Source of the DNA: Candidatus Brockarchaeota archaeon
GTDB taxonomy: Archaea > Thermoproteota > EX4484-205 > JAAOZP01
Reading direction: 5' to 3'
Assembly (NCBI GenBank): GCA_017601225.1
Contig: JAFNIX010000011.1
Span: forward strand, 1,121 to 65,120
Length of the DNA: 64,000 nucleotides
Shown here: in pieces, positions 1 to 64,000 of the stretch
How the letters are laid out: every line of letters begins with the position of its first letter
Position numbering within the stretch: position 1 is the first letter of the stretch
The notes under the pieces: model-generated
What the model saw: only the letters and a program-made list of their open reading frames with translations
Told to the model about the DNA's origin: nothing
The model's database searches: none
Program-made: the position numbers and the translations under genes

Positions 1-648
1 CCATTCAGGGTCTTCGCAGCCAACAGCCATTAGCTCTATGCTCGGGTCAACCTTACGCATCTCGTTTGCGAACTCAAGGGTTCTCCGGGCGCACTCGCAG
101 CCATCCTTGCAGAATCCTATCTGCCACTCCCCGTGAAGCTCGTTCCCTATCCCCCAGAGCCTAATGTTGAAAGGCTCCTCGTGACCATACTTGCGTCTAA
201 GCGAGGCATGATGCGTACCCCCGTTTAAATTACAGTATTCTACCCATCGGGCAGCCTCCTCAGGCGTACCGTTTCCGGCGTTGACAACTATGAAGGGCTC
301 CGCACCTATCAGCCTACACCACTCTATGAACTCGTCTGTTCCGAAAAGATTAGGCTCCTCAGCTCTCCACGCCATGTCGAAACGCCTCGGCCTCTGGTCC
401 ACTGGGCCGACACCGTCCTCCCAGTGGTAGCCGCTTGCAAAATTTCCACCGGGCCATCTTACAAGGGGAGGATTCAAATCTTTAACAGCGTTCAGAACGT
501 CAAGACGATAACCCTTCACATTAGGTATTTTAGAATCCCTGCCGACCCAGATGCCTCCGTAGATACACTCACCCAAGTGTTCAATAAACTGGCCATAGCA
601 TCTCTTGCTGAGAGTCCCGACTGATGTCGTTGCATCAACAATCACCAT
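1..648 (-). CDS. alpha-L-arabinofuranosidase, GH51 family (first 216 codons; the gene runs off the left edge)
   Basis: Absent from the ORF track because it is open-ended. Reverse-strand translation from ATG at 648 reads MVIVDATTSVGTLSKRCYGQFIEHLGECIYGGIWVG...LVRWPGGNFASGYHWEDGVGP...FGTDEFIEWCRLIGAEPFIVVNAGNGTPEEAARWVEYCN...LWGIGNELHGEWQIG. These are typical GH51 motifs (RWPGGNF, GNE acid/base region). Confidence 0.8.
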   Translation of the reverse strand, partial: MVIVDATTSVGTLSKRCYGQFIEHLGECIYGGIWVGRDSKIPNVKGYRLDVLNAVKDLNPPLVRWPGGNFASGYHWEDGVGPVDQRPRRFDMAWRAEEPNLFGTDEFIEWCRLIGAEPFIVVNAGNGTPEEAARWVEYCNLNGGTHHASLRRKYGHEEPFNIRLWGIGNELHGEWQIGFCKDGCECARRTLEFANEMRKVDPSIELMAVGCEDPEW

Positions 649-757
649 GCCCTTCAAACCTATTCACCTTGGAATAGAGCTTTAGTAATGCTAATAAAGG
701 TATTTCTAGGCTGCTGGCAATGATCGGGAATGGAATACCGGCGGCTTTTTCCCCACT

Positions 758-1387
758 CTAGAATGTTTTAGACTCGAAGTATTTCTCCAATAGTTTACGG
801 ATACCGCTCCTAGTTATTTCTGAGAAGGTTGAAGGAACTATTCCAAGCGTTTTCGCAAGCTCCTTGGTGCTAATTTTCCTGGGGGTGTCGAAGTAGCCCA
901 TTTTCAAGGAAAGCCAGAGAGCGTTCTCCTGCTTCTCGGTTAAAACACCCTCCTTATGCTCATGCTTCGTTAAACCAAGGATTCTAGGCTTAAACCCGAG
1001 GGACTCAAGGGTTGTTACTATCTGCCTAAAGACCTCGTAGCCTGGTGCTATGAACTCGTAGACCATCCGGTATTCTCCTAAATGCTTTCCTGAAATAAGG
1101 AAGGCGCCTTGAGAAAGCATTGTGTTACAAACTTTACAACCCTCTGTTTTGAAGGATGCTAGGACAGAGCTCTTAGAGCTTTTCAGAATCCTAAGATTCT
1201 CCCCAGAGGTCTTTCGGAGTTCGCTGGCAGGGAATCTTACTAAGTGTCTCACAGAGCCCTCAGGCAGCCTTCTAACGTCGATAAGCTTGCAATCATTGAT
1301 GCCGAGCTTCGACATGAGCTCCAGCCCCCTACACTCACTGTTCTCCACCTCGATAGTCACATGGTACATTTCTTGTTCAAGAGCCAT
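758..1387 (-). CDS. HTH_10 (bacterio-opsin-activator type) DNA-binding regulator
   Basis: The C-terminal LTEKQENALWLSLKMGYFDTPRKISTKELAKTLGIVPSTFSEITRSGIRKLLEKY is the HTH_10 signature. The track starts at GTG 1402. I used the first ATG (MALEQEMY...) at 1387. Confidence 0.7.
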   Translation of the reverse strand: MALEQEMYHVTIEVENSECRGLELMSKLGINDCKLIDVRRLPEGSVRHLVRFPASELRKTSGENLRILKSSKSSVLASFKTEGCKVCNTMLSQGAFLISGKHLGEYRMVYEFIAPGYEVFRQIVTTLESLGFKPRILGLTKHEHKEGVLTEKQENALWLSLKMGYFDTPRKISTKELAKTLGIVPSTFSEITRSGIRKLLEKYFESKTF

Positions 1388-1509
1388 CCGGCCCACCTTC
1401 ACTGTGGAATAGCAGTTCTATTAATATTAAAATCTATCTGACATGAGTAAAAGGTTTTCAACAGCATTGAGTTTATCTTTAAATACGGTGCCAGAAGCAT
1501 AGGTGGCAG

Positions 1510-2145
1510 ATGCTGAAAACCCTCCTCGCAGCCCAGCAATTCTCAGAATGGATGGAGCAGCTTGCCTACCAATATGGATACCTAGGGATATTCCTCCTGT
1601 CATTCATCGGAGCCATTTCCGTAGTCTTCCCAATACCCTATACTGTCGTGATCTACCTGATGGGTTCCATGCTAGATCCTATTCTGATAGCCATCTCAGG
1701 AGGCTTAGGCTCTGCTTTCGGAGAGCTGGCCGGCTATGCCTTGGGATACTATGGCAGGATACTGATAGGCGAGGAGCGTAGGAGGAAGATGGATTACATG
1801 CTTAAGATATTCGACCGTTACGGTGTTGCAGCAATATTCTTGTTTGCCTTAACCCCATTGCCTGACGACCTGCTGATTATCCCGCTTGGAATAATGCGCT
1901 ACAACCCTGTTAAGTTTCTCATACCGTGTATCCTTGGCAAAACCTTGATGTGCCTAATACTGGCACTCGGTGGGATGTTTTCAATAGGCCTGATTAGAAG
2001 TCTTTTCGGCGGGGAGGGGGGGTTGGTTGCAACCTTAGCTACCTTTCTTCTTCTAGCAGGAGTCATAGTGTTAATGATGAAGATAGACTGGGAGGAAATC
2101 TTCTTCAAATACGTGGAGAAGAGGGGGAAAGGGGAGTCAAAATAA
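1510..2145 (+). CDS. DedA / VTT (SNARE-associated) family membrane protein
   Basis: YGYLGIFLLSFIGAISVVFPIPYTVVIYLMG and ...LTPLPDDLLIIPLGIMRY fit the DedA/VTT pattern. There are multiple TM segments, an ATG start, and AGGTGG just upstream. Confidence 0.75.
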   Translation: MLKTLLAAQQFSEWMEQLAYQYGYLGIFLLSFIGAISVVFPIPYTVVIYLMGSMLDPILIAISGGLGSAFGELAGYALGYYGRILIGEERRRKMDYMLKIFDRYGVAAIFLFALTPLPDDLLIIPLGIMRYNPVKFLIPCILGKTLMCLILALGGMFSIGLIRSLFGGEGGLVATLATFLLLAGVIVLMMKIDWEEIFFKYVEKRGKGESK

Positions 2146-2176
2146 TTAAAAAGGGGGTTTAAGCCGTTACTGTTTA

Positions 2177-3085
2177 ATGGAGAACTTTGAAAAAGAATAC
2201 TGGCTTGAGGTTGAACTCCAACACCCTAAAGGATGGGTGTTAGCGGCGGAGTCGGGAGGAATGTTAGACGGGTATTTCAGGATAGACTCGAAAACCGCGG
2301 CTAAGCTTGAAGTAAAGTGGGAGAAACAGGCTTCCGACAGGAGGGTGAAGGCAAAGGTGCAGCCGATGGTTGTGATAAACAAGTTCATCGAAGACTATAT
2401 GACGCGGGCTAAGAGGAAAGGGAAGGCGGAAGTATACGAGCGGGGGAGTGCAAGAATATGCGGGCATAATGCTTACTTTGCAAAATGGCGGGATGTTGGT
2501 GACATAGTTACCGTCTCCTGGGTGTGCGAAGACGAGAACAAGGTTTTCCTTCTCAACTATTATCTGGAGCCAGGTGAGAAATGGGAGGATGTTGCAAGCT
2601 GGCTGGTTCCCGGGTTTATATGCCATACTTCGGAAAAATTCTGGCAATACCGTCTGATCGGCGTGGAGTTCAAAGTCCCCAAAGGATATGCTCTTCAAAC
2701 AAGGAAGCTTCTACTAGGCAGGCCGATAGTTGTTTTCAAAGCAGGGGGAAAAACACTTCTGCTCCACTGGTCCACCTTCGCTAGGGAAACCCTTGCTAAG
2801 TATAAGAGCATAGTCGAATGGGCGAAGAAAGAGGTTCCGAAAGAAGTGGTGAGCGTCATGAAGGGGTTGAAATACGATAAGCTTAAGCCCGACGAGAAGA
2901 CGGGTAGAGTGATGCTGGAGGAAACGGAGCGAACATTCTTCAGCGGTAAGACGACTGTTAAAACATTAAGGATTTGGCATGACACGGATTCGAACAGAAT
3001 ATTCTTAACAGGCTACTCAGGTCCCAGGGAGAACATTATTGACCTAGAGGAGCTTGAGAAAAGCATAGTGTTTAAGCCGGAATAG
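2177..3085 (+). CDS. hypothetical protein (302 aa), no domain recognised
   Basis: Long ORF with an ATG start. It lies 10 nt upstream of the PqqD-like gene on the same strand. The antisense ORFs over it look like shadow ORFs. Confidence 0.5.
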   Translation: MENFEKEYWLEVELQHPKGWVLAAESGGMLDGYFRIDSKTAAKLEVKWEKQASDRRVKAKVQPMVVINKFIEDYMTRAKRKGKAEVYERGSARICGHNAYFAKWRDVGDIVTVSWVCEDENKVFLLNYYLEPGEKWEDVASWLVPGFICHTSEKFWQYRLIGVEFKVPKGYALQTRKLLLGRPIVVFKAGGKTLLLHWSTFARETLAKYKSIVEWAKKEVPKEVVSVMKGLKYDKLKPDEKTGRVMLEETERTFFSGKTTVKTLRIWHDTDSNRIFLTGYSGPRENIIDLEELEKSIVFKPE

Positions 3086-3095
3086 GTGGGCAGAG

Positions 3096-3632
3096 ATGCC
3101 GCTTTTCGGGAAGAAGAAGGAGCCTCCGAGGATTTCGCCGGGAAGACTGTACAGGAGCATACCTATCGTAAACCCGAAGGTGAGGCATGAAGAGGATGCT
3201 GACGGAATCGTCACGATCCTTATCCCCGTCCCTACGGGCGACCCTAAGAAGCCTGAGAGAACAGCGAGGATAAAGCTCGACGCGATAGGTAGCAAGGTTT
3301 GGAAGAGAATAGATGGGAAAACCCCGCTGAACGAAATGGTTCAGTGGATGAAGCAGGAATTCATGTTGACTGAGAGGGAGGCTGAGGTTTCGCTATCCAT
3401 GTTCATGAAGAGTCTTGTCGACAAAAAACTTGTGGCCCTTGCCCTGCCGCCGCCGACACCGGGGACGCCTGAGGTTCAGGAGGAGATTGAGAGAATAAGG
3501 TTTGAAATAGAGGAGCTTGAAAAAGCCTTTAAAAAGAAGAAAGTGGATGAGAAAACATTCAGAGATCTTAAGGAGAAATATGAACAGGCCATTAGAGAGC
3601 TTGAGGAGAAAGAAGCGGGTGGAAAGTCTTGA
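3096..3632 (+). CDS. PqqD-family (RRE-like peptide-binding fold) protein with a C-terminal charged coiled-coil tail
   Basis: KLDAIGSKVWKRIDGKTPLNEMVQWMKQEFMLTEREAEVSLSMFMKSLVDKKLVAL follows the PqqD pattern (LNxxgxxIWxxlDGxxtxxEixxxlxxeyxvxxeeaxxDvxxFlxxLxxxgLv). The tail EIERIRFEIEELEKAFKKKKVDEKTFRDLKEKYEQAIRELEEKE is heptad-like. Confidence 0.55.
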   Translation: MPLFGKKKEPPRISPGRLYRSIPIVNPKVRHEEDADGIVTILIPVPTGDPKKPERTARIKLDAIGSKVWKRIDGKTPLNEMVQWMKQEFMLTEREAEVSLSMFMKSLVDKKLVALALPPPTPGTPEVQEEIERIRFEIEELEKAFKKKKVDEKTFRDLKEKYEQAIRELEEKEAGGKS

Positions 3633-3776
3633 AGCCGGCCCGCATGTTTTAGCGATAATTAATACTGCTTCTCTAATCAGCACGTAATCCGCTGAGGTCT
3701 CCGAGCATGAAGATGCTCAAGGGTCTTCTGCCGCCTGCCAGAAGCGCTTATCAAGGTTTCCAGCCTACTTCTAAAC

Positions 3777-4734
3777 GTGATAAGAAGACTGAGGCTGTGG
3801 AACTTCAGGGGAGTGAGGAGGGGTGAGGCTAGGCTTGAACCCTTCATGATTATTCTAGGTGGCAATAACTCGGGTAAAACTACTATTCTTGAAGCACTGT
3901 TCCTGGCCCCAAACCCTTTCCGGAGTTCCTTGTTCTGGAGTCGACGTGGCTGTTAAGGTTCTCCACGAGCAGCACAGGATTTTTTGAAAGCAAGGGTTAT
4001 TTTTCCTTTTCCAAAATTATACTTCTAGTGAGGCCAAAATCCAGTGTGACAGCTACGTAATAAGCTTCCTTAGAGATGATGAAACGGTATATGTCACTAC
4101 GAGCAAGAGCGATGCCGGCCAATGCGTCATGCTTAAGGGGAAGCCTGCTCAAGTTTTAGGGAAACTACCTTTCCCGCTCACCAGCATAGTCTTCATGTAT
4201 ACGAATGATAAGGTTACTAGGGAAGACTCTCTGCTTCTCACCCCAAGCCTGGCTAGAATTAGCTACGATTACTTGAGGATAAACTGGCCTCTGCTTGCTC
4301 ACAGCAATGTTTGCAACAAGATTGCTGAAGAACTGTCTCGACTCACCGGTGAGAAATGCGTTGACATAAACATGGAACCATTCTTCAAAGGAGGAGTATC
4401 GCTAAACCTTCTCCTGAAGGAGGAAAAGAGGATAAGGCTCACAGACACTGGAACAGGAGTCCAGAACTATATTGCAGCAAGGTTCCTGTGCGAGTTGAAG
4501 AAGCTGGAGATACTGCTCTGGGACGATGTTGATAACGGCCTCAAACCAGCTAAGCTTTCAAGCATCGCAGGCTGGTTCTCCAGCCTTGTAGAAAAGGGCA
4601 CTCAGGTCATCGCAACCACTCGGAGCCCGGAGGCTGCGAGAAGGATTACAGAAGCCGCTGGAGGCAGGCCTATAATACTTCTAAGCGTTCTTAAGGAAAA
4701 CACGCTTAAGACTGCTTCCGGCGGAACTAGATGA
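3777..4734 (+). pseudogene. disrupted P-loop ATPase (AAA_21 / SMC-like ABC-type ATPase family)
   Basis: From GTG 3777 the frame reads MIRRLRLWNFRGVRRGEARLEPFMIILGGNNSGKTTILEALFLAPNPFR (Walker A), then hits TAA at 3954-3956. The protein continues in another frame (…VDVAVKVLHEQHRIF, stop at 3985, then …SYVISFLRDDETVYVTTSKS…). That frame runs into ORF 4129..4734, which carries a Walker-B-like ILLWDDVDNGLKP. At least one frameshift and one in-frame stop are present. Confidence 0.6.
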
Positions 4735-4979
4735 TGGATTACTAGAGCAAAAATAAGGTAACTATCGTGCTTTAAAGGGGGTAAGCAATAGTTAGCACGC
4801 GCTAATACTTCGGAAACGTTTAAATAGTATGGAATCCTTTCCCTCCTCCTCGGATACTTCAGTGTCGAAACCAATACATGGTGGCAGAGGAATAAGCGTA
4901 AGCAGGTTTCCAGCAATCCGTATCCATTTCCTCCAAGTTGGAATTTTTACCGAAGCCTACCGATTAAAAGGTGTTTTAA

Positions 4980-7900
4980 ATGCCTAGGATGAGCAACATA
5001 AGGAAAGCACTAGTCATAGGAAGCGGAGGGATCGTCATCGCCCAAGCCGCGGAGTTCGATTACAGCGGGAGTCAGGCTTTGAAGGCTTTGAAGGAGGAGG
5101 GTATTGAGACGGTGATTGTGAACCCGAATATTGCGACGATTCAGACGAGCAGGAGGATGGCTGACAAAGTGTATCTTGAGCCGTTGACTGTTAAATCGGT
5201 TTCGAGAATAATTGAGAAGGAGAGGGTTGACGGAATTCTGCTCGGCTTCGGAGGTCAGACGGCTCTAAACCTTGGCATAGGCCTGCACGAGGCTGGTGTC
5301 TTAGACAAGTATGGTGTTAAGGTGTTGGGGTGCTCTATTGAAACCATCAGGATGGCTGAGGACAGAGACCTGTTTAGAAGAGCCATGTGGGAGATAGGCT
5401 TGAAGGTTCCCCCAAGCAGTGTCGCAAGGACCCCGGAGGAGGCTGTTGAAGCCTCGGAGAGCCTCGGTTTCCCTCTTCTCGTCAGGACTTCTTTCACGCT
5501 TGGGGGTCAGAGCTCAGGCATAGCTAGGAACCGGGGTGAGCTTTACGAGGCGGTTTCAAAGGCTTTGAAATGGAGCATTAACAGGGAGATTCTGATAGAG
5601 AGATCCTACTACGGGTGGAAGGAGCTTGAATACGAGTATATGAGGGACTACTATGGGAACAGTGTTTCAGTCGCAACTATGGAGGGCTTCGACCCTCTAG
5701 GCGTGCATACGGGTGAGAAAATAGTTGTGGTTCCGATTCAGACTCTTACTAACAAGGAGTACCATAGGCTTAGGGATGCTGGTCTAAGAATCGTGGACAA
5801 GCTTGGAATAGTTGGAGAGTGCAATATTCAGTTCGGCCTGAATCCTGAAAACGGGGATTTGATCGTCGTCGAGGTTAACCCGAGGCTTTCAAGATCTAGC
5901 GCACTGGCGTCTAAGGCTACCGGCTATCCTCTGGCGTACTTGGCAGCGAAGCTAGCCCTAGGATATCGGATAGAAGAGCTTACGAACAAGGTTACTGGTG
6001 TTACGAAGGCTAGTTTCGAGCCTGCATTGGACTACGTGGTTGTGAAATTCCCTAGGTGGGATTTCAAAAAGTTTCCTGGAAACGTTGACAGAACCGTGGG
6101 GACAATGATGAAGTCTGTCGGGGAAGTGATGGCCATAGGCAGGACTTTCGAGGAGGCTTTGCAGAAGGCTGTTAGAATGCTTCAAATAGGCAGGATCGGC
6201 GTGGTTGGGAACGAGGGCGAGGAGGACGGGGTTCCATCCGATTTAACGGAGTTTCTTAAGCCTAGCGATGAGAGGCTTTTCCACATCGTCAGAGCGTTGA
6301 AGGCTGGTGTTAGCGTAGACGAGATAAGCAGTGTGACGGGCATAGATAAATGGTTTCTCTACAGGATACTGAACATTATCCGTGTTGATTTTGAGCTTAA
6401 ACCCCTCCGCAACGTGAAGGATGAGGAGGAGCTCTTTGAGAAGATTAAAGAGGCTAAGAGGCTCGGTTTCTCAGACATTCAGATAGCAAGGAGGCTCGGG
6501 TGGAGCGAAGACGAGGTTAGGAGTTTCAGGATCAAACATGGTGTCAAACCAGTATTCAAACTTATAGACACGATGGCTGCGGAATGGGAGTCCATTACAA
6601 ACTATCTTTACGCTACCTACGGGGACGAGGCTAATGATGTTTCAGAAACCACTGGCAGAAGGAAGGTTATAATTCTCGGAGCTGGCACGAACAGGATTGG
6701 GAGCAGCGTCGAGTTTGACTACTGCACGATGCACACCGTATGGTCTATGAAGGAGGAGGGTTTCGACGAGGTCATCGTTGTGAACAATAATCCTGAAACG
6801 GTTTCCACGGACTACGATATGTCGGATAAGCTGTATTTCGAAGAACTGTCGTTTGAAAGAGTTATGGATATTGTGGATGTTGAAAAGCCCGAAGGCGTTG
6901 TGGTGACGATGGGCGGGCAGGATCCGATCAACATTAGCCAGAAACTCTATAAGCATGGTGTCCGGATTCTCGGAACGTCTCCGCTGAGCATAGATTTCGC
7001 TGAAGACAGGGCGAAGTTCAGCCTCCTGCTGGATAATCTAGGTATAAAGCAACCGGTCTGGACAAGGGTGACGAGCATGGAGGAGGCTGTTTTGAAAGCA
7101 AGGGAGATAGGATACCCGGTTTTAATAAGGCCTTCCTACGTGCTGTCTGGGGCTGCGATGAACGTTGCTTCAAATGAGGAGGAGCTTGTAGAATATATTC
7201 GTAACGCGACAAGAATATCTCCTGAACACTCTGTAGTTATAAGCAAGTTTTTCGAGCAGGCTTATGAGGCGGAGGTTGATGCTGTTAGCGACGGCGAGGA
7301 GGTTTTCATAGGTGGAGTAATGGAGCACTTGGAGTACGCTGGGACACACAGTGGGGATGCTACCATCATCCTCCCCCCGCAGAGGCTTAGTGAAGACATT
7401 GTCGAGAAGATTAAGGATTACACTGTTAGAATCGCGAAGGAGCTCCGGATAATCGGGGCTTTTAACATACAATACTTGGTTAAGGATTCAGAGGTATACG
7501 TGATAGAGGCCAACGTTAGAGCCAGTAGGACTATGCCTTTCGTAAGCAAGACGAGGGGTATCCCTCTCATATGGCTTGCAGGAAAGCTTATCGCAAAGCG
7601 GAAGCTCAGCGAGTTTAAAGATTTGTTGAAGTACAACGGGAGGACGATCGGCGTTAAAGTACCTGTTTTCTCGTTTGTAAGGCTTAAGGGAGCCGATCCT
7701 GTTCTAGGCGTTGAAATGAGGTCAACTGGTGAAGTAGCATGCATAGGTTATGACTTTATAAATACTTTCACCCGGGCTTGGGAGTCTTCAGGTCTAAGCC
7801 TGCCCTCTAAGAACGACATCATATTCATAACGGTTAGGGACGAGGATAAGCCCAAGGCTTTAAAACTAGCTTTAAACCTTAAGGAAATAGGGTTCACAAT

Positions 7901-8258
7901 AGCCGCCACTCGACGCACGAGGGACTTCCTGGTCTCTAACGGTTTGAAGGACGTAATACTGGTTAGAAGGCTTAGTGAGAAGTCTGAAGACGGGGTGGAC
8001 GCGATAACTTTCCTCTCAAGCGGGAGAATAGGCATGGTGGTAAACACTCCAGACCCTAAGGATAAGAGTACTCTTGAAGACATGTATACGATTAGGAGGA
8101 CGGCTGTAGAGTTTGCCATACCCGTAATCACGAGCCTCGAGGTTGCGGAGAAGATCGTTGAAGCGATACGTTTCAAGAACAATAATAATGGCTTAGGGCA
8201 GGAGCCGTATTCCTTGGACGAGTACCACAGAGACCTGCCTCTGTCAATATACGTTTAG
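4980..8258 (+). CDS. carB: carbamoyl-phosphate synthase large subunit
   Basis: 1092 aa. The N-terminus ALVIGSGGIVIAQAAEFDYSGSQALKALKEEGIETVIVNPNIATIQTS is typical. A duplicated ATP-grasp half follows (VIILGAGTNRIGSSVEFDYC...), then an MGS-like C-terminal domain. No carA is adjacent in this window. Confidence 0.97.
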   Translation: MPRMSNIRKALVIGSGGIVIAQAAEFDYSGSQALKALKEEGIETVIVNPNIATIQTSRRMADKVYLEPLTVKSVSRIIEKERVDGILLGFGGQTALNLGIGLHEAGVLDKYGVKVLGCSIETIRMAEDRDLFRRAMWEIGLKVPPSSVARTPEEAVEASESLGFPLLVRTSFTLGGQSSGIARNRGELYEAVSKALKWSINREILIERSYYGWKELEYEYMRDYYGNSVSVATMEGFDPLGVHTGEKIVVVPIQTLTNKEYHRLRDAGLRIVDKLGIVGECNIQFGLNPENGDLIVVEVNPRLSRSSALASKATGYPLAYLAAKLALGYRIEELTNKVTGVTKASFEPALDYVVVKFPRWDFKKFPGNVDRTVGTMMKSVGEVMAIGRTFEEALQKAVRMLQIGRIGVVGNEGEEDGVPSDLTEFLKPSDERLFHIVRALKAGVSVDEISSVTGIDKWFLYRILNIIRVDFELKPLRNVKDEEELFEKIKEAKRLGFSDIQIARRLGWSEDEVRSFRIKHGVKPVFKLIDTMAAEWESITNYLYATYGDEANDVSETTGRRKVIILGAGTNRIGSSVEFDYCTMHTVWSMKEEGFDEVIVVNNNPETVSTDYDMSDKLYFEELSFERVMDIVDVEKPEGVVVTMGGQDPINISQKLYKHGVRILGTSPLSIDFAEDRAKFSLLLDNLGIKQPVWTRVTSMEEAVLKAREIGYPVLIRPSYVLSGAAMNVASNEEELVEYIRNATRISPEHSVVISKFFEQAYEAEVDAVSDGEEVFIGGVMEHLEYAGTHSGDATIILPPQRLSEDIVEKIKDYTVRIAKELRIIGAFNIQYLVKDSEVYVIEANVRASRTMPFVSKTRGIPLIWLAGKLIAKRKLSEFKDLLKYNGRTIGVKVPVFSFVRLKGADPVLGVEMRSTGEVACIGYDFINTFTRAWESSGLSLPSKNDIIFITVRDEDKPKALKLALNLKEIGFTIAATRRTRDFLVSNGLKDVILVRRLSEKSEDGVDAITFLSSGRIGMVVNTPDPKDKSTLEDMYTIRRTAVEFAIPVITSLEVAEKIVEAIRFKNNNNGLGQEPYSLDEYHRDLPLSIYV

Positions 8259-9958
8259 CTAGGTTGAACATATGTAAGTATCTTTCTTAGAAACCTTGTT
8301 TTCTCAAGAGAATCCCGAATGTTAAGAATTATGCTGAGCATCGGGGATACGATTCCGGGTGAAACAGACGTTGTTTTCCCACTCACCATTCTGCCGCCGA
8401 CAATACTGTTAAACAGGAGGTCGAACTTGCCCTCAATCTCCTCCCCAGTGGAGGAAACCACTGTGGCAGAGAAATCGGCCATCATCTCCTGAATCTTCAG
8501 GATTCTTTCAAGAATCGGGGTTAATGCTTTTCTCGTCTTGCCAACAACGTACTTCCACTCCGCCAGATTATTGGTTAAGACTGTTGTCTGAAGCAGGGTT
8601 GGTTTCTTTCTTCTAAGCTCCTGCAGCAATTTCTCAGCTTCAACAGTTTCGCTGATCGAGCTTAGAATAATGTCTTCCTCCTCCAGGATGCTGCTTAATG
8701 CTCGTTTAAGCATGATCAGCCGCATCGCCCTATCTGGAAGCCGGGCAGCATAGAGCCAGGGTACGACGCTCTCCATCTGGTCAACAACCTTACCTGCTGA
8801 GTCTCGAATAAGCTTCAGCATCCTGCAGGATTCAGAAGCTTCCCTAAGGGTCTCCTGATCCACAGCCTCTGCGGAAGGCATGCTGGCCTTCTCCCCACCC
8901 GAGTAGGCTTTCAGTAGCACAGCATTCCCAAGCAAGCCATGCGTGAAAGGAGTTTTAAGGCTCTCAACGTGTGAGAAGAACAGAACGATTTTTCCAGATC
9001 CGTGTTCAGTAAACCCGATGCTGCTGGCGCCTCCTATTGTTTTAAGCGCCTCCTCGCATGGCACACCATACTCCACACTAGTTAGAGGCTCCACTATTTT
9101 TGCGAAAACCTGTTTAGCGCTAGCGATTTTAGCAATCGGGCCAGTGTGAAACATCGTAAGCTCACCTCCATAGCCTAGTGTCAACAGTCCTCTTTTCATA
9201 ATCCTCGCCTTGACGAGGCCTGTTACAGGGTAAGTCCTTAAAACCCCGCTTAACCGTCTTCCTGAGAAAACAGGCCAAGAAGGCTCTGAAACAGTGTCAC
9301 TCAAAAGTTTACACTCAACAACCTGCAGCTCGCTCCACGCCTCTATCTCCCCGTACGCGGATATTGGCACGTTGACTGGTTTAAGTGGAAGAAGTGCGCC
9401 GGCGCATATCCCAATATACACGCCCCCAGACTCTACGAATTGCCTGATCATCCTGGCCTCCTCTTTCGCGAGCGACCTGAGAATTTCAAAACTGTCTCCG
9501 CCGCCAACTATCAAGACGTCTAGCGCACGCAAGTCTTCAAGCGTCAACGGCCCTGGGAGAAGAGATATTCTTCTGAAACCCATTTTAAGCAAAGTATCCA
9601 CTGTTTCCTTCAAGTATGATACTGAAACCCCGTTCCCACTGTACAATCCTATGAGCGGGCTGCGCAACCAGGCAACACTCTGCTGATCAATGGTTTTCAA
9701 AGGCTTCAACTCTACACCGTACTCTTCGCTGAGATTCTTCGCCAAGTATTCCGAATAGACTTCTTCAACACCGATCACGAAGTCCCCGGGCTTAAGGCCT
9801 GCTTCTCTAGCATCCCTAGGTTTCACAACCCTGCCAATTTTAAACCCTGATTCGAGAAGATTATTTACAAGCCTATACGCGTTAGAATAGGCTTCCCCAC
9901 CGCCTTTCTTAAACCGTGTACTCCACCACTTCAACGTTCTCAGAGAAGCATCAGCCAC
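8255..9958 (-). CDS. protein with a class-I glutamine-amidotransferase-like (BPL_N/DJ-1-like) domain and a helical C-terminal half; function unknown
   Basis: LDVLIVGGGDSFEILRSLAKEEARMIRQFVESGGVYIGICAGALLPL resembles the GATase1-like nucleophile-elbow region. It sits 25 nt downstream of the GH3 gene on the same strand. Confidence 0.5.
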   Translation of the reverse strand: MADASLRTLKWWSTRFKKGGGEAYSNAYRLVNNLLESGFKIGRVVKPRDAREAGLKPGDFVIGVEEVYSEYLAKNLSEEYGVELKPLKTIDQQSVAWLRSPLIGLYSGNGVSVSYLKETVDTLLKMGFRRISLLPGPLTLEDLRALDVLIVGGGDSFEILRSLAKEEARMIRQFVESGGVYIGICAGALLPLKPVNVPISAYGEIEAWSELQVVECKLLSDTVSEPSWPVFSGRRLSGVLRTYPVTGLVKARIMKRGLLTLGYGGELTMFHTGPIAKIASAKQVFAKIVEPLTSVEYGVPCEEALKTIGGASSIGFTEHGSGKIVLFFSHVESLKTPFTHGLLGNAVLLKAYSGGEKASMPSAEAVDQETLREASESCRMLKLIRDSAGKVVDQMESVVPWLYAARLPDRAMRLIMLKRALSSILEEEDIILSSISETVEAEKLLQELRRKKPTLLQTTVLTNNLAEWKYVVGKTRKALTPILERILKIQEMMADFSATVVSSTGEEIEGKFDLLFNSIVGGRMVSGKTTSVSPGIVSPMLSIILNIRDSLEKTRFLRKILTYVQPS

Positions 9959-9983
9959 TATTTAATCTCATCTGAATGATTCC

Positions 9984-11531
9984 TCACAACCCTATTTTAA
10001 TGGGCGGTTTCCCCGCTGGCTTAAACTTGCCTTTTAAAACCTTCAAAGCAGCCTTGACTGCGGTTACACTGGGGGTGAAAGCAGCAACGCAGATCTTTGC
10101 ACTGCTTAACTGAGGCAGGTCCTCAGGGGCTCCGAGCGATATGACTATGCTCTCCCTGAAGAACTCGACAAGCTTTTTAAGCATAGATAGCTCCCGCCTG
10201 CTTTCCTGCGAATTATACGCCAGCACTAAGAGCAGCGTATTGCTAGGGGTGCTTCTGTAGATCTCCCCAAGTTTCTTGCTGGAAACCTCTTCGAAGCGCT
10301 CTAAAAGGTTAAACCCTCCGAGCTCCTCCCTCAGGGCTTCTTCAAGGGCGCTCCTGCCTGATTCCCCAAGCTGTTCTTCAAACTTATCTGTAACGACGAC
10401 TAAAGGTTTACCCAGCCATCTTAAGGGGAGCTCATCAACACCCTTAACCAGACTTATGCTCCGAATAAAAATTTTCCAAGCCTTAGTCCTGTTTATAATG
10501 CTGCCCCTTGTTTTCTCAGGGGTTTTTTTAAACTTCTCAAACTTTTTAAGCTTAAAACTCAACACTTCGAGAGCACTGCTTCTTATTCTTTCGTATAAAT
10601 TCCTGTCCTCCCTAGCTTTTTCAAGAATACTGTTCAAAACCTCCAGTGTTTTATCCATTCTTCTCGAAGGCACCACTATATGGTTGCCTGCTTTCAAAGC
10701 CCTCACCGCAGCCTCCTCGAGGTCAAAGCTTTCCGAGACCTGCTTATCATCCAAATAATCCGTCAAGAGAATGTTTTTAAAACCCATTTCCCGCTTAACT
10801 ATCTTCTCAACAACTCTGGGCGATAAAGAGGACGGGGTATCCCTGTCCCCTGCAGCCGGAAGAGGACTGTGCCCAATCACAACCCCTTCAACACCGGATT
10901 TAAAAGCCTCTTGAAAAGGCTTGAAGTCCCGTCTAAGAACCCCGTTAAGGTCTTCAGCCTCGCCACCATGCTTCTCGTAAAACCTTCCGGGAAAATATTT
11001 GACGAAGGACAGGACACCTCCGTTTCTAAGACCCCTTATGTAGCTGACCACGTAGCTAGACACTTCATCAGGATCATCCCCAAAGCAGTTCTCACCTATT
11101 CCAGGGGAGTAAATATTCGCCACCGGCGCCAGGTTGGTGTTAATGCTAAGCGTCCTTAATTCTAGGGCGGTAACGTAACCGGTTATGTAGGCTGACTTCT
11201 CATCTCCAGTTGCACCAACACCCATTTGACTAGGCAGCTCGGTTACAGGCGGGTAAACACCCTCGAGACCCTTCCCCTCATGTTCAGCAGCAATTATGAG
11301 TGAGAAGCCTAGGGCTCTCCTATAGGCGGCAGCCAGCTCCTTCAAGGAGGAGCCTGGATTTTTAAGCCCCGACAAGGCTTTCCTCCCTATTATCAACCCG
11401 CTTAAAGCGTTCTCCAAAACCGTCTTCTCAAGCTCGCTGAAGTTTTTCACCTCGTCAACATAAGCCATCACGGTTTGGCCGGCAATCTTTTCAAAAGGTG
11501 TTCTCTGAACGATCCGCTCCAGCGTGACCAT
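9984..11531 (-). CDS. glycoside hydrolase family 3 (beta-N-acetylhexosaminidase/NagZ-like)
   Basis: VKYFPGRFYEKHGG matches the KHFPGHG-type motif. REMGFKNILLTDYLDD matches the GFxGxvxTD nucleophile region. It has an extra C-terminal alpha/beta domain. Confidence 0.75.
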   Translation of the reverse strand: MVTLERIVQRTPFEKIAGQTVMAYVDEVKNFSELEKTVLENALSGLIIGRKALSGLKNPGSSLKELAAAYRRALGFSLIIAAEHEGKGLEGVYPPVTELPSQMGVGATGDEKSAYITGYVTALELRTLSINTNLAPVANIYSPGIGENCFGDDPDEVSSYVVSYIRGLRNGGVLSFVKYFPGRFYEKHGGEAEDLNGVLRRDFKPFQEAFKSGVEGVVIGHSPLPAAGDRDTPSSLSPRVVEKIVKREMGFKNILLTDYLDDKQVSESFDLEEAAVRALKAGNHIVVPSRRMDKTLEVLNSILEKAREDRNLYERIRSSALEVLSFKLKKFEKFKKTPEKTRGSIINRTKAWKIFIRSISLVKGVDELPLRWLGKPLVVVTDKFEEQLGESGRSALEEALREELGGFNLLERFEEVSSKKLGEIYRSTPSNTLLLVLAYNSQESRRELSMLKKLVEFFRESIVISLGAPEDLPQLSSAKICVAAFTPSVTAVKAALKVLKGKFKPAGKPPIKIGL

Positions 11532-11632
11532 TCCTTATTCTTTCACCGTCCTCCCATCTTTCGACGTCGTTTTAATCAGATGATCCATCAGGTTTCCCTG
11601 CTTTAAAAAGCCTATAAGGATTTCCCTGCCGT

Positions 11633-11986
11633 TTAAAAACGTTTTTCCAAGCAGTGTTCAATATTTTCCATGAAGTCTCTCAGCCGCATGCCTCCTTTTT
11701 TACTGATCTTTTCACCCGGTGTGAAAACCCTTATGTCGCCATATCCGAAGTCCACTACGACGTAAAGGGGAAACCCTTCGATTTCACCGGGCATAGGCCC
11801 CTCCACGTATAACAAGTGTTTACTAGTGGACTTAACCTGCATCAGAATACACTTGCCCCTTCTGAGGCAAACCAAGTCTGCCGGCCCAAGGCTTCCGCCG
11901 GACCTAACAGTCATCCAACCGTGTCTTTGGAGAAGCATTCTGATCTTACGCTCAGCAAGATAGCCTTTCCTCTTCGGGGGAGCCAT
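11633..11986 (-). CDS. hjc: Holliday-junction resolvase Hjc-like (PD-(D/E)xK fold), with Gln in place of the ExK glutamate
   Basis: KRKGYLAERKIRMLLQRHGWMTVRSGGSLGPADLVCLRRGKCILMQVKS aligns with Hjc (E…D…ExK), but reads Q-V-K. I used the ATG at 11986 (MAPPKRKG…) rather than the track's GTG at 12004. Confidence 0.7.
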   Translation of the reverse strand: MAPPKRKGYLAERKIRMLLQRHGWMTVRSGGSLGPADLVCLRRGKCILMQVKSTSKHLLYVEGPMPGEIEGFPLYVVVDFGYGDIRVFTPGEKISKKGGMRLRDFMENIEHCLEKRF

Positions 11987-11996
11987 GGGGCACGAC

Positions 11997-13172
11997 CTAA
12001 ACACTCTTAATCAATTTAACGATTTCCATCCCGTCTACAAGCCCAAGCGATCCTTTAAGCCCAGAATTCTCGTCGAAAGGAAGCCCGTCCCCCTTTAAGC
12101 CCGGTTTCATAACGGTGAAAGGAGTCGGGTCCAACGTATGGTTCCTAACAGACACCGGCGTCGGATGGTCTACAAGTATGCTTATCGAAACGTTTTCCTC
12201 AACGCTGTCAAGTATTTTCTTTAAAAGCCTCCTATCCATCTCCTCAATAACCTTCACCTTGGTTTCGAAAGAACCCTCGTGGCCAGCCTCATCGGGAGCC
12301 TCAACATGCAGATACACGAAGTCGAATTCCTCAAGAGCTTTAACCGCGTAAGCCGCCTTATTCTCGTAGCTAGTATCATAGTAGCCGGTTGCACCCGGTA
12401 CTTCGGGTACATGCATCTGAGCGAGCTTACCAATCCCCTTTATCAGGTCTACCGCCGCTATAACCACGCCTCTTAAGCCGTGTTTCAAAGAGAACGGCTC
12501 CAGGCTGGGCATTCTACCCTGCCCCCATATCCAAGCCATGTTCGCAGGCCTATCGCCCGCTTTTCTCCTCCGGATGTTCACCTGGTTTTCAGAAAGAATC
12601 CTGATCGACTCAACCATCATCCTGTTAAGCAGCCTAGACTCCTCGTTATCAGGCTTCAACAAGTGCTTACCATATTCCTCGCCGACAATATCGTGCGGCG
12701 GAGTAGCTCTTAACCCACCACCCCACTTGGAGACGAAAATATTCCTGTAGCTGACACCCGTGTAAAACCTTCCGATGTTGACGAACCTTCTGTTCAACTC
12801 CGATATTAAAACTTCAGCATCGCTCGTAGTAACATGACCACCAGAGTAGTCCACAACCCTGTTTTCCTCAACGGTTATGAGATTACATCTGAAAACAACC
12901 TCATTATCCCCAACCCTTACGCCTCTGGCTGCAGCCTCCAACGGGCCTCTCCCAGTGTAGCAGGAGTAGGGGTCATACCCCAGTATGATGAGGTTTGCAA
13001 CGTCGCTTCCCCGGGGCAGGTTCGGCCGGAGTGTTCGAAGCATACCCATTCTTCCTCTTCTAGCTATTTCATCCATGTTGGGCTTCTCCGCTGCTTGAAG
13101 AGGAGTTTTACCGTTCGCCTCCTCAACCGGGTAGTCCGCCATTCCGTCTCCAACTATTACCAGGTGCTTCAA
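11997..13172 (-). CDS. apgM: 2,3-bisphosphoglycerate-independent phosphoglycerate mutase, archaeal type
   Basis: MKHLVIVGDGMADYPVEEANGKTPLQAAEKPNMDEIARRGRMGMLRTL… and a C-terminal VYLHVEAPDEAGHEG are ApgM hallmarks. TTG start. Confidence 0.9.
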   Translation of the reverse strand: MKHLVIVGDGMADYPVEEANGKTPLQAAEKPNMDEIARRGRMGMLRTLRPNLPRGSDVANLIILGYDPYSCYTGRGPLEAAARGVRVGDNEVVFRCNLITVEENRVVDYSGGHVTTSDAEVLISELNRRFVNIGRFYTGVSYRNIFVSKWGGGLRATPPHDIVGEEYGKHLLKPDNEESRLLNRMMVESIRILSENQVNIRRRKAGDRPANMAWIWGQGRMPSLEPFSLKHGLRGVVIAAVDLIKGIGKLAQMHVPEVPGATGYYDTSYENKAAYAVKALEEFDFVYLHVEAPDEAGHEGSFETKVKVIEEMDRRLLKKILDSVEENVSISILVDHPTPVSVRNHTLDPTPFTVMKPGLKGDGLPFDENSGLKGSLGLVDGMEIVKLIKSV

Positions 13173-13258
13173 ACCCCCTCTGTGACTGTTAGAAAATTTT
13201 TAAGATTTTCGAACACGTTGGATAAACTTATTAGGCTTAAGCCTAGTAAGAAACCGGC

Positions 13259-13576
13259 TTGAAGAGGAAAACAGACCAGGTTGATAAAATACTCGAGCTG
13301 CTTGCTAGGAGAAGGCTTGAAGAGGCTGAGAAGCAGCTGGATGGGTTTAAGCCCAGCGGCGGATACGAGGCTGGCTACTTCAAAGGCTTGAGAGGAATTC
13401 TTCAAACGCTTAGGAAGCCTGTTGAAGGAAGCATTGTCGGAGAGCCTAAGGAGGATTTGGAGAAGCATGTGAAAAGCCTCATGGAAACGGTTGAAACACA
13501 TTGCTTAAGCCAGGAGGAGGAGGGGTTTTTCGCAGCCTGGGTTGACTTCCTGGAGAAACTATTCGTAGGGGAATAG
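13259..13576 (+). CDS. small helical hypothetical protein (105 aa)
   Basis: It has charged, helical, protein-like composition, whereas the overlapping antisense ORF 13169..13501 looks like a shadow ORF. The TTG start is uncertain. Confidence 0.4.
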   Translation: MKRKTDQVDKILELLARRRLEEAEKQLDGFKPSGGYEAGYFKGLRGILQTLRKPVEGSIVGEPKEDLEKHVKSLMETVETHCLSQEEEGFFAAWVDFLEKLFVGE

Positions 13577-13849
13577 AATGTTATACAGGAGGAACCACGT
13601 GAAAAGCCAAGCCAGGAAGAAGCTTCCCACGCCCTCCTTCCAAACGGCGCTCTCATCCCTAAGCCTGCCCTTATAGATTCTTTTGAAAAAATAGTAGGTT
13701 AAGAAGTATGCCATAACCATGTTTAGGAGGGCGCTTATTATCGGGGAAGGGGAACGCCAGAAGAAGGCGTGTAAAGCACCCAGTATGGCTCCTAGGGCAA
13801 CCCTCGTCCAGTAAATGAGGCTTTCAGGTTTAAATCTGGATTCGCTCAT
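13559..13849 (-). CDS. small membrane protein (96 aa, about 3 TM)
   Basis: Hydrophobic segments: LIYWTRVALGAILGALHAFFW, IISALLNMVMAYFLTYYFF, VGSFFLAWLFTWFLLYNILF. It is divergent from the NFACT gene. Confidence 0.45.
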   Translation of the reverse strand: MSESRFKPESLIYWTRVALGAILGALHAFFWRSPSPIISALLNMVMAYFLTYYFFKRIYKGRLRDESAVWKEGVGSFFLAWLFTWFLLYNILFPYE

Positions 13850-13854
13850 TCATC

Positions 13855-15759
13855 TTGAGCTTGAAACCCTCGAAAATAAGTCTTTCCAGCATAGACTACC
13901 TTGTGCTCTCCAGGGAGCTTTCTAAAGAGCTTCAGGGAGCATGGGTTGACAACGTGTACAGTAATCCTGATTACGGATACTATCTGATGGTTTTCAGAAG
14001 CGGCGGGGTTGTCAAGAAGCTAGTCATAATACCCGGGGAATCATTGTTTCTAACTCGACGCGATTACCCTGTTCCAAGTACTCCTGAAAGCAGCGTATTG
14101 CAGCTTAGGAGAGTAGTCTGCAACCTTAGGGTTGAGAGCGTGGATCAGCATGACTTTGACAGGATTATAATCATGAGTCTTTCCAGGGGAGGGTTTAAAG
14201 CCAGGCTTATCGTGGAGGGGTTGAGACGAGGCGTCATCGCCCTTGTCTCTGAAGACTGGCGTATCCTTTTCACTTCTCAGAGGATCGAGCTTGGAGCCAG
14301 ATCGCTCAGAGAAGGGGAGAAATACGTTTTCCCACCGTCAAACATATTTGACCCAACGGGTGCCCCGGGTAGCCTGGAGGCCCTGCAGAAGTATTCCTCG
14401 GAAAAGCTTGGCAGGCTGATAGCCGGTAGGCTGGGCTTCGGGTCTAAAACAATGAGTGAGATATGTAGAAGAATGGGGCTGGATCCTGATTCAAGCGTTG
14501 AAGGAAAGCTCCCCCTCGTGTTCGAGACCATACGCATGCTTATCAAGGAGGCTGAAGTGTCTCCTAAGCCGCGGATCTATTATCGTGAGGGACGCCCGGT
14601 GGAAGTGTCTGCAATAAGGCTCCTCTCCTTAGAGAGCATGGAGCAGAAGGAGGTTGAAACCGTTTCAGAGGCTTTGGACGAATACTATGCTACACTCGGG
14701 TTTGAGGCTGTTGCTAAGGATGAGAAATCTTCCTTAGAGCTGGGCAGACTGGTTAGAATAAGGGAGAACCTTGCTTCCGAAGTGGAGACGTTGAGGAATA
14801 AGGCTAGGATGATCATGGAGAACCTTCCAGGCTTCCAGGCGGTTTTAGACGCTGCAAGAAACAGGGGGGAAGCGCCCGCAGGATTTAAGATTCTTGAAAC
14901 AGACTACGGTAGGAGAACCGTTAAAATACTGTTTAACGATTCAGAGTTTAAGCTTAGCCTGGATTCCTCGGCCGCGTCAAACGCCTCCAGCATGTTTGAG
15001 GAGGCTAAGAAAATAGAGAAGCATCTTTCCGAGATCGATGGCAAGATTCTTCTGCTTAAGGAGAAGACCTCTGCTGAAAGGAGAAGAATGGTTCCTGAGA
15101 GAAGGGTTGAAAGAAAATGGTTTGAAAAATTCCGGTGGAACATATCGGTTAACGGAAACCTGATTCTAGCCGGTAGAGACGCTGGGACAAACGAGCTTCT
15201 CGTCAAGAAGCATGTTTCGGATAGAAGCATAGTGTTTCACGCGGACTTCACAGGGGCACCGTTCGTAACAATACATAACGTTGAAACCCCTTCGGAGGAG
15301 GAGCTTGAGGAGGCTGCGCTCATGGCGGCATGCTACACTACAAGAGCCTGGGAGAACAAGTATGCTTCCCTAGACGTCTACTGGGTTAGGGGAAGCCAGG
15401 TAAGCAAGCAGGCTCCCCCCGGCCAGTATCTGCCTAAGGGCGCGTTCATGATAAGGGGGGATAAGAACTTCATTAGAAATGTTGAGCTTAAGCTTTGGAT
15501 CGGTGTTTCAGATGACGGCGAGGTGGCCTACGGGAGTCTAAGCAAGGTAAAGGCAAGGTGTAGAAAGTACGCGATGGTGCTTCCGGGGGACAAGGATAAG
15601 AATCGTGAAGCAGCTTTACTCGCAAAGAGGTTTCTTAAAGACATGTCTCTTCCCCGTGAAGCATTGCCAGGGCTGCTCGAGAGGATTCGCAGCATTATTC
15701 CAGGGAGACACTGTGAAGTCCACTACATGCCACCCGTTCCTCCGGAGCAAGTAAAATAG
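13855..15759 (+). CDS. NFACT-family protein (FbpA / Rqc2-NEMF homologue, ribosome quality control)
   Basis: 634 aa with an NFACT-N-like N-terminus and a central coiled coil. The NFACT-R/DUF814 region reads WFEKFRWNISVNGNLILAGRDAGTNELLVKKH… and DVYWVRGSQVSKQAPPGQYLPKGAFMIRGDKNF. Confidence 0.85.
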   Translation: MSLKPSKISLSSIDYLVLSRELSKELQGAWVDNVYSNPDYGYYLMVFRSGGVVKKLVIIPGESLFLTRRDYPVPSTPESSVLQLRRVVCNLRVESVDQHDFDRIIIMSLSRGGFKARLIVEGLRRGVIALVSEDWRILFTSQRIELGARSLREGEKYVFPPSNIFDPTGAPGSLEALQKYSSEKLGRLIAGRLGFGSKTMSEICRRMGLDPDSSVEGKLPLVFETIRMLIKEAEVSPKPRIYYREGRPVEVSAIRLLSLESMEQKEVETVSEALDEYYATLGFEAVAKDEKSSLELGRLVRIRENLASEVETLRNKARMIMENLPGFQAVLDAARNRGEAPAGFKILETDYGRRTVKILFNDSEFKLSLDSSAASNASSMFEEAKKIEKHLSEIDGKILLLKEKTSAERRRMVPERRVERKWFEKFRWNISVNGNLILAGRDAGTNELLVKKHVSDRSIVFHADFTGAPFVTIHNVETPSEEELEEAALMAACYTTRAWENKYASLDVYWVRGSQVSKQAPPGQYLPKGAFMIRGDKNFIRNVELKLWIGVSDDGEVAYGSLSKVKARCRKYAMVLPGDKDKNREAALLAKRFLKDMSLPREALPGLLERIRSIIPGRHCEVHYMPPVPPEQVK

Positions 15760-15810
15760 CAATCCGCATGCTCAGCTTTGGAAAATGTTAATGCTTAAAA
15801 GGAGGACGCG

Positions 15811-16971
15811 TTGGGGAAAACCGGGTTGAAAATAGCCGCCAGGATAAGCAGGATTGCCGAGCCGCCACATAGAAGGATTTTGAAGGAAGCCTTGTCTAGA
15901 AGGAGCATTGTGATGAACCTTAGCGTAGGGGATATTTTCATAGAGCCCCACCCGTTGGTTAAGGAAGCCGTTAGGAAAGCCTCTGAGGAAAGCAGCCTCA
16001 CATACCCCCCGGTAGAAGGGTTCAGCGAGCTTAGAAGCCTGATAGCTGAATACCTAGTGGAGAGCAGGGGTTTAGAAATAAAAGCTGAGAACATTCTGGT
16101 GACAGCGGGGGCTTCGGAAGCGTTTCTCATAGCGTTAATGACCCTGCTTGATCCTGGGGACAGGATTATTCTACCAGACCCCACTTACCCTCAGCACACT
16201 CTTGCGGTGAACCTTTTCGACAGTGTTACAATAGACTATTATAGTCAGGATTCGGATGTTAGCAATCAGGTTGCTGGGGGGAAAGACGGGCACAGCCTTA
16301 TACTGGTTTGCTCCCCGAACAACCCGACTGGAAGAATTATTTCAGCAAAAGACATGGAGAGGCTTGTAGAGCATGTTCGAGAAACCGGTTGCACGATTGT
16401 TTCCGACGAGACTTATTTAGAAATATTTTTCAATGGAAATAGGCCTGTGAGCCCCGGAAGCTTCGACATCGGTCTTGAAAACACCATCATCATAGGAAGC
16501 TTCTCTAAGAACATGGGGATAACCGGATTAAGAGTGGGCTTCATAGCTTCTGAAAAAAGCATGATCAGCAGGGCAAGCATGGTTAGGTACGCTACTTCGC
16601 TAACGTCAAACACGCTGGGGCAACGCGTAGTTTTGAAAACGCTTCCCCTCATAAACGAGATATCCGGGTATGTAAGGATGAGTGTTGAGAAACGCCTTAG
16701 AATGTTCCTAGAGGGATTTAAGAGAAGCGATTTGCTTAAGGTCTACGAGCCTCAGGGCTCGCTCTACATATTCCCATACGTGCCGTTCAAATCGTTCGAG
16801 TTCTGTCTTGAGCTGGCTAGGGAGACAGGGGTAGTCATGGCTCCAGGCCAGGGCTTTGGGCCATCAGGCGAAAACCATGTTAGAATAAGCTTCGGAGCGA
16901 GGGAGGAAGACATAATAAATTCAATAGGGTTGTTAAACAGGTTTGAGCCTAAGGTTGAACGATGCTTTTAA
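15811..16971 (+). CDS. class I/II pyridoxal-phosphate aminotransferase (aspartate aminotransferase-like)
   Basis: PLP-lysine motif SFSKNMGITGLRVGF, CSPNNPTGRI, and overall AAT-like length. Confidence 0.9.
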   Translation: MGKTGLKIAARISRIAEPPHRRILKEALSRRSIVMNLSVGDIFIEPHPLVKEAVRKASEESSLTYPPVEGFSELRSLIAEYLVESRGLEIKAENILVTAGASEAFLIALMTLLDPGDRIILPDPTYPQHTLAVNLFDSVTIDYYSQDSDVSNQVAGGKDGHSLILVCSPNNPTGRIISAKDMERLVEHVRETGCTIVSDETYLEIFFNGNRPVSPGSFDIGLENTIIIGSFSKNMGITGLRVGFIASEKSMISRASMVRYATSLTSNTLGQRVVLKTLPLINEISGYVRMSVEKRLRMFLEGFKRSDLLKVYEPQGSLYIFPYVPFKSFEFCLELARETGVVMAPGQGFGPSGENHVRISFGAREEDIINSIGLLNRFEPKVERCF

Positions 16972-17734
16972 AGAAGGCAAGGACGTTCTCCTAATCTCGT
17001 CTAAAGGGAAGAAACGAGTCGTGAAAATACAGGGAGACCGTATTCACACCCATAAAGGATACATTCAGGTCGGAGACATCGTTGGCCACCAGCCTGGAAT
17101 AGTGGTTAGAACACACACGGGAGACGAGTTCCTCGTCCTTAAACCCCTGGTTGCAGACTATATTCCTAAGCTGGCTAGGAGGACGCAGGTGATGTATCCT
17201 AAGGACCTTGGCTACATGGTTTTAAGCCTAGGGTTATCGCCAGGCTTCAAGGTTCTGGACGCGGGCACCGGAAGCGGGGCTGCCGCCATGGTTATGGCGA
17301 GCCTCGTAAAACCTACTGGGAAAGTATTCTCTTACGATGTGGACGAGGCATCCATAGCTGTTGCCAGGAGGAACCTTGAAAGAGTTGGCCTCCTTGAGTA
17401 CGTTGAACTAGTGCATGAAGACGTTAAGAAAGCTGTTTTCAAAGAGTTTTTCGACGCTGCTTTAATGGATCTTCCAGATCCTTGGGAAGCCCTGAATAAT
17501 GTTTCAAGGTTCCTTAAGCCGTCAGCCAGAATATGTCTCGTACTACCAACTATGAACCAGCTGGAGAAGGCTTACTCTGCGCTAGTAGACTCTGGGATAG
17601 CGCATCTCGAAACAGTGGAAATATTTCTCAGGAGGATAAGGCCGTTCCAGGGGAAGGTTAGGCCCGAGTCCATTATGACTGGGCACACCGCCTACCTTAT
17701 GCTGGGCGTAAAGGTTTCTAGAGAAAACGTTTAA
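16943..17734 (+). CDS. trmI: tRNA (adenine-N1)-methyltransferase TrmI (Gcd14 family)
   Basis: FKEGKDVLLISSKGKKRVVKIQGDRIHTHKGYIQ, the SAM motif VLDAGTGSGAAAMVMASLVKPTGKVFSYDVDE, and DLPDPWEAL. The start is uncertain (TTG 16943 overlaps the upstream gene). Confidence 0.85.
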   Translation: MSLRLNDAFKEGKDVLLISSKGKKRVVKIQGDRIHTHKGYIQVGDIVGHQPGIVVRTHTGDEFLVLKPLVADYIPKLARRTQVMYPKDLGYMVLSLGLSPGFKVLDAGTGSGAAAMVMASLVKPTGKVFSYDVDEASIAVARRNLERVGLLEYVELVHEDVKKAVFKEFFDAALMDLPDPWEALNNVSRFLKPSARICLVLPTMNQLEKAYSALVDSGIAHLETVEIFLRRIRPFQGKVRPESIMTGHTAYLMLGVKVSRENV

Positions 17735-17761
17735 AAAGAACACGGAGAGAGTAGCGTCGGA

Positions 17762-18364
17762 TTGGAGAAGAAGGAGGCGGTTTACTCGGCTGGAAACCTG
17801 CTAGTACTAGTAGGTTTAGTTGTTCTCTCAACATTAATATTCGCCACCAGCCTCCAAGTCACCGGCTTTCTAAGAACGGGTATAAATCTTTTCAGCTCCA
17901 TCCTTATATTCCTAGGCTCAGTGCTCCCCTTCCTGCTTAAAGAAATGGATGCCCAGCGCAGAATGAGGAGCATTGGGCTAAGATGCTTTACGTCAAGCTT
18001 CATAATGTCAATACTGCTCCTGGCTCAAACAATAGTAAGGGGGTTCGCCTCAACGGTGCCGATTCTAGCATCGCTAGCATTAGGATTATCCGGCATCGCG
18101 GCATACCTCCTTTCAAGAACTGGGAGAATCACCCCGCCACCCATCAGGGAAATACTTCTATTCATCTCAATAATAATGGTTTTTTCAACCCCAATGATAC
18201 ACTTGCTTCTGGAAGACCTCGCGATGGATGTTAATGCTGCCAGAATAATGTCGGTCAGCCTACTAGTTGTCTTCACGGGATTACTCTATTTTTCGCTAAA
18301 GAAGCCCAACAATCCTTCTGGAACCGGTTCAGGTGAAAAAGGGCCTAAACCGCCGGATACGTAA
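17762..18364 (+). CDS. polytopic membrane protein, unknown function
   Basis: 200 aa with about 6 hydrophobic segments and a Pro/Gly-rich tail. Confidence 0.5.
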   Translation: MEKKEAVYSAGNLLVLVGLVVLSTLIFATSLQVTGFLRTGINLFSSILIFLGSVLPFLLKEMDAQRRMRSIGLRCFTSSFIMSILLLAQTIVRGFASTVPILASLALGLSGIAAYLLSRTGRITPPPIREILLFISIIMVFSTPMIHLLLEDLAMDVNAARIMSVSLLVVFTGLLYFSLKKPNNPSGTGSGEKGPKPPDT

Positions 18365-18674
18365 CGCTTAAAACCGTCTTGAAAACATTCTGAACAGGGT
18401 AGACCAGGCTCCTGTCAAGGGGGAAACCCTGAAGCAGGCCTCAACATCTTGAGGAGGGTACAAGCCGCCTCGACCATGGGGACTGGGCTCGAAACCCGTG
18501 GAGAGGTTGAAGCTGCCTTCCCAAGGTGTTGCGGAGTAAAAGCATCCTCCTCAGGCTTGTTGAAAAGCGGATTGGGGGGATGAGCCTACTAGCCTGGGCC
18601 CAAAGCCCTGAGTGGTAAAGGCAAGCCTTATTAAAGAGGCTGTGGGAAGCAAGTTAGTGCTTTCCAACCCTGAT

Positions 18675-20006
18675 ATGAACAGCCAGCCGGTTAAGCATTC
18701 GGAGGCTCTTTTAACCTTGACAAGGATTGAACAGCTTCTCAGAAACCTCAAGGATAAGCCCTCATACTACGTTGACATGCACATTCATTCAAAGTATAGC
18801 AGAGCTACTAGCTTAGACATGACTCTTGAGAACATTGCTTTCTGCGCCAAGTTGAAGGGCCTCAGCATCGTCGGCACCGGCGACTGCACCCACCCCAGAT
18901 GGCTTAGAGAACTTAAGAAGAGCCTTGTGGAGGAGAATCCTGGGCTCTACAGGCTTAGGAGTGAAAAGAATCCTGCGAACGCTACGCTTTTCCTAATCCA
19001 GGGCGAGGTTAACACTGTTTACCGGGATGAGGATATGGTTAAGAGGATTCACCACGTGGTTCTCTTCCCCAATTTCGACACTGTTAAACAGGCTTGCGAC
19101 GTTTTGAAAAATTTTGGCGACCTAAGTGCCGACGGCAGGCCCATGCTGAAATGCAGCTCGCCGGAGCTCGTTGAGATTCTGAAAAGCGTTTCAAAAGACG
19201 TGGAGGTTTTCCCAGCCCACGTGTGGACCCCGCATTTCAGCATCTTCGGCGTCCACGGTTACATTAGCGTTAACGAGTGTTATGAGGATAAGTCCGGGGA
19301 GATATATGCGTTGGAAACCGGGCTCTCTTCAGACCCGTTGATGAACTGGAGGGTTTCAAGAAATGATCCTTACACTCTTGTTTCAAACAGTGATTCGCAC
19401 TCATATTATCCTTGGAGGCTTGGGAGAGAGGCCAACCTGATGCTTCTCGAAGAGTTAAGCTACAGGAGCATTTTAAACGCGATACGTAAACAGGGACGTT
19501 CCAGAATAATTCTGACAGTCGAAACCTATCCTGAATACGGTAAATACCATTACCCTGGCCACAGGGGATGCTCGGTTTCAGTCGACCCTGAGAAATATTT
19601 CAGGCTGAAGGGAGTCTGCCCGGTTTGTGGTAAAGAACTCACTCCAGGCGTGGAGACCCATATAGAGGAGCTAGCTGACCGTCCTAAAGGGGTTAAGCCT
19701 AGAGATGCTGCAGACTATGTTCACCTAATACCGTTATCAGAAATAATAGGCTACGTTTACTCTACAGACCCTAACTCTAAGAAGGCTTGGAGCATCTATT
19801 ACAGTCTGATAAGGGAGTTTGGAAGCGAGTACCGCTTGCTTATTGAAACCCCTGTCGAAGAAATAGCGAAGCGAGACAGGAAGCTGGCGCAAGTGATTGA
19901 GATGGTTAGAAAGGGCAGGGTTAGAATAAGGCCCGGCTACGACGGGGTCTACGGCGAGATCGAGGGCTTCTACAGTCAGAACAAGCTGACGGGTTTTTAC
20001 AAATAG
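18675..20006 (+). CDS. endonuclease Q-like PHP-domain nuclease (EndoQ family; cleaves 5' of deaminated bases in characterised homologues)
   Basis: YYVDMHIHSKYSRATS, VGTGDCTHPRW, RIHHVVLFPN, ADGRP, PAHVWTPHFS, LETGLSSD, SNSDSHSYYPWRLGREAN, GKYHYPGH, Zn-finger CPVCGKELTPGVETHIEELADR, REFGSEYRLL and PGYDGVYGEI follow my recollection of the Pyrococcus EndoQ motif order. I used the ATG at 18675. The track's GTG at 18612 would eat into a GC-rich structured region. Confidence 0.8.
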   Translation: MNSQPVKHSEALLTLTRIEQLLRNLKDKPSYYVDMHIHSKYSRATSLDMTLENIAFCAKLKGLSIVGTGDCTHPRWLRELKKSLVEENPGLYRLRSEKNPANATLFLIQGEVNTVYRDEDMVKRIHHVVLFPNFDTVKQACDVLKNFGDLSADGRPMLKCSSPELVEILKSVSKDVEVFPAHVWTPHFSIFGVHGYISVNECYEDKSGEIYALETGLSSDPLMNWRVSRNDPYTLVSNSDSHSYYPWRLGREANLMLLEELSYRSILNAIRKQGRSRIILTVETYPEYGKYHYPGHRGCSVSVDPEKYFRLKGVCPVCGKELTPGVETHIEELADRPKGVKPRDAADYVHLIPLSEIIGYVYSTDPNSKKAWSIYYSLIREFGSEYRLLIETPVEEIAKRDRKLAQVIEMVRKGRVRIRPGYDGVYGEIEGFYSQNKLTGFYK

Positions 20007-20066
20007 TTTAGGCTTAATCCCCCTTTAGAAATGTTGAGGAATGAATAAGGCAGTGTGTACACAAGC

Positions 20067-21395
20067 CTACGCTTCTTTAAGCTTCAAGTAAGTAAGCTGC
20101 TTAGGCATGTAGTTTATCCTCCTGGGGGAAGGCCTAGTGCCGTATTCAACAGTCCTACCTATCGTGTCGAGGAGAACCTGCATCAATTCGCATCCCCTTA
20201 TCCTTCCGAGCCCGCCGCGCACAGCCTCTCTTTCAGAGAAGACTCTTGTATCATCCCTCCTCAAACCATTGGAGGACACGAGTATTGGAACAGGCTCCCC
20301 TGAGTGCATTCCTCTGTCGCAGGGCGTAGTATGGTCGCCGGTCACAACTATCGTAGTGCCAGCTAAAACCGTTTCATCTATCATCCTCAGGCTCTCCTCG
20401 AACCGATGTATAAACTCGTATTTCGCAACAGGGTTCCCACTGTGGCTTGCAACATCCGTGCCCTTCAAATGAAGATATACGAAGTCATACTTGTCCAGCA
20501 GTTCAAGAGCCTTGCTCAACTTTCCAACGATGTTAGTGTTGAGAAGACCGTTAGCGCCCTCAACCCTGTAGATATCCATGCCTGTGGCTCGGCCTATCCC
20601 CTTGTATAGCAGTCCTGCTGCGACACAGGCAGCGCTAAGATCCCATTTCTCCCTGAAGCTGGTCATCCTTCTCTTAACCCCGGGGCTTCTCACCAGAATA
20701 GCGTTAGCCTCACGGAAACCCTTATCAGCCCTAATCCTGTTCAACTCGTGTCCACTCAGCATTCTAATCGCCTCCACGGTTACGCTGTTAACCAGGTTGG
20801 CGAGCCTAATAGCACCATCCATATCCTTCGCCTCCTCGACAGGCTGGCAGAGCAGAACCGGCTTACCTTCAGCATGAGGATCATTATCAGTAACCTCGTG
20901 GGACAATCCTTCTCCAGAAACAACCATGACGAACCTGTGTTCTGAAAGAGGTTGGAACCTTACTCTAAATCCTTGGAAGTCACCAAGCTCCTCGTTAAGA
21001 AAGTCTATAAGCTGCCTAGTCTGCTCGCCGCTTATCCTCCCAGCCCGCCTGTCGACAACAACCGGGTAGCCGTTCTCAACCCTGATCGTCGCAAGATTAC
21101 CCCTGAAGGCTATCTCGCCCTCCTCCAGCTCAACACCCTCGCCTAAAGCTTCAATAGGGCCCCTCCCGAAATACTCCTTCTCAATATCGTATCCGAACAT
21201 GACTAGGTGTGAAACATCGCTGCTAGGTGGAACACCCGGAGCAATAACATCCATCAATCCTTGAGAACCGTTCTCCTTAAGCCTTTTGAAACCCGTGGAG
21301 TTAGCCTTTTCAAGCGGCGTTAAACCGTCTAGCTCCCTGTAAGCATGGTCCCCAAGCCCGTCCAGCACTATGAACAGTATCCTCTCAGGGTTCAA
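20067..21395 (-). CDS. second ApgM-family (cofactor-independent phosphoglycerate mutase / alkaline-phosphatase superfamily) paralog
   Basis: ILFIVLDGLGDHAYRELDGLTPLEKANSTGFKRLKENGSQGLMDVIAPGVPPSSDVSHLVMFGYD…, VYLHLKGTDVASHSG, VVTGDHTTPC. Confidence 0.85.
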   Translation of the reverse strand: MNPERILFIVLDGLGDHAYRELDGLTPLEKANSTGFKRLKENGSQGLMDVIAPGVPPSSDVSHLVMFGYDIEKEYFGRGPIEALGEGVELEEGEIAFRGNLATIRVENGYPVVVDRRAGRISGEQTRQLIDFLNEELGDFQGFRVRFQPLSEHRFVMVVSGEGLSHEVTDNDPHAEGKPVLLCQPVEEAKDMDGAIRLANLVNSVTVEAIRMLSGHELNRIRADKGFREANAILVRSPGVKRRMTSFREKWDLSAACVAAGLLYKGIGRATGMDIYRVEGANGLLNTNIVGKLSKALELLDKYDFVYLHLKGTDVASHSGNPVAKYEFIHRFEESLRMIDETVLAGTTIVVTGDHTTPCDRGMHSGEPVPILVSSNGLRRDDTRVFSEREAVRGGLGRIRGCELMQVLLDTIGRTVEYGTRPSPRRINYMPKQLTYLKLKEA

Positions 21396-21448
21396 CCCTA
21401 CGGTTTATAATGGTGCCTGTGTTTAAACTTTGCTCGGGGAGCTGTCAA

Positions 21449-22090
21449 TCAACGCCAGTAGTATAACAGTATCGGTAGAAACCAGGCGAAGCAGGCTGTG
21501 AAAAACAGTATGGTGAAGGAGTAGAAAATCATTGGAATATTACGGTAAGCGTATGCGAAGAGCAGCGTCAACATTGAAACAATCGTCAGAATGATGAGAA
21601 CAGTCAACATCCCCCTGCTGTGCGCAGCCACTAAGCCGGTTTTAGAGAAGGCTTCTAAAACTAGGAAGATTGGGAAAGCATAAATTAATCCGATTAGGAG
21701 GCTGGCTGTTAAAACAGCTCCGACCAAGCCTATTTGAAGATAGAGGGAGAAACATGTTGAAACCGCTACGGCTGCAGGGAGGAGAAGAAACCTGAGGAAA
21801 GACCATCCGGGTAGGCTAGTCAGGCTTCTCGACAATCCAGCGTATGATGGAGTAAGCCATTTGAGAAAATCCGAGTCCAGTCCACCCTCCTTAACAGCAT
21901 TATCCCTGAAGAAGTACAGTTTTTCAACAAGAGAATGCAGCCCAGCAGCGTCTAAAACATCGCCTAACACCCCACGGTCTGTAGCCTCCTGAATCTGCGT
22001 GCAGACCCTGTTTAAACCAGCCTGGTTAAGCAGGAACAGGGCGAAAGCGGAGGCGAGCAGTAGCCGCGTTGATTGACTACTCATTTGCAC
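21449..22090 (-). CDS. membrane protein, unknown function
   Basis: 213 aa with an N-terminal signal/TM and about 5 TM segments at the C-terminus. Confidence 0.5.
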   Translation of the reverse strand: MQMSSQSTRLLLASAFALFLLNQAGLNRVCTQIQEATDRGVLGDVLDAAGLHSLVEKLYFFRDNAVKEGGLDSDFLKWLTPSYAGLSRSLTSLPGWSFLRFLLLPAAVAVSTCFSLYLQIGLVGAVLTASLLIGLIYAFPIFLVLEAFSKTGLVAAHSRGMLTVLIILTIVSMLTLLFAYAYRNIPMIFYSFTILFFTACFAWFLPILLYYWR

Positions 22091-22179
22091 AGTGTTACCG
22101 TGCGCAGCCCTTTCTTTTTAGTTTTTCCTAAACAGTTTCTGGAAGACTTTAAAAGGCTAATGCAAAGCTTAAGATCCTT

Positions 22180-22827
22180 GTGAAAAAGGTGAAAGCAGTA
22201 TCCCTAGACGTCACGGGGACACTTGTAGAAGGAAGAAGTGTTAAACGCTTCTGGGATCATCTTATTCCGGCTGCCTACGCGTCGGAGAAGCATATCTCCT
22301 TCAACGAGGCGTATACACGTGTTAAAAAGAAGTACAGCATGGTGAGCAGGGATGATGTCAGATGGTACCTGCCAGAGTATTGGCTTAGAGAGCTGAATAT
22401 TAACATGAGCCTCGAGAACCTCCTTGAAGAATTCAGGCGTGGAGTGGCTTTTTTCCCAGACGTGGCTCCGACGGTAAAAAGGCTTTCCTCGCAATACGTC
22501 TTAATAGTCTCATCAAACCTTTCAAGCATACTTCTGCAAACCATCCTTAGGGATTTTAAAGAGCATTTCTCAAGGGTTTTCTCATCAGTCTCAACATACT
22601 GTCTGCCTTATAAAACCGCCGAGTTCTACGCTAAAGTTTGCTCGGAAACAGGCTTCTCTCCAGGAGAGTTTCTACACGTGGGTGACAGCAAGACGTACGA
22701 CTTTCTAGTGCCGAGAATAATAGGGATGGATAGCATACTGGTAAAACGTTACAGTAATCCTGAGCAGCAATACGAGGCTGAAAGTCTGGAAAAGATATTC
22801 AGCAGTGTGGTTCCAGCTTCAACGTGA
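22180..22827 (+). CDS. HAD-superfamily hydrolase
   Basis: Motif I VSLDVTGTLVE (DxTGT variant). Motif IV LHVGDSKTYDF. Confidence 0.75.
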   Translation: MKKVKAVSLDVTGTLVEGRSVKRFWDHLIPAAYASEKHISFNEAYTRVKKKYSMVSRDDVRWYLPEYWLRELNINMSLENLLEEFRRGVAFFPDVAPTVKRLSSQYVLIVSSNLSSILLQTILRDFKEHFSRVFSSVSTYCLPYKTAEFYAKVCSETGFSPGEFLHVGDSKTYDFLVPRIIGMDSILVKRYSNPEQQYEAESLEKIFSSVVPAST

Positions 22828-22943
22828 AGCAGGCGGGTGTGAAAAGTAAGTAAAGTATTGTACAGATTGGTCTTTAAATATGGTTGTGTCGCCTTTTTAC
22901 AAAAAAGACGTTATATACGTTCGGCGACATGCTGAATGTCGAG

Positions 22944-23807
22944 ATGAGGAAACACGTGGTAATCACGCTGGCAGCGTTCATGCTTATGGCGGTGTTAGTC
23001 TCCAACCCTGCCTGCGCGTACATCTGGGTGGACGATGGGTATCCGTCGCCTGGTCAGGAGCAGGCTAAACTAGGGATCAGCGGATGCGTGTTCTACGATT
23101 CCAATGTGAACGGTGAGAGGGATGCTGGGGAACCCTTGTTAAGCGGCATAGTCGTGGAGCTATTGGTTGGGGAAGACAGGGCAACGTGGACGTCAACCCG
23201 CTCAACCTACAGTTTCTACAATGTTTGGGGCGAGTATACTGTTAAAGTGGTTTTAGCGGAGAACTGGGCTAGCACAACCCCCCAGGCCGTAACGTTGACG
23301 GTAAAGCAGGGGGAGACTGCTATTATCGACTTCGGCGTTGTAAGCATAGGGTGCTACGGCGGCGGCCACACCGTCGGGTTCTGGAGCAGCAAGAACGGTG
23401 AAGACGCGATTGAAAGGATTCCCGACGGGATTTATGTTCTGAAAGGGTATAACTTGAGGACCAAGGACGGAGACTGGTTCGAACCCACATCGTATTCTGA
23501 GCTAAGAAGCTGGCTTCTGAACGGTGACGCGGTAAACATGGCTTACATGCTTTCAACTAAGCTTGCCGCCATGGTTCTGAACGTTGAAGCAGGCTTCGTC
23601 AACCCTAACGCTAAGATCTACGCACCCGGAGTCGATCCGGAAACAGACTTCCCAACGATCAACTACCTAATAGGTGCGGCCAACTATTGGCTGGGGCTCG
23701 ACGGCTATACTCCGAGCGGAGACCCCAACAGGGCCTATCAGGAGCTGTTAAGCAGAGCACTGGATGCTGCGAACAACAATCTAAACTTCGTCTGCCAATC
23801 CCCGTAG
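22944..23807 (+). CDS. secreted protein with an SdrD B-like (Cna-B-type) beta-sandwich repeat
   Basis: Signal peptide MRKHVVITLAAFMLMAVLVSNPACA. ISGCVFYDSNVNGERDAGEPLLSGIVVELL matches the SdrD-B pattern (GxVxxDxNxNGxxDxGExGLxGVxVxL). The track start at 22884 is probably too far upstream. Confidence 0.6.
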   Translation: MRKHVVITLAAFMLMAVLVSNPACAYIWVDDGYPSPGQEQAKLGISGCVFYDSNVNGERDAGEPLLSGIVVELLVGEDRATWTSTRSTYSFYNVWGEYTVKVVLAENWASTTPQAVTLTVKQGETAIIDFGVVSIGCYGGGHTVGFWSSKNGEDAIERIPDGIYVLKGYNLRTKDGDWFEPTSYSELRSWLLNGDAVNMAYMLSTKLAAMVLNVEAGFVNPNAKIYAPGVDPETDFPTINYLIGAANYWLGLDGYTPSGDPNRAYQELLSRALDAANNNLNFVCQSP

Positions 23808-24295
23808 GAAACACCTTCGATTTTTTAAATACGTTTTAGACTCTATGCTAATTCGTAAAACTAAGCGTCCAATAGTGTATCTTAGAATTGTATTCTGATG
23901 TTTAAGCGTGACTAGGATACGCGCTAGCAAAGCGAACCCTCTTCACCCGCATTTTTCTGCTTCTTGCCCACGGGATAGGGTTATCCTTAAAAGGCTTTAC
24001 AATGGAGGAGTGCGAAGAGCTTTATGGCGACGAGATCAAGGGGAGTCTACTGAAAATCTGGCTCAAATATAAGTAGGCTCTTAGGCAGCGTTGTTCACTT
24101 ACGCTTAAGGATGCGGGATGCCGACGTTTACGCTTTAAAAACCTGTTGAAAAGAATATTGGGCGAAGGTAAGACGCGCCCGGCAATAATACGCTGGCGCC
24201 TTGTAGCGGCTCCCGTAAACTCTATGCTATAGCTCTTGAAACATACTGGTGGAAAACTTTAAACCGGAGCAGGCTCAGGTTTTTAAACGGTTGCG

Positions 24296-24775
24296 ATGAA
24301 TAAGGCTTACTTTGCCGGAGGCTGCTTCTGGGGAGTTGAGTACTTCTTCAAGAGGGCGAGGGGGGTGGTTTCAACAAGGGTCGGGTACATGGGCGGGCAT
24401 AAGGAAAACCCTACCTATGAAGAGGTTTGCAGCGGAACAACCGGCCACTTGGAGACTGTGGAAGTTGTTTACGACCCTCAGGAGACAAGCTTTGAAGAAC
24501 TCGCCAAGCTTTTCTTCGAAATCCATGACCCTACTCAGATTAACCGTCAGGGGCCGGATGTGGGAGAACAATATCAGTCAGCCATCTTCTATCTGGATGA
24601 GGATCAGAAGAGGATTGCTGAAAACCTTGTTTCCAGGCTTGAAGAAAAAGGGTATAGGGTTGCAACCCAGCTTAGGAAAGCCGGTGTTTTCTGGCCGGCT
24701 GAGGAGCGTCACCAGGACTATTATGGAAAGACTGGTGGAAAACCGTATTGCCATTTCTACGTCAAGAGGTTTTAG
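24296..24775 (+). CDS. msrA: peptide-methionine (S)-S-oxide reductase
   Basis: AYFAGGCFWGVEYFF active-site motif, YEEVCSGTTGHLETVEVVYDP, GPDVGEQYQSAIFY. Confidence 0.95.
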   Translation: MNKAYFAGGCFWGVEYFFKRARGVVSTRVGYMGGHKENPTYEEVCSGTTGHLETVEVVYDPQETSFEELAKLFFEIHDPTQINRQGPDVGEQYQSAIFYLDEDQKRIAENLVSRLEEKGYRVATQLRKAGVFWPAEERHQDYYGKTGGKPYCHFYVKRF

Positions 24776-24946
24776 TCAATTTTGTGCGCTAAATTCTTTT
24801 AGCAGCTGCTCGTTTCTAATCCACAAGTTTAGTTTTTAAACAAGGATACTGAGTGGAAAAGTATTTAAACAGTTGAACGTTTGCAACCTAAGCAGCGTGG
24901 TGAAGGGAACCCATGGGTGAGAAAGAGGAAACGGAAGGTGCTACTG

Positions 24947-26260
24947 ATGAGACCCACCAACATTCCACAGAGCCTTCGCACCACCGTAGTCCCCGTCTCA
25001 ACCGGTTTCCTGTCACGCGTCTCCATATTGTCAGTTAAGGCTGAAAAGACTACGGGTTTTAAACGCGAGTTTACTAGTGCCCTGAGACAGTCGTTAATGG
25101 CCTATGCTTTCAACATCTTCGGGATCGTAGCAGGCATGATCTTTGCCCACTTTCTCGGTGTTTTCCAAAGCTTCCCATGGGCCTTCGTCGTTTACCCTCC
25201 GATTCTAAGCGCGAGGGGAGTTATAGGAGGGCTTTTCTGCGGCCGTCTGAGCACTGGGCTACACCTTGGAATTGTTCAGCCAAGTTTTTCCAAGAACACT
25301 AGAAGCTTTTACCTTCTGCTCCACGCGACCATAGTCTTAACCCTTGAAGCCAGCATCCTGATGGGGCTGATTGCCACCGCTCTATTCGCCTTGTCTCGAA
25401 GCGTGTTGAAACCGGAATTTTTCAGCATTTTAATCGTCATCACGTCGACAATGGCTCTCGCCTTGGCCGTTATCACACCGCTCGCAATAACAGCCTCATT
25501 CCTATCTTTCAAGCACGGCTTAAACCCGGATATTGTTCTGTACCCGGTGGAGTCAACGATAGCCGACCTGTTAATCACCCTGCTCTACGTCGGGGTGCTA
25601 AATATTTTCGCATTCAACAATTCCGCTGGCCAATATTTGCTCGCCTTAATAAGTTTAACGCTGGTTTTCTTCGCCACGTATTTCACGATTAGAAACCTAA
25701 GGGAGAAGGAGTTCGTAAAAACAATAAGGGAGTCGCTTCTCACGATAATCATTGTCTCCATAATAATAAACATAGCTGGGTCAACCTTCGGAAAGATATC
25801 GGAAATAGTGGAGGAGAGGAGAGAGATATATACTGTTTACCCGGCTCTAATCGATACGATAGGCGACGTTGGCTCCGTAGTTGGCTCCACTGCCACTACT
25901 AAACTCGCCCTAGGCACTTTGAAACCCTCTTTCTCCTCGATAAGGAATCATTGGCTAGAGATTTCCAGCGCATGGCTAGCATCCATGATCATGTACTGCC
26001 TTTATTCCTTCCTGTCTTTAATGATTCAAGGGGTTTTAACATTGCCTAGTCTCCTTAGCTTCACAGTTTTACTGCTTACCGCCAACTTAATAGCTGCATC
26101 AGGCATAATAATGGTGTCATATGCAGTCGCGATCCTGACCTATAAAAAGGGTTTTGACCCTGACAATTTTGAAATACCGATTGAAAGCTCTCTTGCTGAC
26201 AGTCTAACATCCATAGCTCTACTGTTTTCCCTATTTATAATGGCTGGTTTCCAAGAATAA
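24947..26260 (+). CDS. SLC41/MgtE-like divalent-cation transporter (two MgtE TM-domain repeats, no cytosolic N-domain)
   Basis: Duplicated motifs NPDIVLYPVESTIADLLITLLYV and DPDNFEIPIESSLADSLTSIALL. I used the ATG at 24947 rather than the TTG at 24881. Confidence 0.8.
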   Translation: MRPTNIPQSLRTTVVPVSTGFLSRVSILSVKAEKTTGFKREFTSALRQSLMAYAFNIFGIVAGMIFAHFLGVFQSFPWAFVVYPPILSARGVIGGLFCGRLSTGLHLGIVQPSFSKNTRSFYLLLHATIVLTLEASILMGLIATALFALSRSVLKPEFFSILIVITSTMALALAVITPLAITASFLSFKHGLNPDIVLYPVESTIADLLITLLYVGVLNIFAFNNSAGQYLLALISLTLVFFATYFTIRNLREKEFVKTIRESLLTIIIVSIIINIAGSTFGKISEIVEERREIYTVYPALIDTIGDVGSVVGSTATTKLALGTLKPSFSSIRNHWLEISSAWLASMIMYCLYSFLSLMIQGVLTLPSLLSFTVLLLTANLIAASGIIMVSYAVAILTYKKGFDPDNFEIPIESSLADSLTSIALLFSLFIMAGFQE

Positions 26261-26306
26261 GATTTAAAACATTCTTCCCCACCTCTTATTCAAGAATAAA
26301 TTCAAA

Positions 26307-26936
26307 ATGTCTGAGTTTGAGAAGATAGAATACCGGCCTAAACCAGTTCGAGAAATACTCTTGGAGATGAAAAACCTGTCAGAATTGATGATAGACCTAG
26401 CGTACTCGGCGGCTCTTTTTAACGATAAGGATCTCGCGGAGGAGGTTCTTGAGCTTGAAAAAAGGATTGACACGCTAGCCTATCTCCTAGACATGACGAT
26501 CATGATAGCTGCGAGGGACGCTGAGGACGCTGAGGCCTTAGCAGGAGTTGCAAAAGTGGCGGGGGCAACAGATAAAATATCGGATGCTGCTGGAGACATT
26601 GCGGTTATAGTTAAGCAGGGCATAGGTGTACACCCTGTTGTAGCCGAGATCTTTGAGAAAGTCGAGGAACACATAGCTCGGGTCAAGGTTGAGGAAAAGT
26701 CTACGCTCACCGGTAAAAAAATCGGGAAGCTGAATCTTGCAGCGAGAATGGGTGTTAACATTATAGCTATCCGCAGGGGGAGGGAATGGGTGGTGAAGCC
26801 CGGGGATGATGAGAAGATTCTCCAGGATGATATCTTGCTCGTGCGAGGAGCGCCTCTCGGGATCCAACGGTTCAAGGATCTTGCAGAAGGGAAAATAAGG
26901 AGGGTTGGAGATAAAGATGCAGCAAAGCAGCCGTGA
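26307..26936 (+). CDS. PhoU-like helical domain + TrkA-C (RCK_C) regulatory protein
   Basis: The N-terminus ELMIDLAYSAALFNDKDLAEEVLELEKRID is PhoU-like. The C-terminus GKKIGKLNLAARMGVNIIAIRRGREWVVKPGDDEKILQDDILLVRG is TrkA-C. It follows the MgtE-like channel. Confidence 0.75.
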   Translation: MSEFEKIEYRPKPVREILLEMKNLSELMIDLAYSAALFNDKDLAEEVLELEKRIDTLAYLLDMTIMIAARDAEDAEALAGVAKVAGATDKISDAAGDIAVIVKQGIGVHPVVAEIFEKVEEHIARVKVEEKSTLTGKKIGKLNLAARMGVNIIAIRRGREWVVKPGDDEKILQDDILLVRGAPLGIQRFKDLAEGKIRRVGDKDAAKQP

Positions 26937-27501
26937 AAGTTTTAAGGAAATCGTTGAAAAATTCGTCGAGCTTAAAAATACCTCGGAACTGATGATCGAT
27001 CTGGCTTATTCCGCGCTATTGTTAAACAGCAAGGAATTGGCGGAAGAAGTGCAGAGGCTTGAAGAGTATGTCGACAGGCTGCACACGGAATACGAGATGT
27101 CGCTGCTGTTAAGCGGGTTTAGAGAGGAGGAGGCGAAGGGGATTCTCGGCCTGATAAGGCTGGGCGTGGTCACGGAGGAGATTGCTGACGCTGCTGCTGA
27201 AATAGCTGAAGTAGTCTTGAGAGAAATAGAGCCGCATCCAGTGGTGAGGCTCGTGATTGAGGAGGCGGATGAAACTGTAGCTTACGTGCATGTTTCCGAG
27301 GGTTCGTCATTAGTCAACAAGACTCTCCGAGAAGCAAGGATACCTGAAGAAACCGGAATGTGGATTCTCGCTATAAAGAGGGGAGAAAAATACGTGAGGC
27401 CCAGGCCGGACTTGAAGATTGATCCTGGAGACGTTTTAATAGCCTTCGGGTATGCTGAAGGCGAGGAAGACCTTAGGAAATTAGCATCTGCGGGCAGCTA
27501 G
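26917..27501 (+). CDS. PhoU-like + TrkA-C regulatory protein, tandem paralog
   Basis: Same architecture: ELMIDLAYSALLLNSKELAEEVQRLEEYVD … LVNKTLREARIPEETGMWILAIKRGEKYVRPRPDLKIDPGDVLIAFG. The ATG at 26917 overlaps the upstream stop by 20 nt. Confidence 0.75.
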   Translation: MQQSSRESFKEIVEKFVELKNTSELMIDLAYSALLLNSKELAEEVQRLEEYVDRLHTEYEMSLLLSGFREEEAKGILGLIRLGVVTEEIADAAAEIAEVVLREIEPHPVVRLVIEEADETVAYVHVSEGSSLVNKTLREARIPEETGMWILAIKRGEKYVRPRPDLKIDPGDVLIAFGYAEGEEDLRKLASAGS

Positions 27502-27563
27502 TTTCTATTCAATCTGCTGAAAAACATTTATTGGCAAATACGAATATTGCTTACAGGTTAACA

Positions 27564-28376
27564 ATGAGTGTGTCTGGGGAGCAGGAGCGCAGCGTTATAC
27601 AGTACTACGGGAGGGCTGCTGAAGAATACGATAAGGAGTATGAAATACCCTACTTTAAAAAGCTTTACGACAAGATTACTTGGCGTTACGTTGAGCCGTA
27701 TCTCCCGGAGTCGGGTGTGGTGCTTGACGCGGGCGGAGGCACTGGAAAATGGACCATACCCATGGTTAAAAAAGGCTTGAAAGTAGTTCTCTACGACATC
27801 TCTAGAGAAATGTTGAACGTGGCTCGGCGCAAGATCATGAGGGAACAGCTTGAAAACATGGTTGTCTTCAAGGAGGGCGACATATGTAGAATAGATTTCC
27901 CTGATAATTGTTTCGACTTTGTTCTCGCCGAGGGGGATCCAATATCTTACTGCAGCAACCCTGACAGAGCACTCGGAGAACTCGCCAGGGTTCTTAAACC
28001 CGGGTGCTTCATGGCTGCAGGGGTAGATAGCCTTTTCAGCGTCGCGAGAGGAATGCTGGTCCGCAAGGGGCCGGAGGAAGCTCTTAAAGTTCTTCGGGAG
28101 AAAAGGTTTTTCGCCGAGGCCTGGGGTTTCCATTGTTGGGCTTTTTCACCATCCGATCTCAGGAGCCTCTTCGAGAAGAACGGCTTAGAAGTAGTTAAGA
28201 TAGTCGGCAAGACTGTGGCCTACGTCTCCAGGCCTGAGACGGAGTCTCTCCTCCAGGATGAAGAGAAAGCTGAAAAACTCCTAGAGCTTGAGCTGATGCT
28301 TTGCGAGGAGCCCTCTATAGTCGGCTATGGGGGCCACCTCCATATCGTCGCGAAAAAGAAAGCTTATCATGAGTAG
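27564..28376 (+). CDS. class I SAM-dependent methyltransferase
   Basis: VLDAGGGTGKWTIPMVKKGLKVVLYDISREML (motif I/II). I used the ATG at 27564. Confidence 0.8.
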   Translation: MSVSGEQERSVIQYYGRAAEEYDKEYEIPYFKKLYDKITWRYVEPYLPESGVVLDAGGGTGKWTIPMVKKGLKVVLYDISREMLNVARRKIMREQLENMVVFKEGDICRIDFPDNCFDFVLAEGDPISYCSNPDRALGELARVLKPGCFMAAGVDSLFSVARGMLVRKGPEEALKVLREKRFFAEAWGFHCWAFSPSDLRSLFEKNGLEVVKIVGKTVAYVSRPETESLLQDEEKAEKLLELELMLCEEPSIVGYGGHLHIVAKKKAYHE

Positions 28377-29671
28377 AGTCTCTTGTGATACGGGTTTAGG
28401 TTGGAGCCGAGGGGCTCAGTGTTTCCAACAAGGTGTTCAACGTTCAACGGCAGCCGGTTGAAAACCCCGACCTTCCTCCCCCTCTTCCAGAAAGCGTCCT
28501 CAATCACGTCGTAAACTGTTTCGAAGAGCGGCTTCTTCCTCTGCCTGAAGCCGAGCAGCGCCACGTCGATCATGAGGGCAACCTGACTGCCAAGCGGCTG
28601 CGTAGTATAGGGTGTTACAGCCCCGTATCCTTCCTGACACTCTGAGCAGCCAGTGTTATGGATAAACGTGTACGGCTCAACAGGGGTTGAAACCCCGTTG
28701 AAGCCGCGGAGCTTCAGGCTTTCAAGATACTGCTTCCCCTGCTGGTCGATGTAGTTTGAGGGCAAGTCCTCTCTGGCGGCGGTCTGAACAGCGTCCATCA
28801 CAACCCTGTACAATCCTTCAACAGCCTCGTGAAACTCTCTTTGACCCATGGTCATCGGCTCGCCAACTCTGAAAGTCCTCCTTATCACACCGTGATACCC
28901 GTTGAAAGTCGGGCTGACACCCATAGACACCATGTCACCCTTCTGGATTATCCTGTTAGTCGCCGGCCCTATTATCGTGTAATTTCTTTCACCGGAAGTC
29001 ACGATGGTGGGGAAACCGGTTCTGCCTGCCCCCAGCTCCTTCATAACGTAGTCCCCAACCCCGGCGACCTCCAGCTCTCTCATTCCAGGCACTGAAACAG
29101 CCAGCATAGCCCTGAAAGCAGCGTCAGCAATAATGTTAGCCATCTCGCATATTTCCAGCTCCCTGTCAGACTTCTCATACTTTATTCTCTGCAGAAGCTC
29201 CTCGTCGAAGAACACCTTGTCAACGCCGAAAACCTTGTGGAGCAACATAACCTGCTCGTAGGGTACAGCTTGCGGGCTTGAGAGAACCGCCACCCGGCTG
29301 TCCTCTGAAACACCCATATGCTTCAAAACTTCACGGAACGAGGTGAACCGGGCATGCCTATAGTCCTCGTCAGAAATCTGGAATTCTTTCAGAAAAACGA
29401 TGTCGGCACCCGATTCCTCAACAGCCTCCTCTATCACATGCCCACCCTCAGGGCCGGCTAGAACAACGGGCCTACCCTCGGAGGGAACAAGAATACCGTA
29501 GCGTTCTATTATTGGGTCGAAGACGCCCGCGAGCCAAGCTATGTCAGACCTGTCCAGCTCGCTGCCGCACGCGTAAGCTAGGCGGTAGCCTTTCAAACCC
29601 ATCCTGCTTTGAAGAATACTCCATCTTTTCTCATACTCCTCCCTAGTTATTCTAAGTCCAAGGTTTACCAT
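28367..29671 (-). CDS. M24 (creatinase/prolidase) fold hydrolase lacking the two canonical Asp metal ligands
   Basis: Creatinase_N-like N-terminus plus a pita-bread domain. GDMVSMGVSPTFNGYHGVIRRTF aligns to GDlvviDxGaxyxgYxsDiTRT with Gly and Val at the Asp positions. IHNTG and VIEDAF are retained. I used the ATG at 29671 (the TTG at 29740 is possible). Confidence 0.7.
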   Translation of the reverse strand: MVNLGLRITREEYEKRWSILQSRMGLKGYRLAYACGSELDRSDIAWLAGVFDPIIERYGILVPSEGRPVVLAGPEGGHVIEEAVEESGADIVFLKEFQISDEDYRHARFTSFREVLKHMGVSEDSRVAVLSSPQAVPYEQVMLLHKVFGVDKVFFDEELLQRIKYEKSDRELEICEMANIIADAAFRAMLAVSVPGMRELEVAGVGDYVMKELGAGRTGFPTIVTSGERNYTIIGPATNRIIQKGDMVSMGVSPTFNGYHGVIRRTFRVGEPMTMGQREFHEAVEGLYRVVMDAVQTAAREDLPSNYIDQQGKQYLESLKLRGFNGVSTPVEPYTFIHNTGCSECQEGYGAVTPYTTQPLGSQVALMIDVALLGFRQRKKPLFETVYDVIEDAFWKRGRKVGVFNRLPLNVEHLVGNTEPLGSNLNPYHKRLYS

Positions 29672-29881
29672 GGGCCTGGTTTCTTCGATTATCTCGGCGG
29701 CGATAAGGCCTATTTCCCTTCGGCTCAGCCTGCTGGCCAAACTCCTTCACCATCCGGCTTGCATACGGTCAATAGTTCTAGGCTTATATGCGTTCTCCTA
29801 CTCTCCTCCATGCGAAGCCGGCGGTGTTAACGGTTTAAGCAGGCAACCTTATAAGTTTCTATGAAGAATTAGTCGCCAAGC

Positions 29882-30664
29882 TTGAAGAGAAGCAAGTTTC
29901 GAAACAGGGTTGTGCTAGCGGTTGGCGCGCACCCTGATGATGTTGAGTTTTTAATGGCGGGCACTCTGGCCCTCCTCCATAGAAAAGGATGCAGGATTTT
30001 CATCGCAACGGTTTGCACAGGAGACATGGGTTCAACGAGGCTCAGGAGCCAGGAGATCGCTAGCATCAGGTTCAGGGAGGCTGAGAAGGCTGCTAGCATT
30101 CTCGACGCACCCTATGTGTGTCTCGGAGAATCAGACCTGCACCTGGTTTTTGAAAACACGACTCGTTTCAAAGCGGTGGAGCTTGTGAGAAGAGTTAACC
30201 CGGACATCGTCATAACACACTCTCCGGAGGACTACATGATAGACCACCAGTTGACCGCAGACCTCATGTGGGACGCTTGCTTCAACGCGCCAATACCTAA
30301 CTACGTGACGAACCATGCTAACCCTGCTAAGCCGACTGGGAGAATACCATTCCTGTTCTACGCGGACGCCATTGGGGGCAGGAACAGGTTTGGTGAGAAG
30401 GTTCAAGTGGGTTTCTACGTAGACATAAGCTCGACGATCAGAGTCAAGGAGAGAATGCTTGCTCAACACAGGAGCCAGAGAGAATGGTTACGTGCACAGC
30501 ACGGCATAGATGAATACATACTTCAGATGAGACGGTGGGCCAGGGAGAGAGGCTCGGAAGCCGGAAGGAAATATGCGGAAGCGTTTCGCCAGCACAGGGG
30601 CCACCCGTTTCCCGAGGAGAACATTTTAGCTTCAATACTGGGCTCGCTATGCATAATACCTTGA
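29882..30664 (+). CDS. PIG-L / LmbE-family N-acetylglucosaminyl deacetylase
   Basis: VLAVGAHPDDVEFLMAGTLALL (AHPDD motif), DIVITHSPEDYMIDHQ, HRSQ. Confidence 0.85.
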   Translation: MKRSKFRNRVVLAVGAHPDDVEFLMAGTLALLHRKGCRIFIATVCTGDMGSTRLRSQEIASIRFREAEKAASILDAPYVCLGESDLHLVFENTTRFKAVELVRRVNPDIVITHSPEDYMIDHQLTADLMWDACFNAPIPNYVTNHANPAKPTGRIPFLFYADAIGGRNRFGEKVQVGFYVDISSTIRVKERMLAQHRSQREWLRAQHGIDEYILQMRRWARERGSEAGRKYAEAFRQHRGHPFPEENILASILGSLCIIP

Positions 30665-30940
30665 TCAGGATGCATATCGCATCAGCCGTCTTAAACTAGG
30701 CCTATTCCCAGCTGGGCTGAAGCTTAACCAGTAGATAAAGCCTTAAGTAAGAGAAATATGAGATGGGAAAAACAGAGGGTGGAGGATTGAGCTCAAACAC
30801 AGTTTCTACAAGGCTGTCCAAGTTCTACTCCTTATTCCCGTGGCCGGAGGACCCGTACTCTGAGCATGGGAGAAAACGCTACGAGGATGCTTTAAAGGAT
30901 ATGGAAGCCCTCATAAGCAGTAGAATGCTTTAAAACCTGG

Positions 30941-31720
30941 TTGAAAATATTCGGGAACAGTTTATTAAGAGCCACGCGGATGATACTTATGGGTTCTAGG
31001 ATTAATCCCGCTATTCTGCAAGTGATTAATGTGGCGGCTATACTGGCAACTATATTATTCAATTCTATCGTAAACGTGCTGCCTCTAAACGGTGTGACAA
31101 CGGGGCGGTTTCAGACTCTTATCCAAACCTTTTCACTCCCCCAGGCTACGTTTTCGCAATATGGGGAGTAATCTACGTTCTTCTCACCATATTCATGGTT
31201 TACCAGGCTCGGGTTAGCCAGAGGAAAGAAGAGTATCTCGGAGAAATAGGCTTCCTACACCTGCTGGGTGCCGTAGCAAACATACTGTGGCTAATAGTCT
31301 TCCACTACTCTTACGGGTAACCCGTCGCTCTTCGTGTTCACGCCTATTCCAATAGTCGCTCTACTAGCAACCCTTCTTCTAACATACATTAGGCTGGGAG
31401 TAGGCGTAAAGAAGACCCCGATGGTTCAGAAGCTGGCTGTTCACGTTCCGGTGAGCGTCTACCTCGGATGGATATCTCTAGCCACGATAGCGAACATCGC
31501 CTCAGTCATCAACGTGCTTATGCCAAGCATACCTCTGGATATTCAAGCTTTAGGGACGGCCGCGGTTATTCTGGTTGCTTTAACAATAACGCTGCTGATG
31601 CTTGTTAGAAGAAGAGACTTCGCCTACAGCCTGGTTGTAGTATGGGCGTCCATAGGGATTGCTTTGAAACAGGCATCTATCCCCGTAATCCACTGGACTG
31701 CACTATTCGCTTTGGCGTGA
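30941..31720 (+). pseudogene. TspO/MBR-related tryptophan-rich membrane protein, split over three frames
   Basis: Frame a: …VNVLPLNGVTTG. Frame b, after a shift at the G-run 31102-31105: AVSDSYPNLFTPPGYVFAIWGVIYVLLTIFMVYQA…FHYSYG, then TAA at 31318. Frame c, after a shift at GGG 31315-31317: GNPSLFVFTPIPIVALLATLLLTYIRL…YLGWISLATIANI…. Joined together they make one coherent TspO-like protein of about 250 aa. Confidence 0.65.
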
Positions 31721-31757
31721 TAATCGCCACAATAATACTTATGCTGGTGAAGAAGGG

Positions 31758-33044
31758 TTAGTGCAAACCGTGAGCCCGCCTTGAATAAACCGGTTGGTAA
31801 TAATGGTTGCGGTGCTTCCTGTTGCTTAGCCAGAGCATGAACAGGGGCAGGGAGCCCAGCACGTTTATCGCTGCAGAAGCGTAGAACACTGCCTGCGGCG
31901 TGAATCGAGTCCAGATTAATCCTCCGACCGCTGGCGAGACTAGGGCTACCATCCCGGCTATCAGGTTGATTACGCCGTATGCCGTGGCAACACCGGCTTG
32001 AGACCGGTACTTAGCTATAAGGCTCTGCCCGCTCACGTTGTCCAGCCCAAACGTTAAGCCCCAGAGAAGGAGGATTACGCTTGCTAGAACAGGGTTTTTC
32101 GAAACCGTGAAGAGAATCATGCATGGAGAGGTTGCAGCTATGTGGAAGGCGAAAGATATCTCTCCACCATACTTGTCAACTATCTTTCCACTCGGCAAGT
32201 GGCCGATCAGGATTCCCAGCTGCTCAGCGCTGAGCATCAAGCTTATAGTGGGCAGGGAGAATGCTAAAACATCTTCCGCATATATGGCTAAGTAAGGACC
32301 CTGAATACCTAATCCCAGCGTGTGAAACACTATGCCTAGCAAAACTGCCAGCAGCAACGGGTTTTTCAGACTGGCCAAGCCGTTCTTAAAATCCGTGAAA
32401 GATAGTCCGTTTCTCCACCTCTCGTCAACCCTTTCCACCGAATAGTGTAAAGATTCTTTTAAGAAAAGCATTGCGCCGCATAAGGCTGCAGACTCCAGTA
32501 TCAGGGCTAAGGCGAAAAGCCAGTAGAATCCGAGCAATACGGCTATTATGCCGGCGATGGATGTCGCGACGATGCTGCTAAGGCTCTGAAGAAATGCGAG
32601 TGTCGCATAGGCCTTGCCCCTTTTCTCCTCAGACGTCACATCTATGACATACGCGCTGGTGGAGGGACCCATGAAGCTCATGCTCAAGCCTTGAAAGACT
32701 AGTGCTATGAGCAGCCAGAAGGGGTCTTTGAATAAGAAGAGCAGGAGTAGAGTCGAAATGGAGAAGACAATAGCCAGCAACATCATTTTCTTCCTTCCAA
32801 AAATGTCTGAGAATACACCGGATGGGAAGCTGACTAGGCTCGACACCAGATCCCTAGCGGTGTTCATGAAGCCGAATATGAGAATGGAAACACCTAAGGT
32901 GCCTGTTATGTAGAGTCCGAGCAAAGAACCGTAAAGGCTACTGGCAAAACTCATCACCGCATTGATGAATGAGAGAACCCTGAGATTCTCGTCTAAAACC
33001 AGGTAATCCGAAAACCTGCTGATCATCCTTCCGAGCAGGCTCAT
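31758..33044 (-). CDS. MFS transporter
   Basis: About 12 TM segments. MFS motif A-like GVFSDIFGRKKMMLLAIV lies between TM2 and TM3. Confidence 0.85.
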   Translation of the reverse strand: MSLLGRMISRFSDYLVLDENLRVLSFINAVMSFASSLYGSLLGLYITGTLGVSILIFGFMNTARDLVSSLVSFPSGVFSDIFGRKKMMLLAIVFSISTLLLLFLFKDPFWLLIALVFQGLSMSFMGPSTSAYVIDVTSEEKRGKAYATLAFLQSLSSIVATSIAGIIAVLLGFYWLFALALILESAALCGAMLFLKESLHYSVERVDERWRNGLSFTDFKNGLASLKNPLLLAVLLGIVFHTLGLGIQGPYLAIYAEDVLAFSLPTISLMLSAEQLGILIGHLPSGKIVDKYGGEISFAFHIAATSPCMILFTVSKNPVLASVILLLWGLTFGLDNVSGQSLIAKYRSQAGVATAYGVINLIAGMVALVSPAVGGLIWTRFTPQAVFYASAAINVLGSLPLFMLWLSNRKHRNHYYQPVYSRRAHGLH

Positions 33045-33162
33045 AAGATCTGTAAGGGTGCCGGCTTAAAACTGAGGATTTAAATTTTTCATCCCTATTT
33101 TCTCCCACCAGTCTTGGAATCCTCGTAAGGCTTTTATAGTTAGAATTGCAGCTCTAAGAATA

Positions 33163-34872
33163 ATGTCTGCTGTATCGCAGCGGATCGTTTTGGCGGATGA
33201 AGGCAAAAGCCCCTACCGAATCATCATACCTGCTGATGCAATCCCGTCGGAACACTATGCTGCGGAAGAGCTGCAGAAGTACTTTGAGCGCATAAGCAGC
33301 GTGAAACTGCCCATTGCCACGGATGACCAGCCGATGGCAAGCCATGAAATCATGCTCGGCGACAACAAGCATCTGCGCAGCTTAGGATTGCAAGTGGATC
33401 TGTCTAAACTCGGATCAGAAGGCTTCCTGATTAAAACGTTTAACAATCATCTGGTAATCGTAGGCGGCAGGCCTCGTGGAACGCTTTACGGCGTATACGC
33501 TCTGCTTGAGGAGAAGCTCGGCGTCCGCTGGTTTACACCTGAAGTGGAGCACGTGCCCAGTATGACGCGTGTTGAAATCCCTTTCTTGGACGAGACGCAG
33601 AAACCGGCTTTAGAGTATCGAGAAGTCTTCTGGACGGAGATGCTGAGTGATGCTGACTTCGCAGCCCGACACAGGTTGAACGGCCACCATTACCGTTTGA
33701 CTGAGAAACACGGTGGACGGGCAGTCGTATTCCACCCGTTTGTACACAGTTTAGACCAACTTATTCCACGTGAAATCTGCGAGCAGCATCCGGAGTTCTG
33801 GCCGATGATAGATGGTAAACGCGTCAGCGGATATGTTCAAAGATGCTTGTCAAACCCTGAATTGGTTAAAATTGCGGTTGAACATGTGAGAAAATGGTTG
33901 GAGGAGCATCCTGACGCGACCATTATCGATGTTTCGCAGAACGACACGGGTAACTGGTGCCAGTGTCCAGAATGCAAAGCGTTTGACGAGTCTGAGGGAA
34001 GCCCAGCCGCGTCTCTCATCAGGTTCGTAAACACGATTGCCGAATCCATTGAACAAGATTATCCGGGTGTCCGCGTGGAGACTCTTGCCTACCAGTATAG
34101 CCGTAAGCCTCCGAAAACCCTTCGCCCGCGTAGAAACGTTATAATCAGGCTCTGCTCCATCGAGTGCTGCTTCTCCCACCCGTTGGAAAGCTGCCCGTCT
34201 GAGGAGAACAAGAGTTTCCGCAGAGACATTGAAGCCTGGCAGCCTGTTTCCCCACTGCTGTACGTTTGGGACTATACGACTAACTTCGCCCATTACGTTC
34301 AACCCTTCCCAAACCTTGAAGTGCTTCAGGCTAACGTAAGGTTCTTCGTTAAACACGGTGTCAAAGGCTTGTTTGAACAGGGCAACTATTCTCCAGGTGG
34401 AAACGGGGAGATGGCACCGCTTAGAGCATACTTGCTGGCTAAGCTACTCTGGAACCCTAATATTGATGTGCAGAAGCATTTGAACGATTTTCTGGAAGGC
34501 TATTACGGCGGGGCGGCGAACGCTGTCCGAGCCTACATAGAATTGCTGCACAGGAAGGTTAGGGAGAAGGATGTTCACGTTCACATTTACGACCCACCAG
34601 CCTCCCCGTTCTTGGACGACGAGTTTCTGGAAGAGGCTGAAAGGCTGTTCGACGAGGCGGAGCGGTTGGCCGACAGCGAGGAGACCCGTTTCCGCGTGCA
34701 GGTGGCCCGCCTACCAGTCTGGTACGTCAAGCTGGCTACGAACCGGGTTAAGGGGGAGGCACGGTTAGAGTTGCTCCATAGGTTTCTCCATGTTGCCCGA
34801 AAGGCTGGTATAACACATATCAGTGAAAGCACGAAGCTGGATGACTGGGCGAAGCAAATGGGCGAGGAATAA
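33163..34872 (+). CDS. DUF4838-family protein (GH20-like/glycoside-hydrolase-like fold, uncharacterised)
   Basis: ALEYREVFWTEMLSDADFAARHRLNG, RCLSNPE and GNWCQCPECKAFDESEGSPA resemble the DUF4838 pattern as I remember it. No signal peptide is obvious. Confidence 0.6.
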   Translation: MSAVSQRIVLADEGKSPYRIIIPADAIPSEHYAAEELQKYFERISSVKLPIATDDQPMASHEIMLGDNKHLRSLGLQVDLSKLGSEGFLIKTFNNHLVIVGGRPRGTLYGVYALLEEKLGVRWFTPEVEHVPSMTRVEIPFLDETQKPALEYREVFWTEMLSDADFAARHRLNGHHYRLTEKHGGRAVVFHPFVHSLDQLIPREICEQHPEFWPMIDGKRVSGYVQRCLSNPELVKIAVEHVRKWLEEHPDATIIDVSQNDTGNWCQCPECKAFDESEGSPAASLIRFVNTIAESIEQDYPGVRVETLAYQYSRKPPKTLRPRRNVIIRLCSIECCFSHPLESCPSEENKSFRRDIEAWQPVSPLLYVWDYTTNFAHYVQPFPNLEVLQANVRFFVKHGVKGLFEQGNYSPGGNGEMAPLRAYLLAKLLWNPNIDVQKHLNDFLEGYYGGAANAVRAYIELLHRKVREKDVHVHIYDPPASPFLDDEFLEEAERLFDEAERLADSEETRFRVQVARLPVWYVKLATNRVKGEARLELLHRFLHVARKAGITHISESTKLDDWAKQMGEE

Positions 34873-34927
34873 TTTAGAAGGCTACGTTTTCTCAAGCGTG
34901 CCTGCAAAATATGTTCGCATTTTAGAA

Positions 34928-35371
34928 TTAGTCTGAAGGTTTAAAACGTGCTGCCTGTAGTCTCTTTTTCTCCAGCTCCTGCTGCATTTCCTCGCAGCGC
35001 CTATACCAGAGTATTTCATAATCCTTTTGGGGCACAACCCTGTTTCTCAAGTCGGAAATCCTGCGGATCCCGCTTTCCCTACACCATTTTACACATATTT
35101 CATAAGCCTCCCAGTCTAGCTCCTCGGCCTCCCAGTAAACCGGGACCTCTGAGACACCACACAGGAAAGCGGCGAAAGCCCTAGTGTGACCATCGACAAA
35201 GATGACCTCGTCCCCAAGCTTTTTAACAGGTATGGGTTCAATCGACCACGGGTCGCTGGGGTTAAACCTTTTCATCACTTCGCAAAGCTTTTCAAAACAA
35301 ATATAGAGCTGGCTGGGCTGTATGTCTTCAAGCCTCATCCTGAATACTTTAGCCATTAGCCCGTGCTCCAA
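34928..35371 (-). CDS. ParB/Srx-fold (ParB-like nuclease domain) small protein
   Basis: IQPSQLYICFEKL … VIFVDGHTRAFAAFLCG matches the ParB-N/sulfiredoxin-fold motif (DGHHR-type). Confidence 0.55.
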   Translation of the reverse strand: MEHGLMAKVFRMRLEDIQPSQLYICFEKLCEVMKRFNPSDPWSIEPIPVKKLGDEVIFVDGHTRAFAAFLCGVSEVPVYWEAEELDWEAYEICVKWCRESGIRRISDLRNRVVPQKDYEILWYRRCEEMQQELEKKRLQAARFKPSD

Positions 35372-35469
35372 ATTTAGAACACTGGTAAATTTAAAACTTT
35401 GGTTAAAGCAGATTAGAAGTCAAGGGTGGATTTAGAGCCGCCTGTGAGAAACCTGAGAACCTTTCCCCT

Positions 35470-36621
35470 TTAAACGCTAAAGCCAATCCTCGGAATCTCC
35501 ATCTGTCTTCCTCCTCTTAAGGCTGATTGGTGAGCAATTATCCCTGGGACAGTCATGGCTAGAGCCTCATACACCCCAATGGCTGGAGGACGCTTCTCAA
35601 CTATTGATTCAATAAACTCGTGAACTATGAAAGTATGCGAGCCGTCGTGCCCACTCGGGTGGCGCAGCGTCTCCGGAAGCATAGCTGTTCTCCACCATTC
35701 TGTCTGTTGGTAGTCTTCCAACTGCGGCATGTCGAAGAGACTGTTCCCAGCCCTCCAGACAACATGCTTCGTGCCATTAGGATGCGGCTCGAAAAAACTC
35801 ATTTTCTCCCCAAACCACTGCCCCCTCTCGCATGGGCCGATAGGTGCGTTCCAGTAGACGGATACTCTGAAAGCATTACCCTTGTTCGTTATGAAGAACG
35901 CGGTCTCGTTCCAGAAAGGATTGTTGTAAGCATTATCCTTAAGAATCGGAGACCCGTCACCCCAGCCCACGCAGGAAACGCTAACCATGCTTTCTCCACT
36001 GACACCGACGAGGTATGCAGTACAGTGAGTAGGATAATGCATCGGCGGAAAACCGTAGCGCCAAGTTCTGTTACCATTATTATCGTAGAACAGTGACGCT
36101 AACCCTGGATGATAGTATTCAGCCTCCGTGTAGAATATCCTGCCGAACCGGCCCTCGCTAAACCACTTTCTTGCCGATATCACCGCCTGATGATACCAGC
36201 TGGTCTCAGCCATCATGTAATTCAACCCAGTTTCCCTAACAGTTTCGAGAAGCATATTTGCCTCCTCTAGGGTCATGCAGGCTGGTACTGCGCATAAAAC
36301 GTGTTTCCCCGCTTTCAAACACTTGACGGCATGCTCAGCGTGATTGGGCGCGGGTGTGAAAAGCGCGACTGCATCAACCCTCCGATCCTGCAGAAGCTCT
36401 TCAAGATCCTCGTATGCCTTTCCGCATCCGTAAACCTGCATTAGACGCTGGCGTTTTTCAGGAATAGGATCACACACTGCCTCCACAGCGCAATGCGGAT
36501 GCTTATGCCATTCGAAAACAGACCCGAAGCCTCCGCCCACTACTCCTATGCGGACCTTCTCGGATGGATTCACGTTTCTAAGCAGCCGGTGGAGGTTAAA
36601 ACTTTTTAATATCCGAAGCAT
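35470..36621 (-). CDS. Gfo/Idh/MocA-family NAD(P)-dependent oxidoreductase
   Basis: Rossmann motif VRIGVVGGGFGSVFEWH, VDAVALFTPAPNHAEHAVKCLKAGKHVLCAVP. The exact start is uncertain (ATG 36621 or GTG 36573). Confidence 0.85.
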   Translation of the reverse strand: MLRILKSFNLHRLLRNVNPSEKVRIGVVGGGFGSVFEWHKHPHCAVEAVCDPIPEKRQRLMQVYGCGKAYEDLEELLQDRRVDAVALFTPAPNHAEHAVKCLKAGKHVLCAVPACMTLEEANMLLETVRETGLNYMMAETSWYHQAVISARKWFSEGRFGRIFYTEAEYYHPGLASLFYDNNGNRTWRYGFPPMHYPTHCTAYLVGVSGESMVSVSCVGWGDGSPILKDNAYNNPFWNETAFFITNKGNAFRVSVYWNAPIGPCERGQWFGEKMSFFEPHPNGTKHVVWRAGNSLFDMPQLEDYQQTEWWRTAMLPETLRHPSGHDGSHTFIVHEFIESIVEKRPPAIGVYEALAMTVPGIIAHQSALRGGRQMEIPRIGFSV

Positions 36622-36823
36622 CAAACATCTTCGTGAAGACTTAAACCTTTTACAGTAGGCTATTCACGACATTAAGCGTCTTGTTTCAAGAGCTAAGACA
36701 ATGGTATAATGATGCGTATAGAAGAGTGGGCACGCTTAACCGGGAGAGATACCTGCTTCCTGAACTGAGTTTCACACTTTATGGGGTATGTGTCAAGATG
36801 GTGATTTTTTAACGCGTTTACGA

Positions 36824-37837
36824 TTATTTGGCAACCATGTCGAGAACCTCTTCCTTCTTCTCAAGTATTTCCAAGCAGTAGGTTATCGATTCGCCTATCG
36901 TCCTATCTATATCGTCCTCCCCGACGCCAAGCTCCTCCCTTATTAGTCTTCCATCTATGTAAGTGTAGGATGCCATTACGTCTGCGAATTCAACTGGGTC
37001 CAGCCCAGGCTCCACACCCCTCCTCATATACTCCTCCTTAACCCTCTTCATGAAACGCCGGTATAGGAAAGTCGGGATAGTAATTATCATCTTGTTGGGG
37101 CAACCCATATACTTGTTCACTATTCTCAAGAACTCTTTCCAAGTCATGTTATAGTAGCCAACCGGGTAGCATACTCCTCCCCTGCCCCGCTCAACCGCCC
37201 CCGCAATACACTCCCCCACCTGTCTCAGAGTAACCATGCTGGTTCCACCCTTAGGCCAGAAGACTGCTCTTCTCATGTTGAGAAGCTGTTTAACGAATAT
37301 CATCCAAACCGGTTTTCTACCGGGCTGCTTCCCGAAAATATAGGGCAGCTCGAGGACCATGACATCCATCTTATCGTCTGAGAAGGAGAGTGCCACGTTC
37401 TCCTGGTCAACGCGGCTCCTTATGTAAGGATGCTTCTCGTAAAGCTTTTTCTCAGGCCACAGCTTAGCGAAATAGGCGAAGTAGGAGCCGAGGACAACTG
37501 CCTTCCTAACCCCACACTCCTTAGCTAATCCTAGCAGCCTCTTGACAGGTGCAATATTATACTTATAGTAGGCGTCGTAAACTGGTGGGGGGAACTCCAC
37601 GCGCTCGTCAACCCCTGCGGCGAAAACAAAGCCCTCGCAGCCCTCGATCAGCCTCTTAATCTCCCCGTCGGACATCTCGTTTATATTCCCCAGTATCAGC
37701 TCCATTTCACCGGGAAGGTTTGCACCCTTCGGAATAGGCGGCAGCGCGATCGACCTCACCGAGTGCCCACGCCTAATAAGCTCAGCCGCTCCAGCCGACC
37801 CTAAGAGCCCAGTGCCTCCAACTATGAAAACCCTCAT
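36824..37837 (-). CDS. NAD-dependent epimerase/dehydratase family (SDR) protein
   Basis: MRVFIVGGTGLLGSAGAAELIRRGHSV Rossmann motif. Confidence 0.85.
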   Translation of the reverse strand: MRVFIVGGTGLLGSAGAAELIRRGHSVRSIALPPIPKGANLPGEMELILGNINEMSDGEIKRLIEGCEGFVFAAGVDERVEFPPPVYDAYYKYNIAPVKRLLGLAKECGVRKAVVLGSYFAYFAKLWPEKKLYEKHPYIRSRVDQENVALSFSDDKMDVMVLELPYIFGKQPGRKPVWMIFVKQLLNMRRAVFWPKGGTSMVTLRQVGECIAGAVERGRGGVCYPVGYYNMTWKEFLRIVNKYMGCPNKMIITIPTFLYRRFMKRVKEEYMRRGVEPGLDPVEFADVMASYTYIDGRLIREELGVGEDDIDRTIGESITYCLEILEKKEEVLDMVAK

Positions 37838-37973
37838 TCCTCAATTTTGACAGTTTATTTCCAGGCTGATAAACTTTAAGCCTCGCCAGCCCGCTTAGCC
37901 ACGGTTTTTCTCAACAGTGTAGGAAACAGTTTTCCACCAAAGCACCGCGCATCCAAGCAACACACGTTATTGT

Positions 37974-38070
37974 TCAGTCGCCAGCGATTCTCCTGTAAGA
38001 GTAAAGATGTCTATGCAAGTCAGCCCTATGATTATTCCCTGTTAAGTCTCTGAATATCTAGCGTGCTCAT
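37974..38070 (-). pseudogene. decayed partial copy of the small membrane-protein gene at 50835..51023
   Basis: 37974-38036 aligns with 50835-50897. The runs gcgattctcctgtaa (15/15) and ccctatgattat (12/12) are identical, overall identity is about 80%, and there is one 1-nt indel. It would encode …IIIGLTCIDIF / YSYRRIAGD* against the intact …IIIGLTGIIIFYIYRRIAGD*. It has the same orientation as the intact gene. Confidence 0.55.
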
Positions 38071-38086
38071 TAGATAAATGACCTTT

Positions 38087-40015
38087 TTAAAACGGAAGTA
38101 TCCACCCTACTTTGGAGAGAAGCACTATGCCTATTACTAGGCCAACGAGTATGCCTTCTCCTGTTGCAATGCCTGCTGCCACAACTGTTTTGTATTTTTC
38201 CCACCACTCTCTTCCAAGAAATCGGGGCATCACGTATCTTCCGATTAGTGCGGCTAGAAACATAGGAACCGTGAATGCTGGAAGTGTTGACATGCCTGTA
38301 GCAATACCCATTAAGCTAAATGGTATTGAAGCTATCTTGGTTAAGATCGAACCCACTACACCTAAGCCTACGGCTAGGGAGAAGAAGAACAAGAGAACAG
38401 GCAAGTTTAAGGTAAAGACCTGTCTAGTAGCCCACATAAGCTGGTTTATCGCTTGAACAGGCCATGAGATAAGCGTGTTTGGATATGCTGAGGAGGGGAT
38501 TGGAGCGATCATCCAGAACACGCTGGCATATATTACACCAAATATAGTGTAAAGTATAAATGCTATAACGAAGGCTTTTAAGAAATCAATCGGTTTCGTT
38601 TCAGTCAAATAAGCTACTTTAATGTTCTGAACCCATGTTGGAGTTGAGCTTCCACCTATTACTGGACTGAAAAACCAGGCGTCGATTTTCGGGTAGCCGG
38701 AGAGCATTATAGTGAAAGCCCATGCATAAGGTATACTTACCGCGTAACCTGTTTCACCAACTGCCCTGGTGCCTATTATAGCGTTCAGAAATGAGACGCC
38801 AAGTGAAACCGCAAGTGCAGGAAGTATGGGGAATTCCGGTATGAAATAATTGAAGAGTAGGACTGAGGCAGTAATTGAGGCAAAGTAGAGAGACAGAAGA
38901 ACTTTTAGAGAAGGATAGCCAGCAGCCTTACTCTGGGCTGAGAGCCTCCATAGGGAGCGAATGCCCTTCACCACCACTTTCCAATTCTGTGCTAACGCTA
39001 ATATGGAAATGGCTAGCATGAACCCGATCTGCGGTATAAGCCAGACCCTAAGCATAGACCTTTGCCAAACCAGACTCAGACTCATCCCGAAGGTCCATTC
39101 CTCCTTCCATAATGGAAAATAGCTGCTGAAAAACGAGAGTGCAAGATTGTTCCCAATTATCCACACTAAAATTGAGCTTGCGAACATATAGACCACTGTG
39201 TTAAACGGGATTAGGAAGCCGCCTATCCAGACTAGGGGATCTGTCGCGATGCCAAGTGCAGCACCGGGAAGAAGCCGCTCTATGCCTAGCAATCCGGTTG
39301 TCAGATCCCACCAGGGTACGGGAATGACCTGTATGTTCGTACCCCAAAGTCCAAGGCTCAGAGTATTAATCCCATACAGGAAAAACGAATAAAAAGCCCC
39401 AATCGCTGCAGAGATAATGAAGACTTCCATCTTATCAGAAGGCCTATCAGTAAGTGTATTTATCATCTGGGCGGATATATCTGCAAATGGAAAAGGTAGT
39501 TTCTCCGTCTCTAAAAATAGTTGGGCACAGATTATGGTTAACGAGATTTCCGCAATGATAAATAGAATGCCAAATTGCAAAGTTGAGAGAAACATTGGAA
39601 GAAGCCACGTGCTTGAGAGTAGAGTCCTGCTGAATTCTATCTCTTTCCAATATGGGACGTAGAAAGTAGGTATGACCTCTGGAAGCGGCAGCTTGGTAAA
39701 GGGATCTATGAATGACCATCCAACAGGTCCCGTTACCAAGTAGTGACGGTATATGAAGTCTGTCATGGGTGTTGATGCAGCGACACCTATCATTATGAAC
39801 ATGATGAAAAGTTCCTGCTTAGATAGGCGTATATTCATTAAGGAACCTACTTCTAGAAAAAGGATTACAACTATGTAACTGAAGGCTCCGGCTATTGCAG
39901 CCCCCGAAACCAGACTCAAATATATCGAAACAGGCAGGAGAACTATTGAAGCAAAGAAAAGAGCTAATATTACTCTCCAGGTTATTCCAGGTTTAAACTC
40001 TATGGTCTGGCCCAT
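38087..40015 (-). CDS. polytopic membrane protein, distant paralog of the 669-aa pair; OPT-superfamily-like permease (tentative)
   Basis: 642 aa with more than 14 hydrophobic segments. It shares RLSKQELFIMF, ETEKLPFPFADISAQMIN and LLPGAALGIATDP with the 669-aa proteins. The EKLPFP… motif and the C-terminal GIATGEGILVGLV recall OPT transporters (LPFPSGxAtA, AGLIAGEsL). Its start lies 1 nt after the upstream stop. Confidence 0.6.
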   Translation of the reverse strand: MGQTIEFKPGITWRVILALFFASIVLLPVSIYLSLVSGAAIAGAFSYIVVILFLEVGSLMNIRLSKQELFIMFIMIGVAASTPMTDFIYRHYLVTGPVGWSFIDPFTKLPLPEVIPTFYVPYWKEIEFSRTLLSSTWLLPMFLSTLQFGILFIIAEISLTIICAQLFLETEKLPFPFADISAQMINTLTDRPSDKMEVFIISAAIGAFYSFFLYGINTLSLGLWGTNIQVIPVPWWDLTTGLLGIERLLPGAALGIATDPLVWIGGFLIPFNTVVYMFASSILVWIIGNNLALSFFSSYFPLWKEEWTFGMSLSLVWQRSMLRVWLIPQIGFMLAISILALAQNWKVVVKGIRSLWRLSAQSKAAGYPSLKVLLSLYFASITASVLLFNYFIPEFPILPALAVSLGVSFLNAIIGTRAVGETGYAVSIPYAWAFTIMLSGYPKIDAWFFSPVIGGSSTPTWVQNIKVAYLTETKPIDFLKAFVIAFILYTIFGVIYASVFWMIAPIPSSAYPNTLISWPVQAINQLMWATRQVFTLNLPVLLFFFSLAVGLGVVGSILTKIASIPFSLMGIATGMSTLPAFTVPMFLAALIGRYVMPRFLGREWWEKYKTVVAAGIATGEGILVGLVIGIVLLSKVGWILPF

Positions 40016-40016
40016 T

Positions 40017-43000
40017 CTACCTCATACCCCCTTTATCCACCAACTCTATATATTTATTTTTCTCACTATCCGAGATCATCTTCCAGGTCAACAATTGCTT
40101 CCTGACGGCATCTATAAAACCATAGTTTAAAGCCACCCAGGTGTCCGGAGTACCCTCTATCCTTTCAAGCCTAAGCAGGAAGTCATATTTCCTCGTATCC
40201 TCGTAAAACTTAGAGTTTATTAAGGCCCTCTGATATACTCCTGAATCGAGAGGCATAAGGGAAACAAGAAGTTCCTGAGTTTTTCCTTTAAGATCTGTTT
40301 TAATACTTCTGACTATAAACGGGTCAGGGGTTTCGGAAGTATGTGCCTTGAAGAACTCCTCTAAGAATAAGTAAACCGCTTCAACCTCTTTTTCCTCCGT
40401 CAGTGAGAATGGTAATGGGATATCCCATATGTTGCCCTTCGGCTTCGTAGGAATCTTCCATTTTCTTTCAAGCGAGGGCGTAATTAGTTTCGAGGCCATT
40501 CGAATAGGATAAAACATCGCCAATAAGGTTGAGAGAATGCCTGCAAAGATTGCTAGGGCTATAGAAAGCGAGGTGGCGTTTAGAGAAAAGCTTTCCGGCA
40601 GTAATTTGCCGGCGATTAAAAGCGAATTAGCCACTACTCCTAGGAAGTAGGCGGGAACGACGGACAAGATCGAGTATGCTACAGCCTCTATTATTAACAT
40701 TATTGCAGAACCGGATGGGGGAAGGCCGACAGCACTATATACGAAGAGATCGCCTCTCCTCTCCTTTACTGAACCCAATACCGCTACCGAAATGGATGCC
40801 GCTCCTATCACTATCAAGGGCAGGGCGAAGGAGAGGCCTGAGGGGGTGAAGGAAACTATTGGACTGTAATATTTTGCTCCCTCTTGAGAGGAAACGTAAA
40901 TCGGAATACTATATACATTAGCTATTCTTTCTGCAAGAGTTGCAGCATCATCATAGCTTTTCGTCACTATGGAGACGCTTGCCAAATACCCACCCATGTC
41001 CTTTACTAATTCATGAGGCAATATCAGCATCATGCTCCATGGCGTAGGTGCATACTGCGGTTCCTGAACAGTTCCAAGAACTATAGATGGAAGAATAGGG
41101 TATAAGGGAGTATCGATGTATCCGTCAAAGTTAACAAAGCTGTTCAAAGTAGAGGAATTTACGATCCCCACTACTTTAAGATTTAAACCTTCAAAAACGA
41201 TCGTGTCGCCAACCTTAACCGATAGATCTTTAGCGATGTTAAGAGGAAGGATCGCGGAATAATAGTCTTCGGAGTTGAACCATCTCCCTTCAATTAAGGC
41301 TTTCGAATAATCGTAAACTTGGTATTCTTCAGGAGTTAACCCTATAACGGCTTTGATGGTAGTAGAGGAGATGTTTGTTTTTATGAAGGTATAGACGTCT
41401 CTACCTTCGATTGATTCAGGATACCACCAGAACCTCGGAGCAACGATTACCGTCAAATCGGCAAATCGCTCCTGCTTTAATATGTTAATCAAATCATAGT
41501 CGAATGCACCAGCAGGTTGCTGCCGAATATTCGTCTTTATACAAATTCCTATATAGTTGACTTTCCCTTCAGGAATAGTCGACGGCATGGGCGCTTGGAA
41601 AATCGAAACAGAGGTGAGCGATACAAACGCAAAAACCACGGAAGCTATCGAAAGCATAACTAAGGAAGTTCTCAGCTTGCGTCTTTTCATATGCTCTATA
41701 GTATATGGGAAAATTACTAATGTAAATGAAGTTAGGCTTCTTTCCGCGAAGTGAGCACCAAGCGCCTTTCTTCTTATCGTTTTCAAAGTATTTAGGGCTT
41801 CAGAAGAGAATAGGAAGGTTACAATCACGAAGAAAACTACTACAATTACGCTGAGAGGAGCCATGATGAAATTAGCTGCTAGTTTAAATATTGGATTTAC
41901 GTAGTATAAAAGAAGCATCATCACTATGAAAATGATTCCTGAAGATGCTGCCACTATTTTCCCTTGGGCTCTTATGAAGACGGCGGGCGCTAGGAATGAG
42001 AATAACGCTAGTATGATTATTAAGAATATAGAAGTCGTCGGGATATCATTTATTAAACCCATAACTCCTCCATAGGTTCTAACCACAATAGAATTTAAAG
42101 AAACTGCTGATTGAAGCATCGTCAAATAGTCAAGGGTTCTTAAAGAATCGGAAAGGAGACCCCTGTAGAATAAAGCGTTATTTAAAGAATCTTGGATTAA
42201 AGGGTTCCATATGTTTAATTCGCGTAACCCAGAATATCTGTTCACCGAAGTAGTGTAAATATTTAGCGCGGACTCGAGCAAGGCGTTTATATGAATTTCC
42301 TCATTGTCCTTCGAACAGTAGCCAGAAAAATCATATGGTGGTATTAGGGCTGTCGAAGTGTTAGTTAACAGTACTTGGAGCACTCTCATAGACCCTATGG
42401 TCATGAAGCTCACGAAATACGTGTGGGGTTGGACGAAGGCAACTAGGATTTTATCATCAGGCTGGAGGAAAACCCCCCAGGATATGTCTGGGCCAAGAGA
42501 TTTAGCGTTAAGGAGTTGAACTGAAGGAATGGATTGGAGCCAAATGTTTGTAGGTACACGGGGATCCCTGAAGATTAGTGGTCTTAAGCCTTGGTAGTCG
42601 AATAAGTTGAAGAATACGACCGTGTTAGATCTGAACGCTATCGTGGTTACGTTATAGGGATCCGTGTTTAATTGATAGTAGTTTGGAAGGTATTGTGCAC
42701 CGTACTGCCCAAAGTCTGGTGCATACTCTATCAGACCGGTTTCCTCGTTCAACCTAAATGCTAAGAACGTATAGGCACCTTGACATGGTGCTAAACCGTA
42801 ACCCAACCCTCTTACTTCAAACCTCCCCTCAGAATCTGAAAAAACGTAAATTATTTGGAAAGGATAATTCGTATAACCTAGGCCTCCAGGAAATACTGCG
42901 ACCATAGCGTTTGGAAGAGGTGTGTACCATCCCTTGGTAACATTGAATGTTAACGTCCTGCCATAAACTGTGATAAACCCGGCTACATCTGTTGCCCCCG

Positions 43001-44519
43001 CTGCTATAAGGGTTCTACTCCTTCCTGTGACTGCTGGAGACACTTGGTCCCACCTGATTCCCCAGTCTATCGAATTGGAGAGCTCATGAATTATAGCTAG
43101 GCTTAAGTAAACCTGGGGCCAAAGATTATCATATTGAACATTCTGGCTCAGCGGCAGTCCCCAGAAGAAGTTTAAGGTTCTACCCGTCTTTATCGTGAAG
43201 CCTAATCCATGAGCCATGGATAATGGCTCAGAATCCAGAATATATGGGGTCACTTGAGACCCCCACCAAGCATTCATGGGGAAACCGTAGATTACCTCTA
43301 CGGGGCTTACTTCCCTGCTAAAAGCATTCACTATATCCATAAGCTTTGTCTGCAACCATCCAGTCCATCTTGCCTGAACGGTTGTACTCCCATACCTGTA
43401 GAAAAACCCTTGACTGAGAAAAGATATGCTCTTAGAGCTTGTCGAAAAATCCATGTTGATCTGCAGCCAAATCTTAGTGTGCCCCTCAACAACACTATTG
43501 TTATAGAAGAACTCGTCCACAAAGGCTCTGGAGCCTGCAAGCGCCTCATAGTGGCCGGAGAAAGCAACGAACCAAATTGTCCTTTTAGGTTTCTTATCCG
43601 AGAAAACTCGTGCAAATTCTAGTAAGGCTGAAATCGATGTCGCCTCGTCTTTCGAAGATGCTAATGCAGGAACGACTGACCATGTATCGAAGTGGGTTGA
43701 AACAACAATTACATCATTCGGGTAATCCGTACCTTCTAATATACCAATTATATTTTGGCCGACAACGTTTTTGAAGACCATATTATTTACGATGGTGGCT
43801 TCAATTTCACCATTATTCTCCTCAAGCAGGTTTAAAACGAATAAAGCGTCTTTTCTAGAAATGTAAAGCCTCGGCAAGTATACTGGAGTAAGCAGGAACT
43901 TCGACCTGGCTTCAGCATGATTGCTCTCCTCAGGCTCGATGAAGATAACTCCCTTTGCCCCGAATGCAGCAGCCTGAACCCAGTTGCCCCCACTATTAAA
44001 ATCCATCAGAACGATCGTCCCGTTTATAGGCTTACCTTTAAGGGCTTGATAACTCCCGTCTCTAACGTAGAGGAGTTTACCGGAAACTCCTTCTGGAGGA
44101 GTCTTACAGGTTTGAATAAGATTAGGCCATAGTGAGAAGACCTTTATCCTATAAGAGCGGTCCTTGGTTTTCAGAACGATGTAGTTATCACCGTCTATTG
44201 GACTTACCACAGTGTAATTCTGAACAATTACCTTTAACCCTAATTCTTTAAACCTATCAGCTATGTATCTTGAAGCCCTATAGAAATCAGGGTAACCGGT
44301 TACTCTCGAGCTTAGAGAGGAGAAGAATTCCAAATGTTCAACAAGCCTCGACTTATCAAAATTTGACAAAACTGTTTGGAAGTCTCCAACATCATCCGGC
44401 TGGGCTTTCACGCTGAAAAAGGCTCCCATGCTGGAGAGCAAAGCTACCCCTATTAAAACCAAGATGAATGGAGTGAAAAAGTGTCTCCAGCATTCTTGCA
44501 AATCTTTATCAAATCTCAT
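40017..44519 (-). CDS. giant membrane protein: N-terminal TM + PA domain + M28-like peptidase domain + large extracellular region + two FtsX/MacB-like permease modules + cytoplasmic tail
   Basis: M28-like motifs VVSTHFDTW…SSKDEATSISALLEFARVF…FVAFSGHYEALAGSRAF. The FtsX signature VKERRGDLFVYSAVGLPPSGSAIMLIIEAVAYSILSVVPAYFLG lies near the C-terminus, with an earlier TM cluster. The ATG at 44519 has GAGGTGA 10 nt upstream (the track's TTG is at 44525). Confidence 0.75.
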   Translation of the reverse strand: MRFDKDLQECWRHFFTPFILVLIGVALLSSMGAFFSVKAQPDDVGDFQTVLSNFDKSRLVEHLEFFSSLSSRVTGYPDFYRASRYIADRFKELGLKVIVQNYTVVSPIDGDNYIVLKTKDRSYRIKVFSLWPNLIQTCKTPPEGVSGKLLYVRDGSYQALKGKPINGTIVLMDFNSGGNWVQAAAFGAKGVIFIEPEESNHAEARSKFLLTPVYLPRLYISRKDALFVLNLLEENNGEIEATIVNNMVFKNVVGQNIIGILEGTDYPNDVIVVSTHFDTWSVVPALASSKDEATSISALLEFARVFSDKKPKRTIWFVAFSGHYEALAGSRAFVDEFFYNNSVVEGHTKIWLQINMDFSTSSKSISFLSQGFFYRYGSTTVQARWTGWLQTKLMDIVNAFSREVSPVEVIYGFPMNAWWGSQVTPYILDSEPLSMAHGLGFTIKTGRTLNFFWGLPLSQNVQYDNLWPQVYLSLAIIHELSNSIDWGIRWDQVSPAVTGRSRTLIAAGATDVAGFITVYGRTLTFNVTKGWYTPLPNAMVAVFPGGLGYTNYPFQIIYVFSDSEGRFEVRGLGYGLAPCQGAYTFLAFRLNEETGLIEYAPDFGQYGAQYLPNYYQLNTDPYNVTTIAFRSNTVVFFNLFDYQGLRPLIFRDPRVPTNIWLQSIPSVQLLNAKSLGPDISWGVFLQPDDKILVAFVQPHTYFVSFMTIGSMRVLQVLLTNTSTALIPPYDFSGYCSKDNEEIHINALLESALNIYTTSVNRYSGLRELNIWNPLIQDSLNNALFYRGLLSDSLRTLDYLTMLQSAVSLNSIVVRTYGGVMGLINDIPTTSIFLIIILALFSFLAPAVFIRAQGKIVAASSGIIFIVMMLLLYYVNPIFKLAANFIMAPLSVIVVVFFVIVTFLFSSEALNTLKTIRRKALGAHFAERSLTSFTLVIFPYTIEHMKRRKLRTSLVMLSIASVVFAFVSLTSVSIFQAPMPSTIPEGKVNYIGICIKTNIRQQPAGAFDYDLINILKQERFADLTVIVAPRFWWYPESIEGRDVYTFIKTNISSTTIKAVIGLTPEEYQVYDYSKALIEGRWFNSEDYYSAILPLNIAKDLSVKVGDTIVFEGLNLKVVGIVNSSTLNSFVNFDGYIDTPLYPILPSIVLGTVQEPQYAPTPWSMMLILPHELVKDMGGYLASVSIVTKSYDDAATLAERIANVYSIPIYVSSQEGAKYYSPIVSFTPSGLSFALPLIVIGAASISVAVLGSVKERRGDLFVYSAVGLPPSGSAIMLIIEAVAYSILSVVPAYFLGVVANSLLIAGKLLPESFSLNATSLSIALAIFAGILSTLLAMFYPIRMASKLITPSLERKWKIPTKPKGNIWDIPLPFSLTEEKEVEAVYLFLEEFFKAHTSETPDPFIVRSIKTDLKGKTQELLVSLMPLDSGVYQRALINSKFYEDTRKYDFLLRLERIEGTPDTWVALNYGFIDAVRKQLLTWKMISDSEKNKYIELVDKGGMR

Positions 44520-44592
44520 TAGCAATCTTCACCTCTTCTAACATCCTGCCCGTAACAATTTATGATAAAAAAGAGTTTTTAAGGTTTTCTGA

Positions 44593-46602
44593 TTAAAATC
44601 TTCCGAGCCATGATGGCAGCGATACATTGAAGAAAGTGATTAAAGCTCCGAATAATACTAGAACGCCGAAGCCTATACCAATCCCCATTGCTATCGGCAT
44701 CCATTTTTCCTCGAATACTCTTGAGCCGCCGAACTTGAGGACCGCATATTTTACGATGAAGGCTACGAGCCAAGCGGGCCAGAAGCCCTCAGGCAACATC
44801 ATTAGACCTACTGGATTTATGAAGAACCACCGGAACCTTGACCTAAGACTATAGCATGCGAAGACGAATATCGTGCCCACTATAGTATAGGTCCATGTCT
44901 CCGCGACGGTTACTGCTGGAGGCGTACCGTAAGTGTAATTGTAAATTGTCGGCAGCATCCAAGCATCGTATTGTATAGAGTTTATCCTTGAGTATCCTCC
45001 GAAGCTTGTCATGAACCATGGCCATATGAAGTAAGCAGCAACGGCAGTAACTACTATAGAGGTTAACGCAACATAGAGTATTTCTTTATAGCTTGTATTA
45101 GTCGCCTCGCCTATTTTGAAGGACATGAAGCCCCAGTGTATGTTCATAGGACTCATCCTGGAGCCAGCTAATCCTAGTGAGGTGTACATCAACATAGCAT
45201 TGAATGCGTCTGGAGATGGTCTTTGACCCCACTGGCCTAGGAAAGTACCTGTGTCGAAAACTATGCCGTGATAGGAGCCACCGTAGGGATAGAAGTGTTG
45301 CTCTCCCATTATTCTTATCCAAGCGAACATGATGAAGACATAGAATATTGGGATGAATACTGCCATCACTATTGGTGTTCCCGCTACGGCGAAGAGTATG
45401 ATTTGGATAAGTAGTGTTCCTATGGCGCCGAACGCCATAAGCCTATATGAAATACCACCCACATCTCCACCTTCCCCAGAAATACCTTTTCTAAGAACTT
45501 CCAAGATATACTTATAGTACTTGAAAACTACGTATAGGGCTATGCCTACGGAAACAAGAGCGTCAAACTGGGCCCACTTGAATACTCCGAGCGAGTACGG
45601 GTATTGAGTCTCGTTTCCAGCGCCTGGTGTGAACGGGTTTATTCCCAGTCTGACAGCAGCTGTTTGGAATAGAACTCCCCAGATAAACCACCAGAGGGTA
45701 GCTGTCGCCAACACGTCTAAAGGAATCAGTTGTCCTATGGAAAAAGCATCAATAACATAAAAGTTGCCGACGAGTAATGCTCCGGGCAATGGGCCAGATG
45801 TTATAGCCAAAAGGTCTACTGGCCAGTTGGCCAGCGCATTGCCTCCGAAGGCCAGTGGCCAGAAGTTTATAACCTGCCCAGGAATTGAAAGCAGCATTCC
45901 TATGATAAGCCCTATGTAGAAGAACTTTACGCTGCCAATTTTCAGGTTGAATAGGTTAGGCTTATCGTCACTTGTCGTGGTGAAATTGTTTATCATGAAG
46001 CTTACTGGCATGACCCAGGGAAACGGCAGTTTTTCTACCTCCATTAACGGCTTTATTAGCATAGTTCCCCAGAACCACAAGGTTGCGAATTCGACGATTG
46101 ACCAGACTATCCAGAAGAGGATTGGTACTAACCATGGGCCAATGTCGAAGGCACCGCCATACCAGAAAGCGTTCATAACAACAGGATCCTTAGGAACAAT
46201 GAAAGGCGGAACTTTCTCGTAGAAAACTGCTTTGTATGCTTCCGTGTTTAGACCTGTTGTTGCATGTGCGATGCTCCAATTTGTTATCGGCGTAGTAGTC
46301 CAGTAGCCTATTCCCTGTGCAGCATAGTAGCTGCCAGCAGTTATATAGCAGATTACGAAGAACAGTGTTAGCTCCTGTGAAGAAAGCCTGATCCTTCCAG
46401 AGAGTTTAGATAGCACATAGATTATCACAAGATTCCAGAAGAATGGCAACGGGAATATTAATGGATAGTTCCACCATGCTCCGAAGCCCTGCATCACCAG
46501 GTTTAGAAAGTATCCTACTGGAGGAATCAGTATTGCGGAAATTATGATCCATGTTTTCAGGCCAGAAGGCTTAACCCTTTCCTTTGGAGCTGTTTCCCCC
46601 AA
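44593..46602 (-). CDS. 669-aa polytopic membrane protein, paralog A (OPT-superfamily-like, tentative)
   Basis: More than 14 TM segments. Motifs MEVEKLPFPWVMPVSFMIN and NWPVDLLAITSGPLPGAL. The TTG start is supported by AGGTGAT (46608-46614) 5 nt upstream. It is first in the operon with the 1500-aa and 642-aa genes. Confidence 0.65.
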   Translation of the reverse strand: MGETAPKERVKPSGLKTWIIISAILIPPVGYFLNLVMQGFGAWWNYPLIFPLPFFWNLVIIYVLSKLSGRIRLSSQELTLFFVICYITAGSYYAAQGIGYWTTTPITNWSIAHATTGLNTEAYKAVFYEKVPPFIVPKDPVVMNAFWYGGAFDIGPWLVPILFWIVWSIVEFATLWFWGTMLIKPLMEVEKLPFPWVMPVSFMINNFTTTSDDKPNLFNLKIGSVKFFYIGLIIGMLLSIPGQVINFWPLAFGGNALANWPVDLLAITSGPLPGALLVGNFYVIDAFSIGQLIPLDVLATATLWWFIWGVLFQTAAVRLGINPFTPGAGNETQYPYSLGVFKWAQFDALVSVGIALYVVFKYYKYILEVLRKGISGEGGDVGGISYRLMAFGAIGTLLIQIILFAVAGTPIVMAVFIPIFYVFIMFAWIRIMGEQHFYPYGGSYHGIVFDTGTFLGQWGQRPSPDAFNAMLMYTSLGLAGSRMSPMNIHWGFMSFKIGEATNTSYKEILYVALTSIVVTAVAAYFIWPWFMTSFGGYSRINSIQYDAWMLPTIYNYTYGTPPAVTVAETWTYTIVGTIFVFACYSLRSRFRWFFINPVGLMMLPEGFWPAWLVAFIVKYAVLKFGGSRVFEEKWMPIAMGIGIGFGVLVLFGALITFFNVSLPSWLGRF

Positions 46603-46676
46603 CTTCTATCACCTTTTCACGCAAAAAAGTAATTTCCATCCGTAAATATAAAGCTTACTCCCATTATTTTCCCATA
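46435..46676. repeat. 242-bp near-identical repeat, copy A (partner 50491..50732)
   Basis: Covers the first 56 codons, the SD, the 5' leader and the TATA region of paralog A. I found 4 mismatches, all within ctgcatcaccagg versus ctgtattattagg. The offset to copy B is a constant 4056 nt. Confidence 0.9.
46643..46653 (-). promoter_or_regulatory. TATA-box-like element (CTTTATATTTA on the minus strand) about 41-51 nt upstream of the TTG start of paralog A
   Basis: The minus strand reads GTAAGCTTTATATTTACGG…AAAGGTGATAGAAGTTG. An identical element sits upstream of paralog B. Confidence 0.45.
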
Positions 46677-47195
46677 TTAAGGGAGCCAAGTGGCTTGAGC
46701 AATACTCTCCTCCAGACCCGGATGCGGACTGGAGGTTAAGCACACTGAAAGCATACATCGACAAGTTTAAAGGAGAAAGGCAATAGTTTTTCCGGGTCAT
46801 GAAACGTTTTAATTATCCCACTATTTGGGGGTTTGCAAAACCTCTTCGTCCATTATCATTAAGAATAAGGATTTTGTCAACCGGATTAGTGGAAATTTAT
46901 TTCCGATTACAAATGGAGGGTTATCGAGAGACATCAGGGTAAGAGCATATATAGTATAAGTATTAACTGGAGACAACTATGCTAATGGGAAGGCGCCGCT
47001 CATGTCGAGAACACAATTCAAGGATTTGTGATACCCTACTTAAGAAAAGCCATTCCGACAGCTAAAAAACATGAAATACCATTCATAAAACATACTGAGG
47101 TGAATCTTTGACCAACATAGACATGATCCTATACGCAGGATCGATGTGCTTGACCCAATAGAACTGATAGAAGGGACTGATATAGGAGAAGTAAA

Positions 47196-47223
47196 GTAAA
47201 TAAAAATATGTAAATAAAAATAT
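47196..47223. repeat. perfect tandem duplication of a 14-nt unit (gtaaataaaaatat x2)
   Basis: Read directly: gtaaataaaaatat gtaaataaaaatat, inside the 717-bp gene-free spacer 46603..47319. Confidence 0.9.
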
Positions 47224-47319
47224 GATAAAAGGATGGCTGTTATTGGAAATGTTGATTGCTCCTATGTTCTATTCTACGTTGATCGAAAGTATAAGAGTAA
47301 AAAGTATATAGCTAAATAC

Positions 47320-48351
47320 TTAGGCTAGATGTTCGTCTGGGAAATCCTCCTCTAGAGGCAGTGAAACTGATTTCTTTCTTAGAATAGAGATGACCCCCGC
47401 TATCGCCAATTCTAATGCCTTTCTCCCATCTTCTCCCGACACAGGGACAGGGGTATCCCTTTTTACACATTCTTTGAAAGCTTCCAGTTCAAGAAAGTAC
47501 GGATCTTTGGTTTCCAAGATAATTCTTTTCCTTTTTACTGAACCTCCGGTTAAAAAGATATCGATTTGTTTAGGATTGTTACTACCTATCCGAATCAATC
47601 CCTTGGTACCGATAACCTCAAGGTTATAGGTGAAAGGATAACCTTCAGGCATTATCCAACTTCCTTCAACGTAAGCGCCAAGCGTATTTTTAAACAAGAT
47701 GAAGGCCCTAGTATGATCGTGAGAATAAGCCCTTCTTACTAAGGTTCCGCCTTGGGCATATATCTCTCTTGCGTTCCCAAAAGTCCATATGAAGAAGTCA
47801 AGATCATGAATACTAGTGTCTATGAAAACACCGCCTCCCTTGTGGGGATCATTATGCCAATCTTTCCATACGGAAAAATTATGGGCAATCAGTCGATTGG
47901 CTTTTGCAAAAACAGGCATTCCAATTTCACCATCCATTATTAAACTCTTGGCCATTATGTATTCCGCCCAGAATCTTAGAACATGAGCAACCATAAGTTT
48001 CCTCCCTGAATTCCTAGCCTTGTTGATCATGCTTTCAGCATCCTTAAGTTTTAAGGCTACTGGTTTTTCAACAATAACATTCTTCCCGTATTCTAGTGCA
48101 GTCTCCGCGATCTCTTTGTGCGTATATGTTGGGGTGCACACATCCACTATATCCACAGAGCTGTCTTTTAAAACTGGATCTAGGTGTTCGTAAAAATTTG
48201 GTATATGAAATTTTTCACTCATCTGCTTAGCCCTCTCCCTTTCCACATCTACGCATGCTAAAAGCTCTACACCGCTTATAGACTTCCAACGATCAATGTG
48301 AATCTGACCTATGTTTCCGCAACCGACAACAGCCGCTCCCAAACTATTCAT
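47320..48351 (-). CDS. Gfo/Idh/MocA-family oxidoreductase
   Basis: LGAAVVGCGNIGQIHIDRW Rossmann motif, VDIVDVCTPTYTHKEIAETALEYGKNVIVEKPVA. AT-rich coding sequence. Confidence 0.85.
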   Translation of the reverse strand: MNSLGAAVVGCGNIGQIHIDRWKSISGVELLACVDVERERAKQMSEKFHIPNFYEHLDPVLKDSSVDIVDVCTPTYTHKEIAETALEYGKNVIVEKPVALKLKDAESMINKARNSGRKLMVAHVLRFWAEYIMAKSLIMDGEIGMPVFAKANRLIAHNFSVWKDWHNDPHKGGGVFIDTSIHDLDFFIWTFGNAREIYAQGGTLVRRAYSHDHTRAFILFKNTLGAYVEGSWIMPEGYPFTYNLEVIGTKGLIRIGSNNPKQIDIFLTGGSVKRKRIILETKDPYFLELEAFKECVKRDTPVPVSGEDGRKALELAIAGVISILRKKSVSLPLEEDFPDEHLA

Positions 48352-48373
48352 CTCACTCCAGAAAAACCCTTAG

Positions 48374-48382
48374 AATATAAAG
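48374..48382 (-). promoter_or_regulatory. TATA-box-like element (CTTTATATT on the minus strand) about 23-31 nt upstream of ATG 48351, consistent with a leaderless transcript
   Basis: The minus strand reads GGTAAAACCTTTATATTCTAAGGGTTTTTCTGGAGTGAG-ATG. Confidence 0.4.
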
Positions 48383-48616
48383 GTTTTACCTAATACCTTG
48401 ATTTAAAGTACTAGATGGAAAATATTTGCAACACCCCCTAACTACATGCGTTAGTACTAAAATATGGTGAACACCATTTAGACATACTGTTGAAAAGACG
48501 TTAATTGACTAAGCTCCAGCAAGAATGTACTAATTCTAATCTGGAAGCCAATACAATAGATTGCCTATGTTGAGATTTGAGAGTTAAGCCTGCTATTATG
48601 GAGCAAAATATTCTTG

Positions 48617-48629
48617 TTTTTTAAAAAAA
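48617..48629 (-). terminator. oligo-T tract (T7 on the minus strand) about 20 nt downstream of the paralog B stop; archaeal-type terminator candidate
   Basis: The minus strand after the stop reads …ACCCCATTTTTTTAAAAAACAAG. Confidence 0.35.
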
Positions 48630-48632
48630 TGG

Positions 48633-48660
48633 GGTTAAAACCTAGTGGTTAAAACCTAGC
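48633..48660. repeat. tandem duplication of a 14-nt unit spanning the stop codon of paralog B (ggttaaaacctagt / ggttaaaacctagc)
   Basis: Read directly, 13/14 identical. The second unit contains the stop and the last 3 codons (…ARF*). Confidence 0.85.
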
Positions 48661-50658
48661 GAACCATGCTGGCAAAGCTGTTCCGAAGAAAGTTATCAAG
48701 GCGCCGAAGAGCACTAAGCCGCCGAAGCCTATGCAGGCTCCCGTTGCCATTGGCAGCCATCTTTCTTCAAAAACTCTTGCACCGCCGAACTTGAGAACCG
48801 CATACTTTATAACGAAGGCTACAAGCCAAGTTGGCCACCACCCGTTCGGGAGCATCAGCATTCCTATCGGGTTTATGAAGAACCAGGTGAATCTAGCTCT
48901 TAAGAAGTAGATCAGCGGTGTGACGACTATTCCGAGCAATGCATAGCCCCAAGTTTCTTCTACTGTGAGGGCTGGAGGAGTACCGTATGTCCAGTTGTAT
49001 ATTCCTGGGAGAGACCAGTCATTGTAGCTTATCGAGTTGATTCTAGAATATCCTCCGAAGCTCGTCATGAACCATGGCCATATGAAGTAGACCGCAACTA
49101 GCGTTGAAAGCAGCGAGATTATGGTGATGTAGAGAACTTCCTTTCCTGACGTGTTGGTCTCGTAAGCCATCTTGTAGGATTTGAATCCATGGTGCATCGC
49201 CATGGAGCTCATTCTTAACCCTGTGCCATAGCTGTAATACATCAGTATCGTGTTGAAAGCTGCTGGAGATGGTCTGGGGCCCCACTGGCCTAGGAAAGTG
49301 CCTGTGTCAAACACTAGGTATGAATAGGTGTCTACGCTTGGCATGAACTCCTCAACTTCACCCATCATCCTTGTCCATCCAAACATGTAGAAAATGAAGA
49401 ATAGCGGTATGAATATGGCCATGATTATCGGCGAACCTGTGACGGTGAACAGGATGACTTGAAGCAGGTATGTGCCTATGGCTCCCCAGGCTAGGAGTCT
49501 ATAGGAAACTCCATCGTCCTCAGCCTTTTCCCCCTTCAGACCCTTCTTGAAGATTTCCAAAATATGCTGCCTATACTTGACCACAACGGTAGCAGCCAGA
49601 CCTAGTGATAGACCTATCCAGGAAAACTGCATCCATTTAAATGGGCCCAGGTTCCAAGGATATGCAAACTCGTTACCTGCTCCCGGTGTGAATGGGGCTA
49701 GGCCGGTTCTAACAGCTAAAGTTTGATAGATTACACCGAAGACAAACCAGTAAAGAACTGCTGTGGCCAGTGCATCTAAAGGTATGAACTGTGCTACGAA
49801 CACGTCAGTGACATAAAGGTTGCCGGAAGTTAATGCTCCGGGCAATGGGCCAGATGTTATAGCCAAAAGGTCTACTGGCCAGTTTGTGAGGGCATTGCCT
49901 CCGAAGGCCAGTGGCCAGAAGTTTATCACCTGCCCCGGAATCGAGAGCAATGCTCCAATTATGAAGCCTATCCAGAAGAGCTTCGTCAACCTAAGTCTAA
50001 AGTTGAAGAGAATGGGAGTTCCCTCTTCTTCCTCCGTGTAGTATTTAACAAGATACGTGTGAGGCGCTATGCCTGGGAAAGGCAGTCTCTCAGTTTCGAC
50101 TAATGGCTTTCTAAGGAAATAACCCCATATTGCCATTCCAATGAATTGCCCTATTCCCCAGACTATCCAGAAGAGAATTGGAACCAGCCAAGGACCTAGG
50201 TTGAAGGTGCCGCCATACCAGAAGGCACGCATCACCACGGGATCCTTAGGGACAATGAAGGCAGGGACTTTCTCATAGAAGACACTTTGGTATGCTTCGT
50301 TATTTAATCCAGAGGTTGAGAAACCTATGTTCCAATGTGGAAGCGGAGTGGTGGTCCAATAGCCGAATCCGTATGCAGCATACATTCCACCTGCTGTTAT
50401 GAAGCATACCACGAAGAATAATGTGACCTCCTGTGGGGAAAGCTTAAAACTTTTAGACATTTTGGTTAGTAAGTAGAATATTACTATATGCCAGAAGAAT
50501 GGCAACGGGAATATTAATGGATAGTTCCACCATGCTCCGAAGCCCTGTATTATTAGGTTTAGAAAGTATCCTACTGGAGGAATCAGTATTGCGGAAATTA
50601 TGATCCATGTTTTCAGGCCAGAAGGCTTAACCCTTTCCTTTGGAGCTGTTTCCCCCAA
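48649..50658 (-). CDS. 669-aa polytopic membrane protein, paralog B (OPT-superfamily-like, tentative)
   Basis: Same length as paralog A with no indels (constant 4056-nt offset). The first 35 residues are identical and the remainder is clearly diverged. Motif VETERLPFPGIAPHTYLV. Confidence 0.65.
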   Translation of the reverse strand: MGETAPKERVKPSGLKTWIIISAILIPPVGYFLNLIIQGFGAWWNYPLIFPLPFFWHIVIFYLLTKMSKSFKLSPQEVTLFFVVCFITAGGMYAAYGFGYWTTTPLPHWNIGFSTSGLNNEAYQSVFYEKVPAFIVPKDPVVMRAFWYGGTFNLGPWLVPILFWIVWGIGQFIGMAIWGYFLRKPLVETERLPFPGIAPHTYLVKYYTEEEEGTPILFNFRLRLTKLFWIGFIIGALLSIPGQVINFWPLAFGGNALTNWPVDLLAITSGPLPGALTSGNLYVTDVFVAQFIPLDALATAVLYWFVFGVIYQTLAVRTGLAPFTPGAGNEFAYPWNLGPFKWMQFSWIGLSLGLAATVVVKYRQHILEIFKKGLKGEKAEDDGVSYRLLAWGAIGTYLLQVILFTVTGSPIIMAIFIPLFFIFYMFGWTRMMGEVEEFMPSVDTYSYLVFDTGTFLGQWGPRPSPAAFNTILMYYSYGTGLRMSSMAMHHGFKSYKMAYETNTSGKEVLYITIISLLSTLVAVYFIWPWFMTSFGGYSRINSISYNDWSLPGIYNWTYGTPPALTVEETWGYALLGIVVTPLIYFLRARFTWFFINPIGMLMLPNGWWPTWLVAFVIKYAVLKFGGARVFEERWLPMATGACIGFGGLVLFGALITFFGTALPAWFARF

Positions 50659-50732
50659 CTTCTATCACCTTTTCACGCAAAAAAGTAATTTCCATCCGTA
50701 AATATAAAGCTTACTCCCATTATTTTCCCATA
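50491..50732. repeat. 242-bp near-identical repeat, copy B (partner 46435..46676)
   Basis: See copy A. Identity stops abruptly at cccata|ataggc versus cccata|ttaagg. Confidence 0.9.
50699..50709 (-). promoter_or_regulatory. TATA-box-like element upstream of paralog B (identical to 46643..46653)
   Basis: Part of the 242-bp repeat. SD AGGTGAT at 50664-50670. Confidence 0.45.
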
Positions 50733-50834
50733 ATAGGCGATGGAGCAAAAAGATTGAAGATGAAAAAGCGTCGGCACTTAGTTTTAAGCCATTTTGCATG
50801 CCTCGTCACACGCAAGCCATTAAAGCGATAGTCA

Positions 50835-51023
50835 TTAATCGCCCGCGATTCTCCTGTAAATGTAAAAGATGATGATTCCAGTCAACCCTATGATTATCAG
50901 CAGCAACGGGGGAGACAGGAAATCTCCCAGTGTTTGCACGATCAACCAAACAATCCCGATGAATAATATTGCGAGAAAAACCACGAGCACGATGCCAGCC
51001 TTATCACCGCTCAAGCCGGACAC
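50835..51023 (-). CDS. small two-TM membrane protein (62 aa or shorter)
   Basis: IVLVVFLAILFIGIVWLIVQTL and LLLIIIGLTGIIIFYIY hydrophobic segments. A decayed copy of its 3' end occurs at 37974..38036. The start is uncertain (GTG 51023 lies only about 10 nt from a TATA-like tttttataaatt). Confidence 0.5.
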   Translation of the reverse strand: MSGLSGDKAGIVLVVFLAILFIGIVWLIVQTLGDFLSPPLLLIIIGLTGIIIFYIYRRIAGD

Positions 51024-51341
51024 TCAACCTGTTTTTATAAATTATTGCTTTATTAACCTTATGAAGTGAATCCGACTGAAACAATAAGGATGGAAGCATA
51101 CTTGATGAGCATCAGTTGAAAGACCGAAAAGCCATTTCCATAGGGCTTGATGGAGGAAAGCTTGTAACACGCGTCCTTTTTCTAGCCGGGCAAATTAATT
51201 AAGGTAGTAGGCATCGTGCTGAGAAAGGCTTATGAATCGCACGCCCACTAAATCATATTTAATCCGTCGCTATCGTAGAATTAGAAATTCGACACTTATT
51301 AAAGCTTAAATAATACGGTCGTCGATAAATGCCGATGAAAG

Positions 51342-52040
51342 TTGGAGATATTCGATAGTTTCTCTAAGTCTGTCGACTATGTTTCGAAGCTGTTGTCAAG
51401 AGGATCGGAGCTCATAGTAATGATAATAGTCAACATAATTCCGATAGTCAACTTCATCTTCCTAGGCTACTGCGCCAAGATTTTTAAAGAGGGCCCCGCT
51501 AAGGACGAGCCGCCGAAGTTCGAGAATTTCGGAGAACTCTTTTGGGACGGGTTAAAGATATTCATCGTAGGGCTATTGTGGGCATTACTACCGATACTAA
51601 TACTCGTGGTGGCGTTCATCTTGGTCGCACCCTGGTACTGGATTGGCGGCGGACTCGGTTTCGCTCGACTCGGAGTCACGCTGATCATCGCCATATTCAT
51701 AGCGCTCTTAGCCGGCATAGCCGTGGGGATATTTGGAGTAATAGGTCTCCTTCTCACAGCGAAGACCGGGGAAATAGCTAAAGGTTTTTCCTTCCAGCAG
51801 ATAATGGCAGTGATAAACAGCGTCGGCTTCGCCAACCATGTTATCTGGGTGATTGTGGCAGCCATCATAGCGTTCATAGTGGGCTTGTTTGGAACGATTC
51901 CGCTGATCGGCTGGCTCATCGCCATAGTCGTATCGCCCCTGCTTGCAACCTTCCTAGTCAGAGCAGCAACACTCTTCTACTCGGACGCTGTTGAAAAAAC
52001 CCTACTCCCCCCACCACCGCCTCCGCCGCTATCCGTTTAA
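51342..52040 (+). CDS. DUF4013-like membrane protein with a poly-Pro tail
   Basis: IVNIIPIVNFIFLGYCAKIFKEGPAKDEPPKFENFGELFWDGLKIF resembles the DUF4013 N-terminal motif. About 5 TM segments. C-terminal LLPPPPPPPLSV. Confidence 0.6.
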   Translation: MEIFDSFSKSVDYVSKLLSRGSELIVMIIVNIIPIVNFIFLGYCAKIFKEGPAKDEPPKFENFGELFWDGLKIFIVGLLWALLPILILVVAFILVAPWYWIGGGLGFARLGVTLIIAIFIALLAGIAVGIFGVIGLLLTAKTGEIAKGFSFQQIMAVINSVGFANHVIWVIVAAIIAFIVGLFGTIPLIGWLIAIVVSPLLATFLVRAATLFYSDAVEKTLLPPPPPPPLSV

Positions 52041-52247
52041 CACCCTATTCAGGTTCCCCGCAAGCCTGATCGGAAACTTTTTCTCCGGCTCTTGCAACAA
52101 TTAACATGCTTCTGCAACTATAACTGGCAGTCGATTATGTGGCAAAAACATAGTGCTTCAGAAAATTCTTAAATCTCTTCCTCACAGTTGAACCCGGCGG
52201 CAATTCTGCATAAATGTTTTTTAAATCAGAAGGCTTTTTTACTCATC

Positions 52248-53066
52248 ATGGAAGACTGGGTTAGAAGAATTTTCATAGAAAGAGCTGGCCTTTTTCTCAA
52301 AATTATGAACGAGAGGTGGCTTAAAACAGAGGCTCTTGTCGACGGGATGATAAGGCTTCTTAAGGATTTCAGCGTTGAGGGTGGAAAGGTTTTAGACCTT
52401 TGCTGTGGAAACGGGAGGGTTGCAATATCCTTCGCTAAAAAGGGGTTCACAGCCGTAGGTATAGACTTATCCCCAACATTTATCGAGGACGCTAAAGCGA
52501 GGGCGAGGGAGCTAGGCGTCTCCAAGAAGGTTGACTTCATATGCGGCGATGTTCGAAGACTCCTTAGCCTAGTGCCAAAGGACTCTTGTTTCAACGTGGT
52601 GACCAGCGTCTGGACTTCAATAGGCTATTACACTAAGAGCGAAGACCTCGAGGTTTTCAAGCAGGCTAGACAGCTAACTAGAGAAGGAGGAATACTTTTC
52701 ATAGCTGAAACAGCCCACAGGGATTCTCTAAGCCTGAGAGTCTGCCCCTCGTCATTCACGATTCACGAGGATATTGTTCTGGTTGAGGAGACAAGGTGGG
52801 ATGCGAACACCTCTAGGCTTAGAACAACATGGTCTTTCTACGCGAAGAATGGTGACAACCTGAAGTTCATCGACAGAATTACGTTCGAAATATACATTTA
52901 TAGCTTAAGCGAGCTCGCATCAATGTTGAAAGAAGCAGGCTGGGAAACAGTCGCAACATATGGAAACCTAGCCTCGAGGCAACCGTTCACACCCTGGACA
53001 GAGTTAAACCTTGTTGCGAAAACCATTAAAAAAGGGAAATGTAAAGAACTGAATTTCAACACTTAA
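52248..53066 (+). CDS. class I SAM-dependent methyltransferase
   Basis: VLDLCCGNGRVAISFAKKGFTAVGIDLSPTFI. I chose the ATG at 52248 because the TATA-like ttttttaaat (52217-52226) lies about 21 nt upstream. Confidence 0.8.
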   Translation: MEDWVRRIFIERAGLFLKIMNERWLKTEALVDGMIRLLKDFSVEGGKVLDLCCGNGRVAISFAKKGFTAVGIDLSPTFIEDAKARARELGVSKKVDFICGDVRRLLSLVPKDSCFNVVTSVWTSIGYYTKSEDLEVFKQARQLTREGGILFIAETAHRDSLSLRVCPSSFTIHEDIVLVEETRWDANTSRLRTTWSFYAKNGDNLKFIDRITFEIYIYSLSELASMLKEAGWETVATYGNLASRQPFTPWTELNLVAKTIKKGKCKELNFNT

Positions 53067-53178
53067 TTGCACACTAATATTATGTGCCCATTACCATCCC
53101 ATAATTTGTTTATTTTCAATCGTAAGAAATAAAATTTATATATGGTGTCTGAAAGCGGTTCGCCGGGGGTGGAGGCTA

Positions 53179-54036
53179 ATGGTGTCTAGTCGAATAGTGG
53201 AACGGAGCTTAGAGGAGCTTGCGTATCCTCAGCATGGTGAAGTCTATAATCCTCTCGACCTGGGTAGGGTGGCGTTTCTCGGCGCGGGTCAGAAGTGGTA
53301 TGGTGCTGTTTTGGAGACTAGTGTTGAGAATGGTGTTGTCAGTAGGCTTGCTAAGATTGCTGAGAACGCTGGTGTCATGATAAGGTTCATTCAGTTCTCC
53401 AACGTTGAGCCTCACGACGGCCTTATGAGGGCGATAGTCTTCCTAGACTTCTCGAACACGAGCGTTACGCCGGAGGAGCTTTTAAGGCTCGCCAGAAAGC
53501 AGCCTTTCGTTAAGAGCGCCAACCTCATAACTCCCACGCTGAACGGAATACTCTCAGACACATATTTCTTCCCACTGGTCGTTGGGAAAAAGAGGGCAGT
53601 AATATTCAGGAGGAGAGTCTATGAGTCCCTGTTTAAGGGGATTAGGGAGAAGTTCGGTACAGCTGGGGAGGCGATGCTATACTACCAGGGCTTCGCCATC
53701 GGAAACAGGACATATCAAGCCTACAGGGAGGAAACAGGCCTAGAGAAGCCTGAAGAACTAGCAGGGTTTATGAAGATCTACCTTAGGACTATGGGCTGGG
53801 GGATAATGGACATCGTGAGCCTTAATGTTGAGAAAGGAGAAGCACAGATACGCATTCACCAAAGCTTCGAGTGTGAAACAGGCAAGGATAGCGAAACACC
53901 ATACGGTCACTTCACCAGAGGAATCCTAGCAGGATACTTCGCAAGCATATTCGAGAAAGAAGCGAAAGTCATAGAAACCAGATGCATAGCAAAAGGAGAC
54001 CCATACTGCGAATACATGATAAACACGCATGGCTGA
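53179..54036 (+). CDS. V4R (4-vinyl-reductase) domain protein with an ACT-like N-terminal domain; probable small-molecule sensor
   Basis: The C-terminal MGWGIMDIVSLNVEKGEAQIRIHQSFEC…PYGHFTRGILAGYFASIFEKEAKVIETRCIAKGDPYCEYMI is the V4R pattern. SD GGTGGAGG upstream. Confidence 0.75.
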   Translation: MVSSRIVERSLEELAYPQHGEVYNPLDLGRVAFLGAGQKWYGAVLETSVENGVVSRLAKIAENAGVMIRFIQFSNVEPHDGLMRAIVFLDFSNTSVTPEELLRLARKQPFVKSANLITPTLNGILSDTYFFPLVVGKKRAVIFRRRVYESLFKGIREKFGTAGEAMLYYQGFAIGNRTYQAYREETGLEKPEELAGFMKIYLRTMGWGIMDIVSLNVEKGEAQIRIHQSFECETGKDSETPYGHFTRGILAGYFASIFEKEAKVIETRCIAKGDPYCEYMINTHG

Positions 54037-54285
54037 AAAACTCTTTGCAAAATATTCAGAAAATCGGTGTTACAGGGTTGCATGAAAAACTTATTAAACA
54101 GCATCTTCCTCCAATACTTCGGGGAGGGGGGCCAAGAGAATTCTCTTAGCGCATGCATTATTGAAGAATCTGGTTCTCCACAAGACTCTTTTAACCACTG
54201 TATTTATGCATTCTTCCCTCTAAAAACAATGAGAGGATGGTTGAAAAAGCTCCAAGGATTTTGGGATGAATGAAGTAGGATTCGT

Positions 54286-54897
54286 CTAATCGAACTCCAC
54301 GTAGAACCAGAATCTCATCTTAGGATACTTATGGTGAAAACCTGTGGTCTTAGTTAGGAACGTCCCAACGTCTTTCATGAACGCATTAATGATGCCTAGA
54401 TTATCATTAATTTTCTTGTCAATCTCCTCGGTAGGCATGTCCCTCTTAGCTATTCGTTTAACGGCTTGCCACATTATCCTCCTATCCTCCTGGTTTTCTC
54501 GGCAGAGGAAAATTTCACCGCTTGCAAGAACCTTTATCTCGTCCTGCACCTCCTTCAAATCAAGTATTTCGCATGGCCAGAATACTCTTGGTACGATGTA
54601 GTCGCCATGACCCCAGGGATACTCGCTTCTTATCCAGGCCTTCACTTTCCGCCTCAGTTGCTCATACACCTCCCTTATCCCCTCTCGCTTCGAGAACTTG
54701 AGGTCGTATGCGGTAGCTAGGATGGTCGCCATATGTCTAAGCCCCTTCTGCCACAGGACATAGAATGCGTCTATACCAAGCCGCTCATCCGGAATGAGTA
54801 CAGGATGGTAAGAAATATCCCGCAGCTCCTTCTCCGCCTCAGATCTTTCCTCTTCCTTCTTCCATTTATAACAGACAAATAGATGATATTCGCCCAT
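54286..54897 (-). CDS. 203-aa hypothetical protein, last gene of the three-gene operon
   Basis: The ATG lies 5 nt after the stop of the 1820-aa gene. Soluble, Trp/Lys/Glu-rich (…FVCYKWKKEEERSEAEKELRD…YPWGHGDYIVPRVFWPCEILD…). I recognise no domain. Confidence 0.55.
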   Translation of the reverse strand: MGEYHLFVCYKWKKEEERSEAEKELRDISYHPVLIPDERLGIDAFYVLWQKGLRHMATILATAYDLKFSKREGIREVYEQLRRKVKAWIRSEYPWGHGDYIVPRVFWPCEILDLKEVQDEIKVLASGEIFLCRENQEDRRIMWQAVKRIAKRDMPTEEIDKKINDNLGIINAFMKDVGTFLTKTTGFHHKYPKMRFWFYVEFD

Positions 54898-54902
54898 CTC
54901 CT

Positions 54903-57900
54903 TTAACCACCAACCATCCCCTTAACCTCATCTAAGCTCTTAAGCTCCCCTTTAATATAGATTTCCAGCGGCACGTAGAGTTGCTCATGCAACCCTATGG
55001 CATGCTTCACATAGTATTTTGCTCCTTCTCCAGTAATATCGTTTCCGATAAAAAGCCTTATCGTAATCTTCTTGTCACCCAATATTTGCATCTTTGCATA
55101 AGTAAAGTAGTCTGTTATTTGACCCGGATCCGTTTCAGTTTCATATCCATGTTTACACTCCACAAGAGTTATAGTTCCATCCCGACCCTCCGTCGTTATG
55201 TCAATAATTCTATACCTTGTTTCGGATAATTCAAGTTTCTTCTCTATCGCAACTATACTCTCACCTATGCTCTTGAAGAGGGTTATCGCATTGATCTCAA
55301 GCAGGGTGTGCTCTGGGTTCTTGTTAAGCTGGTCAAGTATTCCTCTCTTAATGCTTCCATCCATACTTATGAACACGGGTTTTGTCTTCTCATCCTCCAC
55401 GTATTCTCCCACGAGGAGATTCTTCAGCGTATCCGGCTTATCGGATCGGCCGTAGTAGTTCTCTAGCTCATGGACTAGTTTGAGCAGTTTCAGGTCTCTG
55501 AAGGTGTCCTCTTTATCCCTGTAGATCGCTAGCTCAGCGTGTAACTTCCCATCCTCACCTATATTCAGGCGTAAGCCTAAAACATGATCGTCGGGTAGAG
55601 TCATCTTCAAGTATTTCCTAGGGCCCATAGTGTCGACGTAAGGCTCTTCAACAGGTATTCTTACCTCCTCGTATCCAACCTTGGCTGCAAGCTCGTAGCC
55701 ATCACCAGTGGTGGATGTTAGCCTAACCGTTTTACCTACAAGGTCAACCCCGTCAATACCATCAATCCTGACCACGTAAAGCCCTATTATCCCGTCCTCC
55801 TTCACCGGATGATGCTTGAAGCTGAACTCCAGCTCCTGGCTCCAAACGCTGTGAATAGTATTGTCCTCGCCAACGTAGACAAGTGCTAATGCAGCCTTCT
55901 TGCTTCTAAGCATGTTTCTAAGATTCTCCAACCCGTTTCTGCCAAGCACTTTCTCAAAGTCCTCGCCGAGGGTGATTTTCGTCTGGCCTGCTGCAACCCC
56001 CCTAAGCCTATCCCTGTCGCGGAGGAAGAACGTGCCAGTGTCGGGAATGCTTCTCTCCATAACCAGGTGCATGGGGCTCGCCTTCTCCCCGTAAGTTATC
56101 TCGAGAAGCTTCGCCAGCACCTTTCCAGCCCCATCGTCGAAAACCTTGAAGCCTATGCCTACAACCCTCTGCTTGAAAACCGTCTCGCCCTTAGCTGCCT
56201 GCCCCAAGTAGAGCTCCCCGCTTATTGAAAGCCTAAACTGCTGCGTGTCCCTATCGACATCATCATACTTGAACTCCAAGTAGACTGAGCCCGAGGCAGC
56301 CTTAACATTCGCATCCAGCTCAGCCACAGGCTCACCGCTGCTTGTGACCAGCAACATCCTGTCTCCACCTCCCAGCCTGACGAACTTTGGCGGCGCCTCA
56401 ACATCCTGTAAGAAGTCCTTCACACCATACGGTGTGAAGACAGCCAGATAATCCCTATTCGTATCGAACTCCGCCTCTCTGAACCTAAGAGTTCTCTTCT
56501 CCTCAATAACGCCTCGCTCATTCTCCTCAACCGTCCCCCTGACGCCCTCAGCTGCATCCTCCCCTGTCTCCGGGTCTATCACCGTGACCCGGTAGACCCC
56601 TGGCTCAACCCCCTTCTCCTCAATGATCAGGCTGTCACGGGAGTCTGGCTCCAGGAAAACCGTCTTCAGTCTCCTCGTGAACACGTTGAGCCAAGTGTCA
56701 AGTCTCTCAGGATGCTTAACGACATTCTCGAGGAAAACCTTGGCGACCCGTTTCCCGTAATGATCCCCGGCTGAGAAATACGCGTCGAAGAGCTTAAGCC
56801 CGTTCTCGAAGCCTCCCCCAACCTTGGTTAACGCCTTCCCAATACTGTTGAGCTCCTCGTCGCCAAGCCCCATGGATTTCTGCAACGCGTAGAGGGCTTC
56901 ACCTAACCCCTTCTTTTCCAGGCTTCCAAGCCAGTCCATCAACAGTTTCCCAGGCTCGCCACCCTTCTTCCATGCCTCCAGCTTGCTTACCCTCTTCCAT
57001 GCTTCGACAATAGTCTTCGCGGTGTCCTCTCTGCCAACGTATTCCTCCCCCATCCTGCCAAGTATGCTCAGAATCCTCGTTGCAATGCTTTCAGGAACAC
57101 CTTTATCCGATGTGACTCTGTCGACGATGTTTGAGGCTCTTTTCGCAATTTCCTCTGGCTCCCCACCGTCGGGGAGTGTTTTCAAAGCCTTTTCAACGTT
57201 TTCCCCGAAGTCTTTGCTAACTTGGCCTGCGAAGATTAGCCTCAAAACATCCGGTAGGGTGAGTTTGCCCTTCAACCATGCTCCGAATTTCATCCCTGTT
57301 TCAGCAAGGTCCCATATTGCTGGGGTTACCCAAGCGTAGAGGCCCTGTGCAAACCTTTTCAAAACTGAGGATGCTGAGATTCGCCCAGATTGCCCAGCCA
57401 TCGTTAGCATATCCCTTGCCGTTGAGAACTCGTGGTAGATGGTTGCGAACGTCGCCGCGTAGGTTACTGCCTCAATCATAGCGCCCACGATTTTACCTGT
57501 TGCGTAGCCCTGCTCGTACTCGCCCGCGTTTTTCCATCCTAGTGCTGTCTTGACTTCTTCGAGCTTAACGTCCATTACGAGCCTTAAGCCTAGGTCGCTA
57601 GCTACCTCTCCCGCCTTGCTGAGGAATGTTTGAGAAAGGTTGTCGCAAATGGCTGCGAAGCCGTGTTTGCCTTGTAACCTGTAGCCGGTGGCCATTCCAC
57701 TGTATATTAGCCCCATGGCTGTGAGGTTTCTTAACGCGGTGGTCGCGTTGAATATCTCTCCCCTCTGGTTGTAGACTTGGTATGCTTTAAGAAACGTGAG
57801 GGCAACCGCTATCACGGGCATGAGCTCCCTCGGAACCATCGCGACCGTGCCAAGCATCATCATGTTCACCATTATCCTATCGCTCCTATTGATGAGGCCT

Positions 57901-60365
57901 AGGATGAAGCCCCGCCACCATTGCAGTGAAAGAGGAAATGGTGGGCTTAGAACCCTAGGTAGGAAGAGCTCAGCTACAAGCCTATCACCCTTACGAAGCC
58001 TTATCCAGAAGGTTGTGTTCGAGAAGAGGAGTATGCTTAACTCTTTGCAGCATGCTTTCTCAGCTTTCAGTATTGTGCTCTCAGATTTTCCAGGTGGAAG
58101 GGTGACTGGCTCAACGGTAAACGTGTAATCTATGTCTTGCGTCGCATAGTTTCTCAGCCAGATGCCCCTTATTAATGAGCTTTCCAGAGGAGTCTCTTGA
58201 AGCGGGTGGTAGAGCAGGATAATCCTGTTAGCATAGAGCTCTCTTTCAAGAGGAGTTAGCTCGAGTATCGCATCTGAGGAGGGCCACTCCTCTTTGTTGC
58301 CGTCCTCATACCAGTAGCATCCTTCTCGTATTCTTCCGAAGTCCTCCTGCTGAAGCCTCCTGTAGGCTGATGTGTCAACCCAGAGCGGTTTCCTAACCAC
58401 CCTCTTTGAAGCAAGGGTAACCTTGTATCCCTCTGGGGCAACTATTTCCCCGCAGCCCGTGACGTTGAGAATACTCTTAGCCTCATTCTCCCTTACCAAC
58501 TTCTCTTCGAAAGCTGGCATGACACTCTTCACCACGTATTTCACTGGGACTGTTGTCTGCAGCCCTTGGACAGGGATAAGGGGGCCTACGAGGACATCAC
58601 CATAGATGTTTAACGTAACTTCTTTAGGGATGACTCTGAGTTCGAAGCCCTCGTCTGCGATAGGCAGGAACGAGGTGTAGACCTTGACGCCTTCAGCCTC
58701 AAGGATGAGGCCTTGGAAGCTTATGGTGAAGCTTCCCGGTATTTCGAAAGCTGAGTAGGGATGGTAGATTTTAACGTGGGTGTAGCCCTCGTAGCCTGGG
58801 ACGAAGACCCTCCTCTTCTCAAAATGCTCTGGAACCCTTAAAGTGTACTCTTCGAAGTGCTCTGGCACGACGTAGGCTGGTGAAACAACCGTTGTAAAGC
58901 CCTCTGAAACATACTTGTTCCCGGAGGAGTCGAAGAATATTGCCCTAGCCCTTATGCTTGCAACCTCCGATCTCAGCTTAAGAGTAACCATCCTGATCCA
59001 TGTTTCACAAGCAGGTATGCTTCCAACACTGAGGCTAAGAGGCTCAACGTCGCCAGTGAACTCTAAGACTGTGTTGAGGGCTTCGCCTGCACCCTTGTTC
59101 TCAAGCCTAACCGTAATGTTAACATGCTTGAAAAACGGCTCCCCGCCTTCAAGGCTAACCTCAACCCTGGGCGACTCAGGACCGACAACATTAACAGTGT
59201 AGGTGACCTCGTCCGGCGGAGGCCAGCCTGGGAAGAAAGCATTCCCGTCAAGCTTAAGCGTTAATATGTAGGTTCCCGGTGCGATGGCTTTCAGCTTGAA
59301 GCACCCCTGGGTTTGAGTATTGTTGAGCACGCGTCGAGCATCGTCTAAAGGCTCGAAGCCATCTGGGTAGTGGAGGGTTAGGGTAGCGTTGAGAGGTTGC
59401 TCCTCAGGGTCGATATAGAGTGGCGTGGCGACGTAGCTTACCTCCAGAATATCCCCGGTTTCAACACTGCTGGATGAGAGGCTTGCCTCGACGAGCCAGC
59501 CTGATAGCCAGACAGGATCGTAGGCTGGGAAAAGTACTCTAAAATTCTCCTCGTGCTCTGGAATTAGGACGTCGATATCCTCGTAGTGACCTGGGACAGC
59601 AACTAGGAAAGATGGCGTTGATCTTGAGAAGTCTATCATTGTCCCGGGTGGTATCGTGGTCAGGTTCGCATACTCCGGGAAATATTTGAGCAGGAAGGAT
59701 GGGAAGGATGGTTGAGCAGATCCTCCAGCAATCCCGAACTCAGGGTATACTCCAAGACTCAAGCTGGATAGAACACTATGGGCCTCACCTGTTTCAAGAT
59801 CCATGTAGGTTATGTTGTAGAGGCCCTCTATCCTCCTCCTAATCTTGTACCACCTTGTTTCCGTAACGTTGTAGACGAGGTGCTGCTTGCCCCCTATCGC
59901 CCTGGAGTAGACGTGGAAGCATGCTGGGAGAGTGCGGAACAGGGGGACGTCGATAGGGATGTGGATTAAGACTGCTCCGAAACCGTTTCTCTTAACGTAA
60001 GCCTTGTCATACCTTATCTGGAAGCTCTCGTTTCCAACCCTAGCTGCATCAGGAAGCCTAACACTCTCCATGAGGCTTGAGAAAGCCGTGCGAATATCGT
60101 TGTCATCCGCGCCATGGCTTACGAAGGATGCTGCATAACGCCAAAGATTCTTAACGTCGTCCATCGAAACACCCTCAGGCATTATGAACTCTCTGTCGCT
60201 AAGAGGCCCCTCCGGAGGGATTCCCAGCTCTATCTCCCTTATGAGCGTGTCGAGCTCAACGCTAGCAGGCTGCTCCCCGGCCCCGCCTAGGTTGACTAGG
60301 ATTACAGGGTTCTCAGCGGCGAGAAGGATGAGAATAAGCAGTATACCTGTTACCCTCTTCATCAT
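54903..60365 (-). CDS. 1820-aa multidomain envelope protein: signal/anchor + beta-rich sequon-dense N-half (CARDB-like segment) + hydrophobic cluster + sequon-free C-half ending in a PD-(D/E)xK nuclease-fold domain
   Basis: N-terminus MMKRVTGILLILILLAAENP. CARDB-like VEVSLEGGEPFFKHVNITVRLENKGAGEALNTVLEF (about 58930-59175). Hydrophobic cluster IMVNMMMLGTVAMVPRELMPVIAVALTFL … GKIVGAMIEAVTYAATFATIY (about 57430-57880). C-terminus RYRIIDITTEGRDGTITLVECKHGYETETDPGQITDYFTYAK (D…ExK…QxxxY). The start ATG overlaps the upstream stop (ATGA). Confidence 0.8.
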   Translation of the reverse strand: MMKRVTGILLILILLAAENPVILVNLGGAGEQPASVELDTLIREIELGIPPEGPLSDREFIMPEGVSMDDVKNLWRYAASFVSHGADDNDIRTAFSSLMESVRLPDAARVGNESFQIRYDKAYVKRNGFGAVLIHIPIDVPLFRTLPACFHVYSRAIGGKQHLVYNVTETRWYKIRRRIEGLYNITYMDLETGEAHSVLSSLSLGVYPEFGIAGGSAQPSFPSFLLKYFPEYANLTTIPPGTMIDFSRSTPSFLVAVPGHYEDIDVLIPEHEENFRVLFPAYDPVWLSGWLVEASLSSSSVETGDILEVSYVATPLYIDPEEQPLNATLTLHYPDGFEPLDDARRVLNNTQTQGCFKLKAIAPGTYILTLKLDGNAFFPGWPPPDEVTYTVNVVGPESPRVEVSLEGGEPFFKHVNITVRLENKGAGEALNTVLEFTGDVEPLSLSVGSIPACETWIRMVTLKLRSEVASIRARAIFFDSSGNKYVSEGFTTVVSPAYVVPEHFEEYTLRVPEHFEKRRVFVPGYEGYTHVKIYHPYSAFEIPGSFTISFQGLILEAEGVKVYTSFLPIADEGFELRVIPKEVTLNIYGDVLVGPLIPVQGLQTTVPVKYVVKSVMPAFEEKLVRENEAKSILNVTGCGEIVAPEGYKVTLASKRVVRKPLWVDTSAYRRLQQEDFGRIREGCYWYEDGNKEEWPSSDAILELTPLERELYANRIILLYHPLQETPLESSLIRGIWLRNYATQDIDYTFTVEPVTLPPGKSESTILKAEKACCKELSILLFSNTTFWIRLRKGDRLVAELFLPRVLSPPFPLSLQWWRGFILGLINRSDRIMVNMMMLGTVAMVPRELMPVIAVALTFLKAYQVYNQRGEIFNATTALRNLTAMGLIYSGMATGYRLQGKHGFAAICDNLSQTFLSKAGEVASDLGLRLVMDVKLEEVKTALGWKNAGEYEQGYATGKIVGAMIEAVTYAATFATIYHEFSTARDMLTMAGQSGRISASSVLKRFAQGLYAWVTPAIWDLAETGMKFGAWLKGKLTLPDVLRLIFAGQVSKDFGENVEKALKTLPDGGEPEEIAKRASNIVDRVTSDKGVPESIATRILSILGRMGEEYVGREDTAKTIVEAWKRVSKLEAWKKGGEPGKLLMDWLGSLEKKGLGEALYALQKSMGLGDEELNSIGKALTKVGGGFENGLKLFDAYFSAGDHYGKRVAKVFLENVVKHPERLDTWLNVFTRRLKTVFLEPDSRDSLIIEEKGVEPGVYRVTVIDPETGEDAAEGVRGTVEENERGVIEEKRTLRFREAEFDTNRDYLAVFTPYGVKDFLQDVEAPPKFVRLGGGDRMLLVTSSGEPVAELDANVKAASGSVYLEFKYDDVDRDTQQFRLSISGELYLGQAAKGETVFKQRVVGIGFKVFDDGAGKVLAKLLEITYGEKASPMHLVMERSIPDTGTFFLRDRDRLRGVAAGQTKITLGEDFEKVLGRNGLENLRNMLRSKKAALALVYVGEDNTIHSVWSQELEFSFKHHPVKEDGIIGLYVVRIDGIDGVDLVGKTVRLTSTTGDGYELAAKVGYEEVRIPVEEPYVDTMGPRKYLKMTLPDDHVLGLRLNIGEDGKLHAELAIYRDKEDTFRDLKLLKLVHELENYYGRSDKPDTLKNLLVGEYVEDEKTKPVFISMDGSIKRGILDQLNKNPEHTLLEINAITLFKSIGESIVAIEKKLELSETRYRIIDITTEGRDGTITLVECKHGYETETDPGQITDYFTYAKMQILGDKKITIRLFIGNDITGEGAKYYVKHAIGLHEQLYVPLEIYIKGELKSLDEVKGMVGG

Positions 60366-61540
60366 TTCCCTGATTCCCTTCCCTCCTGATGCTTCCTAAG
60401 CCTGCTGAGCCCGAGAGCCGCGAGGAGAGTGAAGACAAACAGGGAGGCGAGGATTATGCAGACGATTCTAAGCACGTTGTTCTCTCCCCTCAGGGCTTCA
60501 GCCTCACTCCTGACAGTTGCAAGTGTATTGTTGAGAGTATGCATTCGGCTGAGGCTGTTGAGCCATCTTTCCTCCAACACCCTATTTAACGCGTTAAGCT
60601 CAACCACGCTGGTGTTAAGCTCCACCACCTTAGAAGACAATTCTTCAACAAGGTGGGTTAGGGTCTCGTTGCTCTCCTCAAGCATTCCAACCCTATTCCT
60701 AAGCTCTGAATATGCTTTCCAGATTTCAACCTGAATGTTAAGCGTTGCGCCGAACGTCGAATCCATAGTCTTAACGTTGACAGTGAGATTCCCAGGCTCA
60801 GGCAACCTTGCAACATAAGCGTTGCCTTCGAGGATGATTGAGCAGGGGTCCCAGGTTAAACCGTGTCTCAGGATTCCCTCGACGCTGACGATGGACTGGC
60901 TTGAAGCAATGTTTAGCCTAACCTCTATGGCCTGCTCCCCAACCCTGATGGATGAGACACCTATGCTGGCGATGCTAACTGCTTGGGCACCCTCAACCCT
61001 AATCATGAAGTTCCTCGGCCTACCGCTCTTCTCATCCCATACTTTGACTATCCTGCCCTCCTCCCTGTTTACAAGCAGGCTTCTCCCGCTTATCGGAGGG
61101 TCTTCGTCAACACCTATCCAGAGCTGAGTGGCGTCGAGGGAGAAGCACGGGTATATGCAGACATAGAACTCGCCGTTAACAGTGATGTTTGGAAGAGGTA
61201 TCCTGGCCCAGCCGAAGGTGCCGTTCTTTAAAAACTGGAAGGTCGCGTACTGTTTAGTGTAGACTAGGCTGAAATATTGGTCTCTGACCTCAAGGGTGAA
61301 AAGCATGTTCCCACCCCTCTCCAACGCTAAGCCGTAGAAAACCACGCCGGTTATCCTCCAAGGCAGTGCTGGCGGGGTAAACCTGACTGCTGCGCCGCTA
61401 GGGTAGAAGTCGCTCCAAGCATAGTCGAAGCTCCCATCATCGTAAGCAAGCTCGAAGGGGGAAGCGTAAACCTTTAGAGGATTTAGGAGGAGAGTTGAGG
61501 ATAAGGCTAGGGCTAGAATAAGCCAGACATGCTTACTCAT
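60362..61540 (-). CDS. surface-anchored protein: signal peptide + beta-rich ectodomain + coiled-coil stalk + C-terminal TM anchor (SlaB-like architecture)
   Basis: Signal peptide MSKHVWLILALALSSTLLLNPLKVYA. 6 N-x-S/T sequons. Heptad-rich AYSELRNRVGMLEESNETLTHLVEELSSKVVELNTSVVELNALNRVLEERW…EAEALRGENNVL. TM RIVCIILASLFVFTLLAALGLS, then a basic tail. The ATG at 61540 is preferred over 61600 because a TATA-like element sits about 25 nt upstream of it. Confidence 0.7.
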   Translation of the reverse strand: MSKHVWLILALALSSTLLLNPLKVYASPFELAYDDGSFDYAWSDFYPSGAAVRFTPPALPWRITGVVFYGLALERGGNMLFTLEVRDQYFSLVYTKQYATFQFLKNGTFGWARIPLPNITVNGEFYVCIYPCFSLDATQLWIGVDEDPPISGRSLLVNREEGRIVKVWDEKSGRPRNFMIRVEGAQAVSIASIGVSSIRVGEQAIEVRLNIASSQSIVSVEGILRHGLTWDPCSIILEGNAYVARLPEPGNLTVNVKTMDSTFGATLNIQVEIWKAYSELRNRVGMLEESNETLTHLVEELSSKVVELNTSVVELNALNRVLEERWLNSLSRMHTLNNTLATVRSEAEALRGENNVLRIVCIILASLFVFTLLAALGLSRLRKHQEGRESGK

Positions 61541-61563
61541 AGCTGGGTTAATAAGGGTTAAGG

Positions 61564-61573
61564 TTTTAAATAA
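61564..61573 (-). promoter_or_regulatory. TATA-box-like element (TTATTTAAAA on the minus strand) 23 nt upstream of ATG 61540; candidate promoter of the three-gene operon
   Basis: The minus strand reads AAAAACTTATTTAAAACCTTAACCCTTATTAACCCAGCT-ATG. The spacing fits a leaderless transcript. Confidence 0.45.
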
Positions 61574-62101
61574 GTTTTTCGAATACACGCATATTTTCAT
61601 CCTAACAAGTATGAATTAAGACGTTTTTAAGCACCAATATTACAGAATTCTTCTCAAAGGAACTTTTATGGTGGATTTCTTGGCTTGATGATATTTTAAG
61701 TACTTCGGTTCATATAGCGTGTATTATTTTTAGAATATTTGGTTAGAAAGCTAAATTTCATCTGAAAAGCATGTTTACTATTAATGTTCTGAGAGGAAAG
61801 GTACTTACGTTATAACAGAGAAATAATTATCCAAGTGGATGTATTATTTTGGGACGAAGAGGGATTAGGAATAGTCGACTCGATACCTCTGTTATGTGGA
61901 TGTCTTGAAAAATTGTCTTAAAATATTTTGGAAATCAAGTAAAATTTAAGCGCCGGTACTACACGTGCGACTAATTGCTTAATATTTATAAACAAGAATC
62001 GCGGATACCAATATGAAAATGCCCCTGCCTAATAAGCGCGCTTATTTGCTATATCTATCTAAATTATTAAAAAGAATAAGAAAAGAAATTTTTAAATAGA
62101 A

Positions 62102-63034
62102 TTATGCTTCCTTAACTCCTTCCAATGCCTCACGCAAACCCTTGTAACGGTTGCGAACAGTAACCTCAGTCACATTCGAAGCCTCAGCAATCTGCTTCTG
62201 AGTAAAAAGCTGTAAGCCTAATCTCTGAGTTGCAAGGTACATGGCTGCGGCGACCATGCCTAATGGGTCCTTCCCGGCCGTGATCTTTTTATCCTTCGCT
62301 TCTTTTAAAATTTTCAATGTTTCTCTTTCTACTTCTGGTCCGACTTTGAGTTTGCTTGCTACTTTTTCAACGTATATTGCTGGGTCGCTCAGGGGCATTT
62401 TGCTTTCAAGTGATCTGATTAGTAGCCTGTAGCTTCTCGCAACCTCTTTTCTTTTAAGCCCTGACGCGTTTGCAACCTCTTTAAGTGTTCTCGGTATTCC
62501 GCTGTCTCTGCACGCAGCATATAGTGCTGCCGCCGCAAGGCTGTTTATCGGTCTTCCTCTCACTAGTCCTCTTTCAAGCGCGTCCCTGTATATCTGTACT
62601 GCTCTCACGTATGTTGCTTTCGGCGCTTTAAGCTGGTCCGCTATTTGGGAGATTACTTTGCTCGCAACCTGGAGGTTTCTCTCCGCCGAGTTGTACGCTC
62701 TGTTTCTCTGCTGCCATAGTCTAAGCTTCTGGGCCTCAGCCATCGCTTTCTCGGATAGGACTTTTCCGGTTGCGTCTTTGATTCCTGTTTCAAGCGTTGT
62801 TGACAACCCGTAGTCGTATATTGCTGTCGAAAGCGGGCTTCCAACCCTGTCTCTTTTCTCAGACTCCTCGTCTCCGAATTCTCTCCACTCCTTAGTCTCG
62901 TCGAGCAGTTTCTGCACGAGCACGAAGCCGCATTCTGAGCAGTAGATTTCCCCAGACCTTTTATCCTCTACTATTTTCTTCGAGCCACACTGGGGGCATG
63001 CCCATCTCTGCAGCTCGTCTGTTGGGAGGCTCAT
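62102..63034 (-). CDS. tfb: transcription initiation factor B (TFIIB homologue)
   Basis: Zn-ribbon WACPQCGSKKIVEDKRSGEIYCSECGFVL, followed by two cyclin-like repeats (…RGRPINSLAAAALYAACR… / …GKDPLGMVAAAMYLATQ…). SD GGAGGT upstream of the ATG. Confidence 0.95.
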   Translation of the reverse strand: MSLPTDELQRWACPQCGSKKIVEDKRSGEIYCSECGFVLVQKLLDETKEWREFGDEESEKRDRVGSPLSTAIYDYGLSTTLETGIKDATGKVLSEKAMAEAQKLRLWQQRNRAYNSAERNLQVASKVISQIADQLKAPKATYVRAVQIYRDALERGLVRGRPINSLAAAALYAACRDSGIPRTLKEVANASGLKRKEVARSYRLLIRSLESKMPLSDPAIYVEKVASKLKVGPEVERETLKILKEAKDKKITAGKDPLGMVAAAMYLATQRLGLQLFTQKQIAEASNVTEVTVRNRYKGLREALEGVKEA

Positions 63035-63227
63035 CTCTCAAACCTCCTGCAGAAAAGCTTAAAAGCCGGTGTCATTTTCACTCAACCCTCTCCTACTAGT
63101 ATTTAAACTTTTCGCTTACGGTTGATTTTACAACCCTTCTTTTACCCCGTCTCCGGTGCATAAAAACCTGGTTCCCCGTTGTTTCCCATGATTTAAACCG
63201 TTTGTAAACCGTTTGCGTATCATCGGA

Positions 63228-63604
63228 ATGGGCAGGGAGTTTTCATATTTCATCCGCCGGGCGTGCGATTCTGGAAAGATTGTGAGAGATTACATCGATA
63301 CGGAGGAGCTGGTTACCCCATCAATCATTCTGGCTTAAATTGCAAGGAAATATCTGCGTGAAGGCATGGGGGAAGACTTTGTTAAAAAGGCTTCGTGGCA
63401 AGCAGCATCGTGAAGGAGATTGATACCGATCTGAGCATAATAGCGGCGAAGGCTTACCTAGAGCTTGAAGGCTAAGGCAAAGAGACTTAAAAAACCAGCC
63501 TAACCGACGGAACCGTGTTAGCTGCAGGAAGAACACTTAAAGCTAAAATAGTCACTGGAGACGAGCGTTTCAAAGGATTAGATGAAGTAGTATATATAGG
63601 TTGA
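63228..63604 (+). pseudogene. decayed PIN-domain (VapC-like) gene
   Basis: Pieces in shifting frames: …GKIVRDYIDTEELVTPSIILA(TAA)IARKYLREGMGEDFVKK…, …SIVKEIDTDLSIIAAKAYLEL…, and …KTSLTDGTVLAAGRTLKAKIVTGDERFKGLDEVVYIG*. The last is a typical PIN C-terminus (…D…A.A…ga.lvT.D..F). Several stops and frameshifts. No antitoxin ORF was seen. Confidence 0.4.
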
Positions 63605-63845
63605 CAACGCATACTTCAATTTTAGGTTCAACATTATAATATTTGGCAATATGAAGTTTGTAACTATTATCTAATCGCTTGCGAAGAGCACTCTCGCAAT
63701 AACGGGTTCCTCCACTTTGTAAATTAGATAGTAGTATTGTTGGAATTGGATTAAGGCCTAAATTTCATAGGAATGATAGCATGAATATGGTTGTTGAAAG
63801 AAGAAAATTTATGTAATGAAGCTGGCGACATAGAATAGAGGGGGC

Positions 63846-64000
63846 TTGAATCGCGGGATTCTCCCTATAGAGGAGCCTAAGCTTAAGCCTCTTGCCAACC
63901 TTCAAGCTAGAGATATTGTCTTACTAATAACGGTAATAATGGGGGTTAAGCCTATTGCAACGTTGGTTGTTCCTTTAGAAGTCAAAGGATGGTTGCAGCG
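63846..64000 (+). CDS. possible 5' end of an ORF running off the right edge (unknown function)
   Basis: Open frame from TTG 63846: LNRGILPIEEPKLKPLANLQARDIVLLITVIMGVKPIATLVVPLEVKGWLQ…. No stop occurs before the window ends. There is no other support. Confidence 0.25.
   Translation, partial: MNRGILPIEEPKLKPLANLQARDIVLLITVIMGVKPIATLVVPLEVKGWLQ

What the first reader, a model, noticed from the sequence alone, without database searches (positions are those of the whole stretch)
37974..51023. 13-kb AT-richer membrane-protein island bracketed by a small gene and a decayed direct copy of its 3' end
The intact 62-aa membrane-protein gene (50835..51023, minus) and a 63-nt remnant (37974..38036, minus, about 80% identical, with 15- and 12-nt perfect runs and one frame-breaking indel) flank the block in direct orientation. 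The block holds the three OPT-like permeases, the M28/FtsX giant and a Gfo/Idh/MocA gene. Spot counts of 60-nt lines inside give about 30-43% GC (40021: 37%, 42001: 30%, 45001: 43%, 47521: 30%). Lines in the flanks give about 45-55% (33421: 48%, 59401: 55%). An intact gene at one end and a displaced 3' fragment at the other is the footprint left by integrative elements that target gene 3' ends. No integrase is present and the repeats have diverged, so any event would be old.
Basis: partly seen in the sequence, partly recalled or inferred. Interest (0 to 1): 0.6.

Follow-up and report, generated by a model that had tools for sequence, protein, structure and literature searches.

The report
Repeat-flanked gene island, lost by recombination
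A 12.9-kb block of membrane-protein genes in a hot-spring archaeon (Brockarchaeota) sits between a small gene and a decayed stub of that gene's other allele; natural strains have lost the block by recombination between the two copies, but nothing shows it to be a self-mobile element.

Summary
The remnant matches the 62-aa gene's 3' end at 83% over 59 nt (E 7e-10 against the whole genome). It is actually about 88 nt long (37974-38061). The block has 43.4% GC against 47.5% for the genome.

Same-genus relatives have the small gene directly next to the epimerase. One conspecific genome, GCA_038873995.1, has flanks 99.2-99.9% identical to this window but no block. Its small gene follows the intact copy up to ATAATCATAGGG and the remnant after it, including the remnant's 1-nt deletion. 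This is a precise 12,862-bp loss by crossover inside the 12-nt perfect run. The same joint coexists with the filled form in hot-spring metagenomes.

The integrative-element reading is not supported:
- No integrase lies on the island contig of any carrier genome screened for one.
- Codon usage is native.
- Junctions differ among relatives.
- The two repeats belong to different allele classes, and the intact gene shows no allele switch at the repeat.

The best origin model is recombination between two haplotypes, homologous on one side and illegitimate inside the resident small gene on the other. This is an ordinary flexible island in a little-known phylum, with an unusually clear deletion polymorphism. 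Interest is low to moderate.

The parts
50835..51023 (-). Intact small gene. It encodes a two-helix membrane protein of 62 aa from the GTG start, or 59 aa from the TTG used in relatives' gene calls. It is the 'class I' allele and has a TATA-like box about 25 nt upstream.
   Evidence: ORF. It has 15 homologs, all from this lineage, and no Pfam family. It is class I over both halves.
37974..38061 (-). Pseudogene remnant of the resident 'class II' small gene, covering codons ~30-62 plus the stop. It carries a ~14-nt deletion, a 1-nt deletion and about 10 substitutions relative to the intact conspecific allele.
   Evidence: Alignments. It is closest to the L065, G008 and G012 alleles, not to the co-resident gene. 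E=7e-10.
38024..38035 (-). 12-nt perfect run ATAATCATAGGG, remnant copy. This is the crossover site of the natural deletion.
   Evidence: joint 38023->50886, 12 letters fit both sides.
50886..50897 (-). 12-nt perfect run ATAATCATAGGG, copy in the intact gene. This is the other crossover partner.
38024..50885 (.). The 12,862-bp segment that is absent from GCA_038873995.1 and from metagenome contigs.
   Evidence: L082 7803-17014 matches window 38035-28824 at 99.9%, and L082 5666-7860 matches window 53034-50839 at 99.2%. Logan contig joint in run X4.
38062..38086 (-). Island tail after the permease stop. G009, G016 and L070 share it. The illegitimate junction with the resident small gene lies at its end.
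38087..40015 (-). Polytopic membrane protein 'A' (642 aa), a distant DUF6785-like/OPT-like protein.
   Evidence: No Pfam hit. Weak TIGR00728 OPT hit. At least 8 paralogs in the genome.
40017..44525 (-). 1502-aa fusion of an M28-like peptidase domain with MacB-type periplasmic and FtsX permease domains.
44593..46602 (-). DUF6785/DUF6784 membrane protein 'B' (669 aa).
46661..47277 (+). URO-D family pseudogene remnant. The gene is intact at this position in related islands (L061, L062, L074, L075). It accounts for the AT-rich 'spacer'.
   Evidence: tblastn E=1.5e-30; 83% nt identity over 602 nt. Intact gene calls.
47320..48351 (-). Gfo/Idh/MocA NAD-dependent sugar oxidoreductase (343 aa).
48649..50658 (-). 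DUF6785/DUF6784 membrane protein 'C' (669 aa), 65% identical to 'B'.
46435..46676 (-). Gene-conversion patch: the promoter plus first codons of 'B' are nearly identical to those of 'C' at 50491-50732.
   Evidence: 4 differences in 242 nt.
48649..51341 (.). Recent inter-species recombination tract. It is 99.8-100% identical to the G009-type island, while the rest of the island is 84-91% identical.
36824..37837 (-). SDR epimerase/dehydratase, the first gene of the conserved carbohydrate locus. It is the ancestral downstream neighbour of the small gene.
51342..52040 (+). DUF4013 gene, the conserved left flank.

Best explanation
The block is a flexible (accessory) gene island of a Brockarchaeota species. 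It lies in a hypervariable zone between the DUF4013/methyltransferase pair and a conserved sugar-utilisation locus. It is not a self-mobile element.

(1) Ancestral state (shown). The small membrane-protein gene directly abutted the epimerase.

(2) Origin (inferred). A haplotype carrying its own, diverged allele of the small gene followed by the five-gene island (type P1, as in G002, G016 and L070) recombined with a haplotype of type P2 (small gene followed by epimerase, as in G008, G012, L065 and X8). The exchange was homologous on the DUF4013 side. On the other side it was illegitimate, joining ~26 nt past the last island gene to codon ~30 of the resident small gene. This left the resident gene's 3' third as a dead stub next to the epimerase. 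The junction is old: a different species (G009) shares it, with ~84% nt identity across the adjoining permease gene.

(3) Decay (shown). The stub decayed and the island itself is eroding (URO-D pseudogene).

(4) Loss (shown). The two imperfect direct repeats still recombine. In a conspecific genome and in several hot-spring samples, the 12,862-bp island has been deleted by a crossover inside the 12-nt identical run. This produced a frameshifted 64-aa hybrid small gene. Filled and deleted forms coexist in the same samples.

(5) Likely function (inferred from domains only). The island is an accessory uptake and processing module: three OPT-like/DUF6785 permeases, an M28-FtsX surface protein and a sugar oxidoreductase, placed beside a glycan-catabolism locus.
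For: Ancestral adjacency. The small gene is followed directly by the epimerase in G008, G012 and G009:C59. The same holds, with full right-flank synteny, in three near-conspecific genomes L065-L067 and in an X8 contig with both flanks.

Deletion and its polarity. L082 is 99.9% and 99.2% identical to the window in its two flanks. Its small gene switches from the intact copy to the remnant inside ATAATCATAGGG, and it inherits the remnant's 1-nt deletion and substitutions. The hybrid protein is shown. Against the intact L065 allele, the remnant has about 10 substitutions and 2 deletions in 88 nt, whereas the adjoining flank differs by ~2%. The L082 3' end therefore evolved as a pseudogene before it became part of a gene.

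Population evidence. The joint 38023->50886 occurs in a depth-8 contig of run X4, where island contigs have depth ~2.5. X1 and X3 show the same joint. In X1 the flanks have depth 48-50 and the island 27-29.

The filled state is real. Independent assemblies carry it.

The junction is old. G009:C38 has the same breakpoint, while its permease A is 83.8% nt identical.

Two allele classes. The remnants are 0.80-0.87 identical to class II alleles and 0.63-0.70 to class I. The intact gene is 0.86-0.89 identical to class I in both halves.

P1 and P2 haplotypes and the junction sequence.

Recombination is active at this locus. There is a 2.7-kb tract at 99.8-100% identity inside an 84-91% island, and a conversion patch.

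No integrase or tRNA. Native codon usage.
Against: - The origin step is a reconstruction from present-day haplotypes. No genome shows the event itself, and microhomology at the illegitimate junction is at most ~3 nt.
- G006, G010 and L068 carry a different left junction: small gene, then an epimerase fragment ending at codon ~177, then the island. This needs either a second independent event or a single duplicative insertion.
- A trans-acting recombinase cannot be excluded for the deletion, because only one crossover position has been seen.
- Only assembled contigs, not raw reads, were available, so rare circular forms would be missed.
- The species tree rests on one 1092-aa protein, and recombination is rife.
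- The function of the island is inferred from domain content only.
Confidence: 0.6

Rival explanations
1. Decayed site-specific integrative element. An element carrying a copy of the small gene's 3' end integrated into that gene through an integrase. The integrase has since been lost, and the att repeats have diverged with age.
For: The geometry fits: an intact gene at one end, a displaced 3' fragment in direct orientation at the other, empty sites in relatives, and precise loss at a short identical core. GC is 4 points below the genome and tetranucleotide usage is an outlier.
Against: No integrase lies on the island contig of the six carriers screened (G000, G002, G006, G009, G010, G016; G016 has no match genome-wide), and there is no tRNA target. 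The intact gene is not a hybrid: both halves and the upstream spacer are the same allele class, while the remnant is the other class. The remnant also extends 5' of the crossover core. The left and right junctions differ among carriers. Codon usage is native, and the low GC is largely the amino-acid bias of the DUF6785 family plus decayed spacers. Island genes diverge roughly in step with the species.
Confidence: 0.1
2. A single duplicative (Campbell-type) insertion. A circular DNA carried the island plus a ~760-bp segment running from small-gene codon ~30 to epimerase codon ~177, and it integrated by one homologous crossover. This would give: small gene, truncated epimerase, island, truncated small gene, epimerase. 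Lineages then lost different redundant pieces, and later recombination swapped in the class I allele.
For: It unites the two junction types in one event. G006, G010 and L068 keep the small gene and an epimerase fragment ending sharply at codon ~177, 11 nt before the island's promoter box. G000 and G009 keep the truncated small gene followed by the full epimerase. About 35 nt after the stop of the intact G000 gene still resembles the native spacer.
Against: No epimerase trace is detectable in the left spacer of G000, G002 or G016 (z <= 1 against shuffles). No genome shows both partial copies. The two small-gene copies belong to different allele classes, which needs an extra replacement step.
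Confidence: 0.2
3. Reversed polarity. The L082-type genome (no island, 64-aa gene) is the ancestral target, and the island entered the G000 lineage recently by recombination at the 12-nt core.
For: Integration and excision through the same core are formally the same reaction. The flanks are 99.2-99.9% identical, so the event in either direction is recent.
Against: The L082 3' end carries a frameshift and about 10% substitutions relative to every functional allele, while the flank differs by ~2%. This is the mark of prior pseudogene life. The same island-remnant junction exists in another species at ~84% identity. The remnant's 5' extension (codons ~30-42, decayed) would have to be element-borne by coincidence.
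Confidence: 0.05
4. Assembly artefact: a chimeric MAG contig joined at the repeated 3' end.
For: MAG contigs can be chimeric at repeats, and several strains coexist in these samples.
Against: Three other NCBI assemblies and Logan contigs of several runs contain the same filled structure with the same junction. So does a different species at 84-88% identity.
Confidence: 0.01

Closest known systems
Integrase-type genomic islands and proviruses that insert into the end of a tRNA or protein-coding gene and carry a replacement gene end. An example is the dusA-specific integrase islands (PMC4482086). Archaeal integrative elements at tRNA genes are cited from my own knowledge.
   Same: An intact gene at one border and a displaced gene fragment in direct orientation at the other. 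Empty sites occur in relatives, and the island is lost precisely through a short identical core.
   Different: There is no integrase in any carrier and no tRNA. The intact gene is not a host/element hybrid. Junctions are not conserved among carriers. The cargo is a native paralog family with native codon usage.
Homology-facilitated illegitimate recombination (HFIR), described in naturally competent bacteria and in E. coli conjugation (PMC3240628).
   Same: One seamless homologous side and one illegitimate junction inside a resident gene. The incoming DNA comes from a diverged relative and replaces the resident segment up to the illegitimate joint.
   Different: It is inferred here, not observed. 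The organism is an uncultured archaeon whose DNA-uptake route is unknown. The segment is larger (about 13 kb) than typical experimental HFIR inserts. Microhomology at the joint is minimal.
Short-homology or direct-repeat-mediated deletion of genomic islands (replication slippage, single-strand annealing, microhomology-mediated end joining). This is general knowledge.
   Same: A precise deletion between imperfect direct repeats, with the crossover in a 12-nt identical run. One hybrid repeat copy is left behind.
   Different: Nothing unusual. The pathway (RadA-dependent or not) is untested in this lineage.
Hyperplastic or variable regions of archaeal chromosomes, such as the Sulfolobus islandicus hyperplastic region holding most strain-specific genes (PMC3718332), and archaeal 'dark matter islands' (PMC4158269).
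   Same: Strain-specific modules are concentrated at one locus. Here neighbouring modules, including a polymorphic-toxin-like operon, also come and go.
   Different: This is shown only from MAGs and metagenome contigs of Brockarchaeota (phylum described in PMC8065059). The scale of the variable zone is not mapped.

Membership tests
Site-specific integrative element (integrase-type genomic island / provirus / ICE) | Encodes, or sits beside, its own integrase or recombinase | tested here: not met
   Pfam scans of all large island ORFs show none. A PF00589 scan of six carrier genomes finds no hit on any island contig; the only hit in G000 is on contig C12, and G016 has none at all.
Site-specific integrative element (integrase-type genomic island / provirus / ICE) | Flanking direct repeats (att) derived from the target gene end, with the restored gene being host 5' part plus element 3' part | tested here: not met
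   The repeats exist. However, the intact gene is class I in both halves, the remnant is class II, and there is no allele switch at the repeat boundary.
Site-specific integrative element (integrase-type genomic island / provirus / ICE) | Same insertion site and junctions in all carriers | tested here: not met
   There are two left-junction types and at least four right-junction types among G000, G009, G002, G016, G006, G010, L068, L070 and L071.
Site-specific integrative element (integrase-type genomic island / provirus / ICE) | Empty site in relatives | tested here: met
   G008, G012, G009:C59, L065-L067, X8 and L082.
Site-specific integrative element (integrase-type genomic island / provirus / ICE) | Excised circular form | tested here: inconclusive
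   No 'goes back' joint across the ends was seen in 8 runs, but only assembled contigs were available, and these drop rare forms.
Site-specific integrative element (integrase-type genomic island / provirus / ICE) | Foreign composition or codon usage | tested here: not met
   GC is 4 points lower and tetranucleotide usage is an outlier. Synonymous codon usage lies at the 8th-45th percentile, and paralogs elsewhere share the bias.
Flexible island acquired by one-sided homologous plus illegitimate recombination (HFIR-like) | One seamless side and one junction inside a resident gene without extended homology | tested here: met
   The left side is collinear with relatives through DUF4013 and the methyltransferase gene. 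The right junction joins the island tail to codon ~30 of the resident gene, with <=3 nt shared.
Flexible island acquired by one-sided homologous plus illegitimate recombination (HFIR-like) | Both parental haplotypes exist in the gene pool | tested here: met
   P1 (class I small gene followed by the island, no epimerase there): G002, G016, L061/L070. P2 (class II small gene followed by epimerase): G008, G012, L065, X8.
Flexible island acquired by one-sided homologous plus illegitimate recombination (HFIR-like) | Direct observation of uptake and recombination | not testable with these tools
   The lineage is uncultured.
Direct-repeat (short-homology) mediated deletion | The deletion endpoints fall inside a run identical in both repeats, leaving one hybrid copy | tested here: met
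   L082 alignment. Logan joint with 12 letters fitting both sides.
OPT oligopeptide transporter superfamily (for the three permeases) | Match to the family model above its curated cut-off | tested here: not met
   TIGR00728 scores 18.6 bits against a cut-off of 128 for the 642-aa protein only. The 669-aa proteins match DUF6785/DUF6784. The proteins are OPT-like at most.

The most novel reading that the evidence does not exclude
The island is a non-autonomous mobilisable element of Brockarchaeota. A recombinase encoded elsewhere recognises the ATAATCATAGGG core in the small gene and excises and re-inserts the island, and this explains its spread across species. This would be an integrase-less 'satellite' island that targets a protein-coding gene in an archaeal phylum with no known mobile elements of this kind.
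Probability: 0.07. Interest if true: 0.6.

Novelty: new member of a known kind. Interest (0 to 1): 0.3.

Why it matters
This gives a clean, sequence-level example of how accessory gene blocks are gained, eroded and lost in an uncultured archaeal phylum known only from metagenomes. The example includes the ancestral site, the filled site, the decaying stub, and a natural precise deletion that coexists with the filled form in the same springs. It also shows frequent recombination between co-occurring Brockarchaeota species, seen as near-identical tracts inside diverged islands. It is a caution as well: a 'gene plus displaced 3' fragment' signature need not mean an integrase-driven element. For biology, it marks the DUF6785 / M28-FtsX / oxidoreductase cluster as dispensable, strain-variable cargo next to a sugar-utilisation locus. 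It does not reveal a new mechanism.

Tried and rejected
- **Epimerase trace in the left spacer.** I looked for one in G000, G002 and G016 to support a single duplicative insertion. None was found above shuffled controls.
- **Second small-gene copy.** I looked for another copy, or other remnants, in the genome. There are none.
- **Remnant in G007.** I searched the G007 spacer between the DUF4838 and DUF4013 genes. There is none; G007 lacks the small gene, the epimerase and the island altogether.
- **Extending JGI contigs.** I tried to extend L061 and L062 through the genome search handles. The records are not held. I used a metagenome scan with the 642-aa protein instead.
- **Circular-form joints.** None were seen in 8 runs, but only contigs were available.
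- **GCGCGCGC palindrome as recombination site.** I considered it because it sits at junctions in G002, G016 and G007. It is absent from the G000 junctions and is a genome-wide intergenic motif.
- **Chimeric-contig artefact.** Rejected on the basis of independent assemblies.
Full report
**Organism and setting.** The window is contig C3:1121-65120 of a 2.3-Mb, 55-contig MAG. Near-identical or related contigs are titled Candidatus Brockarchaeota, Thermoproteota or Bathyarchaeota MAGs from hot springs. The runs holding the sequence are hot-spring metagenomes. The phylum was described from such MAGs (PMC8065059).

**1. The observation.** The small gene (50835-51023, minus) and the stretch at 37974-38036 are truly homologous.
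- They share 59 nt at 83% identity with one indel. blastn gives E=7.4e-10 against the whole genome, and there is no third copy.
- The local alignment score is 66, against 16.9 +/- 2.2 (maximum 29) for dinucleotide shuffles.
- Alignment with intact alleles from relatives shows the remnant is longer than reported. It starts at about 38061 (codon ~30 of the gene), ~26 nt after the stop of the 642-aa permease, and it contains a ~14-nt internal deletion and the 1-nt deletion.
- The block holds three polytopic proteins. Two match DUF6785/DUF6784. The third has no Pfam hit and a far sub-threshold OPT hit.
- It also holds an M28 + MacB_PCD + FtsX fusion of 1502 aa and a Gfo/Idh/MocA oxidoreductase.
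- The 718-nt 'spacer' between the oxidoreductase and permease B is a URO-D pseudogene. The gene is intact in related islands.

**2. Composition.**
- The block has 43.4% GC. The genome has 47.5%, which puts the block at the 1.8th percentile of 13-kb windows. A weaker dip continues to about 56000.
- Tetranucleotide usage is the most deviant of all 13-kb windows (r=0.77 against 0.94 +/- 0.03). Two of the other lowest windows also hold DUF6785 paralogs.
- First-position GC is about 0.46 in all DUF6785 paralogs genome-wide, against a genome mean of 0.52.
- After removing amino-acid effects, synonymous codon choice of the five island genes falls at the 8th-45th percentile of the genome's genes.
- Composition therefore does not argue for recent foreign origin. 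It reflects membrane-protein bias, decayed spacers and a mild GC3 drop in three genes.

**3. Empty sites exist.**
- In same-genus genomes the small gene directly precedes the epimerase: G008, G012 and G009:C59.
- Three near-conspecific genomes (L065-L067) have flanks 97.7% identical to the window. They show the small gene, then the epimerase, then the whole conserved sugar locus.
- A 35-kb metagenome contig in run X8 shows this arrangement with the DUF4013 flank as well.
- The spacing from the small-gene stop to the epimerase start (137 nt) equals that of the remnant in the window.
- The remnant is therefore the resident small gene's own 3' part, at its original place.

**4. A natural precise deletion.** The G000 epimerase protein occurs, letter for letter, on a 164-kb contig of GCA_038873995.1 (L082), which has both flanks but no island.
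- L082 matches window 38035-28824 at 99.9% and window 53034-50839 at 99.2%.
- Its small gene equals the intact copy up to ...CTGATAATCATAGGG. After that it equals the remnant, including the remnant's 1-nt deletion and substitutions. The product is a frameshifted 64-aa protein.
- The crossover therefore lies inside the 12-nt perfect run (38024-38035 / 50886-50897), and 12,862 bp are missing.
- Polarity. Against the intact L065 allele, the remnant part has about 10 substitutions and two deletions in 88 nt, while the adjoining flank differs by ~2%. That sequence lived as a pseudogene before it became part of L082's gene. In addition, the island-remnant junction is shared with another species at ~84% identity. 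The deletion is therefore recent and the filled state is old.
- Metagenome contigs agree. Run X4 has a depth-8 contig with the joint 38023->50886 (12 letters fit either side), next to island contigs at depth ~2.5. X1 and X3 contain the same joint. In X1 the flanks have depth 48-50 and the island 27-29.
- Three other NCBI assemblies carry the filled state. It is therefore not an assembly artefact.

**5. Why it is not an integrase element.**
- No tRNA is present.
- No recombinase domain occurs in any island ORF. No PF00589 hit lies on the island contig of G000, G002, G006, G009, G010 or G016, and G016 has none at all.
- The permeases belong to a family with at least 8 paralogs per genome.
- Island proteins are 85-95% identical among species whose marker protein is 90-96% identical. 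The island has therefore been in the clade for a long time.
- Junctions vary. On the left, the small gene directly precedes permease C in G000, G009, G002 and G016. In G006, G010 and L068 the order is the small gene, 105 nt, an epimerase fragment (codons ~108-177), 11 nt, then the same promoter box.
- On the right, permease A is followed by one of four arrangements:
  - the remnant and the epimerase (G000, G009);
  - a truncated oxidoreductase gene (G002, L071);
  - two other genes of 426 and 210 aa (G006, G016, L070);
  - in G002 and G016 the epimerase sits elsewhere in the genome.
- Most telling is the allele pattern:
  - The intact G000 gene belongs to allele class I (0.86-0.89 identity to G002, G016 and L061) in both its 5' and 3' halves.
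  - Both remnants (G000 and G009) are class II (0.80-0.87 identity to L065; 0.67-0.70 to the co-resident intact gene).
  - An element that replaces only the gene's 3' end predicts a class switch inside the intact gene. None is seen.

**6. Origin model.** The data fit recombination between two haplotypes present in the gene pool.
- P1 is DUF4013, then the class I small gene, the island, the 426-aa and 210-aa genes, and onward.
- P2 is DUF4013, then the class II small gene, the epimerase, the oxidoreductase, and onward.
- The G000/G009 type has P1 sequence from the left through ~27 nt past permease A. It then joins P2 at codon ~30 of the resident gene, with at most ~3 nt of microhomology.
- This is the pattern of homology-facilitated illegitimate recombination, in which one end is homologous and the other illegitimate (PMC3240628).
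- The G006 type would be the mirror event, illegitimate at epimerase codon ~177. Alternatively, a single duplicative (Campbell-type) insertion followed by differential loss could explain both junction types. I found no epimerase trace in the G000 left spacer to support that alternative, and the allele classes argue against a simple in-situ duplication.
- Recombination at the locus is plainly active:
  - A 2.7-kb tract (48649-51341) is 99.8-100% identical to the G009-type island.
  - The neighbouring genes are 84-94% identical and the epimerase 96.7%.
- The promoters and first codons of permeases B and C have been homogenised, with 4 differences in 242 nt.

**7. Wider locus.** G007 has neither the small gene, the epimerase nor the island; its DUF4838 gene abuts DUF4013. 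L082, G008, G002 and G007 also lack the V4R-to-412-aa block (window 53035-62047), where earlier agents described a polymorphic-toxin-like operon. The region is a plasticity zone.

**Verdict.** The predicted empty site exists, and the repeats are recombinogenic. The mechanism, however, is ordinary recombination in a flexible genomic region, not a decayed integrative element. Novelty: a new example of a known kind. Interest is low to moderate.

Noticed in passing
Whole genome G000 (e.g. C13:6478, C12:141945); relatives L033 ~14985, L030 ~9385, L032 ~9620, L060 ~15480: The palindrome TAGCGCGCGCTA occurs 14 times and AGCGCGCGCT 32 times in 2.3 Mb, where a 12-mer is expected about 0.1-0.3 times. 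50 of 56 GCGCGCGC sites lie outside ORFs. Several sit between a TATA-like box and GGAGG/ATG. In relatives the motif sits exactly at module junctions next to the island and upstream of the relocated epimerase. It could be a promoter or regulator site, or a recombination hotspot.
   Followed up: partly
window 53035-62047: The V4R gene plus the three-gene giant-protein (polymorphic-toxin-like) operon is a second large indel. The 99%-identical conspecific L082 has 224 unrelated nt in its place. In G008, G002 and G007 the methyltransferase gene is followed directly by the TFIIB gene.
   Followed up: partly
window 48649-51341 vs L037/L028 (G009-type): A 2.7-kb tract covering the DUF4013-small gene spacer, the small gene and permease C is 99.8-100% identical between two species whose remaining island is 84-91% identical. 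The tract ends exactly at the stop of permease C. This indicates very recent inter-species gene flow.
   Followed up: partly
window 46661-47277 (+): A URO-D family pseudogene lies in the AT-rich spacer. The gene is intact (358-363 aa) at the same place in the JGI and G009-type islands. The genome holds many URO-D paralogs.
   Followed up: yes
L030 8325-9381 (G002) and L032 8562-9614 (G016): In two species the epimerase gene, with only ~43 nt of its promoter, sits at a different locus as a single-gene module (88-89% nt identity). Homology ends at the stop codon and at a GCGCGC motif upstream.
   Followed up: partly
G000 contig C13:1-4186 vs L065/L066: Near-conspecific genomes join the ribosomal-protein cluster (C13 in G000) to the small-gene/epimerase locus. 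In G000, C13 instead continues into a >1400-aa surface-protein gene that resembles the giant toxin-like protein. This is a larger rearrangement between close strains.
   Followed up: no
L031 9912-10100 (G016) and L068 10576-12620: The small gene is frameshifted in G016 although the island is present, and permease C is split in L068. The small gene and individual island genes appear dispensable.
   Followed up: no

Follow-up and report, generated by a model that had tools for sequence, protein, structure and literature searches.

A giant PA/M28-like and MacB/LolC-type envelope protein encoded in cassettes with OPT-like permeases in a Brockarchaeota archaeon

The window examined here, a stretch of 64,000 nucleotides of Candidatus Brockarchaeota DNA, encodes a giant protein that appears, from sequence and gene order, to be the central subunit of a cassette with two paralogous and highly divergent OPT-superfamily permeases. 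The giant protein and its OPT-like cassette point to a nutrient-uptake machine that is not yet described. The preferred reading, to which about an even chance is assigned, is that of a modular type VII ABC machine that combines a shared, unlinked ATPase module with OPT-like carriers. The outer parts of the protein comprise a TfR/GCPII-type PA/M28 fold, followed by a beta-rich domain and then by a helical stalk. In the membrane, three additional helices precede one MacB/LolC-type (type VII ABC) module, which has an extracytoplasmic domain of its own; on the cytoplasmic side, the coupling helix is conserved and the C-terminal domain is specific to the family. LolD-type ATPases from elsewhere in the genome would drive the MacB-type module, probably acting with a 211-aa mini-FtsX protein as a shared energising module, such that ATP-powered motion of the outer domains would capture oligomeric substrates or gate their passage to the OPT-like carriers, with each of eight cassettes presumably having its own specificity. 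The proposal in the initial annotation that a capture module at the surface supplies the permeases remains viable.

The gene and its cassette

The gene is a single unbroken reading frame from an in-frame TTG codon at 44525 (40017..44525, minus strand, 1502 aa), from which residues are numbered throughout, with the ATG at 44519 being the likely start (Table 1). A database protein of 1500 aa (P0007) is 100% identical to the product, and with 54 further full-length relatives the total is 55 proteins from independent sources, across which the full-length architecture persists at 22–100% identity. Additionally, 79 archaeal loci with the gene were identified, with 69 complete copies. A paralog on contig C33 is broken into two ORFs of 1014 and 388 aa, as might be expected if the giant protein were the product of an assembly or gene-calling error that had fused separate genes. 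However, that explanation is almost certainly wrong, being refuted by the conservation just described; since the protein is kept at full length across databases and genomes, and the fusion occurs in independent assemblies, it is not an assembly artefact, a possibility the initial annotation had allowed for. The gene is genuine and the ORF of roughly 1500 aa is intact.

Table 1. Features of the giant gene, its product and the neighbouring genes (window positions; residues counted from the TTG codon)
Feature	Residues	Positions	Strand	Size and basis
Giant gene		40017..44519	-	1500 aa from ATG 44519; ORF list and translation
N-terminal hydrophobic helix	17-39	44409..44477	-	Sequence; positive residues before helix
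PA and M28-like ectodomain	41-505	43011..44405	-	Pfam, AF2, Foldseek, PDB profile search
His325-Tyr326, at M28 catalytic Glu and adjacent zinc-binding Glu	325-326	43548..43553	-	Alignment to 2ek8, 2anp
Beta-rich extracellular domain	506-745	42291..43010	-	AF2 secondary structure
Three-helix stalk into membrane	746-828	42042..42290	-	AF2 models
Extra three-TM cluster	829-922	41760..42041	-	AF2 helices
Cytoplasmic amphipathic helix and MacB-type TM1	923-971	41613..41759	-	AF2 model; MacB_PCD from 954
MacB-type extracytoplasmic core domain	972-1229	40839..41612	-	Pfam MacB_PCD; Foldseek
FtsX TM2, coupling helix, TM3, TM4	1230-1347	40485..40838	-	Pfam FtsX; Foldseek
Major coupling helix	1256-1269	40719..40760	-	Conservation
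Family-specific cytoplasmic tail	1348-1502	40020..40484	-	155 aa; conservation, tail search
Downstream permease, divergent OPT-family		38087..40015	-	642 aa; TIGR00728, E 6e-4, below cut-off
Upstream permease A, DUF6785 and DUF6784		44593..46602	-	669 aa; Pfam
Upstream permease B, DUF6785 and DUF6784, paralog of A		48649..50658	-	669 aa; Pfam
GFO/IDH/MocA oxidoreductase gene, between both DUF6785 genes		47320..48351	-	Pfam

Only 1 nt separates the giant gene from the downstream permease gene, and the distance to the upstream permease A gene is 67 nt when measured from the TTG codon (73 nt from the ATG), in agreement with the gaps reported initially; the OPT-like identity of the flanking genes, also proposed at that stage, is supported by Pfam OPT matches (PF03169; best E 2e-10) in five of 12 members of the downstream permease family. 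Permease B scores ~997 bits against permease A (phmmer), and the whole of permease A shows homology to the downstream permease family (hhalign probability 99.9%, E 1e-31), with the homology between the DUF6785 and OPT-like families covering ~590 columns. The conserved cassette consists of a DUF6785 permease gene, the giant gene at the centre and an OPT-like permease gene. Eight paralogous cassettes are present in the genome, and genes of both permease types adjoin the giant gene in all eight. An OPT-like gene lies within 3 kb at 48 of the 54 archaeal loci with enough flank (47 by script, plus L067 corrected manually), and is immediately downstream of 40 of the 69 complete giant genes, the spacing ranging from -20 to +28 nt.

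The ectodomain and the likely substrate

The N-terminal hydrophobic helix is predicted to serve as a signal anchor or, if it is cleaved (VKA|Q), as a signal peptide. Beyond it, Pfam detected Peptidase_M28 at residues 258–374 (E 3e-14) and, under the cut-off, PA at residues 148–227 (E 1e-3). Foldseek searches with the AF2 model of the ectodomain (pLDDT 91.5) returned 2ek8, BSAP, GCPII and TfR with E values of 1e-26 to 1e-21, and TfR was also returned, together with Nicalin, by a PDB profile search. The PA/M28-like N-terminal part described in the initial annotation is therefore upheld by Pfam and Foldseek, but the accompanying ~700 aa of unassigned extracellular sequence has to be revised: since the M28 fold extends to about residue 505, only ~325 aa are left without assignment, comprising the stalk and the beta-rich domain, the latter having no match in Pfam or in a PDB sequence search.

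In place of the catalytic Glu and adjacent zinc-binding Glu of M28 enzymes the protein has His325-Tyr326. The column of His325 is H in 37 of 44 relatives and the next is W, Y, A, H or F; the Glu-Glu pair is absent from all 44 aligned relatives, as is the last zinc-binding His, and the first zinc-binding His is replaced by Tyr in 13 of the 44. P0001 retains H278, D293 and D359, residues that align with one of the two M28 zinc sites. Judged from these alignments, the co-catalytic zinc site of the M28-like domain is lost and the predicted metal site is non-canonical. Since the canonical catalytic set is missing in 44 of 44 relatives, capture by the giant protein is unlikely to involve ordinary M28 proteolysis.

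Database records nevertheless annotate the protein as an 'M28 family peptidase', and it could feasibly be an active membrane-tethered aminopeptidase that digests extracellular protein and supplies peptides to the OPT permeases. The presence of both M28 and PA folds, the OPT family membership of the partner permeases, the conserved His325 and the retained residues aligned with one zinc site, and the protein degradation predicted for Brockarchaeota (PMC8065059) are all consistent with such a role. It is regarded as unlikely, however, given the missing catalytic and zinc-binding residues, and membrane proteins with a non-catalytic M28 fold have precedents in TfR and Nicalin. Moreover, the 25 families listed as most frequent among cassette neighbours include no peptidase family, while sugar-related enzymes recur. 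A GH10 gene is embedded within one cassette, and GH42-like, CBM4_9, BNR_2, glycosylasparaginase-type, GH130, GHL10, GFO/IDH/MocA and AP_endonuc_2 genes occur next to cassettes, with GFO/IDH/MocA the commonest family (8 of 125 genes adjoining or inside cassettes at 68 other archaeal loci). This carbohydrate signal is modest and heterogeneous, in a lineage that is rich in CAZymes (PMC8065059). To judge by these neighbouring genes, the substrate would more likely be glycan-derived than a peptide.

Membrane module, cytoplasmic tail and candidate ATPases

The giant protein is modelled as an eight-TM envelope protein, its domain layout being drawn from Pfam and two confident AF2 models. The initial assignment of the last TM cluster to FtsX agrees with the data at both profile and fold level, with Pfam matches to FtsX at residues 1233–1346 (E 8e-9) and to MacB_PCD at residues 954–1203 (E 2e-9), and Foldseek matches of the FtsX region to MacB (5lil, E 1e-10) as well as LolC/E, HrtB and YbbP. 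The core domain resembles 5c59, the periplasmic region of E. coli MacB, and the FtsX signature quoted in the initial annotation, ERRGDLFVYSAVGLPPSGSAIMLIIEAVAYSIL, was located at residues 1255–1287, within the FtsX match. However, only one FtsX/MacB-type module is present, with one match to each family, rather than the two proposed previously; the first TM cluster has no profile similarity to FtsX TM2–4 (hhalign probability 0.7%), and lacks a coupling helix in the AF2 model.

The top two conserved 12-mers of the protein fall in the TM2–TM3 coupling helix and in the segment directly after TM4, which are the sites at which MacB touches its NBD (PMC5985334). The coupling-helix region has a conservation of 3.0 bits, the 12-mer DLFVYSAVGLPP ranking second, and its E-R..E-[IL]..G signature is kept and highly conserved. 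The most conserved segment of the whole protein, TPSLERKWKIPT, opens the cytoplasmic tail right after TM4. This tail, estimated initially at ~160 aa, has no NTPase motif and no Pfam or PDB sequence match, and gave weak Bet v1/SRPBCC-like matches in Foldseek; it was found in 1032 representative clusters and is C-terminal within its protein in 150 of 150 among the matches listed.

Characterised type VII ABC systems all work at the outer face of the membrane, as opposed to import (PMC5985334, PMC12646458). This, and the occurrence of LolCDE and YbbAP among the Foldseek matches, would suit a role in envelope export or assembly, in which the module, like those systems, acts on a lipid-linked or surface component by extracting or presenting it, with the OPT-like proteins serving as flippases. 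Such a role is decidedly unlikely, as substrate-specific uptake accounts better than a single envelope pathway for eight diverged paralogous cassettes scattered among catabolic genes, and glycosyltransferase or S-layer genes do not recur beside the cassettes.

With regard to the ATPase, there are no PF00005 matches on the whole 67-kb contig, which upholds the initial observation that none is encoded in cis. No Walker-A motif occurs within the 38–51 kb block, G-x4-GK[ST] being found elsewhere only at 3858 (a 59-aa remnant), 8395 and 55751, and ~75 of the 79 archaeal giant loci (~95%) have no ATPase gene within 10 kb. The bacterial operon at L006 has the order DUF6785-DUF6785-FtsX(488 aa)-ABC-giant-OPT-ABC, so that genes for one small FtsX protein and for two ATPases of the LolD type share the operon with the cassette, and at L001 and L007 a LolD-type ATPase gene lies 0.8 kb upstream of it. 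These cassette-linked bacterial ATPases form a clade with exactly two from this genome (support 100/99), encoded at C48:95910-96635 and C12:210310-211035. The C12 ATPase is an orphan with no adjoining permease gene, located always directly upstream of ABCE1. The C48 ATPase adjoins the 211-aa mini-FtsX, which matches the operonic FtsX of L006 better than any other protein of this genome, and the pair sits beside an OB-fold gene; at L054 (Bathyarchaeia) a lone C48-type ATPase (81% identical) is encoded 2 kb upstream of a cassette. The genome holds 16 FtsX modules but only four LolD-type ATPases. The clade relationship suggests that the giant protein probably draws on ATPases encoded at other genome sites, such that the prospect of a cognate ATPase elsewhere, raised at the outset, is probably borne out in part by the two LolD-type enzymes. 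Since these candidates occupy conserved housekeeping contexts (ABCE1; OB-fold gene), they may serve an unrelated core function.

A serious rival to the shared-ATPase reading, albeit possible rather than probable, is an ATPase-independent descendant of the MacB fold, in which the NBD has been lost for good and replaced by the cis C-terminal domain, leaving a receptor or gate, passive or coupled to a proton gradient, that serves OPT-like secondary transporters. The cytoplasmic domain after TM4 might fill the site at which an NBD docks, and its presence alone could account for the conserved coupling elements; the family-restricted distribution of the tail and the position of the most conserved motif at its start are in keeping with this, as is the lack of a cis ATPase in the window, on the contig and at most sampled archaeal loci. 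OPT transporters are secondary carriers, and the giant gene adjoins or overlaps an OPT-like gene at most loci. The presence of LolD-type ATPase genes in the operon (L006) or nearby (L001, L007, L054), retention of the canonical coupling-helix signature, and the existence in the genome of matching ATPases without cis partners nevertheless argue against ATPase independence.

Comparison with known systems

The giant protein shares with MacB, LolC-LolE, HrtB and YbbP the order TM1, extracytoplasmic domain, TM2, coupling helix, TM3 and TM4, with MacB_PCD and FtsX matches above Pfam cut-offs, fold similarity to MacB and a common coupling-helix signature. It differs in that the copy in the window has neither a fused nor an operonic ATPase, and in having ~920 additional N-terminal residues (anchor, PA/M28-like and beta-rich domains, stalk and three TM helices); the giant protein also has the family-specific tail of 155 aa at the place where MacB carries no more than a minor coupling helix. 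It is also obligately paired in genomes with OPT-superfamily permeases, a pairing that, to our knowledge, is not seen in any characterised type VII system.

In TfR, GCPII and Nicalin, a PA-containing M28 fold similarly follows a membrane anchor at the N terminus, and TfR and Nicalin likewise have an incomplete catalytic set. In the giant, a prokaryotic protein, the TFR_dimer helical domain was not detected, and the fold leads instead into the beta-rich domain and a polytopic ABC-type module. The cassette permeases are distant relatives of OPT/YSL transporters (PF03169, TIGR00728), with the window's own copies under all curated cut-offs, and are always encoded with the MacB-type giant.

Group II ECF transporters and MsiK/MsmX-type ATPases provide shared energising modules for many dispersed specificity components. 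ATPase sharing among the cassettes would parallel the group II ECF module and the multitask ATPases of sugar importers, the likeness being one of genomic logic only, with eight dispersed cassettes facing one or two ATPase genes that are highly conserved and not linked to them, while the fold here is type VII and not ECF or type I.

Organisation of the giant protein

The gene for the giant protein, in which a PA/M28-like ectodomain is joined to a MacB-type module and a C-terminal tail, lies within a single uninterrupted open reading frame at window positions 40017..44525 (minus strand), comprising 1502 codons when counted from a TTG codon (ORF list and translation). Since the 100% identical database protein counts 1500 residues, the ATG at 44519 is probably the start rather than TTG 44525, in agreement with the coordinate of 44519 in the initial annotation; residue numbering used here nonetheless starts at the TTG. 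The downstream permease gene begins 1 nt past the giant stop codon, whereas the upstream permease gene is separated from the giant by 67 nt when counted from the TTG and by 73 nt from the ATG. A T-run, a TATA-like TTTTTATCATAAAT ~40 nt 5' of the ATG and a GGTGA 12 nt 5' of the ATG are present in this spacer, features suggesting that the giant and downstream permease genes may be transcribed apart from the upstream DUF6785 gene. The idea that the giant is an assembly artefact was ruled out by its full-length conservation in independent database proteins and archaeal loci.

Two AlphaFold2 (AF2) models of monomer halves were generated with an alignment of 44 family members as input, with a pLDDT of 91.5 and pTM of 0.90 for residues 36-830 and a pLDDT of 82.6 for residues 800-1502. 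An M28 alpha/beta fold is present, both by Pfam and by Foldseek against 2ek8 (E 4e-26), and the best Foldseek matches of the N-terminal half are the Aneurinibacillus and Bacillus PA-aminopeptidases, GCPII and the transferrin receptor (TfR), with E values from 1e-26 to 1e-21; the family profile search also matches TfR, GCPII and Nicalin. TFR_dimer, the C-terminal helical dimerisation domain of the TfR/GCPII family, gave no Pfam match in the giant, the M28 fold being followed instead by a beta-rich domain. The unassigned extracellular stretch, previously put at ~700 aa, is reduced to about 325 residues, with the M28 fold reaching ~505.

Alignment to solved M28 enzymes places His325-Tyr326 at the positions of the catalytic Glu and the adjacent zinc-binding Glu. 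The full M28 set comprises five zinc ligands (His, Asp, Glu, Asp, His) and the catalytic Glu, of which the Glu-Glu pair and the last His were found in none of the 44 relatives. Because these positions are replaced in all 44, the classical two-zinc site is missing across the whole family, and this residue comparison sets the M28-like domain apart from canonical peptidases, although a remodelled single-metal or ligand site could conceivably exist within it. Known examples of membrane proteins that bear a non-catalytic M28 fold are the transferrin receptor and Nicalin. Since proteins of the giant family are publicly annotated as 'M28 family peptidase', yet the catalytic set is missing in all relatives examined, they may have raised the counts of extracellular peptidases in surveys of Bathyarchaeia and Brockarchaeota above the true number.

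Positions of protein features, conserved sites and genes associated with the giant family (residues numbered from the TTG; active-site counts taken over 44 family members; C-numbers, contigs of this genome; L-numbers, retrieved loci)
Feature	Position	Observation
PA	residues 148-227	Pfam, weak: 19.4 bits (cut-off 23.9)
Peptidase_M28	residues 258-374	Pfam, 53.5 bits; first 105 of 193 profile positions only
PA-containing M28 fold	up to ~residue 505	AF2 and Foldseek
Beta-rich domain	residues 506-745	AF2
Three-helix stalk	residues 746-828	AF2
Extra three-TM-helix cluster	residues 829-922	AF2; no Pfam match
MacB_PCD	residues 954-1203	Pfam, 38.8 bits (cut-off 27)
FtsX	residues 1233-1346	Pfam, 36.1 bits (cut-off 25.5)
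M28 first zinc-binding His	His278	His 25/44, Tyr 13/44
M28 Asp	Asp280	invariant in 44
M28 Asp	Asp293	D or E in 34/44
M28 catalytic Glu	His325	His in 37/44
M28 adjacent zinc-binding Glu	Tyr326	W/Y/A/H/F in relatives; Glu in 0/44
M28 Asp	Asp359	Asp in 37/44
M28 last zinc-binding His	Ser432	S/G/A/T in relatives; His in 0/44
Glu	Glu433	Glu in 39/44
Spacer upstream of giant	window 44526-44592	
P-loop remnant	window 3777-3956	59-aa ORF with GGNNSGKT
Split giant paralog	C33:5320-9566 (L012)	ORFs of 1014 and 388 aa
Orphan LolD-type ATPase	C12:210310-211035 (L004:7311-8036)	241 aa
ATPase beside mini-FtsX	C48:95910-96635	
Mini-FtsX and ATPase pair	C48:95910-97286 (L005:3911-5287)	mini-FtsX at C48:96651-97286; OB-fold gene beside
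ABC ATPase beside cassette C42a	C42:30008-30796	45.7 bits, not LolD-type
Further large FtsX proteins (about 1000, about 1800 aa)	C15:10535-15928; C36:5238-10622; C7:24243-27557; C12:16949-19924; C42:118485-121637	
GFO/IDH/MocA	window cassette	embedded
SDR epimerase	window cassette	adjacent
GH10	C53 cassette	embedded
GH42-like genes	C7, C16	beside cassettes
CBM4_9 protein; BNR_2; DUF5107		in or directly beside the genome's cassettes
Two Asparaginase_2 (glycosylasparaginase-type) genes		in or directly beside the genome's cassettes
Asparaginase_2 fragments	L011:1-615 (C16); L013:9568-10170 (C39)	contig ends, next to two different cassettes
URO-D examples	L009:14965-16020; L012:2176-3270	cassette flanks

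The C-terminal half of the model proceeds from the extra TM helices through an amphipathic helix, TM1, an extracytoplasmic domain, TM2, a short cytoplasmic helix (1257-1265), TM3 and TM4 to an alpha/beta cytoplasmic tail of 155 residues. From the models the giant would possess eight TM helices, including that at the N-terminus, and a self-consistent topology would have the short N-terminus inside, both large domains outside, and the coupling helix and tail inside. Pfam, AF2 and Foldseek together show the FtsX topology of four TM helices in which TM1 and TM2 are separated by a large extracytoplasmic domain, with structural matches to MacB 5lil (E 1.4e-10), LolC/LolE, HrtB, YtrF and YbbP (E 1e-10 to 1e-5, probability 1.0), and by fold and profile the module is classed as a MacB/FtsX-superfamily permease. 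The FtsX signature quoted in the initial annotation was located at residues 1255-1287, inside the Pfam FtsX match, whereas only one of the two FtsX/MacB modules proposed there was found, there being a single Pfam FtsX stretch. The extra TM cluster was rejected as a second module (hhalign of 819-927 against 1227-1351, probability 0.7%), and AF2 places a four-residue cytoplasmic loop at its coupling-helix position.

The major coupling helix between TM2 and TM3 (residues 1256-1269) falls in the most conserved region class (3.0 bits), with E1255 and R1256 nearly invariant and G1267 and P1270 invariant. The two most conserved 12-residue windows among the 1502 positions are TPSLERKWKIPT, directly past TM4, and DLFVYSAVGLPP, in the coupling helix. 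In MacB the same two positions are the minor and major coupling helices, which contact the nucleotide-binding domain (NBD) (PMC5985334). The tail itself had no Pfam or PDB match by sequence, and its fold gave weak Bet v1/SRPBCC-like Foldseek matches (E about 1e-2); a hidden NTPase was rejected, with no Walker motif present and P, S, R, W, E, G, L and Y as the invariant residues. The family is large, its signature tail being present in no fewer than 1032 clusters at 50% identity. Among the 150 best matches, which were those listed, the tail forms the C-terminal end, mostly of proteins of about 1450-1570 aa; shorter tail-bearing matches are probably fragments.

The permease cassette and its distribution

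The genome, a 2.3-Mb MAG of 55 contigs, contains 16 FtsX matches, of which eight are giant paralogs and the only tail-bearing FtsX proteins present. All eight are full-length save that on C33, split by a frameshift, a pseudogenisation event or an assembly error. Each of the eight is accompanied by a paralog of the 642-aa downstream permease and by a DUF6785/DUF6784 permease. Several cassettes are placed at contig ends, which suggests that the cassette paralogs break the assembly.

By hhalign the downstream and DUF6785/DUF6784 permease families share homology across about 590 columns (probability 99.9%, E 1e-31). Pfam OPT (PF03169) was matched by 5/12 members of the downstream family, with a best E value of 1.9e-10, and the window's downstream permease scored 18.6 bits against TIGR00728, under the cut-off of 128. 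One upstream permease (P0003) matched DUF6785 with 52.8 bits and DUF6784 with 30.2 bits, and the other (P0004) with 69.0 bits and, just under cut-off, 23.8 bits, respectively. Since the families are homologous to one another and the downstream one has these PF03169 and sub-threshold TIGR00728 matches, both are probably very divergent members of the OPT superfamily; sequence profiles of the OPT-like permeases gave no PDB match to solved OPT/YSL structures.

A contig search with an alignment of eight sequences yielded 79 loci in other archaea, including Brockarchaeota, Bathyarchaeia, Thermofilaceae, Desulfurococcaceae and Calditenuaceae. Close relatives of the present genome carry the labels Candidatus Brockarchaeota, Bathyarchaeota or Thermoproteota. 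An OPT-like gene lies within 3 kb in 48 of the 54 archaeal giants with enough flank (47 scripted, plus L067 corrected manually), and directly downstream on the same strand, with a gap of -20 to +28 nt, in 40 of the 69 complete ones. The same trio is retained in bacterial relatives at 22-25% identity. The recurrence of trio and tail shows the giant fusion to be real, old and widespread, and from their synteny and abutting or overlapping genes the giant and OPT-like proteins almost certainly form a complex. Fusions of giant and permease were absent from the 79 loci, and no protein exceeded about 1570 aa in the top 150 tail matches. A sub-family of 1556-1592 aa from Calditenuaceae, 'HR02' and related lineages (L033, L035, L038, L039, L042, L043) lacks OPT-like and DUF6785 genes to a distance of 10 kb and has conserved neighbours of its own instead.

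Candidate ATPases

The initial annotation had pointed out the want of a nearby ABC ATPase, and no PF00005 (ABC_tran) match was obtained anywhere on the 67-kb contig. A motif scan of the 38-51 kb block was negative for Walker A; the matches elsewhere in the window are the P-loop remnant at 3858, noted earlier as a pseudogene at 3.8 kb, and two chance matches. LolD-type ATPases are similarly absent within 10 kb in about 75 of the 79 archaeal loci. The ABC ATPase beside cassette C42a has a 12TM_1 permease as its partner and seems to belong to an unrelated system, and ATPases near giants in L063, L076 and L087 were set aside as conventional FtsX pairs or members of another clade. Five further large FtsX proteins in the genome have no tail, OPT-like neighbours or cis ATPase; FtsX proteins of about 1000 aa also occur beside cassettes in other archaea (L064, L069, L083, L088, L092, L098).

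The basis for a putative partnership between giant and ATPase is gene context, namely three bacterial operons and one archaeal locus. In bacterial L006, seven same-strand genes with small gaps run DUF6785-DUF6785-FtsX(488 aa)-ABC-giant-OPT-ABC. L001 and L007 each have an ATPase of 262 aa 0.8 kb upstream of their cassettes, and in Bathyarchaeia L054 a lone C48-type ATPase (81% identical) lies 2 kb upstream. When the cassette-linked bacterial ATPases were placed in a maximum-likelihood tree together with the genome's full set of 40 single-domain ABC ATPases, they shared one clade (support 100/99) with exactly two genome proteins, those on C12 and C48, and the two ATPases of the genome that have a conventional FtsX pairing branched elsewhere. 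The C12 ATPase has no permease nearby, being flanked by a phosphoribosyltransferase (PRTase)/CGI-121 pair on one side and, immediately downstream, by ABCE1/RLI and TIM; the order thermosome, PRTase, CGI-121, ATPase, ABCE1, TIM is kept in three other archaeal lineages (L099-L101), and the orthologs are 70-90% identical, a conservation far above that of the giants. The C48 ATPase adjoins a mini-FtsX of 211 aa, a four-TM protein nearly devoid of an outer loop. Of the genome's proteins this mini-FtsX scores best (78 bits) against the 488-aa FtsX in the L006 operon. This pair likewise occupies a conserved housekeeping position, with the same arrangement in L102, and the mini-FtsX family is widespread in Thermoproteota (2442 matches at E<=1e-10).

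With clade-mate ATPases, mini-FtsX and eight cassettes all encoded, the genome by homology has a counterpart for each member of the complete bacterial operon, with the ATPases and the small FtsX unlinked from the cassettes. There is perhaps an even chance that the ATPases are supplied in trans and shared among the giants, with the mini-FtsX possibly serving as a heterodimer partner, a reading favoured because of the unlinked operon counterparts, the paucity of LolD-type ATPases (four, against 13 FtsX modules without cis ATPase) and the conserved NBD-contact positions. The housekeeping synteny of both candidate ATPases could, however, mean that they have another job, which weakens the link. Conversely, the giant may operate free of any ATPase, its conserved cis tail feasibly docking on its own coupling elements, a less likely but serious alternative.

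Cassette neighbours and comparison with known systems

Sugar-related genes recur near the cassettes in this genome, and neighbours at loci outside it include GHL10, GH130, AP_endonuc_2 and amidohydrolases. The commonest immediate neighbours at 68 other archaeal loci (n=125) are GFO/IDH/MocA (8), URO-D (5), further FtsX (5), GH130 (3) and AP_endonuc_2 (3), and peptidases are missing from the 25 commonest families listed there. Since sugar-related genes recur and peptidases are not among the commonest families, the evidence leans towards glycan-derived oligomers rather than peptides as substrates, the signal being a modest one from raw neighbour counts in a lineage that is CAZyme-rich in any case (PMC8065059). 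Genes for URO-D (uroporphyrinogen-decarboxylase-like) proteins account for 6/71 neighbours in the genome and 5/125 in other archaea, and creatininase-family and aldehyde:ferredoxin oxidoreductase genes likewise recur.

A literature search on DUF6785 and on FtsX+M28 combinations did not find a description of the giant family. As a speculative and, on balance, unlikely overall reading, the cassettes could constitute a new modular ATP-driven importer, in which OPT-fold carriers are served by a type VII (MacB-type) ABC mechanotransducer with a repurposed TfR-like pseudo-peptidase receptor, and one shared, unlinked module (mini-FtsX and two LolD-type ATPases) powers eight or more substrate-specific cassettes among glycan-degrading genes. 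Such an importer would be an archaeal counterpart of polysaccharide-utilisation loci, and if the MacB-type module does work with OPT-type carriers, this would be the first case of a type VII ABC system linked to uptake, and also the first hybrid of primary and secondary transporter of such kind. Eight cassettes in a 2.3-Mb genome would imply a major part in the feeding of these abundant uncultured sediment and hot-spring archaea.

Set against the characterised type VII ABC systems MacAB-TolC, LolCDE, FtsEX, YbbAP, HrtBA and BceAB, the giant alone has a TfR-like pseudo-peptidase ectodomain, and is distinguished further by its three extra TM helices and cytoplasmic tail and by its obligate pairing with OPT-superfamily permeases. 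Whereas the cognate ATPase of MacB/FtsX permeases is fused or encoded in the same operon, the giant here has none in cis, and it has one FtsX module where YbbP and BceB have a second. Its PA-containing M28 fold resembles that of the transferrin receptor and GCPII (M28B), although their TFR_dimer domain is unmatched in it. Group II ECF transporters and multitask sugar ABC ATPases make use of shared energising components, and by analogy the shared trans-ATPase logic proposed for the giants would resemble theirs.

Follow-up and report, generated by a model that had tools for sequence, protein, structure and literature searches.

We asked what kind of system is encoded by a three-gene operon of a Candidatus Brockarchaeota MAG, a hot-spring archaeon, in which a coiled-coil surface protein precedes a giant membrane protein with a nuclease-like C-terminus and a small protein of obscure nature. 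The operon lies on the minus strand of the window, the 64,000-nucleotide stretch of DNA that was analysed. The preliminary description had offered two readings: an envelope-associated sensor coupled to a nuclease, serving antiviral defence or DNA uptake, or a surface structure with a cytoplasmic DNA-binding anchor. We consider that the locus is probably, though far from certainly, an archaeal polymorphic toxin-immunity system, because the comparison of related loci revealed a conserved scaffold, swapped cassettes, a class-matched partner, tandem paralogues and orphan modules.

Operon layout and the gene 1 protein

All features described below are on the minus strand. Gene 1 occupies 60362..61540 (392 aa counted from the ATG at 61540) within a maximal ORF of 412 aa (60362-61600); it is followed by the giant gene (54903..60365, 1820 aa), 100% identical to NCBI JTT13_06695 (P0001), and by gene 3 (54286..54897, 203 aa). 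The tight packing reported initially was recovered: gene 1 and the giant gene share a 4-nt ATGA overlap (60362-60365), and the entire 5-nt gap that separates the giant stop codon from the start of gene 3 reads AGGAG (54898..54902), a Shine-Dalgarno-like sequence that may take part in translational coupling of the two genes. The TATA-like element expected upstream of 61540 was also present, as a BRE/TATA-like sequence CGAAAAAC-TTATTTAAAA (61564..61581) that would act as a promoter by the archaeal consensus. It sits about 28 nt upstream of the ATG, within the longer ORF that starts at 61600. In the family alignment the gene 1 homologues align beginning at the methionine at 61540, which is therefore the likely start of gene 1; from this start and the position of the TATA-like element, the mRNA is likely leaderless or close to it. 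Downstream of gene 3, two oligo-T tracts (54222..54248) read from the sequence form a putative archaeal-type terminator. Related loci repeat the overlapping or almost abutting junctions between gene 1, giant and partner, so this tight coupling is not due to chance.

Gene 1 encodes, as had been proposed, a secreted and C-terminally anchored coiled-coil protein. A predicted signal peptide (61463-61540) is followed by a beta-rich, highly conserved head, another beta domain, ~85 aa of coiled coil (60467..60724, residues about 273-358) with weak Pfam and NCBIfam coiled-coil matches, and a C-terminal transmembrane anchor, IVCIILASLFVFTLLAALGLS (60404..60466), which precedes a short basic tail. The family alignment (A1) contains 50 invariant columns, most of them within the head domain. 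The best PDB profile match, 8qox_B (E 1.1e-5), a 475-aa entry labelled 'conserved membrane protein' that we take to be S. acidocaldarius SlaB, covers only the coiled coil and the transmembrane segment; other PDB profile matches of the coiled coil were likewise coiled coils. The predicted architecture of gene 1 resembles that of the S-layer stalk protein SlaB of Sulfolobales: signal peptide, beta domains, long coiled coil and C-terminal transmembrane segment occur in the same order, and both genes belong to a predicted common transcript with a very large surface protein. Unlike SlaB, gene 1 has an unrelated head, a partner that is not SlaA-like and multiple copies per genome.

This domain order, the 8qox_B match, a weak NCBIfam SlaB match and a giant ectodomain rich in glycosylation sequons (see below) could belong to a conventional pair of S-layer or adhesin proteins such as SlaA/SlaB, in which the C-terminal motif of the giant would be incidental. 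However, the similarity does not extend beyond the coiled coil and transmembrane segment of gene 1 (NF040788, 11.5 bits against a cut-off of 700), there are 2-5 divergent gene 1-giant loci per MAG, and the triad gene order is presumably the reverse of slaAB. In addition, the giant contains internal membrane segments and showed no similarity to SlaA in Pfam or NCBIfam, and its catalytic motif is invariant among relatives rather than unconserved, as the preliminary description had envisaged for an S-layer or adhesin protein. An S-layer pair is thus scarcely credible, the least probable of the explanations that we considered.

Scaffold, membrane topology and nuclease domain of the giant

The giant begins with a predicted signal peptide or signal anchor (60276..60365, Kyte-Doolittle peak 2.34) and an ectodomain of ~800 aa (57876..60275, residues about 31-830) that includes a CARDB-like Ig domain (~58932-59195); the lowest-scoring profile-search matches fall on this Ig domain, the matched proteins being CARDB/NEW3. 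Directly past a conserved WWRGF motif lies a hydrophobic helical hairpin (57789..57875, residues 831-859), whose hydrophobicity is far higher in distant homologues (Kyte-Doolittle up to 2.46). A third hydrophobic segment (57435..57491, residues 959-977) is weak in the window giant (Kyte-Doolittle 1.42) and reaches 2.5 in homologues. It is followed by a conserved helical scaffold region with a WVTPAIWD motif (56853..57434, residues about 978-1171, alignment A4) and by the junction motif LNSIGKALTKVGGGFENGLKLFDAYF (56775..56852, residues 1172-1197; FENGxKLF), the last conserved element. Beyond it, a cassette of ~620 aa (54906..56774, residues about 1198-1820) consists of a beta-rich part without assigned function and a PD-(D/E)xK nuclease domain (54906..55493, residues 1625-1820). 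Judged from alignments and hydropathy, the giant is a conserved scaffold with two to three membrane segments, joined to an exchangeable cassette.

Hydropathy permits a giant with three transmembrane segments and a cassette inside the cytoplasm of the producer, which counts against a toxin-immunity system. Together with the charged C-terminal half (30% DEKR residues vs 22% in the ectodomain), such a topology fits a toxin-antitoxin or abortive-infection module anchored in the membrane, much like the sensor-plus-nuclease first proposed: the ectodomain and gene 1 would sense a virus or envelope damage, the signal would free the cytoplasmic nuclease from gene 3, and the freed nuclease would destroy invading or host DNA. 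The tight translational coupling would then allow immediate loading of the partner. N-glycosylation sequons give another picture. In a family-wide census they were 3.3-fold enriched in the ectodomain, and their density flipped from enriched to depleted at the third hydrophobic segment; in sequences that are partly non-independent, 5 sequons were observed past this segment vs 47.5 expected, about 10-fold depletion, and 2 vs 13.7 expected in the conserved helical region. The controls were close to expectation, with 34 observed vs 31.4 expected in soluble window proteins and 8 vs 7.6 in the partner families other than gene 3. [quoted passage not shown] The earlier division of the giant into a surface-exposed and a cytoplasmic half is therefore retained as regards the sequon-rich Ig ectodomain, the membrane segments and the charged C-terminal half, but the word cytoplasmic is insecure, given the weak third segment and the sequon depletion.

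The PD-(D/E)xK motif set noted at the C-terminus lies in a nuclease fold. The domain was modelled by AlphaFold2 with a pLDDT of 93 and a pTM of 0.88, and all top Foldseek matches were nucleases: NucS/EndoMS, Cas4-family ACE1, SfsA, XisH-like 2okf, R.BspD6I, Card1 and AF1548. The predicted catalytic residues are E1708, D1722, E1736, K1738, Q1749 and Y1753 (codons within 55107-55253), and the pattern E..D..ExK..QxxxY is invariant in alignment A3 among class A relatives just 14-28% identical. A 73% identical orthologue (P0020), named 'restriction endonuclease' at NCBI, gave near-threshold Pfam matches to Mrr_cat (E 5.7e-4) and Tox-REase-7 (E 4.3e-3), the window giant's own scores for both falling under the reporting level. 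The modelled alpha-beta-beta-beta-alpha-beta core is that of NucS/EndoMS (2vld, 5gke), ACE1 (9iac), Mrr_cat (PF04471) and Tox-REase-7 (PF15649), and the D...ExK triad on strands 2-3 with QxxxY on the next helix is shared with RecB/Cas4/NucS nucleases; the giant differs from the latter by its low identity (12-15%) and its fusion to a 1600-aa membrane protein, and from Cas4 by the lack of an iron-sulfur cysteine cluster. By model and alignment, the giant C-terminus is a true PD-(D/E)xK fold with an intact active site.

A nuclease domain of RecB/Cas4/NucS type, surface exposure and membrane segments could also equip a DNA-uptake or transfer apparatus, whose surface complex would bind a partner cell or extracellular DNA and whose nuclease would process incoming DNA. 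No ATPase, pilin or channel genes were conserved beside the triad in related loci, however, and the apparatus would leave unexplained the cassette swapping, cognate partner families and orphan modules described below; we hold it to be very improbable.

Cassette swapping and partner gene families

Comparison with individually analysed loci and 21 related genome loci showed that, wherever upstream DNA is available, the giant start overlaps with a homologue of gene 1 (32-82% identity). The co-location of the triad in related loci, which the preliminary description had proposed to check, indicates that the three genes are one conserved unit. The conserved part of the giant comprises its first ~1195 residues, and identity collapses at FENGxKLF: P0002, P0003, P0004, P0005, P0009 and P0010 share 73-85% identity with the window giant across residues 31-1170 and drop to 25-31%, or cannot be aligned, across residues 1261-1820, the fall occurring between residues 1161-1200 and 1201-1240. 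In locus L009 the scaffold is 25% identical and the C-terminus 73%. At the DNA level, homology with L005, L011 and L006 stops at 56785/56776, and homology with L009 starts at 56868. These breakpoints place the crossover zone in or beside the motif-coding DNA (56775-56852), where recombination, as read from the alignments, swapped cassettes between very different scaffolds.

Five C-terminal tail classes were found, class A alone being a demonstrable nuclease; its profile did not match those of classes B and E significantly, and ten tails had no match in Pfam. In all loci compared, the downstream gene agreed with the C-terminal class. The gene 3 family (20 members, all from Brockarchaeota or Thermoproteota MAGs) invariably comes immediately after a class A/A2 C-terminus, whether complete or fragmentary, while class B tails are followed by a 336-367-aa partner family, class E tails by a 216-235-aa family and the P0005 subtype tail by a beta-propeller partner. 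Gene 3 itself has no signal peptide and, as first described, no recognisable domain: it matched no family in Pfam, NCBIfam or PADLOC, and its AlphaFold2 model (pLDDT 91.3) had no structural neighbours in PDB or BFVD. From this linkage we predict that gene 3 provides cognate immunity to the class A nuclease cassette as its inhibitor.

Orphan C-terminal fragments, each with its matching partner, were found downstream of other loci and elsewhere in the genomes. The L005 orphan (12967-13137) matches the terminal 52 aa of the window giant at 81% identity and precedes a gene 3 with 60% identity; in L007 a tail fragment precedes a propeller gene. L010 is a housekeeping locus with a stand-alone 345-aa C-terminus, motifs intact, and a gene 3 homologue; the same MAG also carries another giant. 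In the arrays of L049, L039, L033 and L042 a C-terminus and a partner are followed by a C-terminal fragment and two further partners, and divergent partner paralogues also occur in tandem. On this comparative evidence, each cassette class is accompanied by a downstream gene family of its own, and displaced remnants and partners pile up as orphans. Cassette swapping, partner linkage and orphans are the dominant comparative signal, which both readings of the preliminary description leave unexplained.

The same loci bear on an abortive-infection module. The stand-alone C-terminus and gene 3 of L010 resemble a type II toxin-antitoxin pair, and at several loci the neighbours are PIN/MazE, HicAB, AbiEii, DndB and GmrSD genes, so a toxin-antitoxin or defence role also fits. 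Yet selection by viruses should diversify the sensor, whereas here the ectodomain is conserved (73-85%) and the effector-inhibitor pair is swapped; orphan remnants and tandem divergent inhibitor paralogues typify intercellular toxins rather than abortive infection. PADLOC gave no defence-system match and the giant family, restricted to a single archaeal lineage, was absent from viral contigs. We regard an abortive-infection role as unlikely, if the most serious of the alternatives.

Relation to known systems and a possible mechanism

The locus shares with bacterial polymorphic toxin systems, including the Sec-dependent and PrsW types (Zhang, Aravind et al. 2012, PMC3482391), an N-terminal trafficking or scaffold region with exchangeable cassettes, a sharp switch at a conserved junction motif, an immunity-like downstream gene whose type changes along with the cassette, immunity paralogues in tandem, orphan modules of cassette and immunity gene, multiple loci within one genome and a toxin domain of restriction-endonuclease fold. 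It also has a membrane-embedded module N-terminal to the toxin, as predicted for the PrsW class (PMC3482391). Classical systems employ many unrelated toxin folds and shorter cassettes, whereas here the cassette is ~620 aa long and only five tail classes, one of them a demonstrable nuclease, were found; this speaks against the toxin-immunity reading. The upstream gene, for an obligatory type I membrane partner with a coiled coil, is a further difference. For the three window proteins, no Pfam or NCBIfam family reached its curated cut-off, including RHS, FHA, LXG, PAAR, MafB, HINT, PrsW, Imm families and pre-toxin domains.

Contact-dependent growth inhibition (CdiB/CdiA/CdiI, type Vb secretion) likewise relies on a three-gene operon for a membrane partner, a giant and an immunity protein. 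Like CdiA, the giant would carry a receptor-binding region, a membrane-interacting region and a C-terminal toxin in this order, and downstream orphan C-terminus/immunity pairs occur in both. PD-(D/E)xK-fold nuclease toxins are present in some CdiA C-termini. In contrast to CDI, there is no outer membrane, Omp85 transporter, TPS domain, FHA repeat or VENN motif here, and gene 1 is a coiled-coil stalk rather than a beta-barrel; the likeness is one of analogy, not homology.

In archaea, polymorphic toxin systems have been predicted and never characterised (PMC8416519). The VARTIG module of Thermococcales, also a lineage-specific archaeal module on a large secreted Ig-domain protein, combines a recombining hypervariable C-terminus with variable downstream genes, an organisation that its authors likened to polymorphic toxin systems (PMC8416519). 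Its families are unrelated to those of the triad, and it varies an Ig domain without enzymatic toxin, whereas the triad has a nuclease cassette, a one-to-one partner family and clear orphans. Its authors proposed a self/non-self role for that hypervariable surface module (PMC8416519), and a comparable kin-recognition or compatibility system, non-lethal or conditionally lethal, can be considered here. The giant and gene 1 would mediate cell-cell adhesion or membrane fusion, with the cassette/partner pair tagging identity or acting as an incompatibility factor that is tested once cytoplasm or membranes have mixed, in the manner of Proteus IdsD/IdsE, Myxococcus TraA with SitA toxins or fungal het loci. 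The large Ig-containing ectodomain with its coiled-coil type I membrane partner would suit this role, as would several loci per genome with differing alleles and a polymorphic region that may face the cytoplasm, ready for delivery by membrane fusion or vesicles. However, invariance of E, D, ExK and QxxxY at 14-28% identity implies selection for enzymatic activity, beyond binding specificity; cell fusion is undocumented in this lineage and no fusogen-like domain was detected. We judge kin recognition to be distinctly improbable.

Under the favoured toxin-immunity reading, gene 1, probably trimeric, would build a stalk from its coiled coil and so hold or display the giant ectodomain on the cell surface. 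When the cell touches a related archaeon, the C-terminal cassette, free of glycans, would be released or transferred and would degrade the nucleic acid of cells without the matching gene 3 allele, while gene 3 would bind and block the nuclease, sparing producer and kin alike. Against this reading, the neighbourhood of the locus contains no known machinery for export or delivery, and neither a processing protease nor a cleavage site was found. Transfer could proceed by self-export through the membrane segments of the giant itself, from a C-terminus that the hairpin anchors outside the cell from the start, or by vesicle or membrane fusion.

The preliminary description knew of no described system of this kind, which was too strong at the level of principle, since polymorphic toxin-immunity logic is already known, and accurate for the protein families: by sequence and model, there are no described relatives of the scaffold, of the coiled-coil partner that resembles SlaB or of the gene 3 fold. 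All together, the locus would represent the layout of bacterial contact-dependent toxins with their antidotes, built here from undescribed archaeal parts.

Organization of the operon and its products

The locus consists of three minus-strand genes: gene 1 (60362-61600), which encodes a coiled-coil membrane protein, the gene for a giant protein of 1820 aa (54903-60365) and gene 3 (54286-54897), an ORF of 203 aa. As the preliminary description of this DNA had it, the three ORFs are tightly coupled: the gene 1 stop codon overlaps the start codon of the giant in an ATGA (60362-60365), and the whole spacer between the giant's stop and the start of gene 3 is made up of five bases, AGGAG (54898-54902). 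The maximal ORF of gene 1 counts 412 aa, or 392 aa from an ATG at 61540. Since homologues of gene 1 align from this methionine, 61540 is probably the real start, and the transcript would be leaderless or nearly so; a BRE/TATA-like element read from the sequence (CGAAAAAC-TTATTTAAAA, 61581-61564) lies about 28 nt 5' of this ATG. Two oligo-T tracts are found 3' of gene 3 (54222-54248).

Hypothetical protein JTT13_06695 of a Candidatus Brockarchaeota MAG has the same sequence as the giant (100% identity). The flanking genes are ordinary: TFB (62102-63034) upstream and on the same strand, with genes for a V4R protein and a SAM methyltransferase at the opposite end. At a homologous locus, L005, TFB adjoins downstream and on the opposite strand (13767-14699), which suggests a rearrangement beside the locus. 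No tRNA gene was found in the window. Elsewhere in the window, a 1502-aa fusion of M28 peptidase, MacB-like periplasmic and FtsX permease domains (40017-44525, minus strand) is followed by a 642-aa protein without family (38087-40015, minus strand), both within a stretch of lower GC (0.41-0.45, ~38-52 kb). A pair of 669-aa paralogues, multi-pass membrane proteins from the uncharacterised DUF6785/DUF6784 family, is encoded 2 kb apart (44593-46602 and 48649-50658, both minus strand), with a GFO/IDH/MocA oxidoreductase between them.

None of the three proteins of the operon matched a Pfam, NCBIfam or PADLOC family above threshold, and the defence-system models of PADLOC-DB v2 gave zero matches at E up to 1. 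Gene 1 had been described as a secreted, C-terminally anchored coiled-coil protein, and its product indeed has a signal peptide, a conserved beta-rich head, a second beta domain, a coiled coil of ~85 residues and a C-terminal transmembrane (TM) segment with a basic tail. The head is strongly conserved in the family alignment (FELAYDDG..WSDFYP..AVRF.PP..WRI). The best match of the gene 1 family profile was PDB chain 8qox_B (475 aa, E 1.1e-5), an entry entitled 'conserved membrane protein', which we take to be the S-layer stalk protein SlaB of Sulfolobus acidocaldarius; the remaining profile matches were generic coiled coils. Gene 1 shares the SlaB architecture (signal peptide, beta domains, coiled coil and C-terminal TM segment), but the sequences match only in the coiled coil and TM segment, and the NCBIfam SlaB model (NF040788) scored 11.5 bits on gene 1 against a cut-off of 700. 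Judged from its predicted parts, gene 1 is therefore SlaB-like in architecture and at most a putative homologue.

The giant was said to end in a PD-(D/E)xK motif set, and structure prediction bears this out. The AlphaFold2 model of residues 1625-1820 (pLDDT 93, pTM 0.88) has an alpha-beta-beta-beta-alpha-beta-alpha core, and thus the alpha-beta-beta-beta-alpha-beta core of this superfamily, with D...(D/E)xK on strands 2 and 3. In an alignment of eight C-terminal tails of the same class (class A; alignment A3), 14-72% identical to the window protein, E1708, D1722, E1736, K1738, Q1749 and Y1753 are invariant (E..D..ExK..QxxxY), and the QxxxY residues, typical of the RecB/Cas4/NucS branch, sit on the helix that follows strand 3. 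The best Foldseek matches in the PDB were NucS/EndoMS, Cas4-family ACE1, SfsA, XisH-like 2okf, R.BspD6I, Card1, AF1548 and AdnAB; among the matches listed at E <=1e-2, most were annotated PD-(D/E)xK nucleases, with probabilities of 0.77-1.0 (0.97-1.0 for the top dozen). Sequence searches were less telling: the window nuclease domain had no match in the PDB, and the class A profile had a single one, again Cas4-family ACE1 (E 0.053). An orthologue with 73% identity, P0020, carries the NCBI name 'restriction endonuclease' and falls just under the Pfam gathering threshold for Mrr_cat (PF04471; 20.4 vs 21 bits), with a weak score for Tox-REase-7 (PF15649; 17.7 bits vs a threshold of 25); the window giant matched neither model. 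The predicted structure thus confirms a nuclease fold with an intact catalytic motif set at the end of the class A cassette, and by this model the domain is a member of the PD-(D/E)xK superfamily, of the RecB/Cas4/NucS branch with QxxxY, lying below Pfam thresholds. The nuclease-domain DNA (54906-55493) has a GC content of 0.43 (GC3 0.49), the rest of the giant (55494-60365) and gene 1 0.51-0.53 (GC3 0.57-0.63) and gene 3 0.47. The lower GC of the nuclease-domain DNA fits a cassette of different origin.

Gene 3, in which no recognisable domain had been seen, keeps that status: it belongs to no Pfam, NCBIfam or PADLOC family, its profile retrieved nothing relevant from the PDB, and its confident AlphaFold2 model (pLDDT 91.3, pTM 0.89), mainly helical with a small sheet, found no structural neighbour by Foldseek in the PDB or BFVD. 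The list of parts drawn up for the three proteins was right overall.

Exchange of C-terminal cassettes and their partner genes

Homologues of the giant are rare: a set of 5.8 billion clustered proteins contained just 19. When 1.84 billion representative proteins were searched with a profile, 92 matched at E up to 0.001, the weakest being unrelated CARDB-domain proteins; because the weakest scaffold-profile matches are of this kind, residues ~391-478 are taken as related to Ig domains of the CARDB/NEW3 type. Where a source is named, it is nearly always a Brockarchaeota or Thermoproteota-type MAG; exceptions are MAG records titled Thaumarchaeota or Nitrososphaerota and one partial protein labelled Freyarchaeota. 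This protein (P0021, 839 aa, attributed to a Candidatus Freyarchaeota Asgard MAG) shares the membrane and helical part of the scaffold, and its class A cassette is 45-47% identical to that of the window; its attribution reflects either a binning error or a transfer between phyla. A scan of GTDB species representatives gave 22 loci, including one spurious match in a bacterium, with 2-5 loci per MAG, and the MAG of the window itself has a second, partial giant copy (P0007). Every locus with its upstream DNA present has a gene 1 homologue that overlaps the giant at its start, as expected of a co-conserved unit.

Some contigs carry two complete giant loci head to tail (L012, 1-14902; L038 and L002, both on contig Ga0078972_1003685). 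One of the L012 giants is broken into two parts (8922-9272 and 9407-14308) by a frameshift or stop, and between the loci there is an inverted member of the gene 3 family. The flanks of L001, L002, L006 and L009 contain, within a few kb, PIN/MazE, HicAB and AbiEii toxin-antitoxin genes and a DndB and GmrSD pair; such neighbours are not near the window locus.

Comparison of the homologues points to recombination within the giant gene. Six proteins (P0002, P0003, P0004, P0005, P0009 and P0010) are 73-85% identical to the window giant over residues 31-1170 and 25-31% identical, or unalignable, over residues 1261-1820. The L009 giant shows the reverse: its scaffold is 25% identical and its entire C-terminal stretch of 560 residues 73%. 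In 40-residue windows, identity drops from 52-80% at residues 1161-1200 to 25-38% at residues 1201-1240. The DNA tells the same: L005, L011 and L006 are 79-84% identical to the window from gene 1 to 56785/56776, and homology to L009 (77%) begins at 56868 and covers the remainder of the giant. The last conserved motif, LNSIGKALTKVGGGFENGLKLFDAYF (DNA 56775-56852), is bracketed by both homology boundaries and, by analogy, would play the part of the pre-toxin junction motif of bacterial systems. The recombination junction is thus located to within ~100 nt, and the giant combines a conserved N-terminal region with a variable C-terminus made by recombination (breakpoints 56776-56868), as polymorphic toxins do.

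The C-terminal tails form five BLAST clusters, to which further representatives bring no new one, and the gene directly downstream matches the tail cluster in all loci examined. Tails of class A and A2 are followed by a gene 3 family member, class B tails by a family of 336-367 aa, class E tails by a family of 216-235 aa and the P0005 subtype by a PQQ-like beta-propeller. Frequently these partner genes are duplicated in tandem and diverged (L001, L005, L009, L018, L025, L047). In both position and co-variation they behave as the cognate genes of polymorphic toxins; inhibition of the tail by its partner is predicted. A D...(E/D)xK-like string occurs in most cassette classes. Pfam searches with the last 260 aa of ten different tails gave nothing useful, and neither did the class B and class E profiles retrieve anything relevant from the PDB. 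Aligned by hhalign, class A tails had no significant similarity to those of class B or class E, and we therefore make no claim that all cassette classes are nucleases.

Orphan modules of a toxin cassette and a putative immunity gene were found at L005, L007, L010, L033, L039, L042 and L049; none was found in the window. At L005 and L011, a class A2-tailed giant and its two partner genes are followed by a 55-aa ORF that matches the final 52 residues of the window giant at 81% identity; next comes a gene with 60% identity to gene 3 of the window. The DNA of this module is 71-74% identical to window 55062-54286. At L007 a class B tail fragment precedes a propeller gene. L010 has a stand-alone C-terminus of 345 aa with intact catalytic motifs and a gene 3 homologue 5 nt further on, the two lying among housekeeping genes of a MAG that has a full-length giant (P0005) on another contig. 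Scanning metagenomes for the gene 3 family brought 20 additional loci, and upstream of these genes, where sequence was present, lay a class A/A2 C-terminus, a fragment or a gene 3 paralogue. Whole arrays were seen at L049 (C-terminus, partner, fragment, partner, partner) and L039 (partner, fragment, partner), and L033 has an internally deleted C-terminus with its partner.

A viral or mobile-element origin was also considered and was set aside, since a scan of a viral contig collection found neither the scaffold nor gene 3.

The pattern of exchange bears on one of the functions first proposed, that of an envelope sensor linked to a nuclease. The parts called for are present, and a surface-coupled toxin-antitoxin or abortive-infection module, close to that proposal, is the main rival reading of the locus. 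In such a module, however, the putative sensor would be the conserved part, and the effector-inhibitor pair the part that is shuffled and hoarded. The logic of a toxin and its immunity protein fits the swapping data better than a sensor-nuclease function, and we consider the rival unlikely.

Membrane segments and sequon distribution

The giant starts with a strongly hydrophobic signal sequence (Kyte-Doolittle 2.34), followed by an ectodomain of ~800 aa, a hydrophobic hairpin (831-859) and a third hydrophobic segment (959-977). In the window giant, the hairpin and the third segment are moderately hydrophobic (1.73 and 1.42), compared with 2.2-2.5 in distant homologues. If all three segments span the membrane, the cassette would be cytoplasmic in the producer; if the hairpin alone does, it would lie outside. 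Counts of K and R around the third segment gave no signal by the positive-inside rule.

A census of N-glycosylation sequons (N-x-S/T) was taken in 21 full-length family members (20 for the helical region and the cassette), whose sequences are not fully independent. In the ectodomain, 267 sequons were observed for 82 expected (ratio 3.3), and the loop between the hairpin and the third segment has 26 for 9.2 (2.8). Everything after the third segment (residues after ~978; window 54906-57434) has only 5 for 47.5 expected (0.11), of which 2 for 13.7 fall in the conserved helical region (0.15) and 3 for 32.6 in the variable cassette (0.09). As controls, soluble proteins of the window gave 34 for 31.4 (1.08), partner families other than gene 3 gave 8 for 7.6 (1.05) and the gene 3 family 3 for 7.3 (0.41). 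Because a purely cytoplasmic domain lacks a reason to avoid sequons, the C-terminal half would meet the oligosaccharyltransferase of the outer face. The depletion thus suggests that this half is exposed outside at some stage and must stay unglycosylated. Sequon avoidance would suit a toxin that must later enter another cell, and we count it as indirect support for export and as a feature that is notable, and unexplained, by itself. The signal peptide and the ectodomain are in keeping with this, although hydropathy also allows a cytoplasmic C-terminus. No delivery machinery was identified. The switch from sequon enrichment to depletion may be a general sequence-only marker of exported, unglycosylated segments in archaea.

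A candidate toxin-immunity system and comparable systems

Polymorphic toxin systems are defined by a scaffold, swappable cassettes, cognate genes and orphan modules (PMC3482391). Scaffold, crossover zone, nuclease cassettes, cognate genes, tandem paralogues, orphans and multiple loci are found together here, and on these grounds we read gene 3 as the putative immunity protein for the nuclease cassette of class A, and in gene 1 we see a putative surface stalk or presentation partner. On this comparative evidence the locus is probably a toxin-immunity system of the polymorphic toxin type. Its putative C-terminal toxin has, in class A, a nuclease fold with intact catalytic motifs. An S-layer identity of the gene 1-giant pair was rejected in view of the multicopy loci, the internal membrane segments and the conserved catalytic site.

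The working logic is that of polymorphic toxin and CDI systems, yet the locus belongs to none of the described families. TPS, FHA, RHS, LXG, PAAR, HINT, a known Imm family and an Omp85 partner, found in bacterial systems, are absent. More precisely, the giant has no TPS or FHA matches and gene 1 encodes a type I membrane protein with a coiled coil, in contrast to CdiBAI (type Vb). A precedent for a membrane module N-terminal to the toxin, as in the giant, is the PrsW class, in which such an embedded module is the predicted conduit (PMC3482391). The nearest archaeal concept is VARTIG of the Thermococcales, in which variable genes follow that of a hypervariable Ig protein of the cell surface; however, VARTIG proteins are unrelated and have no enzymatic cassette (PMC8416519). 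Classical polymorphic toxin systems are rare in archaea and appear borrowed from bacteria (PMC3482391, PMC8416519), and archaeal ones have been predicted but never characterised (PMC8416519). We found no description of this system in Brockarchaeota in the literature searched, the catalogue of Makarova et al. 2019 (mBio) lying outside that search.

More tentatively, and with doubts that outweigh our confidence, the locus could encode an archaea-native, contact-dependent toxin-delivery machine unrelated to bacterial secretion systems. The SlaB-like coiled-coil stalk and the membrane-embedded giant would jointly export the unglycosylated 620-aa cassette of the giant; alternatively, the cassette would be delivered into neighbouring archaea by membrane fusion. 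Immunity groups would be set by gene 3 alleles. The mechanistic question raised is by which path a cassette behind membrane segments reaches its target cell, and the answer, if the proposal is true, would be a new route for protein passage across archaeal envelopes.

The giant family is lineage-specific and made of undescribed parts, with an unusually clean comparative signature: the perfect linkage of toxin class to partner gene, the orphan arrays and the mapped junction. The predicted nuclease-inhibitor pair is directly testable, and the inhibitor would have a new fold. If the delivery proposal is true, TACK/Thermoproteota archaea would have here their first native polymorphic toxin system. 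The family also opens a way to study strain-level competition or kin discrimination among uncultured archaea of hot springs.
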